DNA of 60,584 nt, the filler included. It is 5 parts of 5 records of this genome, joined end to end, with 100 filler letters (N's around TTAATTAATTAA, not from the genome) between each part and the next. Parts side by side here need not be neighbours in the genome. Positions count along the whole stretch, not along the records: positions 39,823 to 55,019 come from SRR22947725_2255; 4 more parts are not named here. One strand, 5' to 3'. The notes beneath the pieces were generated by a model. That model saw only the letters and a list, made by a program, of their open reading frames with translations, made no database searches and was not told the origin of the DNA. Shown here one piece after another: positions 1-60,584 of this stretch; positions within the stretch are counted from its first letter, which is position 1, and each line of letters starts with the position of its first letter. The position numbers and the translations under genes are program-made.

Positions 1-2
1 AA

Positions 3-32
3 TGTGGTAAAATGTGGTAAAATGTGGTAAAA
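3..32 (+). promoter_or_regulatory. MraZ-binding direct repeats: three TGTGGTAAAA units with 10-bp period, possibly cut by the window edge
   Basis: aatgtggtaa repeated x3 directly upstream of mraZ. GTGG/TGGG boxes at 10-bp spacing are the known MraZ operator architecture. Confidence 0.8.
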
Positions 33-38
33 TTTCGA

Positions 39-46
39 TATATTTG
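39..46 (+). promoter_or_regulatory. Bacteroidota primary-sigma -7 promoter element of the dcw operon
   Basis: TATATTTG fits TAnnTTTG, ending 19 nt upstream of the mraZ GTG and just downstream of the MraZ boxes. Confidence 0.65.
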
Positions 47-64
47 AGTTAAACCAAAATTATA

Positions 65-529
65 GTGATTAACCTGATAGGAACATATGAATGCAAAATT
101 GACGTCAAGGGACGATTGATGCTTCCAGTCAATTTAAAAAAGCAGTTAGGTGAACACTTAAATGATAGCTTTATTGTTAAAAGATCAGTATTTCAAAAAT
201 GTTTAGAAATTCATCCTTTTTCGGAATGGAAAAACACTATGCACAAGCTTAACAAACTCAACAGGTTTGTTAAAAAGAATAATGATTTCATAAGAAGATA
301 TAATGCAGGTGTTAGAATTATTGAATTGGATAACAGTGGAAGATTGTTAATTCCAAAAGATTTATCAAAATTATATTTCTCAAATAACGAGATTGTACTT
401 ACTTCTGCTATAAACATAATTGAAGTATGGAATAAAATTTCTTACGAGGAATTTATTAACGATCCAAATTTAAATTTTGCAGATTTATCTGAAAGTGTAA
501 TGGGTAATCAGTCAAGCGATGTATCATAG
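65..529 (+). CDS. mraZ: Transcriptional repressor MraZ
   Basis: Two DxxGR motifs (IDVKGRL, LDNSGRL); first gene of the dcw cluster. Confidence 0.95.
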   Translation: MINLIGTYECKIDVKGRLMLPVNLKKQLGEHLNDSFIVKRSVFQKCLEIHPFSEWKNTMHKLNKLNRFVKKNNDFIRRYNAGVRIIELDNSGRLLIPKDLSKLYFSNNEIVLTSAINIIEVWNKISYEEFINDPNLNFADLSESVMGNQSSDVS

Positions 530-1412
530 TCCAGTTATGCCTCAAGAATCGATTGATAGTTTGAATATTTTAAGTGATGGCATATACGTTGATTTAACTT
601 TTGGTGGAGGAGGTCATTCAAAATTAATTTTAAACAATTTAAGCAGTAAAGGAAAATTGATAGCATTTGATCAGGATACAGATGCATTTCAAAATAAAAT
701 TGATGATTCAAGATTTATTTTGATTAATCAAAATTTTAAATTTTTACAACAAAATTTGAAATACAATAATGTATTAAATGTTGATGGGGTGTTTGCTGAT
801 TTAGGAGTTTCATCACATCAATTTGACAGCGCTGTAAGAGGATTTTCTATTCGTTATGATTCTGAAATAGATATGAGAATGAACACTAACTCCTCATTTG
901 ATGCTCAGGAAATATTAAATGAATATTCAGAAAGTCAACTCTCGAACATCTTATTTGAATATGCTGATTTAAGAAATTCAAAAGAGATTTCAAAAACTAT
1001 TGTTGAAGCAAGGACTATTAAAAAAATAACAAGAACTAGCCAGTTAAATGAAATACTTAGTTCTTTTCTTCCAAAAGGATTTGAAAATAAAATTCTAGCT
1101 AAAATTTACCAAGCTTTAAGAATTGAGGTTAATCAAGAAATGCATGCATTAAAAGAAGTTTTGTTGCAACTTCCTAGTTTGGTCAATAAGGGAGGAATTA
1201 TTTCTTTTATTACTTATCATTCCATTGAAGACAGAATAGTTAAAAGATTTATTCAAAATGGTTGTTTTGAATCTGAACCATTAAAAAATGAATTTGGAGT
1301 AGCTGATATTCCATTTAAAAAAACATTTAAATTTTTAGCTCCAACAAAAAAAGAAATCAAATTAAATAGTCGGGCTAGAAGTGCAAAATTAAGATCTGCA
1401 ATAAAAATATGA
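519..1412 (+). CDS. rsmH: 16S rRNA m4C1402 methyltransferase
   Basis: YHSPVM, DLTFGGGGHS, DLGVSSHQFD, QALRIEVN, NSRARSAKLR motifs. Confidence 0.97.
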   Translation: MYHSPVMPQESIDSLNILSDGIYVDLTFGGGGHSKLILNNLSSKGKLIAFDQDTDAFQNKIDDSRFILINQNFKFLQQNLKYNNVLNVDGVFADLGVSSHQFDSAVRGFSIRYDSEIDMRMNTNSSFDAQEILNEYSESQLSNILFEYADLRNSKEISKTIVEARTIKKITRTSQLNEILSSFLPKGFENKILAKIYQALRIEVNQEMHALKEVLLQLPSLVNKGGIISFITYHSIEDRIVKRFIQNGCFESEPLKNEFGVADIPFKKTFKFLAPTKKEIKLNSRARSAKLRSAIKI

Positions 1413-1717
1413 GAGATAATCTAAAAAAAATATTGCTAGGTAATTTTTTAATTGATGAAGGATCAATTAAAAACTGGGGCTACATATTTTTTTTATTTAC
1501 TATATGTTTAATAATGATCTATTCTTCTCATTTGGTCGATAGTAAGATTATAAAAATAGGTGAATTAAAAAACGAAGTTTCAGTTCTACAAAGCAATTTT
1601 ATAAGCAAAAGAAAAGAAGTCATGAAATTAAAAATGGAATCAAATGTATCACTCCTTATGAGTAATAGAAATATTGAAAGTTCCATTACACCACCAAAAA
1701 AAATAATTATTGAATAA
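1409..1717 (+). CDS. ftsL: FtsL-like cell division protein (Bacteroidota type)
   Basis: Single TM plus coiled coil, ends PPKKII; lies between rsmH and ftsI. Confidence 0.8.
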   Translation: MRDNLKKILLGNFLIDEGSIKNWGYIFFLFTICLIMIYSSHLVDSKIIKIGELKNEVSVLQSNFISKRKEVMKLKMESNVSLLMSNRNIESSITPPKKIIIE

Positions 1718-3678
1718 TGGAGACAAACCAAAAACAATTTTTATACAGGCTTTATTTAGTATCTGCTGTATTGGTGTTTTTGGGATTTGGCATAGGATAT
1801 AAAATATTTCATATTCAGTATGTTGATGGTGATAAATACAGAAAGTTAGCTAAAAATAAAACAATTCAAAATTTCACCATTTTTCCTGAAAGAGGTAATA
1901 TTTTTTCAGATGATGGAAGTTTATTAGCAGCTTCAACTACAAGTTTTGATATATATTTTGATGCTGTGACTGTTTCTGACGCTAATTTTTCAAAATATTC
2001 AAAAAAACTTTCAGAAGAACTTTCAAAAACTTTTAATATATCTGATGAGATTTTTCTAAATAGACTCGTTTTTGCTAAAAAAAATAATAAGAGATACCAT
2101 CTAATAAGTAGAGGAGTTTCAATAGAAAATATAAATAAAATTAAACAAATGCCACTTTTTAAAATGGGTGGGGTTAGAGGTGGTTTAATTATTGAAAAAA
2201 AGAATTCTAGAGATTATCCCTTAAATAAGATAGCAGAAAGAACTATTGGTTATGAAAGAATGACAAACGATGACAAATTTAGTGGAGTAGGGCTTGAGCA
2301 CGCTTTTGGTTCAAAATTAAGAGGAAAAAATGGTTTACAATTAATGCAAAAAATTTCAAATGGTAAATGGAAACCTATTTCCTCAAATAATAAAATTGAA
2401 CCAACACCAGGAACTGATATTATTTCAACAATAAATGTTGGTTTTCAAGATATTACACATCATTCTTTATTAAAACAGTTAGAGGATTTTGAAGCCGACC
2501 ACGGTACTGCAGTTGTAATGGAAACTGCAACAGGCGAAATAAAAGCAATTTCAAATTTAGGAAGAACATCGGAGGGAAAGTATTATGAAAAGTTAAATTA
2601 CGCAGTTGGAGAGCATTTTGAGCCTGGTTCTACTTTTAAATTAATGTCTGTAATTGCAGCACTTGAAGATGATAAAGTTGAACCAAATACAATTATAGAT
2701 ACAGAAAATGGAATACTTTCTTTTTATGGAAATAAAGTAAGAGACTCAAAACCGGGTGGGTATGGAGAAATTTCTCTTAACGATGCTTTTAAATTCTCAT
2801 CAAATACGGGAATTGTAAAAGTTATTAGTGAATCATATGGTGATGAACCTCGAAAATTTTCAGATAGACTTTATAACATGGGTTTAAATAATAAGTTAGG
2901 AGTATCAATTCTGGGAGAGTCAAATCCAAGAATTCCACACCCAAATGATAAAAATTGGAATGGTTTATCTCTTCCGTGGATGGCTTACGGATATGGCGTA
3001 TTATTATCACCATTACAAATTTTAACATTTTACAATTCAGTTGCTAATAACGGAGAAATGGTTAAACCAGTTTTTACAAGACATAGTAGTTCAGCTAGAA
3101 ATAAAACAATTTTAAATCCATCAATTTGTTCAGATGATACGCTGAACAAGGTTAAACTCATGCTAGAAAATGTTGTTAATGAAAAAGGTGGAACAGGAAA
3201 CAATATAAAATCAAATATTTATAAAATTGCAGGAAAAACTGGAACTGGTCAAGTTGATTATAACACTGATGATATGCAATACATTTCAAGTTTTGTTGGA
3301 TATTTTCCGGCCGATAAACCTAAATATTCATGTATTGTGGTAATCCATAAACCAAACAAGAAAAAAGGATATTATGGAGCCACAGTTGCTGCCCCAGTTT
3401 TTAAGAAAATTGCTGACAAAATATATTCATTAACTCCTAGGTCTGTTGATTTTAATAAATCAGAAAAATTTAATCTTTCTAAAATTTACAACGATGACGA
3501 TTACCGTTTAATCGACATTAATAATTTATCAATTATTAAAGGAAAAAACTTCAAAAATATTTTACCTGCTTTGGAAAATAACGGTTTTAAAGTTTCTTTT
3601 AAAGGAAGTGGTTTGATCATTAAAAATTTCAAATTAATTAATAAATCTAAAAAACAAATAGTTATAAGTCTTACATGA
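1717..3678 (+). CDS. ftsI: Class B penicillin-binding protein (septal transpeptidase) with degenerate C-terminal PASTA-like region
   Basis: RGNIF, EPGSTFK (SxxK), SSN (SxN), KTGT motifs. Confidence 0.95.
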   Translation: METNQKQFLYRLYLVSAVLVFLGFGIGYKIFHIQYVDGDKYRKLAKNKTIQNFTIFPERGNIFSDDGSLLAASTTSFDIYFDAVTVSDANFSKYSKKLSEELSKTFNISDEIFLNRLVFAKKNNKRYHLISRGVSIENINKIKQMPLFKMGGVRGGLIIEKKNSRDYPLNKIAERTIGYERMTNDDKFSGVGLEHAFGSKLRGKNGLQLMQKISNGKWKPISSNNKIEPTPGTDIISTINVGFQDITHHSLLKQLEDFEADHGTAVVMETATGEIKAISNLGRTSEGKYYEKLNYAVGEHFEPGSTFKLMSVIAALEDDKVEPNTIIDTENGILSFYGNKVRDSKPGGYGEISLNDAFKFSSNTGIVKVISESYGDEPRKFSDRLYNMGLNNKLGVSILGESNPRIPHPNDKNWNGLSLPWMAYGYGVLLSPLQILTFYNSVANNGEMVKPVFTRHSSSARNKTILNPSICSDDTLNKVKLMLENVVNEKGGTGNNIKSNIYKIAGKTGTGQVDYNTDDMQYISSFVGYFPADKPKYSCIVVIHKPNKKKGYYGATVAAPVFKKIADKIYSLTPRSVDFNKSEKFNLSKIYNDDDYRLIDINNLSIIKGKNFKNILPALENNGFKVSFKGSGLIIKNFKLINKSKKQIVISLT

Positions 3679-5135
3679 AGTTACTTAAAGACATATTATA
3701 CGGAGTAGAAATACAATCTGTTATTGGAAATACAGATATTGGTATTAATAAAATAGAATTTAACTCTAAAAAAATTATACAAAATGATTTATTCATAGCT
3801 ATTAAGGGTTATAAATCAGATGGAAATAGTTTTATAAGTAATTCTATTTCTAAAGGAGCAAAAGCTATTATATGCAATTCAGTTCCTAGTCAAATCACAA
3901 AAGATGTAACCTATATAATTGTTTTTGATTCAAGAAAAACTTTATCCTTAATATCTTCAAATTATTATGATAATCCCTCAAAAAAAATAAAGCTTGTAGG
4001 AGTTACTGGAACTAATGGTAAAACATCTAGCACTACATTAATGTATCAGCTTTTCAAAAGTTTTAATAAAAAGGTGGGATTAATATCAACTAATATAATT
4101 CTGGTTAATGATATTGAATTTAATACTAGCCAAACTACTCCTGACTCATTATTTCTGAACTATATTTTAAACGAAATGGTTAATTCGAAAGTCGAATATT
4201 GTTTTATGGAAGTTTCATCTCATGCAATATCTCAAATGAGAACTTATAATTTAAATTTTAATGTAGGTGTTTTTACAAATTTGACTCATGACCATTTAGA
4301 TTATCATAAGTCTTTTAAAGATTATCGAGATGTTAAAAAAATATTTTTTGATTGTTTGCCAAAATCAAGTTTTGCAATAACCAATGTTGATGATAAGAAT
4401 GGTAATTATATGGTTCAAAATGCAGTTTGTAAAATCTTTTCATATTCTTTAAAATCAAATTCAGATTTTTCTTTGAAAATATTAGAAAAAGATTTTAATG
4501 GAATGAAATTATTAATAGATGATACCGAATTATGGACTAAGCTAACAGGAACTTTTAATGCATATAATATATTAACAGTTTTTTGTGTTGCTAAAGTTTT
4601 TAATATTTCAAATGAATTAATCTTACAGAAAATCAGCTCATTAAACTCTCCTGAGGGAAGATTCGAGTTAGTTAATTTGAATAGTGATAAAATTGGAATA
4701 ATCGATTATGCTCATAGTCCAGATTCTTTAAAAAATGTTTTGAACACTATTAATGATATAAAGAAGCTAAGCGAATCATTAATAACTGTTGTGGGTTGTG
4801 GTGGTGAAAGAGATAAAGAAAAAAGACCTCTAATGGGAAAAATAGCATGCTCTCTTAGTGACAAAGTTATTTTTACATCTGATAATCCAAGATCTGAGGA
4901 TCCTATTTTGATTATAGATCAAATGAAAAATGGAGTAGAAAAGAAAGACAAACATAAATTTATTTTAGAAATAAATAGGAGGAAAGCCATTCAAGATGCA
5001 TGTGAAATAGCAAGGAAAAACGATATTATTTTGATAGCTGGTAAGGGGCACGAGAAATACCAAATTAAAGGACAAGAAAAAATTGAGTTTAATGACAAAA
5101 ATTTTTTAATAGAATCACTAAAAACTACTAATTAA
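3675..5135 (+). CDS. murE: UDP-MurNAc-tripeptide synthetase (meso-DAP ligase)
   Basis: [36 protein letters not shown] motifs. Confidence 0.97.
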
Positions 5136-5136
5136 A

Positions 5137-6351
5137 ATGTTTTATTTTTTATTTGAATATTTAGAAAATCAATTCCAGTTAACAGGTGCTAGTTTATTTC
5201 AATACATTTCTTTTAGATCATCTTTAGCATTTATTTTTTCATTGTTTTTTTCTATTACTTTTGGTAAAAAAATAATTAATTTTTTAAATAAAAAACAAAT
5301 TGGTGAGTCAATTAGAGACTTAGGTTTGATAGGTCAAAAAGAAAAAAATGGTACACCTACTATGGGTGGACTAATCATTATTTTTTCTACTATTATACCA
5401 GTTTTACTTTTTTCAAACTTCACCAACGTTTATATTCTTCTTCTTCTTTTTACAACTATCTGGCTTGGTATTATAGGTTTTTTAGATGATTATATTAAAG
5501 TATTTAAAAAAAACAAGAAAGGACTTAAAGGTAGATTTAAAATTATCGGACAGATTAGTCTTGGTTTGATTGTTGGTTTAACTTTATTTTTTCATCCTCA
5601 GGTAACTTTAAAAAATCAAAATAATATAGATTCAAATGATATTGTACAAGTTGTTGAAAATTCTGAATATAAGTCTACTAAAACAACCGTTCCATTTTTA
5701 AAAAACAATGAATTTGATTATTCATTTTTCAGTTCATTAACAAATAATGAAAGTAAAACTATAAGTGTAATTATTTTTGTATTCTTTGTTATCTTAATAA
5801 TAACATCAGTTTCTAATGCTGCTAATTTAACTGATGGAATCGATGGCTTAGCAGCTGGCTCTTCGGTGATTATCACTTTAACATTAGGAGTGTTTGCTTG
5901 GGTTTCTGGAAATATAATTTTTTCAGAATATTTGAACATAATGTATATACCTAGAGTAGGTGAGGTAGTTATTTTTATTTCATCTTTTATAGGGGGACTA
6001 ATAGGGTTTTTATGGTATAATACTTATCCTGCTCAAGTCTTTATGGGAGACACAGGTAGTTTAACTATTGGAGGTGTTATTGCGGTAATAGCCATAATTG
6101 TAAGAAAGGAGTTATTACTTCCACTTATTTGTGGTGTTTTTTTAATCGAAACTTTATCTGTAATAATTCAAGTTACTTTCTTTAAATATACTAAGAGTAA
6201 GAAAGGTGTTGGACAAAGAATTTTTCTTATGTCACCCATACATCATCACTTTCAAAAAACTGGATTACATGAAAGTAAAATTGTTGTTAGATTTTGGATA
6301 ATTGGAATTTTATTAGCGATTTTATCATTAATAACATTGAAAATTAGATAA
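5137..6351 (+). CDS. mraY: Phospho-MurNAc-pentapeptide transferase
   Basis: [29 protein letters not shown] motifs; multi-TM. Confidence 0.97.
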
Positions 6352-6353
6352 TA

Positions 6354-7694
6354 ATGAAAAATAGTATTGTTGTTATTGGAGGTGGAGAAAGTGGTGTTGG
6401 AGCTGCCTTTCTTGCTAATAAGAATGGATATGATGTTTTCCTTTCAGAGTTTAACACAATACAAAAAAAATATAAAAAAATATTAGAAAACAATCAAATT
6501 AATTACGAAGAGGGTGGACATACTCTAGCTAAGTTTTTCAATGCCAAAGAGGTTGTTAAAAGTCCCGGAATTTCTAATAACTCAGAAATAATTATCAAAA
6601 TTAAATCTAAAAATATACCAATAATTTCAGAAATTGAATTTGCCTATAGATTTACAAATTCTATTTTAATTGGAGTTACTGGATCTAATGGTAAAACAAC
6701 TACATGTTCTCTTATTTATCACATTCTTAAAAACTCTGGAAAAAGTGTTGGACTGGCTGGTAATATTGGTAATAGTTTTTCTTTTTTAACGGCCGAAAAT
6801 AACTTTGAATATGTTGTATTAGAACTAAGTAGTTTTCAATTAGAGGATATAATAAATTTTCATCCGTTTATCTCAATTATCACCAATTTAACGCCTGATC
6901 ATTTAGAGAGATATAATTATGATTTTCAGAATTATGTTAACTCAAAATTCAAAATCATTTCTAATCAGACATCATCAGATTATTTAATTTACAATTATGA
7001 CGATGACAAAATCATTTCTGAACTAGGCAATAGAAATATTAATTCTATAAAAATTCCATTTTCACTCGAAAACTCTAATGGGAATAATCTTACTTATTTT
7101 AAAAACGAAAATATTAATTCTAATATAAATAACTCAAATTTTATGATACCAATCGAAAATTTATCTATTAAAGGAAAGCATAATGTTCAAAATAATATGG
7201 CTGCAGCAACTGTTGCAAAAATTTTAAATATTAGCAATGAAAATATCAGAGAGTCATTAGGAAATTTTCAATCTATAAATCATAGACTTGAACATGTGTT
7301 AACAATCCAAAAAGTAAAATATATAAATGATTCAAAAGCCACAAATGTAAACGCGGTTTATTACGCTTTAGATTCTATGAAATCTTCAACTGTTTGGATT
7401 GTTGGAGGTGTAGATAAGGGAAATAATTACGATGATTTAATTCCTTTGGTAAGAGAAAAGGTTAAAGCAATTATTTGTATTGGAATTGATAATTCAAAAA
7501 TTATAGAATCATTTTCTCCATTTGTTGAGACAATTATAGAAAACGACAATATGGTTCAAGCTGTAAAAAATGCATATAAAATTGCTGAACCTAAAGATAG
7601 TGTGTTATTGTCACCAGCCTGTTCAAGTTTTGACTTATTCAAAAATTACGAAGACAGAGGAAATCAATTTAAAGATGCGGTTAGAAAATTGTAA
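6354..7694 (+). CDS. murD: UDP-MurNAc-L-Ala-D-Glu ligase
   Basis: GVTGSNGKTT, ELSSFQL, NDSKATN, LLSPACSSFD motifs. Confidence 0.97.
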   Translation: MKNSIVVIGGGESGVGAAFLANKNGYDVFLSEFNTIQKKYKKILENNQINYEEGGHTLAKFFNAKEVVKSPGISNNSEIIIKIKSKNIPIISEIEFAYRFTNSILIGVTGSNGKTTTCSLIYHILKNSGKSVGLAGNIGNSFSFLTAENNFEYVVLELSSFQLEDIINFHPFISIITNLTPDHLERYNYDFQNYVNSKFKIISNQTSSDYLIYNYDDDKIISELGNRNINSIKIPFSLENSNGNNLTYFKNENINSNINNSNFMIPIENLSIKGKHNVQNNMAAATVAKILNISNENIRESLGNFQSINHRLEHVLTIQKVKYINDSKATNVNAVYYALDSMKSSTVWIVGGVDKGNNYDDLIPLVREKVKAIICIGIDNSKIIESFSPFVETIIENDNMVQAVKNAYKIAEPKDSVLLSPACSSFDLFKNYEDRGNQFKDAVRKL

Positions 7695-8866
7695 TGAATT
7701 TATTAATAAAAAAAATCAGAGGAGATAAGATAATTTGGTCAATAGTTCTATTATTGGCAGTTTTTTCTTTTTTACCTGTTTACAGTGCAAGCTCTAATTT
7801 TGGAAACAGCTTTGTTTTATCGAATGTCATAAAACATTTTGCAATTATAACAGTTGGTGTTTTAATAATGTACGGTACACATTTAATTCCTTATAAATAT
7901 TTTAAGGGATTGTCAAAATTGGCATTACCTTTAATAATAACTGTTTTACTTATTACTTCTTTACAGGGAAATGTAATAGATGGAGCTAACGCAAGTAGAT
8001 GGATTAAGTTACCAATAATTGGTTTATCTTTTCAGCCGTCGTCGATGGCTATAGTTGTGTTGATGGTTTATGTTTCATTTTATTTGTCTAAAAATTATAA
8101 TAAAAACATAAGTTTTTCTAAATCTATAATTCCTTTATGGATTCCAATTATATTAATAGTGTTTTTAATCTTACCATCAAACTTTTCGACTGCTGCTATG
8201 ATATTTTTGATGATAATTACTTTAATTTTCATTGGAGGATATCCTTTTAAATATTTACTAGGAATAGGGATTTCTGGAATAATACTTTTTTCACTTTTCT
8301 TTTTAACTGTGAAAAATTATCCAGATTTAATGCCTAATAGAATAGATACATGGGTAAGTAGAATCGAAAATTTTTCATCATCTGAGAATTCTGAAAATAA
8401 TTATCAAATTTTGAGAGCTAAATCTGCAATAGCATCTGGAATGGTTTTCGGAGTTGGGGCAGGAAAAAGTTCAATGAAAAATATTCTTCCCCAAAGTACA
8501 TCTGATTTTATTTATGCAATAATTACTGAAGAATATGGAACTGTAGGAGCAATTAGTATATTGTTTCTGTACCTTTTATTATTTTTTAGAGTAATAATAG
8601 TGTCGTATAAGTCTAATACTGTTTTTGGACAATTATTGGCATTAGGTGCAGGGTTACCTATAATTTTTCAAGCATTCATTAATATGGGAGTTGCAGTTCA
8701 GCTTTTCCCTGTTACTGGCCAGCCCCTACCTTTAATAAGTACTGGTGGGACATCTATTTGGATGACTTTTCTAGCACTTGGTATAGTTTTAAGTGTAAGT
8801 TCTAAAGATTCAATAGAAAATTTAAATACTGATAATCCCTTAAATATATTAAGTGAAACAGAATAG
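7694..8866 (+). CDS. ftsW: SEDS-family peptidoglycan polymerase FtsW
   Basis: GANASRWI, FQPS, SDFIYAII.EE.G, PVTGQPLPLISTGGTS; dcw position. Confidence 0.93.
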   Translation: MNLLIKKIRGDKIIWSIVLLLAVFSFLPVYSASSNFGNSFVLSNVIKHFAIITVGVLIMYGTHLIPYKYFKGLSKLALPLIITVLLITSLQGNVIDGANASRWIKLPIIGLSFQPSSMAIVVLMVYVSFYLSKNYNKNISFSKSIIPLWIPIILIVFLILPSNFSTAAMIFLMIITLIFIGGYPFKYLLGIGISGIILFSLFFLTVKNYPDLMPNRIDTWVSRIENFSSSENSENNYQILRAKSAIASGMVFGVGAGKSSMKNILPQSTSDFIYAIITEEYGTVGAISILFLYLLLFFRVIIVSYKSNTVFGQLLALGAGLPIIFQAFINMGVAVQLFPVTGQPLPLISTGGTSIWMTFLALGIVLSVSSKDSIENLNTDNPLNILSETE

Positions 8867-9941
8867 ATTTTTAATTTCAGGTGGAGGAACAGGAGGGCAT
8901 ATTTACCCTGCAATTTCTATTGCTGAAGAATTATCTACAAAATTTGATAACAATAAAATACTGTTTGTTGGTTCATGTGATCGAATGGAGATGCAAAAAG
9001 TTCCAGAATACGGATACGATATTAAAGGATTATGGATTAGTGGAATTAATAGAAAATTACATTTTTCAAATTTATTAGTTCCATTAAAGGTTATTTTAAG
9101 TATTATAAAATCTTATTTTATAATTAAAAACTTTAAACCTGATTTTGTAGTAGGAACCGGAGGTTTTGCCAGTGGACCGGTTTTATATGTTGCTTCAAAA
9201 TTAAAAATACCAACTCTAATTCAAGAGCAAAACTCCTATCCTGGAATTACTAATAGAATTCTATCAAAATCAGTCAATTATATTTGTGTTTCTTATCCAA
9301 AAATGGACAGGTATTTTCCTAAATCTAAATTATTGTTTACTGGAAATCCCGTAAGAAAGGATATTTATGTTTCAACAATCTCTAAAGAAGTTTCATTGGA
9401 GTTTTTTAGTCTAAATAAAAATAAAAAAACCTTATTAGTTTTGGGAGGAAGTTTAGGTGCATTAAAAATTAATGAATTTATTAAATCCAATTTAAATTAT
9501 TTCAAAAAGTTAGGTATTCAAGTTTTATGGCAATGTGGAAAAAATTATTTTCAACAATACCAATCTTTTGATTCGGACATAGTAAAAGTTAAGCCGTTCA
9601 TAAAAAGAATGAACTATGCATATAAAGTAGCTGATTATATTGTATCGAGATCTGGTGCAAGCGTGATTTCTGAATTATGCATTGTTGGTAAGCCAGTGAT
9701 TTTCATTCCTTCTCCGAACGTTGCAGAAGACCATCAAACTAAAAATGCAATGTCAATTGTTAATTTAAATTCTGCAGAAATTGTAAAAGAAAAAGATTTA
9801 GATACTGAGTTTAATCGAGTTTTTGAAAAAATATTTACTAATGAAGAATATTCTTTAAAATTATCAAATTCAATTAAAAAAATTGAAAGGCCTAATGCTA
9901 CGGTTGATATCGTTAATAAAATTAATAGTTTTTTGAAATGA
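8853..9941 (+). CDS. murG: Lipid II GlcNAc transferase
   Basis: GGGTGGHIYP, GGFASGP, EQN, GGSLGA, HQTKNA motifs. Confidence 0.97.
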   Translation: MKQNRFLISGGGTGGHIYPAISIAEELSTKFDNNKILFVGSCDRMEMQKVPEYGYDIKGLWISGINRKLHFSNLLVPLKVILSIIKSYFIIKNFKPDFVVGTGGFASGPVLYVASKLKIPTLIQEQNSYPGITNRILSKSVNYICVSYPKMDRYFPKSKLLFTGNPVRKDIYVSTISKEVSLEFFSLNKNKKTLLVLGGSLGALKINEFIKSNLNYFKKLGIQVLWQCGKNYFQQYQSFDSDIVKVKPFIKRMNYAYKVADYIVSRSGASVISELCIVGKPVIFIPSPNVAEDHQTKNAMSIVNLNSAEIVKEKDLDTEFNRVFEKIFTNEEYSLKLSNSIKKIERPNATVDIVNKINSFLK

Positions 9942-11278
9942 TTAATAATTACAAAAACATTTATTTTTTAGGAATTGGTGGTATAGGCATGTCTTCCTTA
10001 GCTTTTTATTTTATCAATGAAAAAAAATATGTTGCTGGATATGATAAAGTAAATTCTAATATAACTAAACTACTCTCAAATAAAGGCGCTAAAGTTCACT
10101 ACAAAGATGATGTTATAAATATTCCATCTGAGTTTTTAAATCATTTAGAAACTTTGATAGTGTATACTCCTGCTATTTCTAAATCTAATAAAGAGTTTAA
10201 GTTTTTTAAAGAAAATGGATTTAGAATTTTAAAAAGGTCAGAACTTCTTGGACTGATTTCTCAAAATAAATTTTGTATTGCTGTTGCAGGAACTCACGGT
10301 AAAACAACAACTTCATCAATTTTATCTCATATTCTTTATGAAAACAATATTAGCTTTACTTCTTTTATTGGAGGAATCTCTGAGAATTATGACTCAAACT
10401 TATTACAAAATGGAAATGATATTGTATTAGTTGAAGCCGACGAATTTGATAGATCATTCCATACTTTATTTCCAAATATAGCTTGTGTAACCTCAGTTGA
10501 TCCTGATCATTTAGATATTTATAATTCTAAAGAGAAATTAGATAGTGCATTTACCCAATTTGTCGACAACATTAAATCCAAAGGAGTATTATTTTCTAAT
10601 GAAAAAACTTTTCTAGGAGGTATTTCATATGGATTTAGTTCTAAATGTGAATATTTCATATCGAATTATTCTAATTCAAAATCTTCTTCCTTTTTTAATA
10701 TAAATTATAATGGAATTTCAGTCGATTCTGTAAAGTTTAATATGCCAGGAAAGCATAACGCATTAAATGCACTTGCTGCATTTGCAATTGGAAAAGAATT
10801 AAATATTGATGACAAATCAATCATAAACTCTTTGTCTACATTTTTGGGTGTTAAAAGAAGATTTAGCTACGCATTACGATCGCCTAAAATTATTATAGAC
10901 GATTATGCTCACCATCCAAGTGAGATTAAAGCTGTTTATGAAACTGTTAAAGATTTATATCCTAACAAAACAAATACTGCTATTTTTCAACCGCATTTAT
11001 ACTCAAGGACAAGAGATTTTATTGATGAATTTGCAGAAATATTATCAAAATTTGATAATATTATTTTAACAGAAATATATCCTGCAAGAGAAAAACCTAT
11101 AACAAATATTAGTTCTGAAAAATTATTAGAATTAATTGATAATAAAAATAAATCATTATTAAATAAATCTGATTTATCAAATTCTTTAAAAGAATCTGAT
11201 TCTGAAGTTTTTATAATAATGGGCGCTGGAGATATTGCTGATGAAGTTGAAATAATTAAAAATAATATTCTTTTCTGA
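9938..11278 (+). CDS. murC: UDP-MurNAc-L-Ala ligase
   Basis: GIGGIGMS, AGTHGKTTTS, EADEFDRSF, DDYAHHP, FQPH motifs. Confidence 0.97.
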   Translation: MINNYKNIYFLGIGGIGMSSLAFYFINEKKYVAGYDKVNSNITKLLSNKGAKVHYKDDVINIPSEFLNHLETLIVYTPAISKSNKEFKFFKENGFRILKRSELLGLISQNKFCIAVAGTHGKTTTSSILSHILYENNISFTSFIGGISENYDSNLLQNGNDIVLVEADEFDRSFHTLFPNIACVTSVDPDHLDIYNSKEKLDSAFTQFVDNIKSKGVLFSNEKTFLGGISYGFSSKCEYFISNYSNSKSSSFFNINYNGISVDSVKFNMPGKHNALNALAAFAIGKELNIDDKSIINSLSTFLGVKRRFSYALRSPKIIIDDYAHHPSEIKAVYETVKDLYPNKTNTAIFQPHLYSRTRDFIDEFAEILSKFDNIILTEIYPAREKPITNISSEKLLELIDNKNKSLLNKSDLSNSLKESDSEVFIIMGAGDIADEVEIIKNNILF

Positions 11279-11279
11279 T

Positions 11280-11987
11280 ATGAATTTAAATATGTTAAAA
11301 ATGACTTTTTTAGTGCTATCTGTTAGTTTATTGACATTGTTTAGTTTTAATAAAAATCAGAACAGAAGTATTAAGTTTTCTGACTTAAGTTATTTGGATA
11401 CTGATTTTAAATTTATATCTAAAGATTCGGTTAATAAATTGTTAATACAAAGTAAATTAATTTCTAATGAAATTTTGAAAAGTAATTTAAATTTGAAAGA
11501 AATTGAACGTGTAATTTTATCAAACGAATATGTAAGTTCAGTTGAAGTATCACTAAGTATTGAAGGAAAAGTGGGAGTGAATATTATAGAAAAAAATCCA
11601 GTGTTTAGAGTTTTGAATGAAGAATATTATATAGATTCTAACGGAAAAAAAATGCCATTATCTAAAAATTTTTCAGAAATATGTCCAATGATATTAAGTG
11701 ATGTAGATTCGATTGATTTTATAATGTTTGGTGATTTAGGTCTCTTCTTAAAAAATGATAAATTTTTATCAAATCATATAGCTGGATTAACAAAGTCAAA
11801 TAATAAATTAATATTTAACGTAGATGGGTTTAAATATAATTTGAATTTAATCGGTGATACAAACTATGTCTCAAAACTTAAAAAATATGAAGTATTTTTT
11901 AATACTGTTTATTCTTCTGGTTTGTTAGATAGTTTGAAATCCGTGAATCTTGATTTTAAAAATCAGGTTATAATACAAAGAAAATAA
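11280..11987 (+). CDS. ftsQ: Cell division protein FtsQ/DivIB (divergent)
   Basis: N-terminal TM, POTRA-like region, ends LDFKNQVI; lies between murC and ftsA. Confidence 0.8.
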   Translation: MNLNMLKMTFLVLSVSLLTLFSFNKNQNRSIKFSDLSYLDTDFKFISKDSVNKLLIQSKLISNEILKSNLNLKEIERVILSNEYVSSVEVSLSIEGKVGVNIIEKNPVFRVLNEEYYIDSNGKKMPLSKNFSEICPMILSDVDSIDFIMFGDLGLFLKNDKFLSNHIAGLTKSNNKLIFNVDGFKYNLNLIGDTNYVSKLKKYEVFFNTVYSSGLLDSLKSVNLDFKNQVIIQRK

Positions 11988-11989
11988 TT

Positions 11990-13285
11990 ATGGGAACAAA
12001 AAATTTATTTGTCGGATTAGATATAGGCACAACAAAAATTGTTGCTTTAATTGGATCTTTAAATGAATATGGAAAATTAAAAATAATTGGAATAGGTAAA
12101 TCAAAAAGTTTAGGCGTTCATCGTGGAGTAGTAAATAATATTACTCAAACAATTCAATCTATTCAGGCAGCTGTAAATGAAGCAGAATTAAATTCATCAG
12201 AAAAAATTGATAAAGTTATTGTTGGTATTGCTGGTCAACATATCAGAAGCCTTCAACATAGTGACTACATAACCAGAATTAATTCTGATACCGTTATTAA
12301 TACAGATGACTTAGACAAATTAATTAATCAGGTTTATAAATTAGTTATGTTGCCTGGAGAAGAAATAATTCATGTATTGCCTCAAGATTATAAGGTTGAT
12401 GGTCAGGCTGAAATTAATGAGCCAATAGGAATGTTTGGTGGAAGACTAGAAGCAAATTTCCATGTAGTTGTTGGTCAAGTATCTTCAATTAAAAATATAG
12501 CTAGATGCATCAAAAGTGCAGGCATTGATTTTGAAGGAATTACATTAGAGCCTATAGCATCCTCTGATGCTGTGTTAAGTCAAGAAGAAAAAGAAGCAGG
12601 TGTTGCTTTAATTGACATTGGAGGCGGAACTACAGACTTAGCAATTTTTAAAGATGGAATTATTCGTCATACATCTGTGATCCCTTTTGGAGGTAATATT
12701 ATTACTGAAGACATAAAAGAAGGATGTTCAATTATAGAAAAACAGGCAGAACTATTGAAAATTAAATTTGGTTCCGCTTGGCCTGGAGAGAATAAAGAAA
12801 ATGAAATTGTTTCAATTCCAGGTTTAAGAGGAAGAGACCCAAAAGAAATTACTCTAAAAAATTTATCAAAAATTATTCATGCAAGAGTTGTTGAAATAGT
12901 CGAACAGGTTTATATAGAAATTAAAAATTATGGACATGAAGAACAGAAAAAGAAATTGATTGCTGGTATTGTTTTAACTGGAGGTGGTAGTCAATTAAAA
13001 CATTTAAAACAACTCGTTGAATATATAACAGGAATGGATACTAGATTGGGTCACCCTAGCGAACACTTAGCAGGAAATAATTCAATTGATATTTCAAGTC
13101 CTATGTATGCTACAGCTGTTGGTTTGGTTATGAACTCAACAAAAATTAATAAAAAAAGTAATATAAAAGAAGATACAGACAATAATGAACTTGAAGAAAT
13201 TGATGATACTATTCAAAGTGAAAGGTTAACAATTTTTGAAAAGTTTACAGAAAAAATAAAAACATTTTTAGATAACGCCGAATAA
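11990..13285 (+). CDS. ftsA: Cell division protein FtsA
   Basis: GLDIGTTKI, DIGGGTTD, VLTGGGS actin-fold motifs. Confidence 0.97.
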   Translation: MGTKNLFVGLDIGTTKIVALIGSLNEYGKLKIIGIGKSKSLGVHRGVVNNITQTIQSIQAAVNEAELNSSEKIDKVIVGIAGQHIRSLQHSDYITRINSDTVINTDDLDKLINQVYKLVMLPGEEIIHVLPQDYKVDGQAEINEPIGMFGGRLEANFHVVVGQVSSIKNIARCIKSAGIDFEGITLEPIASSDAVLSQEEKEAGVALIDIGGGTTDLAIFKDGIIRHTSVIPFGGNIITEDIKEGCSIIEKQAELLKIKFGSAWPGENKENEIVSIPGLRGRDPKEITLKNLSKIIHARVVEIVEQVYIEIKNYGHEEQKKKLIAGIVLTGGGSQLKHLKQLVEYITGMDTRLGHPSEHLAGNNSIDISSPMYATAVGLVMNSTKINKKSNIKEDTDNNELEEIDDTIQSERLTIFEKFTEKIKTFLDNAE

Positions 13286-13295
13286 ATTAAAGATT

Positions 13296-15116
13296 ATGCA
13301 CTTAAACCCAGAAATAAATAATTTACCATTTGATTTACCTAAAAATCAAAGTAATGTAATAAAAGTCATCGGAGTTGGTGGTGGAGGAAGTAATGCAATT
13401 AATTACATGCACTCTAAAGGAATAAAAGGAGTCGATTTTGTTGTATGCAATACCGATTCACAAGCTTTAGAAAATAGTAGAGTAGAGAATAAAATTCAGC
13501 TTGGTATTTCATTAACAGAAGGTTTAGGAGCTGGTGCTAACCCCGAAATTGGTGAAAAAGCAGCAATGGAAAGCTTTGATGATTTAAAGAAAATGCTTGA
13601 AACAAATACTAAAATGGTTTTTATAACTGCTGGAATGGGAGGAGGAACCGGAACTGGAGCTGCTCCGGTTATCTCTAAATTAGCTAAAGAGTTGGATATT
13701 TTAACTGTAGGAATTGTCACTATGCCATTTCAATTTGAAGGTAAAATAAGAGAACAACAAGCCAAAACAGGGATAGAAAAATTAAGAAAAGAAGTAGATG
13801 CTTTAATTGTAATTAATAATAATAACTTGAGAGATATCTACGGAAATTTAGGATTTAAAGAAGGATTTGCAAAAGCTGATGAAGTGTTAGCTACAGCTTC
13901 AAGAGGAATAGCTGAAGTTATAACTCATCATTATACTCAAAATATTGATTTAAAAGATGCTAAAACAGTCTTATCTAATAGCGGAAATGCTATAATGGGT
14001 TCTTCTACTGCTACTGGTACTAAAAGGTCAATTGAAGCTATTTCATCTGCTCTTGATTCCCCACTTTTAAATGATAATAGAATTACAGGAGCTAAAAATG
14101 TTTTATTATTAATTGTTTCAGGTAAAGAAGAAATAACAATTGATGAAATCGGGCTTATAAATGATTATATTCAAGAAAAAGCCGGTCACGGAGCTAATAT
14201 TATAATGGGAGTAGGTGAGGATTTGAATTTAGAAAACTCTATTTCTGTTACTGTAATTGCCACAGGTTTTGCACCCAATCAACAAGATGAAATTATACAT
14301 TCTGATCCAAAAAAAATAATTCATAATCTTGATGAAAATAGTGGATATGTTCACAATCTAAGTTCTAATAATCAGATTGATAAAAATGATTCTTTACAAT
14401 TTGATTTTGCTTCAAATTCAATTGATTTTAAGAATACTAACCCTGAAATTGAAAATTTAGAAAAAGAAAGGATTATAAATGACATTAATGTTGATTATAA
14501 GGAGATGAATTCAAATTTAATAATTAATGAAGATGAAATTGAAATCAATGATGTTTCACTTAATATTAATGAAATTGAAGTTACTTCACCTGAGGAACTT
14601 AAACCTATTGATCAAGTTTCATTTGATTTTGATATGCCATTAAAAAAACAAATAATTGAGTCAGATAAAATTGTTCATGAACTAATTGAAGATATAAATG
14701 AAATAGAAGTTGTAAATCCTGTTCATATCATTCCTGTAACCGAAGTTAACGGGATAAACGCTAATAAATCAGGTATTGATGATTATGAGATTATTAACAA
14801 GACAGTTGAGCCCTTGGCTTCTGAATTTAAAAATGATAATAATGAAGTAGTTTTAAATCCTTTAAATAGTTCAATTGCCGATGGATTATCTAAAAGAACC
14901 GAAGAGCGAAAAATAAAATTAAAGCAATATAATTACAATTTTACTAAAGCTAATAATATTAATTCTATGGAGAATGAACCTGCTTTTAAAAGAGCCGGAG
15001 TTAGTCTAGATAGTATTGATCAATTTAAATCTTCTAGAACTGTTATTAGTGAAGATTCAAACGGAGAGATTAATTTGCGAACTAGCAATTCGTTTTTACA
15101 TGATAACGTGGATTAA
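13296..15116 (+). CDS. ftsZ: Cell division GTPase FtsZ with long Bacteroidota-type acidic linker
   Basis: GVGGGGSNA, GMGGGTGTG tubulin signature, C-terminal FLHDNVD. Confidence 0.98.
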   Translation: MHLNPEINNLPFDLPKNQSNVIKVIGVGGGGSNAINYMHSKGIKGVDFVVCNTDSQALENSRVENKIQLGISLTEGLGAGANPEIGEKAAMESFDDLKKMLETNTKMVFITAGMGGGTGTGAAPVISKLAKELDILTVGIVTMPFQFEGKIREQQAKTGIEKLRKEVDALIVINNNNLRDIYGNLGFKEGFAKADEVLATASRGIAEVITHHYTQNIDLKDAKTVLSNSGNAIMGSSTATGTKRSIEAISSALDSPLLNDNRITGAKNVLLLIVSGKEEITIDEIGLINDYIQEKAGHGANIIMGVGEDLNLENSISVTVIATGFAPNQQDEIIHSDPKKIIHNLDENSGYVHNLSSNNQIDKNDSLQFDFASNSIDFKNTNPEIENLEKERIINDINVDYKEMNSNLIINEDEIEINDVSLNINEIEVTSPEELKPIDQVSFDFDMPLKKQIIESDKIVHELIEDINEIEVVNPVHIIPVTEVNGINANKSGIDDYEIINKTVEPLASEFKNDNNEVVLNPLNSSIADGLSKRTEERKIKLKQYNYNFTKANNINSMENEPAFKRAGVSLDSIDQFKSSRTVISEDSNGEINLRTSNSFLHDNVD

Positions 15117-15127
15117 AATAAAATCAT

Positions 15128-15577
15128 ATGAAATTAATAAATAAAATATCAAGTTCAATTATTTCAGCAATGAAAGAAAAAAATGTTGATGAATTAGAAT
15201 CTTTAAGAGCAATTAAGTCTGCACTCTTATTAGCTCAAACCCAAAAGGGTTCAGACGGCAATATTCAAGAATCAGATGAAATTAAAATTCTTCAAAAACT
15301 TGTTAAACAAAGAAAAGAAAGTGCAGAGATTTATAAAAAACAAAGTAGATTAGAATTAGCAAATATTGAAATTAACCAATCCAGGATAATTGAAAGATTT
15401 TTACCAGATCAAATTAGTACAGAAGACTTAGATAAATTAATTACTGAAATTATTAATCAGACTGGTGCTCATGGTATGAAAGATATGGGTAAAGTAATGG
15501 GTATTGCATCAAGTAAACTTTCTGGAAAAGCTGATGGCAAAACTATATCTAATATTGTGCGTTCAAAACTTATATAA
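15128..15577 (+). CDS. GatB/YqeY domain protein
   Basis: AMK..., LRAIKSA, KQRKESA, KDMGKVMG, GKADGK motifs. Confidence 0.92.
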   Translation: MKLINKISSSIISAMKEKNVDELESLRAIKSALLLAQTQKGSDGNIQESDEIKILQKLVKQRKESAEIYKKQSRLELANIEINQSRIIERFLPDQISTEDLDKLITEIINQTGAHGMKDMGKVMGIASSKLSGKADGKTISNIVRSKLI

Positions 15578-15593
15578 TAAATAGGGCCCAGCG

Positions 15594-15693
15594 NNNNNNN
15601 NNNNNNNNNNNNNNNNNNNNNNNNNNNNNNNNNNNNNTTAATTAATTAANNNNNNNNNNNNNNNNNNNNNNNNNNNNNNNNNNNNNNNNNNNN
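15594..15693. other. Artificial contig linker
   Basis: N44-TTAATTAATTAA-N44, which places stops in all six frames. Confidence 0.98.
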
Positions 15694-15695
15694 AA

Positions 15696-16760
15696 CTAGC
15701 ACAAAATGCTTATGCATTAACTGGAGCATATGACGCTGCAGTATCAACTTGGATGGCAGGTGCTATCAATGAGAGTACTCCTCGACGTAAAGTAATATCA
15801 GGAAAATTTTCGCAAGAAATGAGATATGGGGAAAACCCGCATCAATCTGCATCCTTTTATTTAAGTGGTAATGTGCGGCCTGGAGTTGCATCAGCAAAGC
15901 AACATCAAGGCAAAGAGTTATCATATAATAATATAAATGATACGGACGCAGCATTTGAGTTAGTATCAGAGTTTAGCCCTAAAGATGGGCCTGCAGTTGC
16001 TATTATCAAACATGCCAATCCGTGTGGTGTAGCCAAAGGTGTTTCTTTAGTTGATGCATATAATAAAGCTTTAAATTGTGATCAAACTTCTGCATTTGGA
16101 GGAATTATAGCTTTAAATGATACTCTCGATGGTGAAACTGCTGAACAAATTTGCCAGATTTTCACTGAAGTGGTGATTGCGCCAAGCGCAACTGATGAAG
16201 CCAAGGCAATTTTTGCTAATAAAAAAAACCTACGTTTACTGACAACTGAAGATTTACCAAACGTTAAGGACGAAGGCCAAATTTGGCGCCAGGTTTCTGG
16301 TGGGTATTTGATACAAGATCGTGATAATGGATTGATTAAACAAAAAGACCTCAAGGTAGTAACAAGGCGTATGCCAACAGATATTGAAATACGCGATATG
16401 CTTTTTGCATGGAAGGTCGCAAAACATGTAAAATCTAATGCTATCGTTTATGCAAAAGACAATGTAACAGTTGGAATTGGAGCGGGGCAGATGAATCGAC
16501 TTGACAGTACACGTATTGCGGCACGAAAATCTAAAGATATGGCAAATAATATTGGTATAAATAATCCCTTAACGATTGGTTCAGTTGTTGCGTCAGACGC
16601 ATTTTTTCCATTTTCAGATGGTTTGTTGGCTGCAGCAGAAGCTGGTGCCACTGCAATAATACAACCTGGCGGATCTATGCGTGATGATGAAGTAATTGCA
16701 GCAGCAAATGAAGCTGGATTGGCAATGGTATTTACAAATATGCGCCATTTTAAACATTAA
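15696..16760 (+). CDS. purH: Bifunctional AICAR transformylase/IMP cyclohydrolase, 5'-truncated by the contig end
   Basis: Frame is open from the contig edge ([20 protein letters not shown]). [27 protein letters not shown] motifs. Confidence 0.96.
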
Positions 16761-16761
16761 G

Positions 16762-17232
16762 ATGTTTAAGTCTTTATCATATAGCATTATTTTTACGTTG
16801 ATTGATCAGACTAGCAAATGGTTTATTTTAGAAAAATTACATCTAGATGTAATTGGTTATTATGATGTTTATAGTCCATTTTTATCTTTTAAAATAGGTT
16901 GGAATACAGGGATAAATTTTGGTTTGTTTGCGGAAAGCCATGAATTAATGCGTTGGGTTTTAATAATAATTTCTATAAGTATTTGTCTGTTTTTATTACG
17001 CTGGTCTCGTAAGCTTACAGGAAACTTTTCTCCAATCTTAGTTGGGCTTGTTATTGGAGGCGCAATTGGAAATGTTATAGATCGTATAAGATTTGGCGCG
17101 GTTATTGATTTTTTAAATTTGTCGTGTTGCGGTATTCAAAATCCTTATATCTTTAACATAGCAGATATATTTGTTTTCATAGGGCTTTTACCTTTGATTT
17201 TGTTTTCAGAAAGATTCCAGAAAGATACGTGA
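16762..17232 (+). CDS. lspA: Lipoprotein signal peptidase II
   Basis: DQTSK, WNTGINFG, GAIGNVIDR, VIDFL, FNIAD motifs. Start moved to the ATG just after the purH stop. Confidence 0.95.
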   Translation: MFKSLSYSIIFTLIDQTSKWFILEKLHLDVIGYYDVYSPFLSFKIGWNTGINFGLFAESHELMRWVLIIISISICLFLLRWSRKLTGNFSPILVGLVIGGAIGNVIDRIRFGAVIDFLNLSCCGIQNPYIFNIADIFVFIGLLPLILFSERFQKDT

Positions 17233-17286
17233 CGAGATCAAATTATTAAGCTAAATAGAAATAGAATTATATGAGTGCTTAGATAG

Positions 17287-17772
17287 ATGATTAAGAATAT
17301 AAAAATTTATTTTATTTTAATTGGAATTTTATTAACTGCTTGTAGTGGTAACCAAAAGGGACCTGACGAATTTGGTGTTTTACCAACAACGCCATTACAG
17401 TATCCAAAAAATTTGAAAGAACTTCCTGAGCCCAATTTATTAGGTCAAAATTTAGCAGATAAACGACCAATTGATGATGTAATAAATGCATTAGGTGGTA
17501 ATGCAAACTTGCAAAAAGAATCTAAAATTCAAAAAAGTGAAAAACCTTTGCTAAAAGTGATAAGTCGGTTTGGGATAACTCCAGACATTCGAATAATTAC
17601 AGCAATGGAAGATAATGATTTTAGAGAAAAAAATAAGGCTAAAGTTTTAGAAAGACTTGTTGGAGTAAATACATATAAAATTCGTTACAGGAGCCAACGA
17701 TTAGATGCTCAGAAAGAATTATCAAGGTTAAATAAATTGGGGATTATAACTCCATCTGCCCCACCTAATTAA
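17287..17772 (+). CDS. DUF3035-family lipoprotein
   Basis: Lipobox LLTAC, GPDEFGVLP..PL, C-terminal TPSAPP; follows lspA as in Rhodobacterales. Confidence 0.8.
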   Translation: MIKNIKIYFILIGILLTACSGNQKGPDEFGVLPTTPLQYPKNLKELPEPNLLGQNLADKRPIDDVINALGGNANLQKESKIQKSEKPLLKVISRFGITPDIRIITAMEDNDFREKNKAKVLERLVGVNTYKIRYRSQRLDAQKELSRLNKLGIITPSAPPN

Positions 17773-17829
17773 TTAATATTTAAATCGCCTTATAGTAGAA
17801 TCAAGATATTGTATGCTATTTAATAACGT

Positions 17830-19665
17830 ATGGAACTAATAAACCAGAGAATCAAAAATAGTCAGCCAATTATAAAACAATTGAGTGAAGCTGCAGCTAA
17901 TCGAATTGCTGCAGGCGAGGTCGTTGAAAGACCAAGTTCGGCAATAAAAGAACTTGTTGAAAATTCTATTGATGCTGAAGCATCAAGAATTGATATATCA
18001 TACAGTGATGGTGGAAAAACTCTCATAGTTGTGAAAGACGATGGACATGGAATTGCTGAAAACCAATTGCAACTTGCATTATCACGTCATGCAACAAGTA
18101 AGATTGATGGGTCTGATTTATTAAACATAAATACATTTGGTTTTCGAGGAGAGGCTTTACCTTCTATGGGTGCAGTTGGTCGCCTTACTATTACAAGTCG
18201 AATTAAAAATGTCACCATGGGTTCAAAAATTACAGTTAATGGTGGACTAATAAACAAAATTCGCCCTGCACCTTCTACTATAGGAACAGTTGTCGAGTTA
18301 AGGGATTTATTTCATGCCACTCCGGCTCGGTTGAAGTTTTTGCGTACTGATCGTTCTGAATCTGGAGCAATATCTGATGTAGTAAAACGTTTAGCAATGG
18401 CCGAGCCTTTTATTGGCTTCACACTTAGAGATGTAACTTCTGGAGGTGAAGGGCGAATAATTTTTCGTGCTGACCCAGAAACTGGAGATTTGTTTGACGC
18501 AATGCATGGGCGCTTAACAAAAATATTAGGTGTTGATTTTTCTAAGAATTGTTTTCGGATAGAAGCTGAACGAGAAGGAATATCTTTAACTGGGTATGCG
18601 AGTTTACCAACATATTCTCGGGGCTCATCTATTTTCCAATATGTTTTTGTTAACGGCCGGCCTGTTAAAGATAAAAATTTACTATCCGCATTACGCGCAG
18701 CTTACTCTGATTTTTTACCAAATGGTCGCTATCCTGTTGTAGCACTGTTTGTTGAATGTGATTTTGAACGTGTTGATGTAAATGTCCACCCTGCAAAAGC
18801 TGAGGTCCGTTTTAGAGAACCTGGTATTGTAAGGGGTTTGGTAGTTTCAGGATTGCGACATGCGCTAGCTGAAGAAGGCCATCGCTCTTCTTCAACTATA
18901 GCTGATGCAACTTTAGGTTCATTCAAAAAGTTTGAGTCATCACATGATAAAGAAAACTATCAAATGAATTACTCTCGATCTGGATCAATATCAAAACCTA
19001 ATATTGATCAAGTAGGATTTTTAGAATTACAAAATGATTTTTCGGCTCGCAATCAATCTGAAGAAGTTTTTGATGAACTAATAAGTAATAAACTTGGGGC
19101 AGCTAGGGCGCAAGTTCATGAGAATTATATACTTTCCCAAACATCTGATGGAATTATAATAGTTGACCAACATGCAGCACATGAGCGTTTAGTTTATGAA
19201 AGATTAAAAAAACAAATGTCTCTTAATGGGGTATCATCTCAAACACTTTTAATTCCTGAAATTATTGAGTTATCAGAGCAAGACTCAGCTTTATTAATGG
19301 AAATTTCAGTTGAATTAGATCGATTTGGGCTTGGCATAGAAAATTTTGGAGGTAGTAGTATCATAGTGCGTGAAACGCCTGCAATATTAGGTGAAGTTAA
19401 TTCAAAAAACTTAATTTTAGATATATTAGATGAGTTGAAAGAAACTTCACATACTAATTTAGTAAAAGAAAAACTTGATGCAATTTTAAGTCGAATTGCT
19501 TGTCATGGATCAATTCGCTCTGGACGAATTATGAGAGCAGAAGAAATGAATGCATTATTGCGTGAGATGGAAGTCACACCGCATTCAGGGCAATGCAATC
19601 ATGGTAGACCAACCTATGTAGAATTAAAATTAAGTGATATTGAGAAATTATTTGGTCGAACATAA
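17830..19665 (+). CDS. mutL: DNA mismatch repair endonuclease MutL
   Basis: IAAGEVVERP, GFRGEAL, VDVNVHPAK, DQHAAHER, CNHGRPT motifs. Confidence 0.98.
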   Translation: MELINQRIKNSQPIIKQLSEAAANRIAAGEVVERPSSAIKELVENSIDAEASRIDISYSDGGKTLIVVKDDGHGIAENQLQLALSRHATSKIDGSDLLNINTFGFRGEALPSMGAVGRLTITSRIKNVTMGSKITVNGGLINKIRPAPSTIGTVVELRDLFHATPARLKFLRTDRSESGAISDVVKRLAMAEPFIGFTLRDVTSGGEGRIIFRADPETGDLFDAMHGRLTKILGVDFSKNCFRIEAEREGISLTGYASLPTYSRGSSIFQYVFVNGRPVKDKNLLSALRAAYSDFLPNGRYPVVALFVECDFERVDVNVHPAKAEVRFREPGIVRGLVVSGLRHALAEEGHRSSSTIADATLGSFKKFESSHDKENYQMNYSRSGSISKPNIDQVGFLELQNDFSARNQSEEVFDELISNKLGAARAQVHENYILSQTSDGIIIVDQHAAHERLVYERLKKQMSLNGVSSQTLLIPEIIELSEQDSALLMEISVELDRFGLGIENFGGSSIIVRETPAILGEVNSKNLILDILDELKETSHTNLVKEKLDAILSRIACHGSIRSGRIMRAEEMNALLREMEVTPHSGQCNHGRPTYVELKLSDIEKLFGRT

Positions 19666-19758
19666 TTTCATATTATTTGAATTTCTGCGAGACAAATTCT
19701 TATCTATGGTCGTATAGTAAAAATAATTAAATATATTATACGAAAAGAAGGTATTATA

Positions 19759-21033
19759 GTGTTAAGTCTTAAAAACCATCCCTTACGTGAAAATTTATCT
19801 AAAGAATTACACGCTCGACCGTTCCCCGTACTTGATGCCCCATGCCAAGTAATATTTTTAGCACTTACTTCTAATGATGATGATGAAAAATATATCCAAA
19901 GCTTAGCTGAAAAATTAGGCGGTTTAGATTACATATCTGGTTCAGGACATTATTATCAAGATTTGGGAGGATATTCCTTAAAGTGGGAGCGTCATAGTGA
20001 ATTTGTTACTTATACAATTTTTCTTGATGGTGAGGAAGAAACACCATTTTCTGATATTGCAGTAAATCATTTCCCTTCGTCTTGGCTAGATTCATTAACA
20101 TGCCAAATTATAACTGCAGTAAAATTACGGGTTGTTGCTCCAGCATCCACAAAGCAAGTAGAGCATGATATTTTGACAAACTTTCATACAGCTTTTCAAT
20201 CAGAAAGTTTAGCAATTTCTTATGTTTTAGACAAAAATGCCATAGTTGCTAGTGATTTTAAGGTAGATGAAAATGGTTATATTAGATTTGGTGTCTTACC
20301 TATTGGCCAGGTTGGGCGGCATAGATTAGGCCGAATTGTTCAAAGGCTACTTGAAATTGAAACATATCGTGCAATGTCGATGTTGACTTTACCAATTGCA
20401 AAAAAAGTTTTTGGAAGGCTAACAGAATTAGAAAAAGATTTGGCAATAACAGTTCAAGAAATTTCTGGAAGAGCAGGAACACATAAAGAAAACCTTGATA
20501 CTTTAATGACAATAGCATCAGAAATTGAGTATTTAAACGCTGAAAATGCATTTCGTTTTGGCGCTGGGGATGCTTATTCAGCTTTAGTAGATCAACGAAT
20601 TTTTGTTTTGCGAGAGGAAAGATTCTTAGGTCGCCAAACATTCTCAGAGTTTATGATGCGAAGATTCAGCCCTACAGTTCGTACATGTAAAGCTGCACAA
20701 ACTCGTCTTCAGGATATTTCTGATAGAGCCGCAAGAGCATCAGATTTGTTAAGCACAAGAGTGAATGTGCGAACAGCTGCTCAGAATAGAACCCTTCTAG
20801 AACAAATGGACAAACGATCAGAACTTCAATTAAGGCTTCAACAAACAGTAGAAGGATTATCTGTAGTTGCTATTAGTTATTATGGGGTAAATTTATTATC
20901 ATACTTGTTATTCCCACTAGCTGTAGCACAGGGATGGGAGAAGTATAATCTTACTTCGTCTTTAGTTATTCCAGTAGCTTTTTTTGTATTTTACATGGTA
21001 CGGAGAGTTAGGCGCCATTTAACTAAATCTTAA
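19759..21033 (+). CDS. DUF3422-family membrane-anchored protein
   Basis: HPLR..L..ELHARPF, WERHSEF, QRLLEIETY, QQTVEGLSVVAISYY; two C-terminal TMs. Confidence 0.88.
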   Translation: MLSLKNHPLRENLSKELHARPFPVLDAPCQVIFLALTSNDDDEKYIQSLAEKLGGLDYISGSGHYYQDLGGYSLKWERHSEFVTYTIFLDGEEETPFSDIAVNHFPSSWLDSLTCQIITAVKLRVVAPASTKQVEHDILTNFHTAFQSESLAISYVLDKNAIVASDFKVDENGYIRFGVLPIGQVGRHRLGRIVQRLLEIETYRAMSMLTLPIAKKVFGRLTELEKDLAITVQEISGRAGTHKENLDTLMTIASEIEYLNAENAFRFGAGDAYSALVDQRIFVLREERFLGRQTFSEFMMRRFSPTVRTCKAAQTRLQDISDRAARASDLLSTRVNVRTAAQNRTLLEQMDKRSELQLRLQQTVEGLSVVAISYYGVNLLSYLLFPLAVAQGWEKYNLTSSLVIPVAFFVFYMVRRVRRHLTKS

Positions 21034-21682
21034 AAAACGGCTGCAATATTCTTGGTAAAATTGATTTAAACTTTAACGGTGCATCTGAAGCTATCAAACA
21101 AATACAAGGACCTTCATCACTAGCTGTTGGTTTATGATGTAATTCCTGATCACCAATTTCAATATCACCGCGCTTGAAATATCCGTCTTTATCATAGAAA
21201 GATCCCTCTAAAACTAATGTCATTTCAAGCCCATTATGGCTATGATTAGGCATAGCTGTTCCAGCGGGAATATATAATAATCTTGCACTTGCATTTTTAT
21301 CTGTTTTTAAAATAGATTGCTTTACCCCACGGCCAATATTTTTCCATTTAATAGAATTTAATTCGTCACCTGTATATTTTTTTAATGGTTCGGGAAATAT
21401 ACCTTCAACCATTTCAGGAGCTTTAGTTTTGACTGTTGATTTTGATTTTTCTATTTTTTTGAATACTGAAACCAAGGCATTTGGGCTCATTTCTTCTGTA
21501 TCTGAGTCCTCTAACATTCCACCACCAATAGCTTCATAACTTTCTAACCGTGCTCTTGCTTCGTCACTTATTGATACCTGAGTAGCAATAACGAGGCTAA
21601 ATGCTTCTGGTAAAATTCCAGCTGCATAGCCCATTAAAAGTTGTTCGTTTAAGTGATGTTTAATTGTCATATGTGTGTTCAT
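21023..21682 (-). CDS. chrR: Anti-sigma factor ChrR
   Basis: N-terminal anti-sigma domain (IKHH...YAAG.L), C-terminal cupin H.H.G.E; overlaps the rpoE stop. Confidence 0.93.
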   Translation of the reverse strand: MNTHMTIKHHLNEQLLMGYAAGILPEAFSLVIATQVSISDEARARLESYEAIGGGMLEDSDTEEMSPNALVSVFKKIEKSKSTVKTKAPEMVEGIFPEPLKKYTGDELNSIKWKNIGRGVKQSILKTDKNASARLLYIPAGTAMPNHSHNGLEMTLVLEGSFYDKDGYFKRGDIEIGDQELHHKPTASDEGPCICLIASDAPLKFKSILPRILQPFFKI

Positions 21683-22326
21683 TTCATGTTATGGCGTAAT
21701 CGCTGTAGAGCTAATCTAATTCGGGACTTGATTGTGCCAAGGGGTAAACCTGTTTCGTTTGCAATTTCTTGGTGTGACAAATCGTTATAAAATGCGCGTT
21801 CAACTATAATTCTTTGCTTTTCAGGTAATTCTTTTACTGCTTGAGCTAATAGTGTTGTCTCTTCTTGAATTGATATTATCTCAGATGCGTCTGGCTCTGT
21901 TTCATTTCCCCAGGGTAATACATCTGGTTCTGGACGATTATTTCGTCGAGCGGTATCAATTCTTTTATTTCTTGCTATTGTAAATATCCAAGTTGAAGCT
22001 GCTGCCCTTGTTGGATCAAATAAATGTGCTTTGTTCCAAACTGCAACCATTGTTTCTTGAACGCATTCTTCTGCAATTATAGCGTCTGCCCCACCCTTCA
22101 TTAGAAAAGATTTAATTCTGGGTGCAAAATGAGTGAACAGATTTGAAAATGCTTCTTTATCACTTTTTCCTGCGACAGCCACGATACATCGAGCCCAGTA
22201 ATCTTTAGATTTATTATTGTTATTTTCCAACACTTGGCTCAGCATCCTATTAAAGATTGCTGACAGCTTAAAGGATCGTTCTAATACTTCAACGTCTGGA
22301 TTGATATTATCTAATAAATCTAACAT
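21679..22326 (-). CDS. rpoE: ECF sigma factor RpoE (singlet-oxygen response, ECF11 type)
   Basis: HFAPRIKSF, STWIFTIARN, LPLGTIKSRIRLA; paired with chrR. Confidence 0.92.
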   Translation of the reverse strand: MLDLLDNINPDVEVLERSFKLSAIFNRMLSQVLENNNNKSKDYWARCIVAVAGKSDKEAFSNLFTHFAPRIKSFLMKGGADAIIAEECVQETMVAVWNKAHLFDPTRAAASTWIFTIARNKRIDTARRNNRPEPDVLPWGNETEPDASEIISIQEETTLLAQAVKELPEKQRIIVERAFYNDLSHQEIANETGLPLGTIKSRIRLALQRLRHNMK

Positions 22327-22334
22327 ATAACTAA

Positions 22335-22360
22335 TACGCAGTTGTTTGTGTTTTGGATCA
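22335..22360 (-). promoter_or_regulatory. RpoE-dependent autoregulatory promoter of rpoE-chrR
   Basis: Minus strand reads TGATCC-N15-GCGTA, matching the Rhodobacter sigmaE consensus (TGATCC / CGTA). Confidence 0.85.
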
Positions 22361-22379
22361 TTTTTTTTTATTTCATTTT

Positions 22380-22405
22380 TGATCTATTAGATGACTAAGT
22401 TCGTA
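22380..22405 (+). promoter_or_regulatory. RpoE-dependent promoter of the divergent fatty-acid modification operon
   Basis: TGATCT-N15-TCGTA, with the same spacing as the rpoE promoter. Confidence 0.75.
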
Positions 22406-22436
22406 ATAATAATAACCAATAATTGGATACTTTTCT

Positions 22437-23717
22437 ATGCCGTTTGAATTTCCACATACACAATCCAAAAACATTGCAGTGATTGGAGCTGGAATATCAG
22501 GAATGGGTGCGGCCCATCTTTTAGCTAAATCTCATTCTGTAACATTGTTTGAGTCTGAAAAGCGATTAGGTGGACATGCGCGAACTGTAATGGCAGGAAA
22601 AAATATGGATAAACCAGTTGATACTGGTTTTATTGTATTTAATTACGCAAATTACCCAAGAATGGCACAATTATTTGATACATTAGATGTTCCTGTCATT
22701 AAAAGTGATATGAGCTTTGGAGTGTCGGTTCATTCTGGAAAATTCGAATATGCTCTGAGAACACTAAACTCTTTATATGGCCAAAGATTAAATTTAATTC
22801 GTCCAAAATATCATAGAATGATATTAGACATTATCAAATTTAATAAGAGTGCTGAGAATTCTCTGGAAGGACCAGATATGAGTCTTAGGGACTTGTTAGA
22901 TAAGATTGGAACTGGTGAATGGTTTCGAGATTATTACATTCTTCCTTTCAGTGGAGCTATTTGGTCTTCTTCTATGGGCCAAATGTTAGATTTTCCTGCG
23001 GAGGCATTAATTAGGTTTTTTAAAAATCATAATTTGTTAGCAACGTCAGGACATCACCAATGGTATACAGTCAAAGGCGGCTCGATAGAGTACGTAAAAC
23101 TTTTAGAGCAGGATATGTTGAAGCGCGGGGTAAAAATTTGTAAGGGTTCTATTGTTAAAGGGGTTAAACGAACACCTTCAGGAGTTGAAATTCGTGTAAA
23201 TGGAGATGAGTGGCAAAGATTTGACAGTGTAGTTATGGCTAGTCATTCTGACCAGTCATTGCGAATGTTAGAGGACCCAACGGAAGATGAAACAAATTTA
23301 CTGTCGGCAATCAAGTATCAAAAAAACCATGCATTTTTACACTCAGATGAAGTTGTGATGCCAAAACGTAAAAGATGTTGGTCTTCTTGGGTTTATGCAT
23401 CAGATGAAATTAATGACGTTAAACCTCTTGGGGTAAGTTATTGGATGAATCGATTGCAACCGATTTCTGGAAGCCAAAACTTCTTTCAATCTCTTAACCC
23501 AACCAGAGAGATAAAACAGGAACTAATATATGATCAAAAAGTGTTTATGCATCCAGTATTCGACCGTAAAGCAATAGATGCACAAAAAAAATTCAATACG
23601 ATACAAGGAAGAAACAATACTTGGTATTGTGGTGCTTGGCTTCGTAACGGTTTTCATGAAGATGGCTATTCTAGCGCAGTTGATATTTTAGAAAATATTG
23701 GAATGGTGCCTGCGTGA
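22437..23717 (+). CDS. FAD-dependent oxidoreductase, RSP_1091/UfaD-like fatty acid desaturase
   Basis: GAGISG Rossmann motif, RLGGHART, VDTGFIVFN..NYP, GFHEDG; divergent from rpoE-chrR. Confidence 0.85.
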   Translation: MPFEFPHTQSKNIAVIGAGISGMGAAHLLAKSHSVTLFESEKRLGGHARTVMAGKNMDKPVDTGFIVFNYANYPRMAQLFDTLDVPVIKSDMSFGVSVHSGKFEYALRTLNSLYGQRLNLIRPKYHRMILDIIKFNKSAENSLEGPDMSLRDLLDKIGTGEWFRDYYILPFSGAIWSSSMGQMLDFPAEALIRFFKNHNLLATSGHHQWYTVKGGSIEYVKLLEQDMLKRGVKICKGSIVKGVKRTPSGVEIRVNGDEWQRFDSVVMASHSDQSLRMLEDPTEDETNLLSAIKYQKNHAFLHSDEVVMPKRKRCWSSWVYASDEINDVKPLGVSYWMNRLQPISGSQNFFQSLNPTREIKQELIYDQKVFMHPVFDRKAIDAQKKFNTIQGRNNTWYCGAWLRNGFHEDGYSSAVDILENIGMVPA

Positions 23718-24472
23718 GTTCTGTTTTAGATCATATACATGGGAAAACTTTTCATGGTCGGCATGGAAATATAAAGAATAATTTTTCATATGGTGTTGAT
23801 TATATACTAACTGATTTAACAAATACAAATGGCCCACTATTTTATTCCAGAAATAACAAAAACTTAATATCTATATATGATAATGATTATGGAGGTTTAT
23901 CTCATAAAGAAACTGGATTGGACTGGGTTCGTAAAATTTTATTAATGTATGGGTTTAAGAATTTGTTAAATGGCAAGATATTTCTTTTAGCTCAGCCTAG
24001 AGTGTTTAATCATGTATTTAATCCAGTAAGTTTTTGGATGATTTATGATGAATTTTCATCACTAAGATTAGTTGTAGCAGAAGTTAGTAATACATTTGGA
24101 GATAGACATAGTTATTTATGCCACCATGATAATATGTCTGAGATTAAAAAAAATCATACTTTAACAGCAAGAAAAGTGTTTCATGTTTCTCCTTTTCAGG
24201 AAATATCTGGAGAATATAAATTTCGATTTGATATAACTGATCAATTTGTGGATATATGGATTGATTTTAGAAATAATGATAAAGGTGTCCTGGCTACTTT
24301 TTCTGGTGTTCGTCAAAAATTAACTAATCGATCTATTCTATCAACAATCATATTTCGACCTTTTGGCTCATTTAGGGTTTTAGCCCTTATACATTGGCAG
24401 GCTATTAAACTTAAATATAAAGGGGCAACTTTTAGAAAACGTCCTGTCCCAAATTCTAAGGACGTTTCGTGA
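23714..24472 (+). CDS. DUF1365 protein, RSP_1090/UfaO-like
   Basis: FNPVSFW, AEVSNTFGDRHSY, KVFHVSPF, IHWQA motifs. Confidence 0.88.
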   Translation: MSSVLDHIHGKTFHGRHGNIKNNFSYGVDYILTDLTNTNGPLFYSRNNKNLISIYDNDYGGLSHKETGLDWVRKILLMYGFKNLLNGKIFLLAQPRVFNHVFNPVSFWMIYDEFSSLRLVVAEVSNTFGDRHSYLCHHDNMSEIKKNHTLTARKVFHVSPFQEISGEYKFRFDITDQFVDIWIDFRNNDKGVLATFSGVRQKLTNRSILSTIIFRPFGSFRVLALIHWQAIKLKYKGATFRKRPVPNSKDVS

Positions 24473-24993
24473 TGGTGAAATATACAATACTAATATTTTT
24501 TATTCTTGTAGTTGGTTCACCGGAGGTATCGTACTCAAAAAATACATCAGAGATACCCGAAAAATGGTTAAAAAAAGGTGAAACTGTTACAAAAATTTTG
24601 GGAATATCATTATATAATGGTGTGCTATATACACCCAATGCTGATGCATTTGATATTGAAGGTCAATATGCATTGAGTTTATCATATTTGAGAAGTTTTA
24701 AATCAAGTACTTTGATAAAATCTACAATTAAAGAGATTGATCGAATTGAAGGATTAATTTCTCAAGATAAAAAAACTTTAAGAAAATTATTATCAAATTG
24801 TTTTGTTGATGTGTTGGCTGGTGACAGAATTACAGCCTTATCGCTTAGTAAAGATAAGGTTAGATTTTTCTACAATGGTTCAAAACAGTGTGATTTAGAA
24901 ATACTTGATATTAGGCGTAAGTTTTTTAGTATTTGGCTTGGTAATGATACACGTGATATCGAAGGATCACTTAGATTGCAGGGCCTAAAATAA
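24469..24993 (+). CDS. Chalcone-isomerase-like exported protein
   Basis: Signal peptide, G.....LG.SLY...LY, L.Y.R, DV..GD.I, FFSIWLG pattern. Confidence 0.7.
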   Translation: MMVKYTILIFFILVVGSPEVSYSKNTSEIPEKWLKKGETVTKILGISLYNGVLYTPNADAFDIEGQYALSLSYLRSFKSSTLIKSTIKEIDRIEGLISQDKKTLRKLLSNCFVDVLAGDRITALSLSKDKVRFFYNGSKQCDLEILDIRRKFFSIWLGNDTRDIEGSLRLQGLK

Positions 24994-26213
24994 TGCATTT
25001 TGGATTAGTTAGGTATAGCTTTTTTTCTGGGATGTTAGCATTTGCTGGTCTGCCTATTTATTTGCATGCTCCTAAATTCTTTTTAGACAACTATGATATA
25101 TCACTGACATTAATAGGGCTTACTCTATTGGCTCTTAGGTGTTTAGACTTTATCCAAGATCCACTTATTGGCCGTGCACTAGATAGTATGAGGAAGTGGC
25201 ACTCATTATTAGTTTTAATAATGGGGATGATAATTACATTTTCAATGATGGCTTTATTTGCTGTAAGCGCAATTGGAGATCCTTTAATTTGGTTTATTGT
25301 ATGGATGATATTATTGTTTTCTAGTTTTTCAGTTTTATCAATTTTATTTTATTCGCAAGGTGTGCAGAAAGCAAAAACTCTTGGTGAAAAGGGTCATATT
25401 AGGCTTGCTGTATGGAGAGAATCTGGTGGATTAATAGGAGTTTGTTTAGCCTCTGCTCTTCCTGCAGTTTTTAAATATTTTGAAATAATAAATGATATGA
25501 CTTGGTTTTCAATATCATTTACAATAATTGTATTTATTTCAATTTTTCTGATGAAGAAAGAATGGCATGTAAGTTTGTTGCCAAATAGTAATTTAAAGGT
25601 AATATTTAAGGACCCAGTCTTAAGAAGGTTAATAATTATTGCCTTATTGAATGCTGCGCCTCTTGCTGTAACAACAACTTTATTTTTGTTTTATGTTGAA
25701 TATTGTCTTGGACCTAAATTTTCAGCGGGTTTATTTCTTGTGATATTTTTCATCGCAGCAGCATTATCTGTTCCTATATGGGGTATTTTAGGAAGATATT
25801 TTTCACCAAGGAAAATATTAATATTTGCAATGTTATCCTCGATTAGTATTTTTGCTTTTGTTCTTAGTTTAGGAGCGGGAGATTATATTTCTTTTGCAAT
25901 TGTTTGTTGTCTTTCTGGTTTTACTTTGGGTGCTGATATGACAATTCTTCCTGCAGTTTTTGCTCGTAGAATTGATCATATTGGTATGAATGCTGGGCAA
26001 GCTTTTGGAGTCTGGAGTTTTTGCGCTAAGTTCACACTAGCTGTTTCCGCAGCTTTCGTTTTGCCCGCATTAGATTGGGTTGGTTTCTCAACAATTGAAA
26101 CAAATACAGCAAAAGCACTTTGGGCACTAACATTACTTTATGCAGGGCTTCCTTGTATTTTAAAACTTGGAGCTGTGATGATGCTTTCATCTAATTATTT
26201 AAAGGAGATATAA
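24993..26213 (+). CDS. MFS (GPH/sugar-cation symporter-like) transporter, RSP_1089-like
   Basis: About 12 TMs; GLPIY, LDFIQDP.IG, FGVWSF..K, YAGLPC.LK motifs. Confidence 0.85.
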   Translation: MHFGLVRYSFFSGMLAFAGLPIYLHAPKFFLDNYDISLTLIGLTLLALRCLDFIQDPLIGRALDSMRKWHSLLVLIMGMIITFSMMALFAVSAIGDPLIWFIVWMILLFSSFSVLSILFYSQGVQKAKTLGEKGHIRLAVWRESGGLIGVCLASALPAVFKYFEIINDMTWFSISFTIIVFISIFLMKKEWHVSLLPNSNLKVIFKDPVLRRLIIIALLNAAPLAVTTTLFLFYVEYCLGPKFSAGLFLVIFFIAAALSVPIWGILGRYFSPRKILIFAMLSSISIFAFVLSLGAGDYISFAIVCCLSGFTLGADMTILPAVFARRIDHIGMNAGQAFGVWSFCAKFTLAVSAAFVLPALDWVGFSTIETNTAKALWALTLLYAGLPCILKLGAVMMLSSNYLKEI

Positions 26214-26780
26214 ATGACCTTGTATTTTTCAACTATATTGTTTGGTGCAATATTTGCAGTTTTTATAACCTGGTTATGTATTATAAAATTTGGGTTTCTT
26301 TCACAGAAACCTGGTCATTATAGTAATCAGGGTACTGAATTTGATATTCGTGAAAGACTATGTGGAGACATGATTTGTGAGGGTGTAATCTATGGCCCTT
26401 TTGGAAAAGTAAACACAAGGTTTGTTGCTTATATGCATGCAAAGTGGGATGGTGATGTTGGCCATATGACTGAATCTTTCACTTATGATAACGGAGATAA
26501 ATTAGAACGTATTTGGGACCTGAAGGTAATGGGTAGTAATGGAATAATTGAAGCTACGGCCCCAGATATTATTGGTATCGGTGCAGGCAAGCAATCTGGA
26601 AGTGGAGTTCGGTTATGTTATAAAATTAAACTACCAAAATCTGCAGGAGGTTTTGTATTAAATACCGTTGATTGGCTTTACCTAATGGAAAATGGAACAA
26701 TAATAAATAGATCACAATTTCGTAAGTTTGGAATAAAAGTTGGTGAATTAGTGGCTAATATGCGAAAAATTGATACATGA
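26214..26780 (+). CDS. DUF3833 (lipocalin-like) protein, RSP_1088-like
   Basis: EGVIYGP.G, E.F.YD.G, DW.YL..NGTIINRS.F.KFG motifs. Confidence 0.85.
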   Translation: MTLYFSTILFGAIFAVFITWLCIIKFGFLSQKPGHYSNQGTEFDIRERLCGDMICEGVIYGPFGKVNTRFVAYMHAKWDGDVGHMTESFTYDNGDKLERIWDLKVMGSNGIIEATAPDIIGIGAGKQSGSGVRLCYKIKLPKSAGGFVLNTVDWLYLMENGTIINRSQFRKFGIKVGELVANMRKIDT

Positions 26781-27514
26781 AATTTTATAAAAAAAAATAT
26801 TGGATTATTGGGGCTTCTGAAGGTTTGGGGCGTGCACTAGCATTCCAATTATCAGAAATGGGAGCTGATCTTATAGTTAGTGCAAGGAATGAAGTTAGAT
26901 TAAATGAATTATCTGACTTAACAAAAGCAAAAGTCTTAGCGTTTGATGTTCTTGATATGGACGGGGTTAAGCAGGCATGTAAATCAGTCGGCAAAATAGA
27001 TGGAATTATTTATGCAGCAGGCGATTATACACCAATGAATTCTGCTACTTGGAATATTGATGAAGTTGAGAAGATGATTGCTATTAATTTTACTGGAGCC
27101 GCAAGGGTTTTAGGCTTAGTAATTCCAAAATTTTTAAATCAAGATTATGGTCATATTGTTTTGATAGGAAGCCTTTCAGGATTTCGAGGACTTCCAAATG
27201 CAATTGGATATGGTGCTTCAAAAGCAGGAATGATGCATTTGGCTGAAAATATTAAAGCTGATTTATATAAATCCACAATAAAAGTTCAGTTAATAAATCC
27301 TGGTTTTATTACTACTCGCCTGACAGAAAAAAATAGTTTTAAAATGCCATTTATAATGTCAGCTGATGAGGCGGCAAATTATGTTATAAGTGCGATGAAA
27401 AAAAACCACTTCCAAACAAATTTTCCATATTTGTTTTCATTACTATTTAGGGCAACAAATTTCTTACCAGCTTTTTTATACTTTTGGTTATTTTCATCAA
27501 AAAATAAAAAATAA
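26777..27514 (+). CDS. Short-chain dehydrogenase/reductase, RSP_1087-like
   Basis: IGASEGLG, YGASK catalytic motif, NPGFITTRLT. Confidence 0.92.
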   Translation: MKFYKKKYWIIGASEGLGRALAFQLSEMGADLIVSARNEVRLNELSDLTKAKVLAFDVLDMDGVKQACKSVGKIDGIIYAAGDYTPMNSATWNIDEVEKMIAINFTGAARVLGLVIPKFLNQDYGHIVLIGSLSGFRGLPNAIGYGASKAGMMHLAENIKADLYKSTIKVQLINPGFITTRLTEKNSFKMPFIMSADEAANYVISAMKKNHFQTNFPYLFSLLFRATNFLPAFLYFWLFSSKNKK

Positions 27515-27620
27515 TATTTGAATGCTACAAGGCGTAAAATTTACCTTTGATGTCGGTTCTTTCTTTGGATTTGAAGTGCATTTATGATAAAAATATATTA
27601 ATTTTCTATTAGGATTTCAA

Positions 27621-30380
27621 ATGGCTGATAAAATTAAATTTAATTTAGATGGTAACTCTGTTGAAGCGGAGCCCGGTGAGACAATCTGGGAAGTAGCAAA
27701 AAAACATGGTACAACTATTCCTCATTTATGCCATTCTGGAAAAAAAGGTTACCGTTCAGATGGTAACTGTAGAGCATGTATGGTTGAAGTTGATGGTGAG
27801 AGAACACTAGCAGCGTCATGTATTAGAACACCAGTACCAGATATGGTTGTAAAAACTGAAAGCCATCGCGCTAAATCAGCTCGCAAGATGGTTATGGAAT
27901 TATTACTAACAGATCAGCCTTCAAATGATAAAGCACATGATAAGTCATCTCATCTGTGGGATATGGCAAAATTAGAAGATGTTTCTGAAAGCAGATTTCC
28001 TGAGCTAGAAATAAATAGAATTCCTTTATTAGATGACAGTCATGTTGCAATGAGCGTGAATCTAGATGCATGCATACAATGTAACTTGTGTGTACGAGCA
28101 TGTAGAGAAGTACAAGTTAACGATGTTATTGGTTTAGCGGGACGTGGGCATGATGCAAAAATTGTGTTTGATATGGATGATCCAATGGGAGAATCGTCAT
28201 GCGTTGCTTGTGGTGAATGCGTTCAGGCTTGTCCAACTGGTGCGCTAATGCCTTCAACTGGTGTGGATGAAGCACAGGTTGGTGACAGCATGGATTTTGA
28301 TCGAGAGGTCAAATCTGTATGCCCTTTCTGTGGTGTTGGCTGCCAAATAAGTTTGAAAATAAAAGATGATAAAGTAAAATGGGTAGACGGTATTGATGGC
28401 CCTGCTAATGAAAATCGATTGTGTGTTAAAGGACGATTTGGTTTTGATTACATTGATCATAGTCACCGCTTAAAAAAGCCATTAATCAGAATAGATGGTG
28501 CGCCAAAAGGGCTTAATGTAAACCCTGAAGACCCTTCCACGCATTTCCGAGAGGCATCGTGGGAAGAGGCGCTAACTTTTGCTGCTAATGGTCTGCGTGG
28601 CCGTGGCCGTGAAGTCGCAGGTTTTGGTTCAGCTAAATGTACAAATGAAGAGGCATATTTATTTCAAAAATTTATTAGACAAGGTTTTGGACATAATAAT
28701 GTTGATCACTGTACGAGGCTTTGTCATGCTTCATCTGTCGCAGCATTGATGGAAAATGTTGGATCTGCTGCGGTAACAGCAACATTCAATGAAATTGAAA
28801 ATGCAGATGTAGCAATTGTTATAGGAGCTAATCCTTCCGAAAATCATCCAGTAGCAGCCACATATTTTAAACAGTTTAGTAAACGTGGTGGAAAGTTGAT
28901 TGTAATGGATCCGCGTGGTCAGGCCTTAAAACGTCATTCGTCACATATGTTACAGTTTAGACCTGGTGCAGATGTTTCAATGTTAAATGCTATTATGCAC
29001 GTTATTGTTGAGGAGGGTTTATATGATGATGATTATGTTGCTAAATACACTGAAAATTGGGAAGCACAAAAAGAACATTTAAAAGCTTTCAGTCCAGAAA
29101 AAATGGCACCAATATGCGGTATTGATGCTGAAATGCTTCGTGATGTAGCACGTACATTTGCAAATGCAAAAGCAGGTATGATTTTTTGGGGTATGGGTGT
29201 GTCACAACACATACATGGTACAGATAACTCACGTTGTTTGATTTCACTTGCCTTTATGACCGGTAATGTAGGGAAGCCTGGAGCAGGATTGCATCCTCTT
29301 AGGGGGCAAAATAATGTTCAGGGTGCATCTGACGCAGGTATGATTCCTATGTTTTTACCTGATTATCAGCCTGTATCGGATGATGGTGTCAGATCAGCTT
29401 TTACGGAAGTTTGGAAATCTGAGGACTTCAGTTCTGAACGTGGCCTAACTGTGGTTGAAATTATTGAAGCAATTCATAATGATAATATTAAAGCCATGTA
29501 TATCCTTGGGGAAAACCCCGCTATGTCTGATCCAGATGTTGAACATGCTCGTGATGCATTGGCAAAATTAGATCATCTGGTCGTTCAGGATATATTCTTA
29601 ACAGAAACAGCTAATTATGCAGATGTTATATTTCCTGCATCAGCGTTTGCAGAAAAAAATGGAACTGTTACAAATACAAACCGACAAGTTCAAATGGGCC
29701 GCTCAGCTGTAAAAGCACCAGGTGAAGCACGAGAAGATTGGGAAATTACAGTAGAGCTTGCTAAGCGATGTGGCTTAGATTGGAATTATACGCATCCAAG
29801 ACAAGTGTTTGATGAAATGAAACTAAACATGGAATCATTAAACAATATTACTTGGGATCGCTTGGAAGAAGAAAGTGTAGTTACTTACCCTAGTTTATCC
29901 CCTACTGATCCTGGACAATCAATTGTATTCGGGGATGGCTTCCCTCGCTTAGATGGCAGGGGAAAATTTACTCCTGCATCAATCATTGCGCCTGATGATG
30001 TTCCAGATGCTGAATATCCCATGATATTGACTACTGGGAGACAATTAGAACATTGGCATACAGGTTCAATGACAAGAAGAGCTACAGTACTTGATGCAGT
30101 TGAGCCAGAAGCAAATTGTTCTCTGCATCCCAAAACTTTGAGAAAGTTAGGTGTTGTGGCTGGAGAAATGTTAACTTTAACGACAAAGCGTGGTTCAATT
30201 GATGTAATGGCGCGAGCGGATAGAGCTATATCAGAAGATATGGTGTTTTTACCTTTTGCATATGTTGAAGCAGCAGCAAATATTTTGACTAATTCTGCTT
30301 TAGACCCTTATGGGAAGATACCAGAATTTAAATTTTCTGCAGTTAAAGTAGAAAAAACGACTCAGGTGGCAGCAGAGTAA
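27621..30380 (+). CDS. fdhF: Mo/W-bisPGD formate dehydrogenase alpha subunit with N-terminal 2Fe-2S and 4Fe-4S domains
   Basis: IPHLC...CRAC, two CxxCxxCxxxC motifs, CPFCGVGC, DHCTRLCH (Cys ligand), LRGQNNVQG, IPEFK. Confidence 0.93.
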   Translation: MADKIKFNLDGNSVEAEPGETIWEVAKKHGTTIPHLCHSGKKGYRSDGNCRACMVEVDGERTLAASCIRTPVPDMVVKTESHRAKSARKMVMELLLTDQPSNDKAHDKSSHLWDMAKLEDVSESRFPELEINRIPLLDDSHVAMSVNLDACIQCNLCVRACREVQVNDVIGLAGRGHDAKIVFDMDDPMGESSCVACGECVQACPTGALMPSTGVDEAQVGDSMDFDREVKSVCPFCGVGCQISLKIKDDKVKWVDGIDGPANENRLCVKGRFGFDYIDHSHRLKKPLIRIDGAPKGLNVNPEDPSTHFREASWEEALTFAANGLRGRGREVAGFGSAKCTNEEAYLFQKFIRQGFGHNNVDHCTRLCHASSVAALMENVGSAAVTATFNEIENADVAIVIGANPSENHPVAATYFKQFSKRGGKLIVMDPRGQALKRHSSHMLQFRPGADVSMLNAIMHVIVEEGLYDDDYVAKYTENWEAQKEHLKAFSPEKMAPICGIDAEMLRDVARTFANAKAGMIFWGMGVSQHIHGTDNSRCLISLAFMTGNVGKPGAGLHPLRGQNNVQGASDAGMIPMFLPDYQPVSDDGVRSAFTEVWKSEDFSSERGLTVVEIIEAIHNDNIKAMYILGENPAMSDPDVEHARDALAKLDHLVVQDIFLTETANYADVIFPASAFAEKNGTVTNTNRQVQMGRSAVKAPGEAREDWEITVELAKRCGLDWNYTHPRQVFDEMKLNMESLNNITWDRLEEESVVTYPSLSPTDPGQSIVFGDGFPRLDGRGKFTPASIIAPDDVPDAEYPMILTTGRQLEHWHTGSMTRRATVLDAVEPEANCSLHPKTLRKLGVVAGEMLTLTTKRGSIDVMARADRAISEDMVFLPFAYVEAAANILTNSALDPYGKIPEFKFSAVKVEKTTQVAAE

Positions 30381-30444
30381 ATTTTATTATGTTAATTTCA
30401 CATTATAATTTGTTGTTAAGCTACCTTTTAATTTTTTAAAAGGC

Positions 30445-30477
30445 TACTATTGGTTGCAATAGTTGCAGCCAATAGTA
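30445..30477 (+). terminator. Long hairpin downstream of fdh (possible terminator or 3' stabiliser)
   Basis: TACTATTGGTTGCAA-TAG-TTGCAGCCAATAGTA: 15-bp stem with one U.G pair on the + strand; no clear U-tract. Confidence 0.4.
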
Positions 30478-30555
30478 TAAAAAATAATTTAATTTTTAAA
30501 TGCTTTGATTTAACTAATTACATAATAATATAGATTTTATCATTGAATTAAAACG

Positions 30556-30580
30556 AAAAAAGCCGCTGAAAAGCGGCTTT
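30556..30580 (-). terminator. Rho-independent terminator after rpmJ
   Basis: Minus strand reads AAAGCCGC-TTTTCA-GCGGCTTTTTT. Confidence 0.8.
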
Positions 30581-30601
30581 GAGATCTCGTATTCTTATAT
30601 G

Positions 30602-30727
30602 TTACCCTTGGCGTGCTTTAAAGCGAGGCTGAGTTTTATTGATAACATATACACGGCCCTTGCGGCGCACAACACGACAGTCGCGGTGGCGCGCTTTTAG
30701 CGAGCGAAGTGAGCTTTTGACCTTCAT
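30602..30727 (-). CDS. rpmJ: 50S ribosomal protein L36, zinc-free type B (missing from the ORF track)
   Basis: Hand translation gives [41 protein letters not shown], with an AAGGAG Shine-Dalgarno. Confidence 0.97.
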
Positions 30728-30794
30728 GGGCCTTCTCCTTTTTCGCACATCACAAAAGCGATGCGCCAGTTTAAATTAGCCCATATGGGCTGGT

Positions 30795-30844
30795 TGGTGG
30801 GCGTAACTGGGATTGAACCAGTGACCCCTTCGATGTCAACGAAG
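30795..30844 (-). tRNA. tRNA-Val(GAC), 5' part cut by the contig end
   Basis: Minus strand: anticodon arm CTTCG-TTGACAT-CGAAG, T arm ACTGG-TTCAATC-CCAGT, then TACGCCC-ACCA. Confidence 0.92.
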
Positions 30845-30944
30845 NNNNNNNNNNNNNNNNNNNNNNNNNNNNNNNNNNNNNNNNNNNNTTAATTAATTAA
30901 NNNNNNNNNNNNNNNNNNNNNNNNNNNNNNNNNNNNNNNNNNNN
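30845..30944. other. Artificial contig linker
   Basis: N44-TTAATTAATTAA-N44. Confidence 0.98.
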
Positions 30945-32084
30945 AAAGGGAAACTTACCGACTTTAATATTATAGCCTTCCTGTAGAGCATTAGCTTCGG
31001 TCAGCCCCACACTTGCGATCTGTGGATAGCAGTAAGTACAACCAGCTATTGAATTAGGTTTTATCGGATGCACTGGTGTCTTATTAGCGATCAGCTCAGC
31101 TACCATCACACCTTCATGACTGGCTTTGTGTGCAAGCCAAGGAGCACCAGCTATATCACCGATTGCATAGATGCCAGCAATATCAGTGCGACAATATTCG
31201 TCAGTAACAACATGGTTCCTATCAATTCGAACGCCGAGCGCCTCCAAACCAAGGTTTTCGGTATTCCCGACAATTCCTACTGCAGAAATAACAGTATCAA
31301 ATGTTTGCTGCTCAACTTTACCACAAATTTCAATGTGGGCAGTTGCCAGACCTTTTTCACGGTCCAACTTTTTTACTGTAGCATTTTCTATTATCTTCAT
31401 ACCTTGTTTTTCAAAGGCTTTTTTTGCAAAGGCACTAATCTCTGCGTCCTCAATTGGCAGAATTCGATCCAACACCTCCACAACAGTAGTATCTGCTCCA
31501 AGCGTGTTATAAAAACTTGCAAACTCAATGCCTATTGCTCCAGAACCAATCACCAATAGTTTCTTGGGCATCCGTTTAGGAGTAAGTGCGGAGCGATAAG
31601 TCCAAACCAACTCATCATCCGCTTCCAAGCCGGGCAATTCACGAGCCCGAGCTCCAGTTGCTAAAATAATGGATTTAGCGGTTAACTCTTCTATTTGCTT
31701 GCCCGTTTTAATGGAAACTTGACCCTTAGCGGGAATCATTCCTTCACCTTTAAAAAGTGAAATTTTATTTTTTTTGATTAGATGGCCGATTCCGCTCGAT
31801 AGTTGCCCAGCAACTTTTCGGGAACGCTTCACTACAGCATCTAAATCGTAATCGATATTATCAGCTTTTAGGCCAAACTCTTTGGCACGGTGCATGAGGT
31901 GCAAAACTTCAGCAGAACGCAGCATCGCTTTTGTTGGAATACAGCCCCAATTGAGACAAATCCCGCCAAGATTCTCACGTTCCACTATCGCCACACTTAA
32001 ACCCAATTGTGCAGATCTTATTGCAGCGACATAACCTCCAGGACCAGAGCCAATAACTACCACATCAAAAGATTTTGCCGCCAT
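30945..32084 (-). CDS. lpdA: Dihydrolipoamide dehydrogenase, 3'-truncated
   Basis: GSGPGGYVAAIR, GGICLNWGCIPTK, GSGAIGIEFA, LAHKASHEG motifs. Confidence 0.96.
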
Positions 32085-32115
32085 CGTATAGTCCTCACAG
32101 ATTGCTGTTGTACAT

Positions 32116-32135
32116 ATAGTTTAGCGTTAAACTAT
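32116..32135. promoter_or_regulatory. Palindromic candidate operator upstream of lpdA
   Basis: ATAGTTTA-GCGT-TAAACTAT, perfect 8-bp arms about 30 nt upstream of the lpdA start. Confidence 0.5.
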
Positions 32136-32401
32136 TTTTTTTGACTTCTCAATATTAAGCATGCGAAGCAACAACATATCAGAAAACAACGCAATGTCGC
32201 CTCAAATTAGATAAATAAAATGAGTTAATTTCTTGTAATTTCCAATAATAGCAGTTTATCTTTGCAGCTTCAAAGTAGAATAGTTTCATTTAAAATATAT
32301 TAAATAGGATATACTCTAACTAGTAGATTTGATAATTTAATTTATCTTAAGCGCTTCGCTGATAAGCTCAAACTTGTAAAGATTAAATATAAATTACAAT
32401 T

Positions 32402-32983
32402 TTACGCAGCTTTATCCTTCTTTTCCAGACTACGCACAACGCTTTGATAACCTCCTGCATCGATATGTACCTGTTCAACACTGGTTGTCTTGCGCTTCAT
32501 TATCAAATTTCTATGCGGAAAACGGCCAAACTGGCGGATAATTTCTCGATGAGCTCGTGCGTGCAATAAATATTTAGGATTATCTAAGCGTTCGTGAATA
32601 AGCCGTACAGCCCGATCTTGATCGTAAAGATTTTCAGAATGCTCCAAAGGCATATAGAAAAAATGCCGTATGTGGGGATCAACTCTAAGATCCCAGCCTT
32701 TGGAGATAGCAGATTTTGCCGCAGCTAAAGCCGCTCTGTCAGTAGAAAAAGCACGAGAGTCACTTCTAAACATGTTCCGAGGCAACTGATCTGTTAAAAT
32801 AATATACGCTAACACCCCGTTAGGATATGTTAGCCAAAGGGAAAACTGTCCTTCGGCCACCTTTTGCCATGTCTCTACAAAATTATTCCGTATTTGGGTA
32901 TCAAAATTTTGATCCTCAATAAACCATTGTTCTGGTTTACACTCATCTAACCAAAAGCGCAGTATGTCGTCCGGACCCACCAT
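32402..32983 (-). CDS. DUF924-family protein
   Basis: ILRFW, DQLPRNMFR, FFYMPLEHSE, FGRFPHRN; start set at the ATG with an AGGAG Shine-Dalgarno. Confidence 0.92.
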   Translation of the reverse strand: MVGPDDILRFWLDECKPEQWFIEDQNFDTQIRNNFVETWQKVAEGQFSLWLTYPNGVLAYIILTDQLPRNMFRSDSRAFSTDRAALAAAKSAISKGWDLRVDPHIRHFFYMPLEHSENLYDQDRAVRLIHERLDNPKYLLHARAHREIIRQFGRFPHRNLIMKRKTTSVEQVHIDAGGYQSVVRSLEKKDKAA

Positions 32984-33073
32984 GGTTTTACTCCTGTTTC
33001 CATGCAATCCCTACGAATCGATACAACTATTTTATCGGTAGACCTAATCACGAAATACGACAGTGGCGACACT

Positions 33074-34342
33074 TTACTCACTTTGGCTGTCGTCTTCTCC
33101 CTCCAGATCAGCCTCAATGGCATATTCTTGTGCAATTTCCATAGAAACTGGCGTTGTAGAAGCTTGCGACATCACAACATATGCTCCTGTTTCATCAATA
33201 GGAATTGAATTTCGTTGCGTAGAACGATAAGCGGCGTAGCCGACAAGAATAATAAATAGAACTCCAATATACAGGTAGAATCCAGGTGGACCAATGTTTT
33301 CCATCAACACACCAACAATCAAAGGACCACAAACCGCCCCAAGCCCATTGATAAAAACCAGGCCCCCAGAGGCTGCGGTCATGTCACCATGTTCAAGAAA
33401 ATCATTTGTATGCGCTAACAGCAAGGAATATAATGGATGCGACGTACCCCCGATTATAAAAGCTGATATTAATAAAAATGCGAATTGATGACCAAAAGCT
33501 ACCCCAATTAAAGATCCAACAGTACCAACCATTGCCACATAGATTATTAATGTTCTGCGATCCATCCGATCCGAGATCCAACCTATTGGATATTGAAGCA
33601 AAACTGCTCCAACAAAGAATGTTGCTACGAAAGTAGAGATTTGCCCGGTACTTAAGCCTGCCTGAGCTGCGTAAACTGAAGACATACCAAACTGAGCCGA
33701 AAACACACCGCCTAGGATCAGCATTCCAAAACAACCTAACGGAGAAAATTTAGACAACTGTCTCAATGTCATTGGTTTGGTGGTGTCAAACGCAGGCGTA
33801 GAGCTTATCGACAAAAGTATTGGCGTTATTGCAATCGAAACCAAAACTGACGGAATGACAAATAAAACAAAACCAGACGGATCAGCAGTCAGTAATAGCG
33901 CTTGACTGGCAACAATACCAAAAGTCTGAACCATCATATAGAGTGACAGAGCTTTCCCTCGATTAGAGTTATCAGCCGCCTCGTTCAACCAGCTTTCGGC
34001 CGTGACATAAACAGCTGAAAAACAAAAACCAATAATTACACGCCCGACAGTCCATATCCATGGATCAGCAAAAGTTGGGTAAAGTATCATAACTGCTGAA
34101 ATTAAAGATGCGAGGGCGGCAAAAACTCTCACATGACCGACACGCCGGATCATACTAGGGGCCATTCGACTGCCTCCTAAAAATCCAGCAAAATAAGCCG
34201 ACATAACAATGGACATCTCAAGAGTCGAAAAACCTTCAATTTCTCCTCGAATACCCAACAATGTGCCCTGCATACCGTTTCCGACCATAAGCAGACACAT
34301 GCCTAGCAAAAGCGCCCATGCGCTTGACAGAACCTGAAGCAT
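33074..34342 (-). CDS. MFS transporter (YcaD/YbfB-like)
   Basis: GNGMQGTLLG, RVGHVRVFAA, ESWLN, GWISDRMDRR; start trimmed to MLQV. Confidence 0.9.
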   Translation of the reverse strand: MLQVLSSAWALLLGMCLLMVGNGMQGTLLGIRGEIEGFSTLEMSIVMSAYFAGFLGGSRMAPSMIRRVGHVRVFAALASLISAVMILYPTFADPWIWTVGRVIIGFCFSAVYVTAESWLNEAADNSNRGKALSLYMMVQTFGIVASQALLLTADPSGFVLFVIPSVLVSIAITPILLSISSTPAFDTTKPMTLRQLSKFSPLGCFGMLILGGVFSAQFGMSSVYAAQAGLSTGQISTFVATFFVGAVLLQYPIGWISDRMDRRTLIIYVAMVGTVGSLIGVAFGHQFAFLLISAFIIGGTSHPLYSLLLAHTNDFLEHGDMTAASGGLVFINGLGAVCGPLIVGVLMENIGPPGFYLYIGVLFIILVGYAAYRSTQRNSIPIDETGAYVVMSQASTTPVSMEIAQEYAIEADLEGEDDSQSE

Positions 34343-34419
34343 GTCACACATCCTTTGACAATGTACATTAGCCCATTTCCACAGGTTAAACATATTGTTC
34401 GCAAGCAGTTGCGACCTAT

Positions 34420-35490
34420 TTATGTCGGTTTTGAAATTTTATAGCTTGGCAGCAGCAGTGATGCGTCGCCATATGAAAAAAATCTATATTTTTTTTCCAC
34501 TGCATGCTGATAAATACTGATAATTCTATCCGATCCCATGAGTGCTGACACCAGCATCATAAGTGTCGATTTGGGTAAGTGAAAATTAGTGATTAGCCCA
34601 TCAGAAACAATAAACTGAAAGCTTGGATAAATGAAAATCTCTGTATAACCTTCCCAAGGCGCAAGCCCAGATTCCCGTGCCATCGTTTCAATTAAGCGGA
34701 GTGACGTAGTCCCAACTGGGATGACACGACCACCCCGAGCCTTTGTTTGTGCAATTTTTGCGGCAGCAGTTTGGTTTACTTGCCCCCATTCAGCATGCAT
34801 TTTATGAGACTTCACGTCATCTACTTTTACAGGCAAAAATGTTCCTGCTCCGACATGCAAAGTTACATAGGTGAATAGAACGCCTCGTTTTTTAAGTGCA
34901 GTAAGTAATAAATCATCAAAATGTAGAGACGCCGTTGGTGCTGCGACAGCACCATTGTTGCGCGCCCAAACTGTTTGGTAATCTTCTTTATCCTGCAAAT
35001 CTGCAGGCCGTTTCGCGGCGATATATGGCGGCAAGGGCATAGCACCCGCCTCGCCTAGTGCCACATCAAAATCATCGCCCTGTAAATTAAAACTAAAAAA
35101 ACCTTGACCACGACTTTTAGCCATCAATGTTGCAGACAATTTTTCCGAAAATACGAGGGTTTCACCAGCATTGATCCTTTTTAAAGGCTTAATCAAAGCA
35201 GACCATGTTCCGTCAGGCTCCAGTTGTAGCAATGTTACTTCAATTTTAGCCTTGGTTATTTCTTTATCGCCTTTACGATAACGAAAACCATTTAATCTTG
35301 CAGGGATAACCCGAGTATCGTTCAACACTAGAAGATCACCCGGTTTAAGCCAAGCCACCAAGTCAGTTACCGATGCATCATGGATACTATCACCTTGAGC
35401 AATTAATAGCCGCGCGGAGGACCGAGGCTTAGCTGGTCGAGTAGCTATCAAATCAGCAGGCAGAAAAAAATCAAAATCATTCAGCTTCAT
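34420..35490 (-). CDS. queA: S-adenosylmethionine:tRNA ribosyltransferase-isomerase
   Basis: [55 protein letters not shown] motifs. Confidence 0.97.
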
Positions 35491-35512
35491 CCGACTGGCT
35501 TTAGCTACGCTT

Positions 35513-38500
35513 TCAGCGGTCATCAAGCCGTTGCTGGCGTTCTTCCAGCATTTCTTCAGATGAAAAATTCGGGACTGCATCTAGCACGAACGCTTTTGGT
35601 AACTCTGGCACAGCAGCATTACCATCTATAGTTGACAAATTCGGAGAAGCGGCACGAAACAAATCGCGAAATACACCAGGTGTCAATGCTGACATGGGAT
35701 TTACTGTAACCTTGGGCTCACTTGTTTGCCCACTTAGAGTATAATTAAAACCAATCAGGCCTTCACCTTTACGAGTAAGAAAACTTCCAATTCCGTTTAA
35801 CAAATAAATTGGTGAAATTACCCCGCGCATATCCAAAATTGAGTTAGCAGCATCAAGAGTGCCATCCATTGACAAACCTATAGACGGGCCAACCGCGCTG
35901 GCCTGTGTTAACACTAAGTTTGATGGATTAAGACGAAACTTTGCTTCGACATCTTGGAAGCGAATGCCACTGCCGTCCAGTTGATCAAATAAACCAACAA
36001 TGCTTATTGCATTAAGTAAAGTACCAATGAAAGGAGCGTCCTGAATGCTTGTATCAGTCACGTTCAAAACTCCATCAAAAGACGCATCTCCAATCGGTAA
36101 TAAAGTGAGTGAAAGCGTACCACCGCGGGCTTTTTTAAAGATTCCTAACGAAGCAGCCACACCACCCGCTTCTTCGGATGTTATCAGAACAGCACTACGT
36201 CCATTCTGCGGTAAAACGTGACCATTGACAGTCGCACCATTATTAACTTTGGCTTTGAACTTTCCATTAAGTCCGCCAGATAAATCAAATTCACCATTCA
36301 AATCTGTAAGAGATATAGTGTCCGTAACCTGAAGAAGTTCCAGCGATACGCTTATAGGTTGATCAGCTATTAATTCGTCATTTTTTTTCACACCACCCTT
36401 CGTATTATCGCCACCAAAATTTGCTTTTCTCAAGTCTAATATTCCAGCGCGAACAACAATAGCTGGCGGCACCCCAGCACCACGCCCAACCAAATCAACG
36501 GGCCCTTTTATCCATTCACCCACTTGCACTGCGTCAAAGCGGGCCAAATTCAGTCCACCATCAGCCTCTAATAAAGTAATACTTCCATTTGCTTTCAAAC
36601 CTGGCACATCAATATCAATATTTTCCACACGCGGGGGATTACTAAGAACGCCGGCAATAGATAGTTTTCCATACGTAGCGGCTGGCTTGCTCCAATTGAT
36701 CCATGGTGCAGAAATTTGCAGACCCGTCAAATTACTATCGAGCCGGAAACTTGGCGCCCCACCCCGTAAAGGCATGGCAAGCTCAATATTCGCAGAACCT
36801 TCACCTGACACCATTTTGGACGGCAGACCGATACTAAATGCTTTTAACATATGTTCAGATAATTCTAATGAGCCCTCCAGCTTGCTTGGCATAGACTTAT
36901 TACCAAGCGGTTGGTTCCAAACTACATCAAATGCTACTTTGTCCAGCATTCCTTTTCCAGAAATTGTAACTCCAAGGTTGTCGGCTGAGATCTGTAAAGT
37001 CTTAGATTCAAGAAGTCTGCCTTCAACCACTTTTGTGCTAACAATATCGGAAGCGGTACCGAGCATACTAAAAGTAAAATCTTCTGGCTTTAACCCACGT
37101 CTAAGCGGCATCGAGAGTGTACCAGCTACCTTCAGGCGTCCATCTGCAATCGTGGGGTCACGACCAGCTTTTTTCATAATTGATAACGGTGGCTGATCTA
37201 AAAGAGAGAGCATCCCAGTTACATAGCTACTTGTTTTTAATCGCACTACACCAGGCGCCCCAGGCCCAAACGTAACATCTGGAATAATAAACGAAGTTCC
37301 AGAAACATCGACAATTCCTCCTTTCTTAGCCTTAACTTTCCCTTTGTTTAAAGTTGCGACAAAACGGTCATTAAGAAGGGTAGCCGTACCATTTGCATCG
37401 GTTATAAAAGGCAGGTTTTTTGCATACCGCACCACACCTTTTTCGTAGGTAAATCCCAAAAACAAGTTGGGCTTCAAACCTGGTTGTCCGCGCAGCACTG
37501 CGTCTATGTTGCTTAGGCTGCCAGCTATAATATTTTCACTAATCCATCTACGAGTACGCGGTTTTAAGCCTGAAGGCCAAATTGCCAGTAACCTTTCAGA
37601 TGATAGACCATCCAAATGCGCATCGAAATTATAACTCCAACCGTCTGGCTCAGTTTCCAAATTTGCTTCAACTTGTAAAGTCTGTCCGTTGTCATGAAGC
37701 AGCAACTGACCAATGTGCAGACGGAAAGGGTTGAGCAAAAGTTTAAAATCCATCTCAACAGACTCTATTGAGATAGCTTCAGGATATAAATCGTCCGGGT
37801 TGACCTGAACTGTATTGGATTTAAATCGGCCTACAAGATTTTCAAAACCTCCAATGTCGCTTACATCCAAGAAAGCTTGCCCAATCATTTCGCCGGTAAT
37901 CCATGGGCTAACCACAGACAGCTCGTCAAAAGTCAAAATACTGAGCGCTGGATCATAACGAAAATAACTTCGCGCCGAGGAAAACGGGATGGGACGCGTT
38001 TCATCGATTGGTTGCAATACTCCCTCTCCTATGGCCAGCGTAGCGTTCACAGGAAGCAACGAACCTTCATCGGTAATTCCGCCAATTAATGAACCTGAAA
38101 TTGGAGCATGAAGCACGTTCAGCCAAGCGAATGGAGGCGCTAAAGCAGCAAGGTCACCAGCCTCAATATCCTTTATATTTAAACCAAAATCTGCTGCGGT
38201 AGCGCCAATTATACTTTTGTAATTTGCCTCTAAGGTCGCAACACCTTGACCTCCATTAAGCAAAGCAAGGTCCGTTTTTGCCTGTATGGTGTTACCATCA
38301 CGTTTGAAGCTCAAGCGGCCACCATCAATAGTCCATATCCGTTCCAAAGATTGATCTTCTATCTGTAAATTTAGCGCTTGAATCTCAGCGCTAGTCAGAT
38401 CAGCCAGAATTGGCAAATTCAATAATCTATCAAATCGGTTGATCAACTGAGCAACTGTTGCGGCCTGCTGGTGCGGCGCAGTAAGGTCCAGACCGCCTGA

Positions 38501-38950
38501 CACGACAATTGACCCGTTTGGCAAGCGTCGCAAACTGACGAAAACGCCGCTTACACTCATGTTGGTAAGTTGTAATTGACCTTGAATTAGATGACTAAGT
38601 GATAGCTCTGCACGGACCTCAGAAAATGCTATAATCTCAATTCCAGTTTTTGTGGTTAACTTAACATTTGTCATTAAAACTTGCGGTTTTAAGCTAGAAT
38701 CAATTAACAAATCCAACGCATCAAAATTTAATTCTGCCGAGCCTAAAGCTTCCGCTGAACGAATTTCAATACTATTACGAACCCAATCTGGAGCTTTAAA
38801 GTTCCAACCTATTACATGATAGTAAATCAAACTCAAAGTAATCATCACGAAAAGCAGAAAAACAAAACTGACAATTGCAACACGTTGCCAAAAGCTTTTG
38901 TACACAGGTTTAGGTTGTTTCAAAGGTTTATTATTTTCATTATCATTCAT
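35513..38950 (-). CDS. Large YhdP/AsmA-like (DUF3971) envelope protein
   Basis: N-terminal TM anchor, long beta-rich body, C-terminal [11 protein letters not shown]....P.V.VNP.SALTPG; lies between bcp and queA as in Rhodobacterales. Confidence 0.8.
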
Positions 38951-39017
38951 TACTGTATTCTTACTGGTATGCCCTATAATCCCCTACTAAATTCACTATA
39001 AATCTGAAAAAGGCCAG

Positions 39018-39482
39018 ATGATGTTAAATGTTATGGACCAAGCACCAAACTTCACACTACCACAGACTGATGGCACTATGATTACCCTATCGTCACTAAA
39101 AGGTAATCCAGTTGTTTTGTTTTTTTATCCAAGGGATGACACTCCTGGGTGCACAACTGAATCTATAGCGTTTTCCGCTAAAATAGAAGCATTTGTTGCA
39201 AAAGGCGCAAAGGTTTTTGGCATTTCAAAAGACGGCATCAGTAGTCACGTAAAATTCACAACTAAACATAATCTAAAAGTACCATTATTATCTGATGAGA
39301 AAGGAAGCGTTTGCGAAGATTATGGAGTTTGGAAAGAGAAAAATATGTATGGGAAAAAGTACATGGGTATTGAAAGGACCACATATCTCATTGATGGAAA
39401 TGGACATATTGCAATGGTATGGCAGAAAGTAAAAGTTGCAGGCCATGCAGAGGAAGTTTTAGCATTAATAGAAAAACTATAA
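39018..39482 (+). CDS. bcp: Peroxiredoxin Bcp/PrxQ
   Basis: FFYPRDDTPGCTTE, YGKKYMGIERTT motifs. Confidence 0.93.
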   Translation: MMLNVMDQAPNFTLPQTDGTMITLSSLKGNPVVLFFYPRDDTPGCTTESIAFSAKIEAFVAKGAKVFGISKDGISSHVKFTTKHNLKVPLLSDEKGSVCEDYGVWKEKNMYGKKYMGIERTTYLIDGNGHIAMVWQKVKVAGHAEEVLALIEKL

Positions 39483-39722
39483 TGCAATCGCTGGCACAAA
39501 TGGCGGAAGAAGTTCTTCGAACCGCAGGCGGGCGTGAAAAAACAGCTCTTTCACGTGGATTCGCCAAAAAATGGCATATGGCAAGGAAAAACGAAAACAA
39601 ACCAGATGTTGGCACGGCCAATCCACCAAATCACCCAGCAAGACCCGCCACACCACAATTGCTCAGCCCGCGTGACGTGCCGCGGCGTCGCTCCGGCTCA
39701 CCTCAGGGCCGCATTGCGTTAT
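39482..39722 (+). CDS. Ferritin-like DUF455 protein, 3'-truncated
   Basis: P.RP..PQL..PR.VPRR....GRIAL N-terminus; follows bcp. Confidence 0.8.
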
Positions 39723-39822
39723 NNNNNNNNNNNNNNNNNNNNNNNNNNNNNNNNNNNNNNNNNNNNTTAATTAATTAANNNNNNNNNNNNNNNNNNNNNN
39801 NNNNNNNNNNNNNNNNNNNNNN
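39723..39822. other. Artificial contig linker
   Basis: N44-TTAATTAATTAA-N44. Confidence 0.98.
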
Positions 39823-39823
39823 A

Positions 39824-40336
39824 TTTCAAAGTTTACCTGATGTTTGGGCAATAGATCAACTTCACCCAATCGCGCCAATACAAAGATTAAACGAATATCC
39901 GGACAGAAGAGCTGTCTTAAATGATATTACTTGTGATAGTGACGGAATGATAAATAAGTTTGTTCTAAAAGATGGTATATCAAATACTCTTCCTCTTCAT
40001 AATATTGAAAAAAATGAAGATTATTTTCTAGGTGTTTTTTATATTGGTGCATACCAAGAAACGTTAGGTGACCTTCATAACTTATTTGGAGATACAAACG
40101 TCGTAACTATTAAGTTAAAAGATGATGGAGGCTATCAACTCCTTCATGAACAAGAAGGAGATACTATATCAGAAGTCCTGTCATATGTTGAATATGAACC
40201 TAAAGACATTATCAATAGATTCAAGCGTATTGTAGAGGATGCAGTAAGAAGTAGAGATTTATCATTGTCAGAAAGAAAAGAGTTAACTCTTTCATTCAAA
40301 GAATCTATTTCCGGATACACCTATTTTGAAAAATAG
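39824..40336 (+). CDS. speA: Biosynthetic arginine decarboxylase, C-terminal part (5'-truncated)
   Basis: Open from the contig edge: FQSLPDVWAIDQL.PI, DITCDSDG, GAYQETLGDLHNLFGDT. Confidence 0.93.
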   Translation, partial: FQSLPDVWAIDQLHPIAPIQRLNEYPDRRAVLNDITCDSDGMINKFVLKDGISNTLPLHNIEKNEDYFLGVFYIGAYQETLGDLHNLFGDTNVVTIKLKDDGGYQLLHEQEGDTISEVLSYVEYEPKDIINRFKRIVEDAVRSRDLSLSERKELTLSFKESISGYTYFEK

Positions 40337-40363
40337 CTTACTCAATATTTAAAGGAGATTGAA

Positions 40364-41569
40364 ATGAATACAGTATTAGTAATCGGTGCGGGAGGCGTGA
40401 GCCACGTTACAATCCATAAAATGGCTTCAGTTTCAATTACTTTTAACAAAATAGTTTTGGCAAGCCGAACAATAGATAAATGTGAAGCAATCAAAAAAAG
40501 TGTCAAAAATAAATATAATGTTGATATTGAAATAGTTTCTTTGGATGCAGACAATATAAATGAAACAATTTCAGTAATAAAAAAATATAATCCATTTGTG
40601 GTAGTTAACCTAGCCCTTCCATATCAAGATCTTAATATAATGGAGGCATGTCTCTCTACGAATACTCATTATTTAGATACAGCAAATTATGAACCAAAAG
40701 ATGATGCAAATTTCGAATATAAATGGCAGTGGGACTTCCAACAAAAATTCAAGAAAAAAGGTATAATGGCTCTCTTAGGTTCGGGGTTTGATCCAGGTGT
40801 AACAAATGTTTTTACCGCACATACAAAAAAACACTATTTAGATAATATTGAATTTTTAGATATTTTAGATTGCAACGATGGTGACCATGGACATCCATTT
40901 GCCACTAACTTTAATCCTGAAATTAATATAAGAGAAGTTACATCAGACAGTAAGCATTGGGAGAATAATGAATGGAAAATAGGACCTGCTTTAAAAAATA
41001 AAGTATCTTTTGATTTTCCTGAAATTGGATCAAAAAATATGTATTTAATGTATCATGAAGAATTAGAAAGTCTGATAAAACATTTTCCTGAAATTAAAAG
41101 AGCAAGATTTTGGATGACATTTGGTGATAATTATTTGAAACATTTAGAAGTTCTTGAAAATATTGGCATGACATCTATTAAACCAATTAATTATAATGGA
41201 ACTGAGATAGTGCCCTTACAATTTTTAAAAAGTATACTTCCTGACCCAGGGAGCCTTGGTAGTAGAACAAAAGGTAAAACTTGTATTGGAACCATAATTA
41301 CAGGTACAAAAAACAATATAAAAAAGACTTTTTACACTTATAACATATGTGACCACGAAAAATGTTTTGAAGAGGTTGGAAGTCAGGCAATTTCTTATAC
41401 AACTGGGGTACCAGCAATGATTGGAACAATGTTGATGTTAGAAAAAAAATGGTTCCAACCAGGTGTATGGAATATGGAACAATTTAACCCTGATCCATTT
41501 ATGAAACTATTAAATCAATATGGATTACCAACCAAAACTATTGAGCTAAGTAATCGTATCACTTTCTAG
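40364..41569 (+). CDS. Carboxy(nor)spermidine dehydrogenase (saccharopine dehydrogenase family)
   Basis: IGAGGV, NLALPYQD, YLDTANYEP, GSGFDPGVT, FATNFNPEINIRE, SYTTGVPAMIG; adjacent to nspC. Confidence 0.92.
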   Translation: MNTVLVIGAGGVSHVTIHKMASVSITFNKIVLASRTIDKCEAIKKSVKNKYNVDIEIVSLDADNINETISVIKKYNPFVVVNLALPYQDLNIMEACLSTNTHYLDTANYEPKDDANFEYKWQWDFQQKFKKKGIMALLGSGFDPGVTNVFTAHTKKHYLDNIEFLDILDCNDGDHGHPFATNFNPEINIREVTSDSKHWENNEWKIGPALKNKVSFDFPEIGSKNMYLMYHEELESLIKHFPEIKRARFWMTFGDNYLKHLEVLENIGMTSIKPINYNGTEIVPLQFLKSILPDPGSLGSRTKGKTCIGTIITGTKNNIKKTFYTYNICDHEKCFEEVGSQAISYTTGVPAMIGTMLMLEKKWFQPGVWNMEQFNPDPFMKLLNQYGLPTKTIELSNRITF

Positions 41570-41577
41570 GAAAAAAA

Positions 41578-42750
41578 ATGTTCCAAACGATGGGTGGTAA
41601 CCCTAGAAATTTTAACAAACTAGATTTGTATTCATTACCCAGTCCATGTTTTGTTATAGATAAAAAAGCGTTGCAAGATAATTTAGAAATACTATATGAA
41701 TTAAAAGAAGATACTAATGTAAAAATTCTTCTTGCTTTAAAAGCATTTTCAACATTTTCACTTGCTCCATTAATATCAAATTATTTAGATGGTTGTTGTA
41801 GCTCTGGTTTATACGAAACAAGATTAGCTAAAAAGTATTTCAAAGGAGAAATAAGTACTTTTTCTCCAGCTTATAAAACAGATGAATTTAATGAAATTGC
41901 ACAAAAGTCTAATCATATAATCTTTAATTCATTAAACCAGATGAACGATTTTTATGATGTTGCAAAAAAATTTAATAATGAGATTGGTATAAGGATTAAC
42001 CCTCTATATTCTGAAGTTGTTAATGAGAAATATAGCGCTGCAAGCCTTAATTCAAGGTTGGGTATACATTTAGAAGATTTAAAAAATATTGATTATAAAA
42101 AGCTCTCAGGTATTCATTTTCATACATTATGCGAGCAAAATTTTAAGCCTTTAGAAAATACCTGGAACCACATTAGAAAAACTATTATTCCTCTATCAAA
42201 AGAACTTAAGTGGATTAATTTAGGTGGTGGTCATCATATCACAAGAAAAGATTATCAAATCAATAAATTAAAAAAATTCTTAAAACAGATTTCTTATGAA
42301 ACTAGCAGTCAAATTTATATTGAACCAGGAGAAGCTGTAGTTTTAGATGCTGGGATATTAGTAGGTGAAATCATAGACTATTTTAAACCTAATAATAAAT
42401 TCTCATCAGAAATGGCTATCACAGACATAAGTGCAACATCACATATTCCAGACGTAATTGAGGCTCCTTATAGACCTGCATTACTTAATGAACCCAAAAC
42501 AGGTCATAGAGTACAATTAGGAGGTCCTAGTTGTTTAGCTGGAGATAATATAGGTGTCTATAATTTTAACCTACCTCCTAAAATTGGACAAAGAATAGCT
42601 TTACTAGATCAGGCACATTATACCATGGTAAAAACAAATTTTTTTAATGGCGTAAGAATGCCATCTATAGCTATTTGGGATAGTCTAACAAATGACCTTA
42701 ATATTATAAAAGAATTTTCATACGAGGATTTTGAAAATAAATTATCGTAA
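41578..42750 (+). CDS. nspC: Carboxy(nor)spermidine decarboxylase
   Basis: LLALKAF (PLP lysine), HFHTLCEQ, GGGHHITR, SCLAGD, HYTMVK..FNG motifs. Confidence 0.93.
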   Translation: MFQTMGGNPRNFNKLDLYSLPSPCFVIDKKALQDNLEILYELKEDTNVKILLALKAFSTFSLAPLISNYLDGCCSSGLYETRLAKKYFKGEISTFSPAYKTDEFNEIAQKSNHIIFNSLNQMNDFYDVAKKFNNEIGIRINPLYSEVVNEKYSAASLNSRLGIHLEDLKNIDYKKLSGIHFHTLCEQNFKPLENTWNHIRKTIIPLSKELKWINLGGGHHITRKDYQINKLKKFLKQISYETSSQIYIEPGEAVVLDAGILVGEIIDYFKPNNKFSSEMAITDISATSHIPDVIEAPYRPALLNEPKTGHRVQLGGPSCLAGDNIGVYNFNLPPKIGQRIALLDQAHYTMVKTNFFNGVRMPSIAIWDSLTNDLNIIKEFSYEDFENKLS

Positions 42751-42771
42751 TAATTTCTAAGGTGGGTAAAT

Positions 42772-43650
42772 ATGAATAATAATTTTTTTCTTAAATCTGA
42801 ACTAACTAAAACTGAAAAAAATAAAGATTTTTCTAAATTTCATATTATACCAGTTCCTTTAGAAAGAACAGTTTCATATGGTAAAGGAACACATATGGGA
42901 CCTCAAGCAATAATAGACGCTAGTAATGAACTTGAAAGATTTACAGGTAAAAGTGAACCCTGTCTTGTGGGTATCTACACTCACCCTTTTTTGGACTGTA
43001 ACAAACCCATAAATAAAATAATTAAAGAAGTCGAAGAAATCACAAAATATGTAAGCTCAAAAAGTAAAATACCAATTACCTTAGGAGGTGAACATAGTAT
43101 AACCTATGGCGCAGTCAATGGTATTTTCAAAGGGTTGCAGATATCAAACAAAACTGAAATAGGTATAATTCAAATTGATGCCCATGCTGACTTAAGAGAA
43201 AAATATGACGATGAAATTCATTCACACGCTAGTGTAATGTATTTACTCGGTCAGGAGAAATACAAAATTGCTCAATGTGGAGTTCGAGCGCTAAGTCTAG
43301 AAGAAGTAAATAATCAAATTAAATTTCAAATCATTTCTTTTAGTGTAGAGGAAATTAAAAAAAATAATAAAATAAAATTACCAGAAAATTTTCCTAAAAA
43401 AATCTACGTTTCTTTTGATTTAGATGGACTTGACCCATCAGTTATGCCTGCAACAGGAACACCTGTACCTGGTGGTTTAGGTTTTTATGATAGTTTACAA
43501 TTAATTGAAAATCTAATTAGAGATAGAGAAGTAGTTGGCTTTGACGTTGTTGAACTATCACCAATTGGAGGGTTTTTAGCTTACGATTTTACAGCAGCCA
43601 CAATAGTTTATAAGATAATGGAATTAATTAACTTAAATGAAAAATTATAA
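42772..43650 (+). CDS. speB: Agmatinase (ureohydrolase)
   Basis: GGEHS, DAHAD, SFDLDGLDPS..PATGTP.PGG motifs. Confidence 0.92.
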   Translation: MNNNFFLKSELTKTEKNKDFSKFHIIPVPLERTVSYGKGTHMGPQAIIDASNELERFTGKSEPCLVGIYTHPFLDCNKPINKIIKEVEEITKYVSSKSKIPITLGGEHSITYGAVNGIFKGLQISNKTEIGIIQIDAHADLREKYDDEIHSHASVMYLLGQEKYKIAQCGVRALSLEEVNNQIKFQIISFSVEEIKKNNKIKLPENFPKKIYVSFDLDGLDPSVMPATGTPVPGGLGFYDSLQLIENLIRDREVVGFDVVELSPIGGFLAYDFTAATIVYKIMELINLNEKL

Positions 43651-43651
43651 A

Positions 43652-44587
43652 TTACTGATTTTGAATCCATTTTTCAGCGTCTAAAGCTGCCATACATCCC
43701 ATACCTGCAGCAGTAACGGCCTGTCTATAAACCTTATCAACACAATCTCCTGCAGCAAAAACCCCGTCTATATTTGTTAAACATGTTCCTGGTTTTTGAG
43801 CAATAATGTAACCTTCATCATCCATATCAAGAACATTAGCAAACGCTTCGGTAGATGGGCTATGACCAATGGCTACAAAAACACCATCTACATTTATTAT
43901 TTCAGTTCTTTTTGAAACTGTAGATGATAATTCTATTGCGTTAACGCCATTTTCATTTCCCTTTATTTCACTTACAACATTATTCCAGATTATTTTTATA
44001 TTATCTTTATCAAATAATCTTTTTTGTAAAATTTTCTCAGATCTCAATTCATTTCTTCTATGAATTAAAGTAACTTTAGAACATATATTAGAGAGGTATA
44101 AGGCCTCTTCAACTGCAGTGTTCCCGCCCCCTACTACTGCAACCTCTTTGTTTTTATAAAAGAAACCGTCACAAGTAGCACAAGCAGAGACGCCCTTGCC
44201 ATTGAAATCATTTTCACTTTTAAGACCAAGCCATTTTGCTTGAGCACCAGTTGTAATAATAACTGTTTGAGTTTCTAAAGTTTTACCTGAATCTAAATTG
44301 ATTATTTTAATATTTTTTTTAAAGTCAACACTTGTAACAATATCACTTATTATTCTGGCTCCAACTTTTTCTGCTTGTAATCTCATTTGCTCCATCATCC
44401 ATGGACCTTGAACTACATCAGCATAACCAGGATAATTTTCAACATCAGTAGTAATTGTAAGTTGCCCACCAGGTTGTATACCTTCAATCACTAAAGGTTT
44501 TAAATTTGCTCTAGCTGCATAAATAGCTGCTGTAAGCCCTGCAGCACCAGAACCAATTATAATGACTTTTTCTTTACTATCTCTCAT
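43652..44587 (-). CDS. trxB: Thioredoxin reductase
   Basis: GSGAAG, GGQLT, SACATCDG, YRQAVTAAG motifs. Confidence 0.97.
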   Translation of the reverse strand: MRDSKEKVIIIGSGAAGLTAAIYAARANLKPLVIEGIQPGGQLTITTDVENYPGYADVVQGPWMMEQMRLQAEKVGARIISDIVTSVDFKKNIKIINLDSGKTLETQTVIITTGAQAKWLGLKSENDFNGKGVSACATCDGFFYKNKEVAVVGGGNTAVEEALYLSNICSKVTLIHRRNELRSEKILQKRLFDKDNIKIIWNNVVSEIKGNENGVNAIELSSTVSKRTEIINVDGVFVAIGHSPSTEAFANVLDMDDEGYIIAQKPGTCLTNIDGVFAAGDCVDKVYRQAVTAAGMGCMAALDAEKWIQNQ

Positions 44588-45468
44588 CCTACTTTTCTAT
44601 GCCCTTTAAAAACAATTGTTCTCTTACCATTCAAAAATACCCTTTTTTCAGAGTGAGCTTTTAGAGCCCTGTATAAAACTCTGGATTCTATATCTCTGCC
44701 TATAGAAACCAAATCATTTGGCATCATTTCGTGATCTACTTCTTGTGTGTCCTGCTCAATGATAGGCCCTTCATCTAAGTCCTTTGTAACATAATGAGCA
44801 GTAGCTCCAATAACTTTTACTCCTCTTTCAAAAGCTTGATGATAAGGTTTAGCTCCCTTAAAACTTGGCAAGAAGCTATGATGTATATTAATGATTTTGC
44901 CTTCAAATTCGTTAGTGAAATCTTCAGACAAAACTTGCATGTACCTTGCCAAAACAATTAGCTGAACATTATCTTCCTTAATAACCCTCTTGATTTCTTG
45001 TTCTTGCGATACTTTATTATCCTTAGCAACTGGCAAATAGTAAAAAGGTATATTAGAAAAATTAGCAATTTCTTCAGCTACTCTGTGATTAGAAATGATA
45101 GCTTTGATATTTAAATTTAACGATTTATTTCTAACTCTAAATAAAAGGTCATTTAAACAATGATCAAACTTTGATACGAGTAAAATAGTGTTCATTTCAT
45201 TTTCAATCTCAGATAACAAAAAATCTCCATTTAACTCAGATGATAAGTTTTTGAGGCCAATCTCTAAACTTTCTAATTCTTTATTATCACCAAGAGTAAA
45301 ACTCTGTCTTATAAAAAAATTTCCATTTAATGTGTCCGTAAATTGTTTAGATTCAACAATGTTACATTTAAACTTCGCTAAAAGAGAAGAGATTTTAGCA
45401 ACTATGCCAATCTGATCTTCACAAGAAAATGTTAGTATATGAGTTTCGATTTTTTTTGACATGAACAT
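44584..45468 (-). CDS. purU: Formyltetrahydrofolate deformylase
   Basis: N-terminal ACT domain, LARYMQ, INIHHSFLPSFKGAKPYHQA, LDEGPIIEQ. Confidence 0.96.
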   Translation of the reverse strand: MFMSKKIETHILTFSCEDQIGIVAKISSLLAKFKCNIVESKQFTDTLNGNFFIRQSFTLGDNKELESLEIGLKNLSSELNGDFLLSEIENEMNTILLVSKFDHCLNDLLFRVRNKSLNLNIKAIISNHRVAEEIANFSNIPFYYLPVAKDNKVSQEQEIKRVIKEDNVQLIVLARYMQVLSEDFTNEFEGKIINIHHSFLPSFKGAKPYHQAFERGVKVIGATAHYVTKDLDEGPIIEQDTQEVDHEMMPNDLVSIGRDIESRVLYRALKAHSEKRVFLNGKRTIVFKGHRKVG

Positions 45469-45506
45469 CTAATACATTTTTTTAAATAATCAAACAATAA
45501 CATAAG

Positions 45507-46334
45507 TTAATTTTTAAAAAAATTTAAAGATATTTCATAAAATTTACTTGCCTTTTCAACATGTAAAAAATGTCCAGCATCTTTAATTTTTTGGAAGGAC
45601 ACATTGGAGAAATAATGTTTAAAATTATTAAAATATTCATCCTTAACATAGTCACTATCTTCACCATATATACATAAAATTTTATTTTCTATTAATTTTA
45701 TATGATCAAAATCAGGGAAAGATCTAAGGTCTATCATTGATTTTTTGATTACTTCCAAATTAATCGACCATTTGTATTTATCTTCTTCAAATTCTAAGTT
45801 TTGTAATAGAAAGGTTCGCAAAAACTTTTCATCAATGTAATTGGATAAAACTTCATCAGCATGAGCTCTATTATTTATAGAAGAAAGATCCAAACCCAAT
45901 AATATATCAATAATATTTTGGTTATCCTCACCATAATTTACTGGGGCTATATCTGCTACAACAACCTTGTCAATGTAAGATTCATCTAACAAGGTAATAA
46001 CCATAGCTAGTTTTCCTCCCATTGAATGGCCTAATAAATCAACTTTACTGAGGCCTAAATAGTTTATTATTTCAGTAACATCTTCTGCCATCAATAAATA
46101 GGATTGTTCTTTTTTAAATTCATTTCCTCCATGATTTCGTAAATTGACCGTAATAACAAATTGATCTCTATCAGAACTATATTTCTTGGCAAACGTTTGC
46201 CAATTTTTACCTCGTCCGTAAAGACCATGTAAAATAAATAAAACTTTATTTTGTTTGGTTTTCAACAAATCTTTACTTATGTCAGATGATAATAATTTTC
46301 CATTTTTGAAAACATTAAAACTGATCATGGCCAT
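45507..46334 (-). CDS. Alpha/beta hydrolase (YbfF/ABHD11-like esterase)
   Basis: LHGLYG...NW, LRNHG, GHSMGGK, DIAP, AGHFLH motifs. Confidence 0.88.
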   Translation of the reverse strand: MAMISFNVFKNGKLLSSDISKDLLKTKQNKVLFILHGLYGRGKNWQTFAKKYSSDRDQFVITVNLRNHGGNEFKKEQSYLLMAEDVTEIINYLGLSKVDLLGHSMGGKLAMVITLLDESYIDKVVVADIAPVNYGEDNQNIIDILLGLDLSSINNRAHADEVLSNYIDEKFLRTFLLQNLEFEEDKYKWSINLEVIKKSMIDLRSFPDFDHIKLIENKILCIYGEDSDYVKDEYFNNFKHYFSNVSFQKIKDAGHFLHVEKASKFYEISLNFFKN

Positions 46335-46427
46335 CTTTCCGTTTGTTAAGTTTTTTAAATTTTTTAAAATTATAATAAATAAGACGTAAAGTATATTAGA
46401 TACAAAATTTGATTAAGGTTATTATAA

Positions 46428-46688
46428 ATGGGTCAAGTCATTAATGTGAATTTCAAATCACCCATAGATGAAGAATATTCTAATTATAAAGACAAATTAA
46501 TTAGAATAAGAGATGACATTGAAGATTATCTGGAAAATGAAACAGTAAAAGAAAATGATGAACTAGCCATTGCTCTTGCTGCAGGAAGATACGCCACTAT
46601 GAAACTAGTACAATTAACAGGACAAAACGAAACTATTGATTTTGTTAATGATTGTATAAAGACTTCTTTAAAAAATAAATTAATTTAG
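46428..46688 (+). CDS. Hypothetical protein, 86 aa, predicted helical
   Basis: Clean ORF filling the gap between divergent and convergent genes; no recognised family. Confidence 0.7.
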   Translation: MGQVINVNFKSPIDEEYSNYKDKLIRIRDDIEDYLENETVKENDELAIALAAGRYATMKLVQLTGQNETIDFVNDCIKTSLKNKLI

Positions 46689-46689
46689 T

Positions 46690-47007
46690 CTATTTAGAAA
46701 TTCTGGTTATACTTCCAGAAACCTCTGCTCCTAAGTCAATAGAAAGAGCATTAGTTTTAAGGTTTCCTTCCACTTTTGCACTACTGGCAACATTTAATGT
46801 GTTAGCTGAAACCTCACCTTTAACCAACCCACCAAGCGTAACTTTGTCTGCCACTAAATTTCCATCAAAAATACTATTAGCCTCCAAAAGAACATCTTTA
46901 GCTCTTAATTCTCCTTTAAATCTACCTGCAACTACAACGCTAGATCCAGCTGAGTCTAAATTACCTTCCATTACTAATTCTTCAGAAATATATGTTATTT
47001 CGGTCAT
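46690..47007 (-). CDS. Bactofilin (polymer-forming cytoskeletal protein), copy 3
   Basis: TYISEELVMEGNL...V.GRFKGEL...V.LGGLVKGEV...IDLGA beta-helix repeats. Confidence 0.9.
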   Translation of the reverse strand: MTEITYISEELVMEGNLDSAGSSVVVAGRFKGELRAKDVLLEANSIFDGNLVADKVTLGGLVKGEVSANTLNVASSAKVEGNLKTNALSIDLGAEVSGSITRISK

Positions 47008-47035
47008 AATTTATACCTTTTTAAAAAATGTTGAA

Positions 47036-47428
47036 TTACTTTTTATCTGTTTGTTCATCTGAAACTTCACTAGTTTCTTTTTCCGTTTCATCTACTTTTG
47101 TACTAGCATTTTCATTCCAATTATGAACAACTCTACAATTTAAAGCAGCCCCTCTATCCATTTGTAAGGACTTATAATGGACTTCTCCACTTATACGAGA
47201 TGTTTCAGTAAGCCAAACGCTCTCAGCCTGCATCTTGCCCTCATATTCACCAGCAATTACAACTAAATCAGAATCAACTGCTCCAATAAATTTTCCTGTA
47301 GAACCAATAGTTACTTTTTCAGTAACTAAATCAGCTTCGACAAACCCATTAATTTCAATTGATTTAGCATTAGAAATTTTTCCACTAAACCGGGCTCCAG
47401 ATCCTAAAACTGCCTGTTTATTAGCCAT
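47036..47428 (-). CDS. Bactofilin, copy 2 (acidic C-terminal tail)
   Basis: VLGSGARFSGKI...IEING...V.IG..G...VIAGEYEG...GEVHYKSLQMDRGA. Confidence 0.9.
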   Translation of the reverse strand: MANKQAVLGSGARFSGKISNAKSIEINGFVEADLVTEKVTIGSTGKFIGAVDSDLVVIAGEYEGKMQAESVWLTETSRISGEVHYKSLQMDRGAALNCRVVHNWNENASTKVDETEKETSEVSDEQTDKK

Positions 47429-47440
47429 TTATAATCTCCT

Positions 47441-47785
47441 CTATTTTTTATTTTGTCTTTTGCCAATTTGTGCTTCTATAACTGCACCTTCTTCAATTGA
47501 AATGTTCTCATAAAAAACTTCACCAGAAATTTTCCCAGTAGACTTGACTGAGACAAAATCACCAGAAACTTGACCATCACATTTACCAGATACAGTTATA
47601 ACTTCAGCTTCGATGCTTCCTTTTAATGAACCAGAGCCCTCTACTGATAAACTGTTACATTTAATATCTCCTACAACAGAACCCAATAAAACCAAGCTAC
47701 CTTCAGCAGAAATTTTACCTTTAATTTTCATATCACTTGAAATAATAGATTTTTCAGTATCAGTTTCGTTTGTTCTTCCTAACAT
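47441..47785 (-). CDS. Bactofilin, copy 1
   Basis: SIISSDMKIKGKI...G...GDIKC..L.V..SG...GSI.A..ITVSG...GEVFYENISIEEGA. Confidence 0.92.
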   Translation of the reverse strand: MLGRTNETDTEKSIISSDMKIKGKISAEGSLVLLGSVVGDIKCNSLSVEGSGSLKGSIEAEVITVSGKCDGQVSGDFVSVKSTGKISGEVFYENISIEEGAVIEAQIGKRQNKK

Positions 47786-47895
47786 TATGGAAATCCCTTT
47801 ATCCTACTAGTTACATTCAATTAGAATTTGTTTTATAATAAACATTAGTCATTATAATTAAACTAATTAAAAAAAATATTCAAAATACATTTATT

Positions 47896-47911
47896 TGGTA
47901 TAAATGATGCA
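47896..47911 (+). promoter_or_regulatory. Sigma54 -24/-12 promoter facing the 124-aa ORF and M23 peptidase
   Basis: TGGTATAAATGATGCA: GG(47897-98)-N10-GC(47909-10). Confidence 0.65.
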
Positions 47912-47923
47912 ATTAACTTGCCA
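47908..47923 (-). promoter_or_regulatory. Sigma54 -24/-12 promoter facing the bactofilin triplet
   Basis: Minus strand TGGCAAGTTAATTGCA: GG-N10-GC, close to the TGGCAC-N5-TTGC consensus. Confidence 0.75.
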
Positions 47924-47960
47924 TAATAGTCACTGATAAAAAAAATTAGAGAATTTCAAA

Positions 47961-48335
47961 ATGGCTGAAGAAATAATTGATTTGAGAGACCGCATAGAGA
48001 AGATGCGAGTCCAGATAGAAAATGAAGGCACAGAACAAATTAGAGAAAATTTTTCTAATGAAGTTTACCAAAAAACTAAAACTTCAAACATAACTTTATC
48101 AATGCAGCCTAAGAAAGTCGATGCGAATCAAAATCATGAAAAGGTGATGAACAGCAAAGAGCTAAAGATAAAAGACAATACCACAAATGAAAATCAGAAA
48201 AAAAATGAGACTTTTCCTGCTGTTAGTTTGTCGGTTAAAAACCCTATTTCTAACAAAATTTTAGTTTCTATGTTTATAGTTCAAATTTTGTCCAATTTTG
48301 GCATTCTTTTCTTTCTTTATTTAGGACTGGAGTAA
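47961..48335 (+). CDS. Hypothetical protein with N-terminal coiled coil and C-terminal TM anchor
   Basis: Charged N-terminal helix, polar linker, hydrophobic tail ILVSMFIVQILSNFGILFFLYLG; ends 3 nt before the M23 gene. Confidence 0.7.
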   Translation: MAEEIIDLRDRIEKMRVQIENEGTEQIRENFSNEVYQKTKTSNITLSMQPKKVDANQNHEKVMNSKELKIKDNTTNENQKKNETFPAVSLSVKNPISNKILVSMFIVQILSNFGILFFLYLGLE

Positions 48336-48338
48336 CTA

Positions 48339-49679
48339 GTGGTTAATTCCACATTTAATAAATTTGGAAAAAACCTTCCACCTGTAAAAACTGGACAGCG
48401 GTTTGGAGATCAAATCCAAAAAAACAAAAAATTAGGCTTATTTTCTGAAAGACGTTTTCTGATTTTTACTAGAAAAGGTCCAATCGAAATTGCTTTTAAA
48501 CCAATACATTATACTGGTGCTATAATTTCTACTTTTGTTGGTTTAACAAGTATTATTTATTGGTCAGCACAAGGGTTATTTTCTGCAATAGATGTTGCAA
48601 AAAAAAATGATATAATTACCGAAGCTTCAGCAAATATTCCAAGCCCTATTGAAAATGACTCCGACACTGTAGTGAATATAGATGTTCAAGATCAATCTAA
48701 TATTACACTTCCAACCTCAAGAAAAATATTAGATGATGATTATAATAATCAAAATGAAATTTATGAAATAATAAAAAACAGCCAAATACCAAATAGTAAT
48801 TTAAAATTTAATGGTAAAACTAATTCTAATTTTACAGCAGCTAAAATAAATACTTTTAAATATAGTCTTTTTAAAAGTACTAGAAGAAATCAAGACATTC
48901 CTGTTTTGTCTTCACAAGAAATTTATAATGAAAATAATATTATCACATCAAAACTTTTAAACAACGAAACAGATACAGAATTTAAAGTACCACAACCTCC
49001 TAAATTAAACGCCAAAGCAAAAAGTCTACGTTTTTTAGCCTCTGTTAATAATGAATTATTACAAATGGAAAATGTATTTAGGAAGATTAAAGTAAGAGTA
49101 AACAATACAGACTTAGTTAGCGTTGATTCAATAATAAACAATGGTCAAGATATTGATCCGGAAAGTGATGACTTTTTTAGAAATTTAAGCAATCGTCTTA
49201 ATTTATTAGCAATTTACAAAGAAGCTCTTCAAAACATACCACTTAAACCTCCTATGGAACATTATTACGTTTCAAGCTCTTATGGACCAAGAAAACACCC
49301 AGTGACTGGCAAATATAGAATGCACCATGGTATTGATTTAGCAGGAACATGGCAGGAAAATGTCACAGTTTCAGCAGATGGCAATGTTGTTTTTGCTGGC
49401 TATCATGGGTCATTTGGAAAAGTCATTAGAATTAAACACAATTATGGCATAATGACTACATATGGCCATTTAGCAAAAATTAATGTTAAAAGGGGTGACA
49501 TTGTAAGTGAAGGACAAGTTATTGGAAAAATGGGCAGGACAGGAAGGGTCAAAGGTGCTCACCTTCATTATGAAATATCTGTCAATGGAAAGTCTCAAAA
49601 CCCAGCTAAATATATAAAGATAGGTAGAAATCTTCTCAGTAGATCAAGCTTAAAAGGATTCGTTAATAAATCAGATTAA
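48339..49679 (+). CDS. Membrane-anchored M23 (LytM) peptidoglycan endopeptidase, LmdC-like
   Basis: Single N-proximal TM, long linker and coiled coil, HHGIDLAG (HxxxD), YGHL, GAHLHYEI (HxH). Confidence 0.92.
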   Translation: MVNSTFNKFGKNLPPVKTGQRFGDQIQKNKKLGLFSERRFLIFTRKGPIEIAFKPIHYTGAIISTFVGLTSIIYWSAQGLFSAIDVAKKNDIITEASANIPSPIENDSDTVVNIDVQDQSNITLPTSRKILDDDYNNQNEIYEIIKNSQIPNSNLKFNGKTNSNFTAAKINTFKYSLFKSTRRNQDIPVLSSQEIYNENNIITSKLLNNETDTEFKVPQPPKLNAKAKSLRFLASVNNELLQMENVFRKIKVRVNNTDLVSVDSIINNGQDIDPESDDFFRNLSNRLNLLAIYKEALQNIPLKPPMEHYYVSSSYGPRKHPVTGKYRMHHGIDLAGTWQENVTVSADGNVVFAGYHGSFGKVIRIKHNYGIMTTYGHLAKINVKRGDIVSEGQVIGKMGRTGRVKGAHLHYEISVNGKSQNPAKYIKIGRNLLSRSSLKGFVNKSD

Positions 49680-49689
49680 AAATAGAGTT

Positions 49690-49705
49690 TGGCATAACTA
49701 ATGCA
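49690..49705 (+). promoter_or_regulatory. Sigma54 -24/-12 promoter facing the 63-aa ORF
   Basis: TGGCATAACTAATGCA: GG(49691-92)-N10-GC(49703-04). Confidence 0.7.
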
Positions 49706-49735
49706 TTTAATTTCTAGCTATGGAGATTAAAAAAA

Positions 49736-49927
49736 ATGTTAAAAAAATTAAATCTACAAAATAACAATCAAGAAAAATTTCTATTTAACAATATAAATGA
49801 TTATGTAATAAAAATAGATTATTATGATGATAAAGGTACTAAAAAGAAAAAATATAATGTTCCATTAAAATATATTTTGAATAATAGTTATCATATGTCA
49901 AATAAGCCTGACTTCTGTGTTAATTAA
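49736..49927 (+). CDS. Small hypothetical protein, 63 aa
   Basis: GGAG Shine-Dalgarno and a sigma54 motif upstream; abuts the rpoN stop. Confidence 0.55.
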   Translation: MLKKLNLQNNNQEKFLFNNINDYVIKIDYYDDKGTKKKKYNVPLKYILNNSYHMSNKPDFCVN

Positions 49928-49929
49928 AA

Positions 49930-51432
49930 TTAATTAGATACCATCTTCTGTAATCTTGATGCTCTTCTTCTTTGAGCACTTGATGGAATTTTAAGCATAT
50001 CTCTATACTTAGCTACTGTTCTTCTGGCCACATTCATTCCATCTTTATTCAAAATTCTAGCTAATTTATCGTCACTAAGAGGTTTGTTAGATATCTCTGA
50101 AGATATCAAGCTTTTTATAGTTTCTCTTACAGCTGAAGCCGCATGCATTTCTGAATTTTCTGAACTAGAAATAGACGCTGAAAAAAATTGTTTTAGCGGG
50201 AAAACTCCCCACTCTGTTAACATAAGTTTACTATTAGTCACCCTTGACACTGTGCTTTCATGCATTCCAATTGCGTCTGAAATATCCTTCAATATCATTG
50301 GTTTCATATGATTAAGCCCGTGCCTAAAAAAACCAATTTGTTTTCTAACTATTTCAGATGTTACTTTTAATATAGTTTTATTTCTCTGTTCTACTGCTTT
50401 TTTAAGCCAACGTGCTTCACCTATTTTTTCAAAAGTAAAATTATTGGCTTTCTCATCTAATTTATATTTTTCAATTTCATTTATATATTCTTCATCAATT
50501 GAAACGGTTGGTAAAGTTGATCCGTTCAAATCAATTCTCCAACCTTTTTCTGATCTATTGACAATTATATCTGGTTGATCAACCAAAATTTTTTCTTGTG
50601 AAAAATTTTCGGCAGGTTTTGGATTCAAAGTTTTAATAACTTTTATCATTTCAAATAAAGAATTCACTGAAACTTTGCATAGCTTACTAATTTGCTTAAA
50701 TTTTCCCGAAGGTAAATGCGGTAGGTTATCTAATAGAATATTATAATGTTCATTAAAAAGGTTTTTATCAATTAATTGTAGTTTTAAACATTCAGATAAA
50801 TTTTCAGAAAATATACCAACAGGTTCTAATCTTTTTAATCTATCTAATATTTGCGAAATTTTTTGTTCATTGATATTTAAATCCTTTTCAATCTCACTTT
50901 TAGAATGCGTAAACCAACCGCTTGGGTGCAAATAATCAATCATGGCTATTGCAATAGACTTATTATCCTTATCACTAAATTCTATGTTAATTTGATTTAC
51001 AAGACTTTCTTTAAGAGAAATTTTATTTTCTAGCGTTTTCTCAATTACTTCACCAGCAGATACATTATTACCAGTTCTTAGTATTTCCTTGTCATATAGT
51101 TTTTTATTTTCTTGGTTATTATTTGATGACAAGTGTGAATCAAAAGTGTTTTGCATATCTAATTCACTATTCTTTTTTAAAGGATCTGAGGTATTATTCA
51201 TATTTTGATATACGTCAGGACTTTCAGTTCCTTTGTTTGTATTATTTATTTCCAAGTACTCCTTTTGATCTTGAATAAAAGGGTTTTCTAATTGCGCTTT
51301 TTCAACAAACTCAGCTAATTCTAAATTAGTCAACTGCAATAATTTTATTGCCTGTTGCAATTGAGGTGTCATAATTAAAGACTGGTTTTGTTTGATTTTA
51401 AGCTGTTGACCCAATTTCATTTTAATCTCCAT
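49930..51432 (-). CDS. rpoN: RNA polymerase sigma-54 factor
   Basis: MTPQLQQAIKLLQL, HESTVSR, PLSD, RpoN box ARRTVAKYR. Confidence 0.97.
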   Translation of the reverse strand: MEIKMKLGQQLKIKQNQSLIMTPQLQQAIKLLQLTNLELAEFVEKAQLENPFIQDQKEYLEINNTNKGTESPDVYQNMNNTSDPLKKNSELDMQNTFDSHLSSNNNQENKKLYDKEILRTGNNVSAGEVIEKTLENKISLKESLVNQINIEFSDKDNKSIAIAMIDYLHPSGWFTHSKSEIEKDLNINEQKISQILDRLKRLEPVGIFSENLSECLKLQLIDKNLFNEHYNILLDNLPHLPSGKFKQISKLCKVSVNSLFEMIKVIKTLNPKPAENFSQEKILVDQPDIIVNRSEKGWRIDLNGSTLPTVSIDEEYINEIEKYKLDEKANNFTFEKIGEARWLKKAVEQRNKTILKVTSEIVRKQIGFFRHGLNHMKPMILKDISDAIGMHESTVSRVTNSKLMLTEWGVFPLKQFFSASISSSENSEMHAASAVRETIKSLISSEISNKPLSDDKLARILNKDGMNVARRTVAKYRDMLKIPSSAQRRRASRLQKMVSN

Positions 51433-51696
51433 AAAGTAAATTTGTTACTTAACGATCAAAGGAAAACAGTAAAATTAAAACAAATCAAAATCTTAATTTG
51501 ACGAATAAATAAAACAAAAAAATGACTGATATAATATTCAAATTGAAAAAATAAAACTAATAAAAACAGTTGCTTATATAATTTATAGAAAAAAGATACT
51601 TTTTAGTTTATAAATTTCATATGTATATATAAAAAGAAGTGTCAATTATTTGGCAAAATAACAACTGATTTATTTTACTGAGATAAAATTAAAACT

Positions 51697-51930
51697 TTGA
51701 TTATACCTAATGAACCAAATACGAAACCAAAATGCAAAAATTGCCAGATAATTCGTATTTTCTTACTAAGTGTCGCTTTTATTATACTATTAAGCCTAAT
51801 ACAAAGTGACAAATTACATTATCTTAAAATAATTACTCCATATAATGCTGCTTTTTTAATAATATTCTTAGGTTTAATTATGTTTTGTATAAAATTAATA
51901 AAATATTTGGCAGAAAAGAAAAAAAATTAG
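51697..51930 (+). CDS. Small two-TM hypothetical protein with CxxC
   Basis: CKNC followed by two hydrophobic segments; TTG start, so the start is uncertain. Confidence 0.6.
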   Translation: MIIPNEPNTKPKCKNCQIIRIFLLSVAFIILLSLIQSDKLHYLKIITPYNAAFLIIFLGLIMFCIKLIKYLAEKKKN

Positions 51931-51932
51931 AA

Positions 51933-52427
51933 CTATCTATCTCGAACCAACCTTACATAATTAGGGATAAATTCAGGAAACCTTCCAAAAGTATGTCCTG
52001 TGAAAAAGTTAACTGTCCACATAAATTTAGGCTGCCAGGCATTTATTTCATTTGTCCAAAATGACTCAGCAGGAGTGTTAGGAAAAAGTTTTGTATCAAT
52101 TTTAACAGCGCCACATGATTTACAGACAATTCGTTCTAACTCTTTCCTATTAGGCAAACGCCACTTTCCTCCTAGTTGTTCACTAGCTTGTTCAATGGCA
52201 AATTTTATTTGTTTATATTTTAATTTTAAAGGTGTACCTACACAAGTTTTATCTTGCCATACCATTCCAACTGGGCATGTTAACCATTCAATTTTTTGTC
52301 CAAGGTCGATAACATAATGTCCCCTAGTGATAAAATTACTAGCCCAAACATTGTTGAAATTCGAATAAATTAATAATAGTATAATTATAGCTTTAACACT
52401 AATTAGTGGTATTTTGAAAAATAACAT
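51933..52427 (-). CDS. DUF1566 (Lcl C-terminal-like) exported protein
   Basis: Signal peptide, V.D....L.W..C..G..W, WRLPNRKEL, FPNTP...FWT, W.VNF..G, VRLVR. Confidence 0.88.
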   Translation of the reverse strand: MLFFKIPLISVKAIIILLLIYSNFNNVWASNFITRGHYVIDLGQKIEWLTCPVGMVWQDKTCVGTPLKLKYKQIKFAIEQASEQLGGKWRLPNRKELERIVCKSCGAVKIDTKLFPNTPAESFWTNEINAWQPKFMWTVNFFTGHTFGRFPEFIPNYVRLVRDR

Positions 52428-52460
52428 AAAACCTCTGTGTTTTTTTATAAATTCTTATTT

Positions 52461-52476
52461 TGGTCTTATTCTTGCA
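52461..52476 (+). promoter_or_regulatory. Sigma54 -24/-12 promoter facing motA-motB
   Basis: TGGTCTTATTCTTGCA: GG(52462-63)-N10-GC(52474-75). Confidence 0.7.
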
Positions 52477-52488
52477 GTAATTGTGCCT
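52473..52488 (-). promoter_or_regulatory. Sigma54 -24/-12 promoter facing the DUF1566 gene
   Basis: Minus strand AGGCACAATTACTGCA: GG-N10-GC with a GGCAC -24 box. Confidence 0.7.
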
Positions 52489-52523
52489 AATATCACTATT
52501 TTATACATAAAAAAGGCAAAAAA

Positions 52524-53288
52524 ATGGATATAGCATCTTTAATTGGACTAATAGGTACTCTAGGAATGATAGCTGGGGCCATGGTTTCTTCAGGAGGCAT
52601 TGGAGCCTTTATAGACACACCATCAATGTTGATTGTTATCGGGGGAACATTCTTTGCAGTTATGTACCGATCAACCTTGCCAATGTTCTTAGCTTCATTT
52701 GGTGCTATGGTCAAAGTTTTCATGCCTGGAGCAAAAAAGCATGATGAATTAATTACTAGACTTACTGAACTAGCGGGAATTGCAAGGAAAGATGGAATGA
52801 TGGCGTTAGAAGGCCAAGAAGTTCCTGATAAATTTTTTGAAAAAGGTTTGCAAATGCTTGTTGATGGAGCTGATGAATCTAAATTAACAGATCAATTAAA
52901 CAGAGAATTAAAAGCTATGAAAGTTAGGCACGAAAATATGACAGGAGTTTTCCAAGCTTGGGTTGATTTAGCGCCAGCCATGGGAATGATTGGAACACTT
53001 ATTGGGCTTGTTGCAATGTTGGGTAATATGGCTGACCCAAAGGCTATTGGTCCTGCTATGGCTGTTGCTTTATTAACAACCTTGTATGGTGCTATGATAG
53101 CTAACTGTATATTTATGCCAATTGTAACAAAATTGGAGGGCTATTCGGCGCATGAAGTGCTTTATAGAGAAATGGTTGTTATGGGCCTAAAATTTATCTC
53201 TAGAGGAGAAAGTCCAAGAAATATTACTGATCAGTTAGTTGCAAACTTACCACCAAAAATCCAAGCCCAAATTGAAGAAGCTGCATAA
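52524..53288 (+). CDS. motA: Flagellar-type stator A subunit, PomA-like (probably Na+-coupled)
   Basis: MDIASLIG, ARKDG..ALE, APAMGMIGTLIGLVAML.NM.DPKAIGPAMAVALLTTLYG. Confidence 0.93.
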   Translation: MDIASLIGLIGTLGMIAGAMVSSGGIGAFIDTPSMLIVIGGTFFAVMYRSTLPMFLASFGAMVKVFMPGAKKHDELITRLTELAGIARKDGMMALEGQEVPDKFFEKGLQMLVDGADESKLTDQLNRELKAMKVRHENMTGVFQAWVDLAPAMGMIGTLIGLVAMLGNMADPKAIGPAMAVALLTTLYGAMIANCIFMPIVTKLEGYSAHEVLYREMVVMGLKFISRGESPRNITDQLVANLPPKIQAQIEEAA

Positions 53289-53312
53289 TTTTTTAGTAAG
53301 TAGGGGTTAAAA

Positions 53313-54491
53313 ATGGCTGAAGCTCAAGTAGTAGAAGAACAAGAAGAAGAAGAAGAATGTCCCAAATGCCCACCAGCAGGAGCACCTGCTTGGATGGCTA
53401 CATTTGCCGATATGGCCACCTTATTAATGGCATTTTTTGTTCTAATCTTATCTTTCGCAGAATTTAATGTTCCAAAGTTTAAACAAATAAGTGGTAGTTT
53501 AAAAAATGCTTTTGGCGTTCAAAAAGTTGTTCCGGTAGTTGAACAACCAAAAGGTACTACAGTATTATCATTAAATTTTAGTCCATCACCTGCTCCTTCA
53601 GTCACAAAAAATCTCAGACAACAAACTTCAGATTCAGAGCAAAAAAACTTAGATCTAAAATCTGAAATTGATGAAGGTGATAGCGCTAAAAGTAATTCAA
53701 AAGAAGTTATGGATGCAAAGGAATTAAGCGAACAAATAAAATCTGAAGTTTCCTCAGAAGACGTTAAAGTTGAAACAGTAAACGACAAAGTTTTACTTAG
53801 CTTAAACACAGAAAACAAAACAGCAGACGAAATTTCTAATTTAATAAAAGATACTGTTGATGCTGTTGAAAATGCTAGAGAAAGTACAGGCGCTAATGAG
53901 ACAGACGTTCTTATTGGTGGGATAGATAAAGACATTAAATCTATGGCTTCTGCAGAAATAGAAAATAAATCATTAAAAGAACAAATGAATAACCTAGAAA
54001 AGCAGAATTCCAATGATAAAAAGGATTTACAGGAAAAGACAAAAAAAGCTGAATTTAGTGAAGATCAACTAAAAGTTGCTCTTAAACAAGAAATTGGTAA
54101 AGGTTTGGCTGAAGTTCAAAGAGAAAAAGATAGAGTTATAGTAACAGTTGGATCAGCAGGAGCTTTTAGTTCTGGATCTGCAAGGCTTACAAAGCAAGCA
54201 AGAGCCATAATGCAAAAAATAGCTAAAGTTAGTGGCAAAGGTGCAGGCCAGGTTAATGTTTCTGGACATACAGATAACGTACCACTAATTTTTGGAGGTC
54301 AATATAGAGATAATTGGGATCTTGCCGCTGCTAGAGCATCAAGCGTTGTTCAAGAGCTAGCAAAAGCAAACACTATACCTTCTGAAAAGTTAAAAGCTAT
54401 TAGTTTTGGAGAAACCAAACCCATAGAACAAAATGACACACGTGACGGTAGAGAAAAAAATAGACGAATTGAAATTGAAATCAAATATTGA
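53313..54491 (+). CDS. motB: Flagellar-type stator B subunit, PomB-like, with OmpA-like peptidoglycan-binding domain
   Basis: CPKCPP.G.PAWMATFAD (conserved Asp), GHTDNVP, NWDLAAARA.SV, NRRIEI. Confidence 0.93.
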   Translation: MAEAQVVEEQEEEEECPKCPPAGAPAWMATFADMATLLMAFFVLILSFAEFNVPKFKQISGSLKNAFGVQKVVPVVEQPKGTTVLSLNFSPSPAPSVTKNLRQQTSDSEQKNLDLKSEIDEGDSAKSNSKEVMDAKELSEQIKSEVSSEDVKVETVNDKVLLSLNTENKTADEISNLIKDTVDAVENARESTGANETDVLIGGIDKDIKSMASAEIENKSLKEQMNNLEKQNSNDKKDLQEKTKKAEFSEDQLKVALKQEIGKGLAEVQREKDRVIVTVGSAGAFSSGSARLTKQARAIMQKIAKVSGKGAGQVNVSGHTDNVPLIFGGQYRDNWDLAAARASSVVQELAKANTIPSEKLKAISFGETKPIEQNDTRDGREKNRRIEIEIKY

Positions 54492-54509
54492 TAATATTAA
54501 TTAAAGTTT

Positions 54510-55019
54510 ATGGTAATAAATATGGAAGACGTAAATAATAACTTAAACAATACTGAAGGGTATTCACCTGAAGCTATTTCAAATTTTGAATTAGCTATTG
54601 AAGAATTCGCAGAATCCCTTTTAGCTATAAAATCTGAAGACGCTAATATAGCTGTTTTTAGGAGCCTTCAAATTATAATGAATGGTCGTAAGAGAAGAAT
54701 AGGTGATTTAGGAAACGTAGAATCTCCTGATGATCCGATGAAAATTCAATTAATGATTTATAATAAAGAGCATGTTCAAGAAGTTCTTAATTTTATTAGA
54801 GAAAGTGGCTTCCCTGCAAAAAACGAGGAAGGATCTCAGTTTATTCACATCAGAGTTCCTAAGCCATCAAGAATGCAATTAGAAGAAATAGGAGATGACA
54901 TAGGTAGACGAACAAATTCAGTTTGTACTAGGCTAACAAAAATGAAAACTAATACAGGACTTAGAATTAGAGCGGCTATGGAAAAAGAATTTATTGACCA
55001 ACGAATTGCTAATTTAGCG
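54510..55019 (+). CDS. Divergent ribosome-recycling-factor (RRF)-like protein, 3'-truncated
   Basis: Spacing and hydrophobic pattern follow RRF (AIE.F...L..I, L.NV..PD, I.I.VP.P), but the IRTGRA and RNIRRD motifs are lost; aligned by eye only. Confidence 0.6.
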
Positions 55020-55119
55020 NNNNNNNNNNNNNNNNNNNNNNNNNNNNNNNNNNNNNNNNNNNNTTAATTAATTAANNNNNNNNNNNNNNNNNNNNNNNNN
55101 NNNNNNNNNNNNNNNNNNN
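55020..55119. other. Artificial contig linker
   Basis: N44-TTAATTAATTAA-N44. Confidence 0.98.
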
Positions 55120-55694
55120 ATAAAAGCCTTCATAGCAGCAGATGAGTTTTCTTTCTTTTCCCAATAATGACCAATTAACAAGTAGGAGCAAACACCTACT
55201 AGCTCCCATCCAATTAAAAGTTGTAATAGTGTTGGTGAGGAAACCAAAACTAACATACTTCCAGCAAACAAGGTTAGAGAGGTGAAGAAAAAAGTATACC
55301 TGACTTCTCCCTGCATATAATTTGTGGCGTAAATGAAAACTAAACTAGCTACTGTCCCAACAACAAAATACATCATTATAGAAAGACCGTCTACCACCCA
55401 ACCAAATTCAAGATCAAATGAACCAATGCTTCCCACATTGATAAAAAATTCTGAAGCTACCCCTTCTGTGACATTTAAATAGAGTAGGTATGAACTGAAA
55501 GCAAAGATGAAACCTATCGTAGCAAGCGCAATTTCAGCACCCTTAAGTGGTAGATATTTTCCAAAGAAAGTAATTAGAAGAGCAGCTATAAATGGGAGAA
55601 CGACAATCAACCAAGTGTATTCAGCGAAAGCTCCACCGTCGGTGTATGTAAGTTTTCCTTCAGCTAGAAAGGTGATTAAATTACTATTTACCAT
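55120..55694 (-). CDS. nuoL: NADH-quinone oxidoreductase subunit L, 3'-truncated
   Basis: DGLS..M, Y...YM.G, GWELVGVCSYLLIG, AAMKAF motifs. Confidence 0.93.
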
Positions 55695-55993
55695 TTCAAC
55701 AAATCAAATTCATCAATATTTGCAGTTTTTCTATTTCTAAACAACATTAAAACAATCGCCAAACCAATACCTACTTCAGCAGCGGCTATGGTGATAATGA
55801 AAATAGTAAAAATCTGACCCTGTAACAATGCATCTCCTAACATTGCGTTGAAGACTACAAAGTTTATATTTACTGCATTGAGGATTAACTCAATAGACAG
55901 CAACACCATAACAACATTCCTTCTAACTAAAATTCCATAAATCCCAATTGAAAATAATCCTGCTGCTGCAATTAAAAAAGGCTGAACACTCAT
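55688..55993 (-). CDS. nuoK: NADH-quinone oxidoreductase subunit K
   Basis: LFSIGIYG...RRN, IELILNAVN, AAAEVGIGLA motifs. Confidence 0.95.
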   Translation of the reverse strand: MSVQPFLIAAAGLFSIGIYGILVRRNVVMVLLSIELILNAVNINFVVFNAMLGDALLQGQIFTIFIITIAAAEVGIGLAIVLMLFRNRKTANIDEFDLLKW

Positions 55994-56508
55994 ATCTGAT
56001 TCTCATCAACTAAAGCATTATCTTGCCTTGCCAAGGTGATTCCACCAATTAAAGCGGCTAGTAAAACGAAAGAGACTACTTCAAAAGGAAATACAAACCT
56101 ACTTAATAAAATCTCACCCAGTAATTCTGTTGAGGTTCCGGTTGTAACAATAATTTGCGTGTCGAATGTATTAAACATCACATATGAAAAAATTACAAAA
56201 ATTGATAGAGAGACAACTAATGCTAAGCTTTTATTCTTATCATTATCTAGTTCTGCATTTTGACCTAATGGCGCTCTAGTGATCATTATTCCAAACAAGA
56301 AAAGAACTATTACAGCACCTATGTATACAAGAACTATCACCAGTGCAACAAATTCAGCGGACAGTAGTAAAAAAGTTGCAGCTGTTATAGCTAATGTGAA
56401 AACTAAAGATATTGCTGCATGAATAACGTTTGAAGTTGTGACAACTTTTACAGAAACCAATAAAAGTCCTAAAAGTAAAAAATAACTGATGATGTCCAGT
56501 GCTTCCAT
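55990..56508 (-). CDS. nuoJ: NADH-quinone oxidoreductase subunit J
   Basis: AEFVA...LVYIGAV.VLFLF, PFEVVS..LLAALIG motifs. Confidence 0.93.
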   Translation of the reverse strand: MEALDIISYFLLLGLLLVSVKVVTTSNVIHAAISLVFTLAITAATFLLLSAEFVALVIVLVYIGAVIVLFLFGIMITRAPLGQNAELDNDKNKSLALVVSLSIFVIFSYVMFNTFDTQIIVTTGTSTELLGEILLSRFVFPFEVVSFVLLAALIGGITLARQDNALVDENQI

Positions 56509-56509
56509 T

Positions 56510-56995
56510 TTAACTCTCTAAACCTTCCACTTCAGGAACTGTGTTTAGCCATTGATCGAGTCTATTTTTATCATGAAGCATATCTCCCATATTGTATTCT
56601 GAATATTCGTACTCTGGTGTCCAAAACAATGCATCAAAAGGACATACCTCAACACAAATTCCGCAATACATGCAGAGAGCATAATCAATATCGAACCTGT
56701 CAAGAACTGCTCTACTGCGTTCCCTACCACCAGGTTTTGCAGGGGGTTGTAATTCTTTATGTCCTTCTATGTAAATACACCAGTCTGGGCATTGTCTCGC
56801 ACAAAGCATACAACTAGTACAAGCATCTGTATCAAGTGCTATGACTCCCCTTGCTCTGGGTGCAACAATTTCTTTTTCAAATGGATAATTAACATTTGGA
56901 TTTGGACTTAGTGGAGATAATGTCTTGAACATATTAAATAAAAGAATTTTCATTCCTGTCAAAAAGCCTGGTAATTTAGGTCTAAATTTTTTCAT
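56510..56995 (-). CDS. nuoI: NADH-quinone oxidoreductase subunit I (two 4Fe-4S clusters)
   Basis: CTSCMLCARQCP and CMYCGICVEVCP; the CPDWCIYI signature resembles actinobacterial second-cluster NuoI. Confidence 0.93.
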   Translation of the reverse strand: MKKFRPKLPGFLTGMKILLFNMFKTLSPLSPNPNVNYPFEKEIVAPRARGVIALDTDACTSCMLCARQCPDWCIYIEGHKELQPPAKPGGRERSRAVLDRFDIDYALCMYCGICVEVCPFDALFWTPEYEYSEYNMGDMLHDKNRLDQWLNTVPEVEGLES

Positions 56996-57976
56996 TTAAA
57001 ATACAACTTTCATTATGGATGTTATCAATATGTTGAGTAAAGAAAGGGGAATTAAAACCTTCCATGCTAAGTTTTGTAGCTGATCTTCTCTGAATCTAGG
57101 AAATGACCATCTCACTAAAACTAGAATGAAGCCAAGCAAAACTGTTTTAGTAATTAAGACAACTGGTCCATAAAAGTTGACCCATTCAGGTGGGAGAAGT
57201 GGGACATGATATCCACCTAGAAATAATGTCGAAGCGACTGCACATAATACAAACATGTTCATGTATTCAGCAATATAAAATATTAAAAATCTTACGCCAG
57301 AATATTCTGTTAAAAATCCACTAACAAGTTCGGACTCACCAATTGGCATATCGAACGGTACTCTCATCATTTCAGCTGTTGCAGCTATCATAAAAATTAG
57401 GAAGGCAAGACCTTGGCCAGAAAGTGCAAATGGAAGTCCAAATTCTATTTGTTTCTCAACTATCCCAACAAGTGACATGGTTTCGGCCTGGATGACAACT
57501 CCAACTACTGCAAGAATTAATGGAAGTTCATATGCAATTAACTGTCCTGCAGCACGTATTCCACCCATTAAAGAGTACTTATTTGCTGAGGACCAACCTG
57601 CAGTAAGAACCCCTAATGTTGAAAGTGAACTTATCGCTAGCAAATAGAAAACTCCTAATTCTAAATCACTCCCAACTAAAGTTGGGCTGATTGGTACAAC
57701 AACGAATAAACCAAAGACTGATGCAAGTACATAAGCTGGTGCCCATTTAAATACAGGAGCGTCAACATTTGTCGGTGTAATATCTTCTTTTTGGAAAAAT
57801 TTAATTATTTCAGCTAGTGGAAAAATGAATCCTCTTAATCCAACATGAAGAGGCCCAGGTCTTCTTTGCATCCATGATGCTCCTTTAACATCGAGAATTG
57901 TAAATATTACTGCTCCGTTTAGTGCAAAAGCTAAAACGATTCCTGCAGTTACTAATATTTGAGAACCATCAATCAT
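56996..57976 (-). CDS. nuoH: NADH-quinone oxidoreductase subunit H
   Basis: MQ.R.GP, KEDI.P, GWSSANKYSL.G, AYELP, R.PFD...ESELV.G..TEYSG, PRFR.DQL. Confidence 0.95.
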   Translation of the reverse strand: MIDGSQILVTAGIVLAFALNGAVIFTILDVKGASWMQRRPGPLHVGLRGFIFPLAEIIKFFQKEDITPTNVDAPVFKWAPAYVLASVFGLFVVVPISPTLVGSDLELGVFYLLAISSLSTLGVLTAGWSSANKYSLMGGIRAAGQLIAYELPLILAVVGVVIQAETMSLVGIVEKQIEFGLPFALSGQGLAFLIFMIAATAEMMRVPFDMPIGESELVSGFLTEYSGVRFLIFYIAEYMNMFVLCAVASTLFLGGYHVPLLPPEWVNFYGPVVLITKTVLLGFILVLVRWSFPRFREDQLQNLAWKVLIPLSLLNILITSIMKVVF

Positions 57977-59169
57977 CTATCAACATCCCCTAAAACAAAA
58001 TCTAGACTGCCCATGATTGCAATCAGATCAGGTAACAATTGACCCTCAAGCAGTACTGGAAGGATTGAAATATTACTAAAGGATGGTGTTCTAATTTTTA
58101 GTCGGTATGGACCCAGCCCACCCTCAGAAATTACATAGTATCCCATTTCACCTTTTGGATTTTCTGTCCTTACATAAGATCGTCCCTTAGGTACCTTTAT
58201 TACCTTTGGAACTTTTGTCTGTAGGGGTCCACTTGGCATGGAGTCAATAGCTTGAAGTATAATTTTAGCTGACTCTCTCATCTCTAATAGTCGAACATAC
58301 CAACGATCATAACAATCTCCATTTTCTCCAACAGGAATCTCGTATTCAAATTTGTCATAGGGTAAAAAATCGGTTTGAGTTCTTAAATCAAACTTTACTC
58401 CAGATGCTCTCAATATTGGTCCAGAGACTCCATATTCTTCGGCAAGTTCTTTGGATATTATCCCAACTCCTTTAGTCCTAGCCTTAAAGACTTCGTTGCC
58501 ACCAACTAAATCTTCCATTCTCTCAACTGCTTCTAGGACTTTCTCCATTGCGTCTCTAGTTTCTTGATAGAAACCTGCTGGTAGATCTTGTACATTTTTT
58601 TTGGTTGTGGGGCCCGAACCTGCTGCTGGTTTTACTCCACCTATTCTATTAAAATTTGGATGAAACCTACCACCTGTTACTGATTCTATTAAATCAAGTA
58701 TTCTTTCTCTATCCTCCATTGCTAAAAATATAGGAGTTAACGCCCCGATCTCTAATGCATAAGCTCCATTGAATACAAAATGAGAAGCAATTCTTGCCAT
58801 CTCTGTGAGAATCAACCTGATGTGCTTTGCTCTTTCAGGTGCTTCTATCTCCATTAGCTTTTCAGTTGCAGCAATGAAAGGTATCTCATTAGCAAAACCT
58901 GATACCCAATCAATTCTATTAACAAGTGTTGTAATTTGGGGATATGTTCTGACCTCAGCTAATTTTTCATAGCCTCTGTGCATATAACCTAGAACAGGCT
59001 CGACACTTGAAATTTTTTCTCCATCTACTTTGGCAACCAGTCTTAATACACCATGTGTTGAGGGATGTTGTGGGCCAATGTTTAGAGTCATGTCTTCAGT
59101 TTCTATTTCAACTGAGACCGAAGCTTCTGAAACATAAGGAACATTTCCTGTATTTAAAATATCATCCAT
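57973..59169 (-). CDS. nuoD: NADH-quinone oxidoreductase subunit D
   Basis: NIGPQHPSTHGVLR, GYMHRG.EK, ENPKGE, GDVDR end; start trimmed to MDDIL. Confidence 0.95.
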   Translation of the reverse strand: MDDILNTGNVPYVSEASVSVEIETEDMTLNIGPQHPSTHGVLRLVAKVDGEKISSVEPVLGYMHRGYEKLAEVRTYPQITTLVNRIDWVSGFANEIPFIAATEKLMEIEAPERAKHIRLILTEMARIASHFVFNGAYALEIGALTPIFLAMEDRERILDLIESVTGGRFHPNFNRIGGVKPAAGSGPTTKKNVQDLPAGFYQETRDAMEKVLEAVERMEDLVGGNEVFKARTKGVGIISKELAEEYGVSGPILRASGVKFDLRTQTDFLPYDKFEYEIPVGENGDCYDRWYVRLLEMRESAKIILQAIDSMPSGPLQTKVPKVIKVPKGRSYVRTENPKGEMGYYVISEGGLGPYRLKIRTPSFSNISILPVLLEGQLLPDLIAIMGSLDFVLGDVDR

Positions 59170-59170
59170 T

Positions 59171-59722
59171 TTAATTATCTTCCTTTGAACCGTTTTCTGG
59201 CATACCTTCGACATCTACTTCACCAGGCCATGGCTTAACTTCTCTACTGATCAACTCAAATGATTTGAGCATTGGATTTCCCTCGTAGTCATCTGGAAGA
59301 TACATTTTTGTGAGGTTTGGATGATTATTGAACTCGATACCAAACATTTCGTATGCTTCTCGTTCGTGCCAATTAGAACCTGCAAAAACCTCAATTAAGG
59401 ATGGAATCATTGCATCTTCTTTTTCTATTTCAGTAGATACTAAAACAACATTTCCTTCAATTGACTCTGACAAGCAAAAAACTATTTCAAAATGTGGTGA
59501 TACTGATTCTTTCGGGGGGTCTCCTACTGAAACTTCATTTTCCCAATCAATGGCGCTTAGCCATGAAAAGTAAGTAAGTTGAAATTCTTCTTTAAGAATT
59601 TTTGCTGTTTCTACCCATTCTTCTGGTTTTACTTTTATTTTTAGGGTATCAAATTCATTTTCTACACTAGAAAATTTTGTAGATATTGACTCAATAAACT
59701 CTGCATTGCTAGACAGGTTCAT
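59171..59722 (-). CDS. nuoC: NADH-quinone oxidoreductase subunit C
   Basis: [28 protein letters not shown] motifs. Confidence 0.93.
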
Positions 59723-60206
59723 TTTGATCTGCTTTCCATTTTTCTTTCATGTCTTCTCCTCTTATTTTTTCTTGTAGGAGAATAATTCCCTCTTGTAAAG
59801 CTTCAGGTCTTGGAGGACATCCTGGAACGTATACGTCAACAGGGATAAGTTGATCCACACCTTTTGTAACAGAGTATGAATCCCAATATGGACCACCGCT
59901 ATTTGAACAGGAACCCATAGATATGACATATTTTGGCTCTGGCATTTGATCATATAGTCTTTTTACTGCTGGTGCCATTTTGTCTGTGACTGTTCCAGCG
60001 ACAACCATTAAATCAGCTTGTCTTGGTGATGCAGGTAGTGGGATAATTCCAAGTCTCATAAAATCATGTCTGGGTCCACTTACTGCCATAACTTCTATTG
60101 CACAGCAAGCTAATCCAAATTGGAAATACCACAAAGAGTATGACCTAGCCCAGTTTAAAACTGACGATATCGGTTTTGGTAATCCGAATTTATCAACTAC
60201 TCCCAT
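59709..60206 (-). CDS. nuoB: NADH-quinone oxidoreductase subunit B
   Basis: [29 protein letters not shown] motifs. Confidence 0.96.
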
Positions 60207-60562
60207 TTCAATACATCCTTTCTAATTGCATAAATTAATCCGATTAACAAAATAAAAATAAAAACTAGCATTTCCACTAAACCAAAATAACCTAACTTCT
60301 CAAGATTAATTGCCCATGGGAATATGAATACTGCTTCAACATCAAAAATTACGAACAATAGGCCAAAAATATAGTATCGAATGTAAGTCTGACTCCAACC
60401 TGTCCCGACGGGGTCAACACCTGACTCGTAGGTTGTAAGTTTTTCAGGAGAGGGATTATTCGGCCTGAGGATAGCTGCAATAGATGTCAAAATGAGCATA
60501 AATATAATGCCCACTGCTAACAATACTGCTACTGTTGCGTACTCCTGAAAATAAGAATTCAT
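60197..60562 (-). CDS. nuoA: NADH-quinone oxidoreductase subunit A
   Basis: K..TYESG.DP, FVIFDVE..F..PWA, ends LKWE. Confidence 0.95.
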
Positions 60563-60584
60563 AATTTGATTTTAACCAACCTGT

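Follow-up and report, generated by a model that had tools for sequence, protein, structure and literature searches.

A SAR116 locus that appears to be the split-off, sigma-54-driven end of the flagellar gene cluster and that carries bactofilins and an LmdC-like peptidase

The flagellar system closest to the locus studied here is Fla1 of Rhodobacter (Cereibacter) sphaeroides with rpoN2, a FleQ/FleT cascade, MotAB, SltF, FlgT and FlgP (PMC7277832; this and the following sources are cited from excerpts). The BacA-LmdC module, a bactofilin with an M23 peptidase, has been described in Hyphomonas neptunium and Rhodospirillum rubrum (PMC10945521), and in Helicobacter pylori the CcmA-Csd1/Csd2 module of a bactofilin and M23 peptidases shapes a helical swimmer with polar flagella (PMC9507126). 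Symmetric bidirectional sigma-70 promoters have been reported in which the opposite-strand elements coincide and lead to divergent transcription (Warman et al., bioRxiv 10.1101/2020.01.31.928960). In culture SAR116 cells take the form of thin spirals, and the isolate HIMB100 is spiral-shaped (PMC3368413).

The window is a stretch of 60,584 nucleotides and consists of five contigs with N linkers between them. Our locus lies on the contig at positions 39823-55019, which over 15.1 kb shares 98.7% identity with L004, a contig of a SAR116 alphaproteobacterial MAG (genome G003). Position 55019 is the contig end and the nuo genes beyond it are not genomic neighbours. All genes named by the first-pass annotation proved to be real open reading frames (ORFs), with families assigned by Pfam.

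Three bactofilins (Pfam PF04519) are encoded by one operon on the minus strand. The first gene codes for bactofilin 3 (47441-47785, 114 aa, E 1.2e-20), followed by bactofilin 2 (47036-47428, 130 aa, E 1.2e-20), which has an acidic C-terminal tail, and bactofilin 1 as the last gene (46690-47007, 105 aa, E 1.1e-18). In the alignments bactofilin 1 showed 95-98% identity to its counterparts in close relatives and 42-50% to those of the distant tier, and the distant orthologs of bactofilin 3 start with MFSRD or MFSKD. On the plus strand we found a tail-anchored protein of 124 aa with a hydrophobic C-terminus (47961-48335), whose stop is located 4 bp ahead of the M23 start. It matched no family in Pfam or NCBIfam; its 197-aa counterpart at the distant locus L210 has kept both the motif at the N-terminus and the hydrophobic segment at the C-terminus. 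The adjoining gene (48339-49679, plus strand) encodes a putative LmdC-like bitopic M23 endopeptidase of 446 aa with an N-terminal hydrophobic segment (Pfam PF01551 Peptidase_M23, E 1.6e-29). The likeness to LmdC lies in the bactofilin adjacency, in the catalytic residues H329, D333, H408 and H410 and in an N-terminal motif ahead of the hydrophobic segment (residues 37-58), with residues and motif invariant across the alignment of 15 orthologs. In the related genome G002 the M23 gene of the locus is the only one that adjoins a bactofilin gene.

The rpoN gene (49930-51432, minus strand, 500 aa; Pfam AID, CBD and DBD) scored 413.6 bits for TIGR02395 against a cut-off of 277.35. The first-pass annotation had called it a stand-alone gene and raised the possibility of a second, specialised copy. 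The latter found no support: we found one Sigma54_DBD gene each in G002, G003, G004, G010, G011, G012 and G013 and two in G005, so that comparison with relatives shows the locus rpoN, the sole copy in 7/8 genomes searched, to be in all probability the organism's only sigma-54. A tree of the RpoN proteins did not clearly show whether those linked to the cluster group separately from the second copy of PS1.

An exported DUF1566/Lcl_C protein of 164 aa (51933-52427, minus strand; Pfam PF07603, E 1.9e-20, 73.7 bits against a cut-off of 34.9) is encoded divergently from motA. The motA product is a stator A subunit of 254 aa (52524-53288, plus strand; Pfam MotA_ExbB), for which the best NCBIfam match was PomA with 275.9 bits, under the cut-off of 341. 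The stator B subunit (53313-54491, plus strand, 392 aa) consists of plug, long linker and OmpA-like domain (Pfam MotB_plug and OmpA; NCBIfam PRK08944, 266.2 bits against a cut-off of 259). Downstream lies a paralog of the ribosome recycling factor RRF (54510-55019, plus strand; Pfam RRF, 31.0 bits against a cut-off of 29.7), which is cut by the contig end and has a full length of 257 aa in L004. Its family profile aligns end to end with RRF chains (E 3e-8) and all 26/26 Foldseek matches with E ≤ 0.001 to its AF2 model (pLDDT 83) were RRFs. The canonical frr (190 aa) sits elsewhere in 3/3 genomes.

Three small ORFs on the plus strand complete the block. A conserved 63-aa protein (49736-49927), which the first-pass annotation did not list, keeps its ribosome-binding site, start codon and reading frame in 12 loci and has a 61-aa counterpart in L210; it matched no known family, including NCBIfam. 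A small membrane protein of 77 aa (51697-51930) contains two hydrophobic segments and has a homolog in 65/80 loci, where it always separates rpoN from the Lcl_C gene. The block is bounded on its outer side by a conserved 86-aa protein (46428-46688) with a tblastn homolog in 54/80 MotA-anchored loci; its atlas neighbours are 'hypothetical' clusters only. Neither of the latter two matched a family in Pfam or NCBIfam.

We confirmed the five GG-N10-GC motifs, whose first G lies at 47897(+), 47922(-), 49691(+), 52462(+) and 52487(-); the gene that each one faces is 40-140 bp downstream. They would serve the bactofilin operon, the tail-anchored ORF with M23, the 63-aa ORF, the Lcl_C gene and motA-motB-RRF-like; rpoN, the 77-aa ORF and the 86-aa ORF have no such motif. 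From the contig's own rate we would expect 1.56 sites in the 521 bp of intergenic DNA in which the five occur (P 0.02), and for sites with a TGCA ending 0.28 are expected and 5 observed (P 1e-5). TGG-N9-TGCA was found 14 times in the window compared to 7.2 ± 2.7 in shuffles. Four of the sites form two mirror-image pairs. In the bactofilin/M23 spacer (47896-47923, both strands) the plus site TGGTAT-N6-TGCA faces the 124-aa ORF and M23 and the minus site TGGCAA-N6-TGCA faces the bactofilins. The pair in the Lcl_C/motA spacer (52461-52488, both strands) combines TGGTCT-N6-TGCA on the plus strand, facing motA-motB-RRF-like, with AGGCAC-N6-TGCA towards the Lcl_C gene. Each pair has one common TGCA -12 core (47908-47911 and 52473-52476), thus presumably only one holoenzyme could occupy a pair at a time. 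The fifth site, TGGCAT-N6-TGCA of the 63-aa ORF, is located at 49690-49705 on the plus strand.

All five sites are phylogenetic footprints, retained where RpoN is only 41-59% identical. Across 12 loci 32/35 columns of the bactofilin/M23 block were invariant compared to 51/153 in the flanks, and for the Lcl_C/motA block the numbers were 31/35 and 30/69. The mirrored form of the bactofilin/M23 pair occurred in 7/7 tier-2 loci, with two separate sites in tier 3. TGGTMY-N6-TGCW is present upstream of motA in 35/35 more distant loci, and its mirrored partner in 7/7 tier-2 and 13/15 tier-3 loci. The predicted promoter of the 63-aa ORF was conserved in 12/12 close, 7/7 tier-2 and 14/14 tier-3 loci. 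In the flagellar cluster of G002 we identified ten TGGCAY-N6-TGCW promoters, built a flagellar PWM from them and scanned the intergenic sites of that genome (1.97 Mb). Three of the five sites score like these ten: those of the bactofilins (17.7, the second-best non-training site), the 63-aa ORF (12.8) and the Lcl_C gene (10.6) are among the top seven non-training intergenic sites. The strongest sites match flagellar promoters including the flanking bases. The motA-side (5.8) and M23-side (3.1) sites score no better than 64 other intergenic sites of G002, and it is their conservation that argues for these two as candidate promoters. The sigma-54 wiring predicted by the first-pass annotation is supported, with the motifs kept in 12 close and about 35 more distant loci, and comparison shows that the five units carry conserved putative -24/-12 promoters of the kind that heads flagellar operons. 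All genes are covered by contigs from RNA libraries of 4 studies. In 3/4 runs these contigs are interrupted at the bactofilin/M23 promoter block, a weak hint in favour of the promoters. On the bactofilin side, however, they end about 100 nt off the predicted start in 3/4 runs, and they span the Lcl-motA spacer in 4/4 runs; both observations speak against the prediction.

The genomes of the relatives contain a full flagellar cluster of the Fla1/Vibrio type away from the locus, and FlhA and flagellins are present in 3/3. In G002 the cluster comprises flhB, fliRQP, fliNM, fliL, fliIHGFE, two enhancer-binding proteins, flagellins, flg genes, FlgT_N, LPP20, flhA, FlhF, a MinD-like gene and sigma-28. 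Among the relatives a Sel1 (MotX-like) gene occurs in the flagellar cluster as well. One enhancer-binding protein of the relatives' cluster is encoded at the head of the fliE-fliJ operon and has no DNA-binding domain, and HTH_8 is found in the other; NtrC- and NtrX-like activators are encoded in these genomes as well. Conservation of the neighbourhood extends far beyond ordinary synteny. The Lcl_C gene was found in 70/70 loci with at least 700 bp upstream of motA, rpoN in 62/63, and M23 together with at least two bactofilins in 47/56 loci. In the tier of the locus itself the housekeeping flank is as syntenic as the block, and where RpoN is 41-46% identical the block is retained beyond its flanks. 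In the more distant lineages of L210, L208 and L231 the block adjoins flhB-fliR-fliQ-fliP-fliN-fliM-fliL, and a flagellar link is supported. In distant loci an SLT gene with its own sigma-54 promoter lies inside the block; in G002 it is found elsewhere, behind a TGGCAT-N6-TGCT site.

On this comparative basis the locus appears to be a split-off end of the SAR116 flagellar gene cluster in which sigma factor, stator and bactofilin/M23 genes are jointly sigma-54-driven. The region would be a satellite of a polar Fla1/Vibrio-type flagellar system; in more distant relatives it is the physical cluster end. FleQ/FleT-like enhancer-binding proteins of the main cluster would activate the sigma-54 holoenzyme at the five predicted promoters, and stator, wall-remodelling module and accessory proteins would be produced within the flagellar programme. 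We are less sure of the following steps: the three bactofilins may form polymers at the inner membrane to which the LmdC-like M23 is tethered through the conserved N-terminal motif on its cytoplasmic side, and cross-link cleavage would thereby be limited to one zone. As cultured SAR116 cells are thin spirals, this may be the BacA-LmdC curvature module of the lineage, subject to the control of the flagellum, and the cell would then build its helical shape and its polar flagellum together. The functions of the products are inferred, and for the whole reading, a sigma-54-controlled flagellar satellite with a curvature module under flagellar control, we see belief and doubt in balance.

An alternative that we consider rather unlikely is that the bactofilins, the tail-anchored protein and the M23 peptidase, joined in some lineages by an SltF-like transglycosylase, form a device for building the flagellum: a polar cytoskeletal patch would direct wall hydrolases to make or enlarge a gap in the peptidoglycan for a motor that has H-ring and T-ring-like parts, with little role in overall cell shape. 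The position of the module inside the flagellar supercluster of distant loci, next to the SLT gene, fits this, and so do the FlgT_N, LPP20 and Sel1 genes. FlgJ of G002 is a rod-binding domain only (110 aa), hence the wall would be cut by other proteins, as by SltF in R. sphaeroides (PMC7277832). Among 81 genomes of the order a gene of the bactofilin 1 type (E 1e-15) was present in 43/64 with FlhA and in just 3/17 without (Fisher P 6e-4, relatedness ignored), which speaks for the reading of a flagellar satellite as well. Bactofilins of Bacillus are a precedent, being required for flagellar assembly. However, the same threshold leaves 21/64 FlhA-bearing genomes without the gene, and the characterised BacA-LmdC pairs act in cell shape (PMC10945521, excerpt). 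Furthermore the PS1-clade strain IMCC14465 has the same flagellar type, yet carries a classical single lmdC-bacA pair next to prfB, distant from its flagellar cluster, and we saw no sigma-54 motif between lmdC and its upstream ORF. The bactofilin/M23 module is thus not an obligatory flagellar part; this strain and the 21/64 genomes weigh against the satellite reading too.

It is improbable, more so than the flagellum-building device, that the adjacency is historical, with the bactofilin, M23 and Lcl_C motifs unused or NtrC/NtrX-driven and no functional unit with the stator. The NtrC/NtrX-like activators could indeed drive some of the five promoters, two sites are weak by PWM, and the housekeeping flank of the locus's own tier is as syntenic as the block. 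Against this, the block persists past its flanks at 41-46% RpoN identity, the sites are retained even where mirrored pairs have been relocated and split, and the strongest of them resemble flagellar promoters down to the flanking bases. A non-flagellar machine powered by the PomAB-like pair and coupled to the bactofilins, which the first-pass annotation had entertained, is hardly credible. MotAB relatives are reused in other machines. However, G002, G003 and G004, all with complete flagellar clusters, contain one MotB_plug gene each, the locus copy (3/3 genomes), and in distant loci the stator adjoins flagellar export genes. Comparison thus shows the pair to be, in all likelihood, the organism's only flagellar stator, and sole rpoN, sole stator and a full flagellar cluster elsewhere do not support a non-flagellar motor.

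Returning to the reading of a flagellar satellite, the mirror-image promoters resemble the sigma-70 pairs of Warman et al. (bioRxiv 10.1101/2020.01.31.928960) in their coincident opposite-strand elements. They differ in what is shared, a palindromic TGCA that belongs to the sigma-54 -12 box, and their two GG boxes lie at a distance of 25 bp; the excerpt of that preprint mentions sigma-54 0 times. With CcmA-Csd1/Csd2 the locus shares a bactofilin and M23 in a helical polar-flagellated swimmer (PMC9507126), whereas phylum and partner set differ. To our knowledge no sigma-54 control of the H. pylori module is known. As in Vibrio PomAB with its MotX/MotY T-ring, the stator is PomA-like, the B subunit has plug and OmpA-like domain and the flagellar cluster holds a Sel1-repeat (MotX-like) gene; unlike there, the periplasmic protein paired with the stator genes is DUF1566/Lcl_C. 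No paper linking the DUF1566/Lcl_C family to flagella by title was found in the literature searched, in which 8 papers contain both words.

The locus and BacA-LmdC have in common the adjacent genes for bactofilin and bitopic M23 endopeptidase, a conserved motif in the cytoplasmic N-terminus before the membrane segment (PMC10945521) and a spiral alphaproteobacterial host, as in R. rubrum (PMC10945521, PMC3368413). In contrast, the SAR116 locus has three tandem paralogs instead of the one or two in the excerpted accounts, a tail-anchored protein gene translationally coupled to the peptidase gene and predicted sigma-54 promoters for both operons, and it adjoins rpoN and stator and, in relatives, the flagellar cluster; binding between its bactofilins and M23 is putative.

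The first-pass annotation had allowed that the region might simply be the edge of an already described flagellar cluster. This was half borne out: it is such an edge in distant relatives, and the logic of rpoN, two activators and stator is that of Fla1. Both have a sigma-54 gene linked to the flagellar cluster, two activators of which one heads the fliE-fliJ operon, sigma-54 promoters ahead of flagellar operons and motAB, motAB outside the main cluster, FlgT and FlgP-type (LPP20) genes and a single-domain FlgJ with a separate lytic transglycosylase (PMC7277832). Unlike in Fla1, the flagellar-linked rpoN is the sole copy in 7/8 genomes and the stator is PomA-like by its best NCBIfam match. The three bactofilins, LmdC-like peptidase, DUF1566 protein, RRF paralog and several small proteins fall outside the Fla1 description in its excerpted form (PMC7277832). 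Our literature search found no paper linking bactofilins with RpoN control. What looks undescribed is the predicted regulon membership of the three bactofilins, the tail-anchored protein, the LmdC-like M23, DUF1566, the 63-aa protein and the RRF paralog.

The window consists of five pieces (1-15593, 15694-30844, 30945-39722, 39823-55019 and 55120-60584) with G+C contents from 0.27 to 0.44. The linkers at 15594-15693, 30845-30944, 39723-39822 and 55020-55119 have the form N44-TTAATTAATTAA-N44, that is, runs of N around a stop-codon spacer. As the window is made of joined contigs, neighbourhood across the linkers is meaningless. The finding lies on the fourth piece, which is 15.2 kb long with a G+C content near 0.30; this contig ends at 55019, which is the 'truncation' named by the first-pass annotation. 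Across 15.1 kb the fourth contig is 98.7% identical to locus L004 of genome G003 (a MAG labelled uncultured Alphaproteobacteria), and it shows 83% identity to locus L005 of G002 (a MAG that bears the label Candidatus Marisalimonas marina); labels of the SAR116 cluster are found on related loci. Matches of the other four pieces to G002 are scant, so these pieces may derive from other organisms and the bin of the window may be mixed. The region is absent from another related genome, G001, with 0 DNA matches, just short stretches of 77-86% identity and an RpoN of 33% identity; G001 likely matches other pieces of the window. We used G003 and G002 as proxies for the window's genome and took G002 as six contigs of 1.97 Mb, minus the last 601 bases of one contig.

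The ORFs and Pfam families reported for 46690-55019 by the first-pass annotation agreed with ours. The block (46428-55019) holds an 86-aa ORF, three tandem bactofilins, an ORF of 124 aa whose C-terminus is hydrophobic, an M23 peptidase with a hydrophobic segment at its N-terminus, a 63-aa ORF, rpoN, a 77-aa ORF, a Lcl_C (DUF1566) gene, motA, motB and an RRF-like gene. RpoN is full length, with PF00309, PF04963 and PF04552 in order and all over the Pfam cut-offs, and scored 413.6 against 277.35 with TIGR02395. The Lcl_C protein has a signal-like N-terminal segment and reached 73.7 bits with PF07603 (cut-off 34.9); the counterparts in the related loci L210, L208 and L231 also exceed the gathering score. 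The stator comprises a MotA_ExbB channel subunit, for which PomA was the best NCBIfam match (275.9 bits, under the equivalog cut-off of 341), and a B subunit with a plug and an OmpA-like peptidoglycan-binding domain, which scored over the cut-off of the NCBIfam MotB family model. The 63-aa ORF (49736-49927) lies between the M23 gene and rpoN and would be served by the fifth sigma-54-type site; its ribosome-binding site, start and frame are conserved in 12 related loci. For the 124-aa, 86-aa, 77-aa and 63-aa ORFs we found no family in Pfam or NCBIfam, and an atlas look-up of the first two returned unnamed clusters only. A 188-aa tail-anchored protein at L004:1434-2000 (+), upstream of genes that resemble yfgM, bamB and der by eye, has an N-terminal motif like that of the 124-aa ORF and may be its paralog.

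The first-pass annotation saw no flagellar structural gene on the contig itself. All three relatives G002-G004 have FlhA and flagellins, and G002 carries a full cluster at C3:633-692 kb. It contains flhB, fliR, fliQ, fliP, fliN, fliM, fliL, fliI, fliH, fliG, fliF, fliE, fliS, flagellins, fliD, flg genes, FlgT_N, LPP20 (FlgP-like), flhA, FlhF, a MinD-like ATPase and sigma-28. There are two activators, one of 398 aa without an HTH_8 match, first in the fliE operon, and a divergent one of 379 aa with HTH_8; neither reached an NCBIfam equivalog (FlbD: 301 bits against a cut-off of 750). Some genes of G002 are broken: flhA (C3:683770-685739) and one flagellin (653608-653967) have an in-frame TAG, and fliF (645145-646860) is split into two ORFs. 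The flhA gene is intact in G003 and G004, and the breaks are either long-read MAG assembly errors or gene decay in that genome.

Each of G002, G003 and G004 has exactly one Sigma54_DBD gene and exactly one MotB_plug gene, and in every case it is the gene at the block locus. The organism is thus predicted to be flagellated, with the rpoN and stator of the block as its putative flagellar sigma factor and stator. The layout in G002 is that described for the Fla1 system of R. sphaeroides, where rpoN2 lies inside the fla1 locus, FleQ drives the fleT-fliEFGHIJ operon, and class III genes, MotA and MotB among them, are under FleQ/FleT, with motAB outside the cluster (PMC7277832). The non-flagellar motor considered by the first-pass annotation was not borne out, as the stator is the only one in all three flagellated relatives and the G002 cluster has the Fla1 layout. 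Nor did a second rpoN at lptB-hpf turn up in the eight genomes searched. A single Sigma54_DBD gene was also found in G010, G011, G012 and G013, which gives one rpoN in seven of the eight genomes. The eighth, PS1-clade strain IMCC14465 (G005), has two, at G005:C2:315947-316444 (L249) and G005:C3:797406-797885: one is part of the flagellar cluster, and the second, whose product shares 34% identity with the RpoN of the window, has folA, thyA and a NUDIX gene as neighbours, not lptB or hpf. In the RpoN tree this second copy sits on a long branch whose placement the tree does not resolve. The single rpoN of SAR116-type genomes may reflect the loss of one copy in streamlined genomes.

Conservation of the neighbourhood among relatives had been proposed as a touchstone for the block, and it was found. 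With MotA as the anchor we obtained 80 loci of 74-100% identity, and sorted related loci into four tiers by falling RpoN identity, tier 1 being the window's own. In tiers 1 and 2 (RpoN 55-99%) the entire contig order is conserved, which says little because the housekeeping flank is equally conserved. In tier 3 (RpoN 41-46%, M23 34-39%) this flank is lost and the order is still 86-aa ORF, three bactofilins, tail-anchored ORF, M23, rpoN, 77-aa ORF, Lcl_C, motA, motB; the block is then followed by the RRF-like gene, two unknown genes and flhB-fliR-fliQ-fliP-fliO-fliN-fliM-fliL. In tier 4 (PS1 clade, a Puniceispirillaceae MAG and others; RpoN 35-40%) rpoN-Lcl_C-motA-motB adjoins flhB. Where 700 bp or more upstream of motA are available, the Lcl_C gene is always present (70 of 70 loci); where 3.3 kb or more are available, rpoN is present in 62 of 63, the sole locus without it being L206, a frameshift-ridden assembly. 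Of the 56 loci that extend 7.5 kb or more upstream of motA, 47 have the M23 gene and at least two bactofilins; in L231 they were recognised by Pfam only. Since the tier-3 and tier-4 blocks adjoin flhB genes, the block is ancestrally the end of a flagellar supercluster, from which it has been separated in the window's lineage. The block of G002 is on C5; the G002 homologs of the two unknown tier-3 genes open the flagellar cluster on C3. Between the M23 gene and the small ORF, tier 3 also has an SLT transglycosylase gene, which is preceded by a site of its own in 14/14 loci; the G002 homolog (35% identical) is on another contig, directly behind TGGCAT-N6-TGCT. Distant blocks hold extra genes (L210:73-2517 and 8612-9154; L231:5267-6187), namely a voltage-gated ion-channel gene, a Sel1-repeat protein of 210 aa (MotX-like) and an exported protein of 180 aa with a C-terminus that is SPOR-like by eye. 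The G002 homologs of the ion-channel and Sel1 genes lie elsewhere, the latter inside the flagellar cluster.

The five exactly spaced sites that had been reported, each upstream of a transcription unit, were recovered. The three promoter-bearing spacers hold exactly five GG-N10-GC sites (first G at 47897(+), 47922(-), 49691(+), 52462(+) and 52487(-)), each pointing at a gene, against 1.56 expected from the contig's own background. All five end in TGCA, and with this restriction 0.28 would be expected. Across the window we counted 14 occurrences of TGG-N9-TGCA, compared to 7.2 +/- 2.7 in shuffles. The sites are conserved in 12 close loci and in tiers 2-4. We aligned the three spacers across the 12 loci (RpoN 72-99% identical) and compared the invariant columns of motif blocks and flanks: 32/35 versus 51/153 for the bactofilin/M23 spacer, 31/35 versus 30/69 for the Lcl_C/motA spacer and 13/21 versus 59/244 for the 63-aa ORF spacer. 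On these alignments we read the sigma-54-type motifs as regulatory footprints of predicted promoters. In none of the examined tiers does rpoN have a site ahead of it. A further block, GTCAAwTAATTGGCA at 51625-51650 upstream of the 77-aa ORF, is conserved in 12 loci; it has the TGGCA word and no GC at the -12 position.

For the genome-wide scan of G002 we built a weight matrix from ten strong TGGCAY-N6-TGCW sites in front of operons of its flagellar cluster and ranked the non-training intergenic sites. The highest score (18.8) belonged to a site at an 80-aa ORF with no family (C3:21614), followed by the bactofilin promoter (17.7), a site without GC (15.9), the promoter of the 63-aa ORF (12.8), another small ORF of 68 aa with no family (C5:69356; 12.8), a site without a called downstream gene (11.6) and the Lcl_C promoter (10.6). 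The 80-aa and 68-aa ORFs are possible extra members of the regulon. A gene for a YeiH-like membrane protein comes after the 80-aa ORF. Three of the five block sites are in this list; those on the motA and M23 sides have TGGT in place of TGGC and scored 5.8 and 3.1, at background level, so that the case for them rests on conservation, which is strong. Ahead of motA we found TGGTMY-N6-TGCW in 7/7 tier-2, 15/15 tier-3 and 13/13 tier-4 loci, including genomes of 46% and 56% G+C.

Four of the sites form two mirrored pairs, in which the GG boxes lie 25 bp apart on opposite strands, one palindromic TGCA serves both, and transcription is predicted to start, in diverging directions, at points about 24 bp apart. 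Both pairs are intact in 7/7 tier-2 loci. In tier 3 the Lcl_C/motA pair is mirrored in 13/15 loci, and the promoters of the bactofilins and of the M23 operon stand apart, back to back (plus strand 14/14 loci, minus strand 9/14 within the slice scanned). In tier 4 a minus-strand site is found in 6/13 loci, either separate just upstream of the motA site or mirrored with it. We rejected a palindromic operator in favour of two promoters, as the symmetry is limited to the sigma-54-critical bases and either half occurs as a separate oriented site in other lineages. A sigma-28 promoter, considered by eye in the right halves of both blocks, was discarded as well: its GCC is lost in tier 3 and the GG-N10-GC sites stay. 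The pattern GG-N9-TGCA-N9-CC is too loose to define a class, with 20-24 matches per genome, mostly in coding DNA. One match lies inside the G002 flagellar cluster (C3:657916-657941, locus L059), between fliD, which has a strong site (matrix score 21.8), and a divergent Voltage_CLC/CBS channel gene; this third arrangement may be another shared-core pair or chance.

The RRF-like ORF is cut by the contig end at 55019 and is 257 aa long in L004. Its profile aligned end to end with PDB RRF chains (E 3e-8, positions 12-190), the predicted fold (pLDDT 83) has an RRF-like body and an extra C-terminal helix, and 26/26 Foldseek matches at E <= 0.001 were RRFs. As a canonical frr of 190 aa (185-202 bits, compared to 29-34 bits for the RRF-like gene) exists elsewhere in all three genomes, the RRF-like gene is a paralog and not the cell's recycling factor. 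The paralog lies downstream of motB in tiers 1 and 2, and in tier 3 between motB and the flhB operon on the opposite strand. A large protein collection holds 586 homologs; among the 120 matches listed the identity is at least 76%, and some of these are auto-named ribosome recycling factor.

The peptidase residues H329, D333, H408 and H410 (HxxxD and HxH) are invariant in 15/15 orthologs, and so is an N-terminal motif directly ahead of the hydrophobic segment (residues 37-58: E37 R38 R39 F40 L41, F43 T44, G47 P48, E50, F53, H57 Y58). The tier-3 orthologs of bactofilin 3 start with MFSRD or MFSKD, which we take to resemble the bactofilin membrane-targeting peptide. The M23 motif resembles, by eye only, an N-terminal LmdC peptide in PMC10945521, and the N-terminal region of LmdC binds BacA (PMC10945521). 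Predicted complexes of the three bactofilins with M23 residues 1-58 scored 0.00 twice, which is uninformative on binding as the partner fold is uncertain. G002 has two further bactofilins and three further M23 genes; none of them adjoin one another, so the pair in the block is the lineage's only BacA-LmdC-like pair. In IMCC14465 a classical lmdC-bacA pair lies next to prfB, away from the flagellar cluster.

We also studied co-occurrence in 81 genomes of the order of G002. A bac1-type gene (E <= 1e-15) was found in 43/64 genomes with FlhA and in 3/17 without, a suggestive association (odds ratio 9.6, Fisher P 6e-4, with relatedness and MAG incompleteness ignored). Twelve RNA-labelled public runs contained at least 55% of the sampled words of the stretch, and in four of them, from four studies, the assembled contigs covered all genes. 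Contig coverage is interrupted over the bactofilin/M23 promoter block, between 47789 and 47929-47941 in three runs and between 47873 and 47907 in the other one; loose ends with adapter sequence lie at 47795 and 47941. One run has a break at 49729-49743, near the predicted start of the small ORF, and the Lcl_C-motA spacer is bridged in 4/4 runs. These contigs are blind to starts, strands and levels and could include DNA carry-over, and they are a weak hint that the block is transcribed.

We consider it very probable that the units of the block belong to the flagellar sigma-54 regulon. An unlikely rival reading has an NtrC/NtrX-like activator drive the bactofilin, M23 and Lcl_C genes. Whether the full explanation holds, in which the bactofilin/LmdC-like module under flagellar control shapes the cell, we judge to be evenly balanced: bactofilin-M23 modules are known shape determinants (PMC10945521), and cells of the SAR116 isolate HIMB100 are long, thin and spiral (PMC3368413). 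The wiring of such a module into a sigma-54 flagellar cascade would link helical or polar morphogenesis to the assembly of the flagellum in a bacterial clade that is among the most abundant in the sea. The main rival gives the same module a dedicated role in opening the wall for the flagellum, which we hold rather unlikely.

A broader reading joins three linked possibilities, which we regard as improbable when taken together. The bactofilin triplet, the tail-anchored protein and the LmdC-like peptidase could form a cytoskeleton-aimed wall-opening device for a polar flagellum of the Fla1/Vibrio type, together with an SltF-like transglycosylase in sister lineages; the flagellar programme would thereby gain a new structural accessory. 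New stator-linked or flagellum-linked factors could be found in the DUF1566 protein and the RRF paralog, and these provide two new candidate flagellum-associated proteins. Finally, the TGCA-sharing pairs could be the sigma-54 form of a bidirectional promoter. In that case two divergent operons would compete for one holoenzyme site at the shared core. The mirrored promoters have a simple architecture. The gene arrangement of the block also occurs in cultured or closed genomes, such as that of locus L178.

Sigma-54 cascades are known flagellar regulators. A literature search found no published link between bactofilins and RpoN control, and the wiring of a bactofilin-M23 module into a sigma-54 flagellar cascade is apparently undescribed. 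SAR116 genomes may already be among the 226 species listed with bacA beside an M23 gene in the source data of PMC10945521. For the mirrored promoters there is a sigma-70 analogue with overlapping symmetric -10 elements (bioRxiv 10.1101/2020.01.31.928960); that preprint does not mention sigma-54. The rpoN, stator and cascade are of the already described Fla1 type, and the novelty lies in the added members and the shared-core promoters.

Follow-up and report, generated by a model that had tools for sequence, protein, structure and literature searches.

The element described here lies at positions 52461-52488 of a 60,584 nt stretch of DNA, the whole of which was analysed and is referred to below as the window. 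It occupies a gap of 96 nt (24 % G+C) between two divergent transcription units. On the + strand, motA (52524-53288) and motB (53313-54491) were recognized by the Pfam families MotA_ExbB, MotB_plug and OmpA, and on the - strand a gene for a 164 aa protein of the Lcl_C (DUF1566) family extends over 51933-52427 (Pfam PF07603, E value 1.9e-20). An earlier reading made from the letters alone (the sequence-only reading) had named motAB and a DUF1566 gene as the divergent pair, and the Pfam matches on opposite strands confirm this. Purine-rich stretches that can be read as ribosome-binding sites precede the start codons of both motA and the Lcl_C gene. About 1 kb from the element, the - strand carries rpoN, the gene for sigma-54 (49930-51432; 500 aa), with all three Pfam sigma-54 domains.

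The Lcl_C gene and the stator genes are probably regulated together. The Lcl_C protein, the N-terminus of which looks like a signal peptide on reading the translation, is a candidate periplasmic motor-associated protein. In the 80 related loci described below, the gene always sits between rpoN and motAB. A 77 aa ORF with two hydrophobic stretches and no family match is found on the + strand (51697-51930), in the 500 nt gap separating rpoN and the Lcl_C gene.

The window falls into three unrelated pieces, which suggests that it represents concatenated or mis-binned contigs. The first, positions 1-15591, has 100 % identity with a contig of the small genome G001, which lacks motA; the second, positions ~15592-39822, at 34-42 % G+C, matches neither G001 nor the SAR116 genomes; and the third, positions 39823-60584, is colinear with a contig of the SAR116 metagenome-assembled genome (MAG) G043, at 99 % identity. 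The last piece holds both of the two-way elements discussed here, site 1 and site 2. G001 and its genus were rejected as kin of the element's region, as they match only 1-15591. In the same piece, a NuoL-like gene of 208 aa (55068-55694, - strand) contains the N-terminal domain and the first 40 membrane-domain positions only and adjoins the stop of an oppositely oriented gene with weak RRF similarity, which makes a truncation or rearrangement possible.

The 28 bp element in the motA gap, site 2 (TGGTCTTATTCTTGCAGTAATTGTGCCT), has no strand of its own, and its sequence matches exactly the GG-N10-GC-N10-CC pattern centred on TGCA that had been claimed for it. The GG is at 52462-52463, the GC at 52474-52475 and the CC at 52486-52487, with 10 nt on each side of the GC. 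Both halves use the palindromic TGCA at 52473-52476 as their putative -12 core, so that the forward GC and the reverse GC are one dinucleotide. The motAB-facing half (TGGTCTTATTCTTGCA; 52461-52476, + strand) has GG and GC exactly 10 nt apart in a TGG...TTGCW context. The Lcl_C-facing half (AGGCACAATTACTGCA; 52473-52488, - strand) has the same GG/GC spacing, with two mismatches to TGGCAC-N5-TTGCW. Applying the usual distance of 12 nt from the -12 element, transcription of motA would start near 52487, leaving a leader of ~37 nt, and that of the Lcl_C gene near 52462, leaving ~35 nt, and both half-sites therefore lie at a workable distance from the gene that they face. A hairpin reading of the element was rejected (-0.6 kcal/mol, z 0.39).

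Site 1 (TGGTATAAATGATGCAATTAACTTGCCA; 47896-47923, with the pattern from GG to CC at 47897-47922) is a second two-way element of the same design. Its - half (47908-47923) faces an operon of three bactofilin genes on the - strand (46690-47785; individually 47441-47785, 47036-47428 and 46690-47007; Pfam PF04519). Its + half (47896-47911) faces orf124 and an M23 peptidase gene (together 47961-49679, + strand; peptidase 48339-49679). The orf124 product is a small protein of no family with a hydrophobic C-terminal stretch, which we read as a membrane protein. With bactofilins divergent from a small membrane protein and an M23 peptidase, the region 46690-49679 resembles a cell-shape-type module, and this module appears to be under sigma-54 along with the flagellar genes. 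The two sites are 4565 nt apart, in line with the ~4.6 kb given by the sequence-only reading, and their spacers agree at only 8 of 18 positions, from which it follows, as that reading had also held, that they are not a recent duplication.

Two further matches in the window differ from this design or from this setting. A one-way sigma-54-type promoter (TGGCATAACTAATGCA; 49690-49705, + strand) lies upstream of orf63 (49736-49927), a conserved small ORF of ~50-65 aa that belongs to no family and is convergent with rpoN. This promoter scores higher on the matrix than any other position of the window (18.8 bits), and both motif and orf63 are found in all 37 distinct related regions. A third match to the loose two-way pattern, at 57522-57547, falls inside nuoH and has no counterpart in the near-identical MAG G043; we attribute it to chance.

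The sigma-54 system of these organisms could be examined in sister genomes, above all in G042 (locus L051), a complete genome of 2.2 Mb that carries both site 1 and site 2. The consensus TGGYMY-N5-TTGCW occurs 31 times in G042, against seven matches to a backwards control, and 32 times in G043, against three. The G042 sites are clustered in a 100 kb flagellar region, where fliK, fliS, flagellin, fliD, rod genes, flhA and TPR genes are preceded by intergenic sites at distances of 11-108 nt, and where ordinary, separated divergent pairs also occur, for example 1571344(-) with 1571417(+). Judged by these sequence matches, sigma-54 is the flagellar sigma factor in the SAR116 genomes examined. G042 and G043 each encode four enhancer-binding activators, including two within the flagellar cluster, so that with rpoN in the window the components expected for sigma-54 promoters are present. 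The two flagellar activators are divergent; in G042 one has 398 aa and no HTH_8 domain, and the other has 375 aa, an HTH_8 domain and no receiver domain. In G043 they lie on contig C110 (L148) at 49-1245 (-) and 1429-2556 (+). Their best NCBIfam match is FlbD, below the cut-off of that family. A search upstream of 16 flagellar promoter regions for a common activator-binding motif returned only A+T-rich words.

A matrix was built from 15 independent flagellar sigma-54 promoters of G042 and scored at all 120,158 positions of the window. The bactofilin-facing half of site 1 ranked second (17.8 bits) and the Lcl_C-facing half of site 2 fourth (15.4 bits), both on the - strand; on the + strand, the motA-facing half of site 2 ranked 13th (11.7 bits) and the orf124-facing half of site 1 31st (8.4 bits). 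None of the four half-sites reaches the score of any training promoter (18.5-24.7 bits). The training promoters were picked by a consensus filter and are biased towards high scores of their own; the difference fits a compromise between overlapping promoters, and is partly selection bias too.

Four metatranscriptome runs from four studies were compared with positions 47000-54500. Contigs bridge site 2 in all four runs. Around site 1 they break in all four (gaps at 47790-47928, 47790-47935, 47849-47888 and 47874-47906). All of these are assembled contigs, which carry no information on start, strand or level, and carried-over DNA, strain differences in the variable spacers or k-mer assembly can account for bridging and breaks alike.

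Against shuffled sequence of the same composition, the pattern GG-N9-TGCA-N9-CC is enriched. The whole window holds three sites, against 0.22 in shuffles, and none of 100 shuffles reached three. The intergenic DNA of the window (22 segments, 2813 nt) holds two, against 0.002 expected; none of 20,000 intergenic shuffles had at least two sites, and 43 had at least one. Two of the five divergent gaps of the window have the motif. Across whole genomes, matches to the loose pattern are for the most part background in coding DNA, with 30 sites in G042, 24 in G043 and 20 in G044. All 22 loose sites of G043 besides sites 1 and 2 are inside long open frames; nine of the other 28 in G042 were inspected, all nine of which are in ORFs, as are four of the five inspected among the other 18 in G044. 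Because of this coding background, and because the backwards control for the loose pattern differs in composition (ACGT instead of TGCA), we relied on intergenic shuffles and on a spacing control. The two-way design is non-random, and in a G043-type genome it is limited to sites 1 and 2.

Conservation was followed across 80 related loci that encode MotA relatives, G042 included, which come from marine Alphaproteobacteria of SAR116/Puniceispirillales type, an order to which we infer that they belong. In 77 of the 80 the genes run rpoN(-), Lcl_C gene(-), motAB(+), and the other three are interrupted by contig ends. Three loci with short flanks (L084, L098 and L109) were left out of the scoring, and in all 77 scorable loci a forward sigma-54-type site precedes motA. 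The state of the reverse half varies. In 61 of the 77 loci it shares the same GC, in a gap of median 100 nt (range 80-155 nt). In six it is separate, lying 40-52 nt to the left and facing the Lcl_C gene, in a gap of 142-164 nt. In the remaining ten (gap 102-272 nt) only the motA promoter was found, which indicates that the Lcl_C gene can dispense with a recognizable sigma-54 site. The separate, back-to-back reverse sites belong to three lineages (L089/91, L092/93 and L098/99/101); L098, which is outside the count, has the same separate layout.

The two-way pattern is present in 61 of the full set of 80 loci, namely in 48 of 48 loci of the window's clade (clade A) and in 13 of 14 of a second clade (clade B). 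The reverse halves differ between the clades, being of AGGCAY type in one and a full TGGTAT box in the other, with GG and GC kept, and in clade B the ends of the element form a perfect 9 bp inverted repeat. At site 2, a 30 nt core is conserved at 0.97 in clade A, against 0.72 in the flanks (43 distinct, TGCA-anchored windows), and at 0.95 against 0.74 in clade B; at site 1, the core reaches 0.94 against 0.67; as these windows were picked by the pattern, so that GG, TGCA and CC are fixed by construction, the fair count is that of loci, namely 48/48, 13/14 and 37/37. The last figure refers to site 1, where both halves occur with all 37 distinct spacers and the spacer beside GCCA varies freely. 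For both directions, then, the elements are conserved as the surrounding DNA diverges, which supports the bidirectional sigma-54 reading. Together with the shuffles, it also bears out the argument of the sequence-only reading that two exact occurrences argue for selection. On a tree of MotA, the shared state needs only two changes and the three clades form nearly a trichotomy, so the 61 shared-state loci amount to few independent events. The fusion may have had a single or a double origin, both of which are compatible with this tree.

We also asked how far the design recurs. In 151 genomes of the order to which G042 belongs, a strict version, TGGYNY-N6-TGCA-N6-RNRCCA, gave 95 sites, located in 80 of them, against four for a backwards control. 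Lengthening each spacer by one base reduced this to 22 sites, spread over 20 genomes and G+C-rich and coding in appearance. Among the 75 of the 95 strict sites that were listed, inspection by eye assigned ~37 to a new family, ~11 to site 1 and two to site 2 of clade B. At all eight inspected loci of this third family (L166, L167, L169, L170, L191, L192, L194 and L195, at ~1501-1528 in each), the element lies between flgB (TIGR01396, 105 bits) and a divergent gene of no family encoding 230-335 aa, and both halves read TTGCA. The third element is absent as such from G042 and G043; in G042 the flgB promoter is present and the reverse half is missing.

The third family is found in A+T-rich and in G+C-richer genomes alike, so the fused design is not tied to genome streamlining. 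The suggestion that it is a recurring promoter design of a streamlined genome consequently stands in part: the design recurs across the order (95 sites against 22), whereas the link to streamlining does not hold, and a G043-type genome has only two sites. Nor is the design general in Alphaproteobacteria: among 301 genomes of the class, the strict pattern gave 100 sites in 76 genomes, against 64 for the backwards control, most of them G+C-rich and coding-like (two of the 100 come from an unpublished genome, G431, and no claim is built on them). One recurrent match, fam4, was rejected because it falls on the opening codons of a gene that is conserved and that we read as dapA. Further strict matches with good sigma-54 halves were seen at G074:C1:2210843, G107:C3:1724, and G460:C13:45804 and 46773; one of these further matches is common to two genomes, and another is present at two positions, separated by 969 nt, within one genome of the class sample.

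We estimate a probability of about two in three that the element consists of two sigma-54 promoters merged on a single palindromic -12 box, with one orientation occupied at a time. The shared -12 architecture predicted by the sequence-only reading draws support from the geometry, the conservation, the matrix scores, the separate pairs of relatives, and the 95 strict sites against 22 in the spacing control. Rightward, the GG at 52462-52463 and the GC at 52474-52475 would be the -24/-12 pair for motAB; leftward, the CC at 52486-52487, a GG on the other strand, would pair with the same GC to serve the Lcl_C gene. In standard numbering the core reads T(-14)G(-13)C(-12)A(-11). As TGCA is its own reverse complement, one -12 core can serve both directions, and a second -24 box placed 10 nt past it on the other strand would create a second promoter. 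Two holoenzymes cannot use one GC simultaneously, so occupancy would be mutually exclusive: the holoenzyme would bind in only one orientation at once, each DNA copy would fire one way per binding event, and the ratio of the two directions would be set by the affinities of the half-sites. Both directions would depend on an enhancer-binding ATPase.

The predicted starts would be ~25 nt apart, each on the -24 box of the other promoter, and the gap would be divided into a leader of ~35 nt, a core of 24 nt and a leader of 37 nt. With leaders of this size on both sides of the core, the 96 nt gap would have no space for enhancer DNA. Activator sites, if present, would then lie in coding DNA; alternatively, activation could proceed from solution, one of the flagellar activators having no HTH domain. 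The fused form may have arisen from a separated pair as the gap shrank.

It is also conceivable, though in our view unlikely, that each site has a single working sigma-54 direction, towards motA at site 2 and towards the bactofilin operon at site 1. The other, mirrored half would then owe its conservation to a different role, for instance in the start region or leader of the true transcript, and the opposite gene would be read from an unrecognized promoter. Conservation at site 2 indeed continues ~14 nt past the CC into the motA leader, so that the CC could be kept for a function of the leader, and the halves are unequal at both sites (8.4 against 17.8 bits at site 1, 11.7 against 15.4 bits at site 2). 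The ten relatives with a motA promoter and no reverse partner agree with this account as well, but where relatives have the forward half alone the CC is missing, which implies that the forward promoter does not need it. Moreover, the half with the higher score at site 2 is the Lcl_C-facing one and not that facing motA, three lineages have separate reverse sigma-54 sites facing the Lcl_C gene, and in clade B the reverse half is a full TGGTAT box. As for an unrecognized promoter, a sigma-70 consensus scan found no sigma-70-like site on the element or on the - strand of the 96 nt gap, though its total over the whole region did not exceed that of shuffles (27 sites against 28.7).

The symmetry of the fixed positions would suit an operator for a dimeric DNA-binding protein, such as a repressor or the activator with the HTH domain, superimposed on a single sigma-54 promoter. 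The 9 bp inverted repeat in clade B and the HTH_8 domain of one flagellar activator point the same way. This explanation is nevertheless quite improbable: the symmetry matches sigma-54 spacing to the base, one extra base in each spacer lowering the count from 95 to 22; the arms of site 2 in the window's clade are complementary only at GG/CC and TGCA; the spacers vary freely; and the other 15 flagellar promoters have no such operator. Chance resemblance in A+T-rich DNA is hardly credible as the source of the element. A loose pattern found 20-30 times per genome might seem to invite it, but those matches are nearly always coding, whereas intergenic DNA of the window has two sites where 0.002 are expected, and the pattern is invariant in the 48 clade A loci.

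Fused sigma-54 promoters would thus remain the preferred reading of the single element. For the wider proposition, we lean only slightly towards accepting that SAR116 bacteria use a fused 28 bp -24/-12/-24 promoter that has been selected at three unrelated gene pairs (Lcl_C gene/motAB, bactofilins/M23 peptidase and flgB/no-family gene) and that drives mutually exclusive directions gated by an activator. To our knowledge, sigma-54 promoters have been treated as strictly directional and as requiring upstream enhancer DNA. If the reading is correct, 28 bp can drive two operons, a palindromic TGCA core permits the holoenzyme a choice of orientation, stable closed complexes could set divergent genes competing for one site, and activation is possibly independent of an enhancer. 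The element would offer a simple object on which to study how orientation is recognized by the sigma-54 holoenzyme and how activation proceeds when no enhancer DNA intervenes. In an abundant clade of the ocean, the stator genes, the conserved Lcl_C protein and the bactofilin/M23 cell-shape module would, in addition, belong to the flagellar sigma-54 regulon.

In the full-text literature, in which subscription journals are thinly covered, we found no description of sigma-54 promoters that share a -12 box, which is not proof of absence. Several known systems are related in part. The ordinary flagellar promoters of these genomes share with the fused element the consensus family TGGCAY-N5-TTGCW and the theme of the regulon, the promoter at 49690 being an example in the window, but they are one-way and, at 18.5-24.7 bits, score above any fused half-site. 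Divergent sigma-54 pairs that share an enhancer region are known from zraP-zraSR and hyc-hyp of Escherichia coli and from flbG-flaN of Caulobacter. Like these, site 2 would have two sigma-54 promoters pointing outward from one gap, probably with a common activator, and the zraP-zraSR layout itself is present at the Lcl_C/motA pair in the three lineages with separate reverse sites, and in the flagellar pairs of G042. In the zraP-zraSR type, however, the two -24/-12 elements are separate and do not overlap, and activator sites lie between them; at site 2 both directions use the GC at 52474-52475, and there is zero DNA between the promoters.

Sigma-70 promoters that are bidirectional by symmetry, with one -10 element for both directions, were reportedly described by Warman et al. 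in 2021, as cited in PMC12825309. The fused element, if the reading holds, would be their sigma-54 counterpart. According to PMC12825309, one binding event at such shared -10 promoters excludes the other, a pseudo-symmetric core accepts polymerase in either orientation and starts on opposite strands flank the core; neither sigma54 nor RpoN occurs in that paper. Site 2 likewise has a self-complementary core common to both directions (TGCA, 52473-52476), but the shared element is not a -10 hexamer, and the sigma-70 scan lists none on it. The sigma-70 type opens DNA spontaneously, whereas site 2 would need a -24 box of its own for each direction, at a fixed distance, and an ATPase activator.
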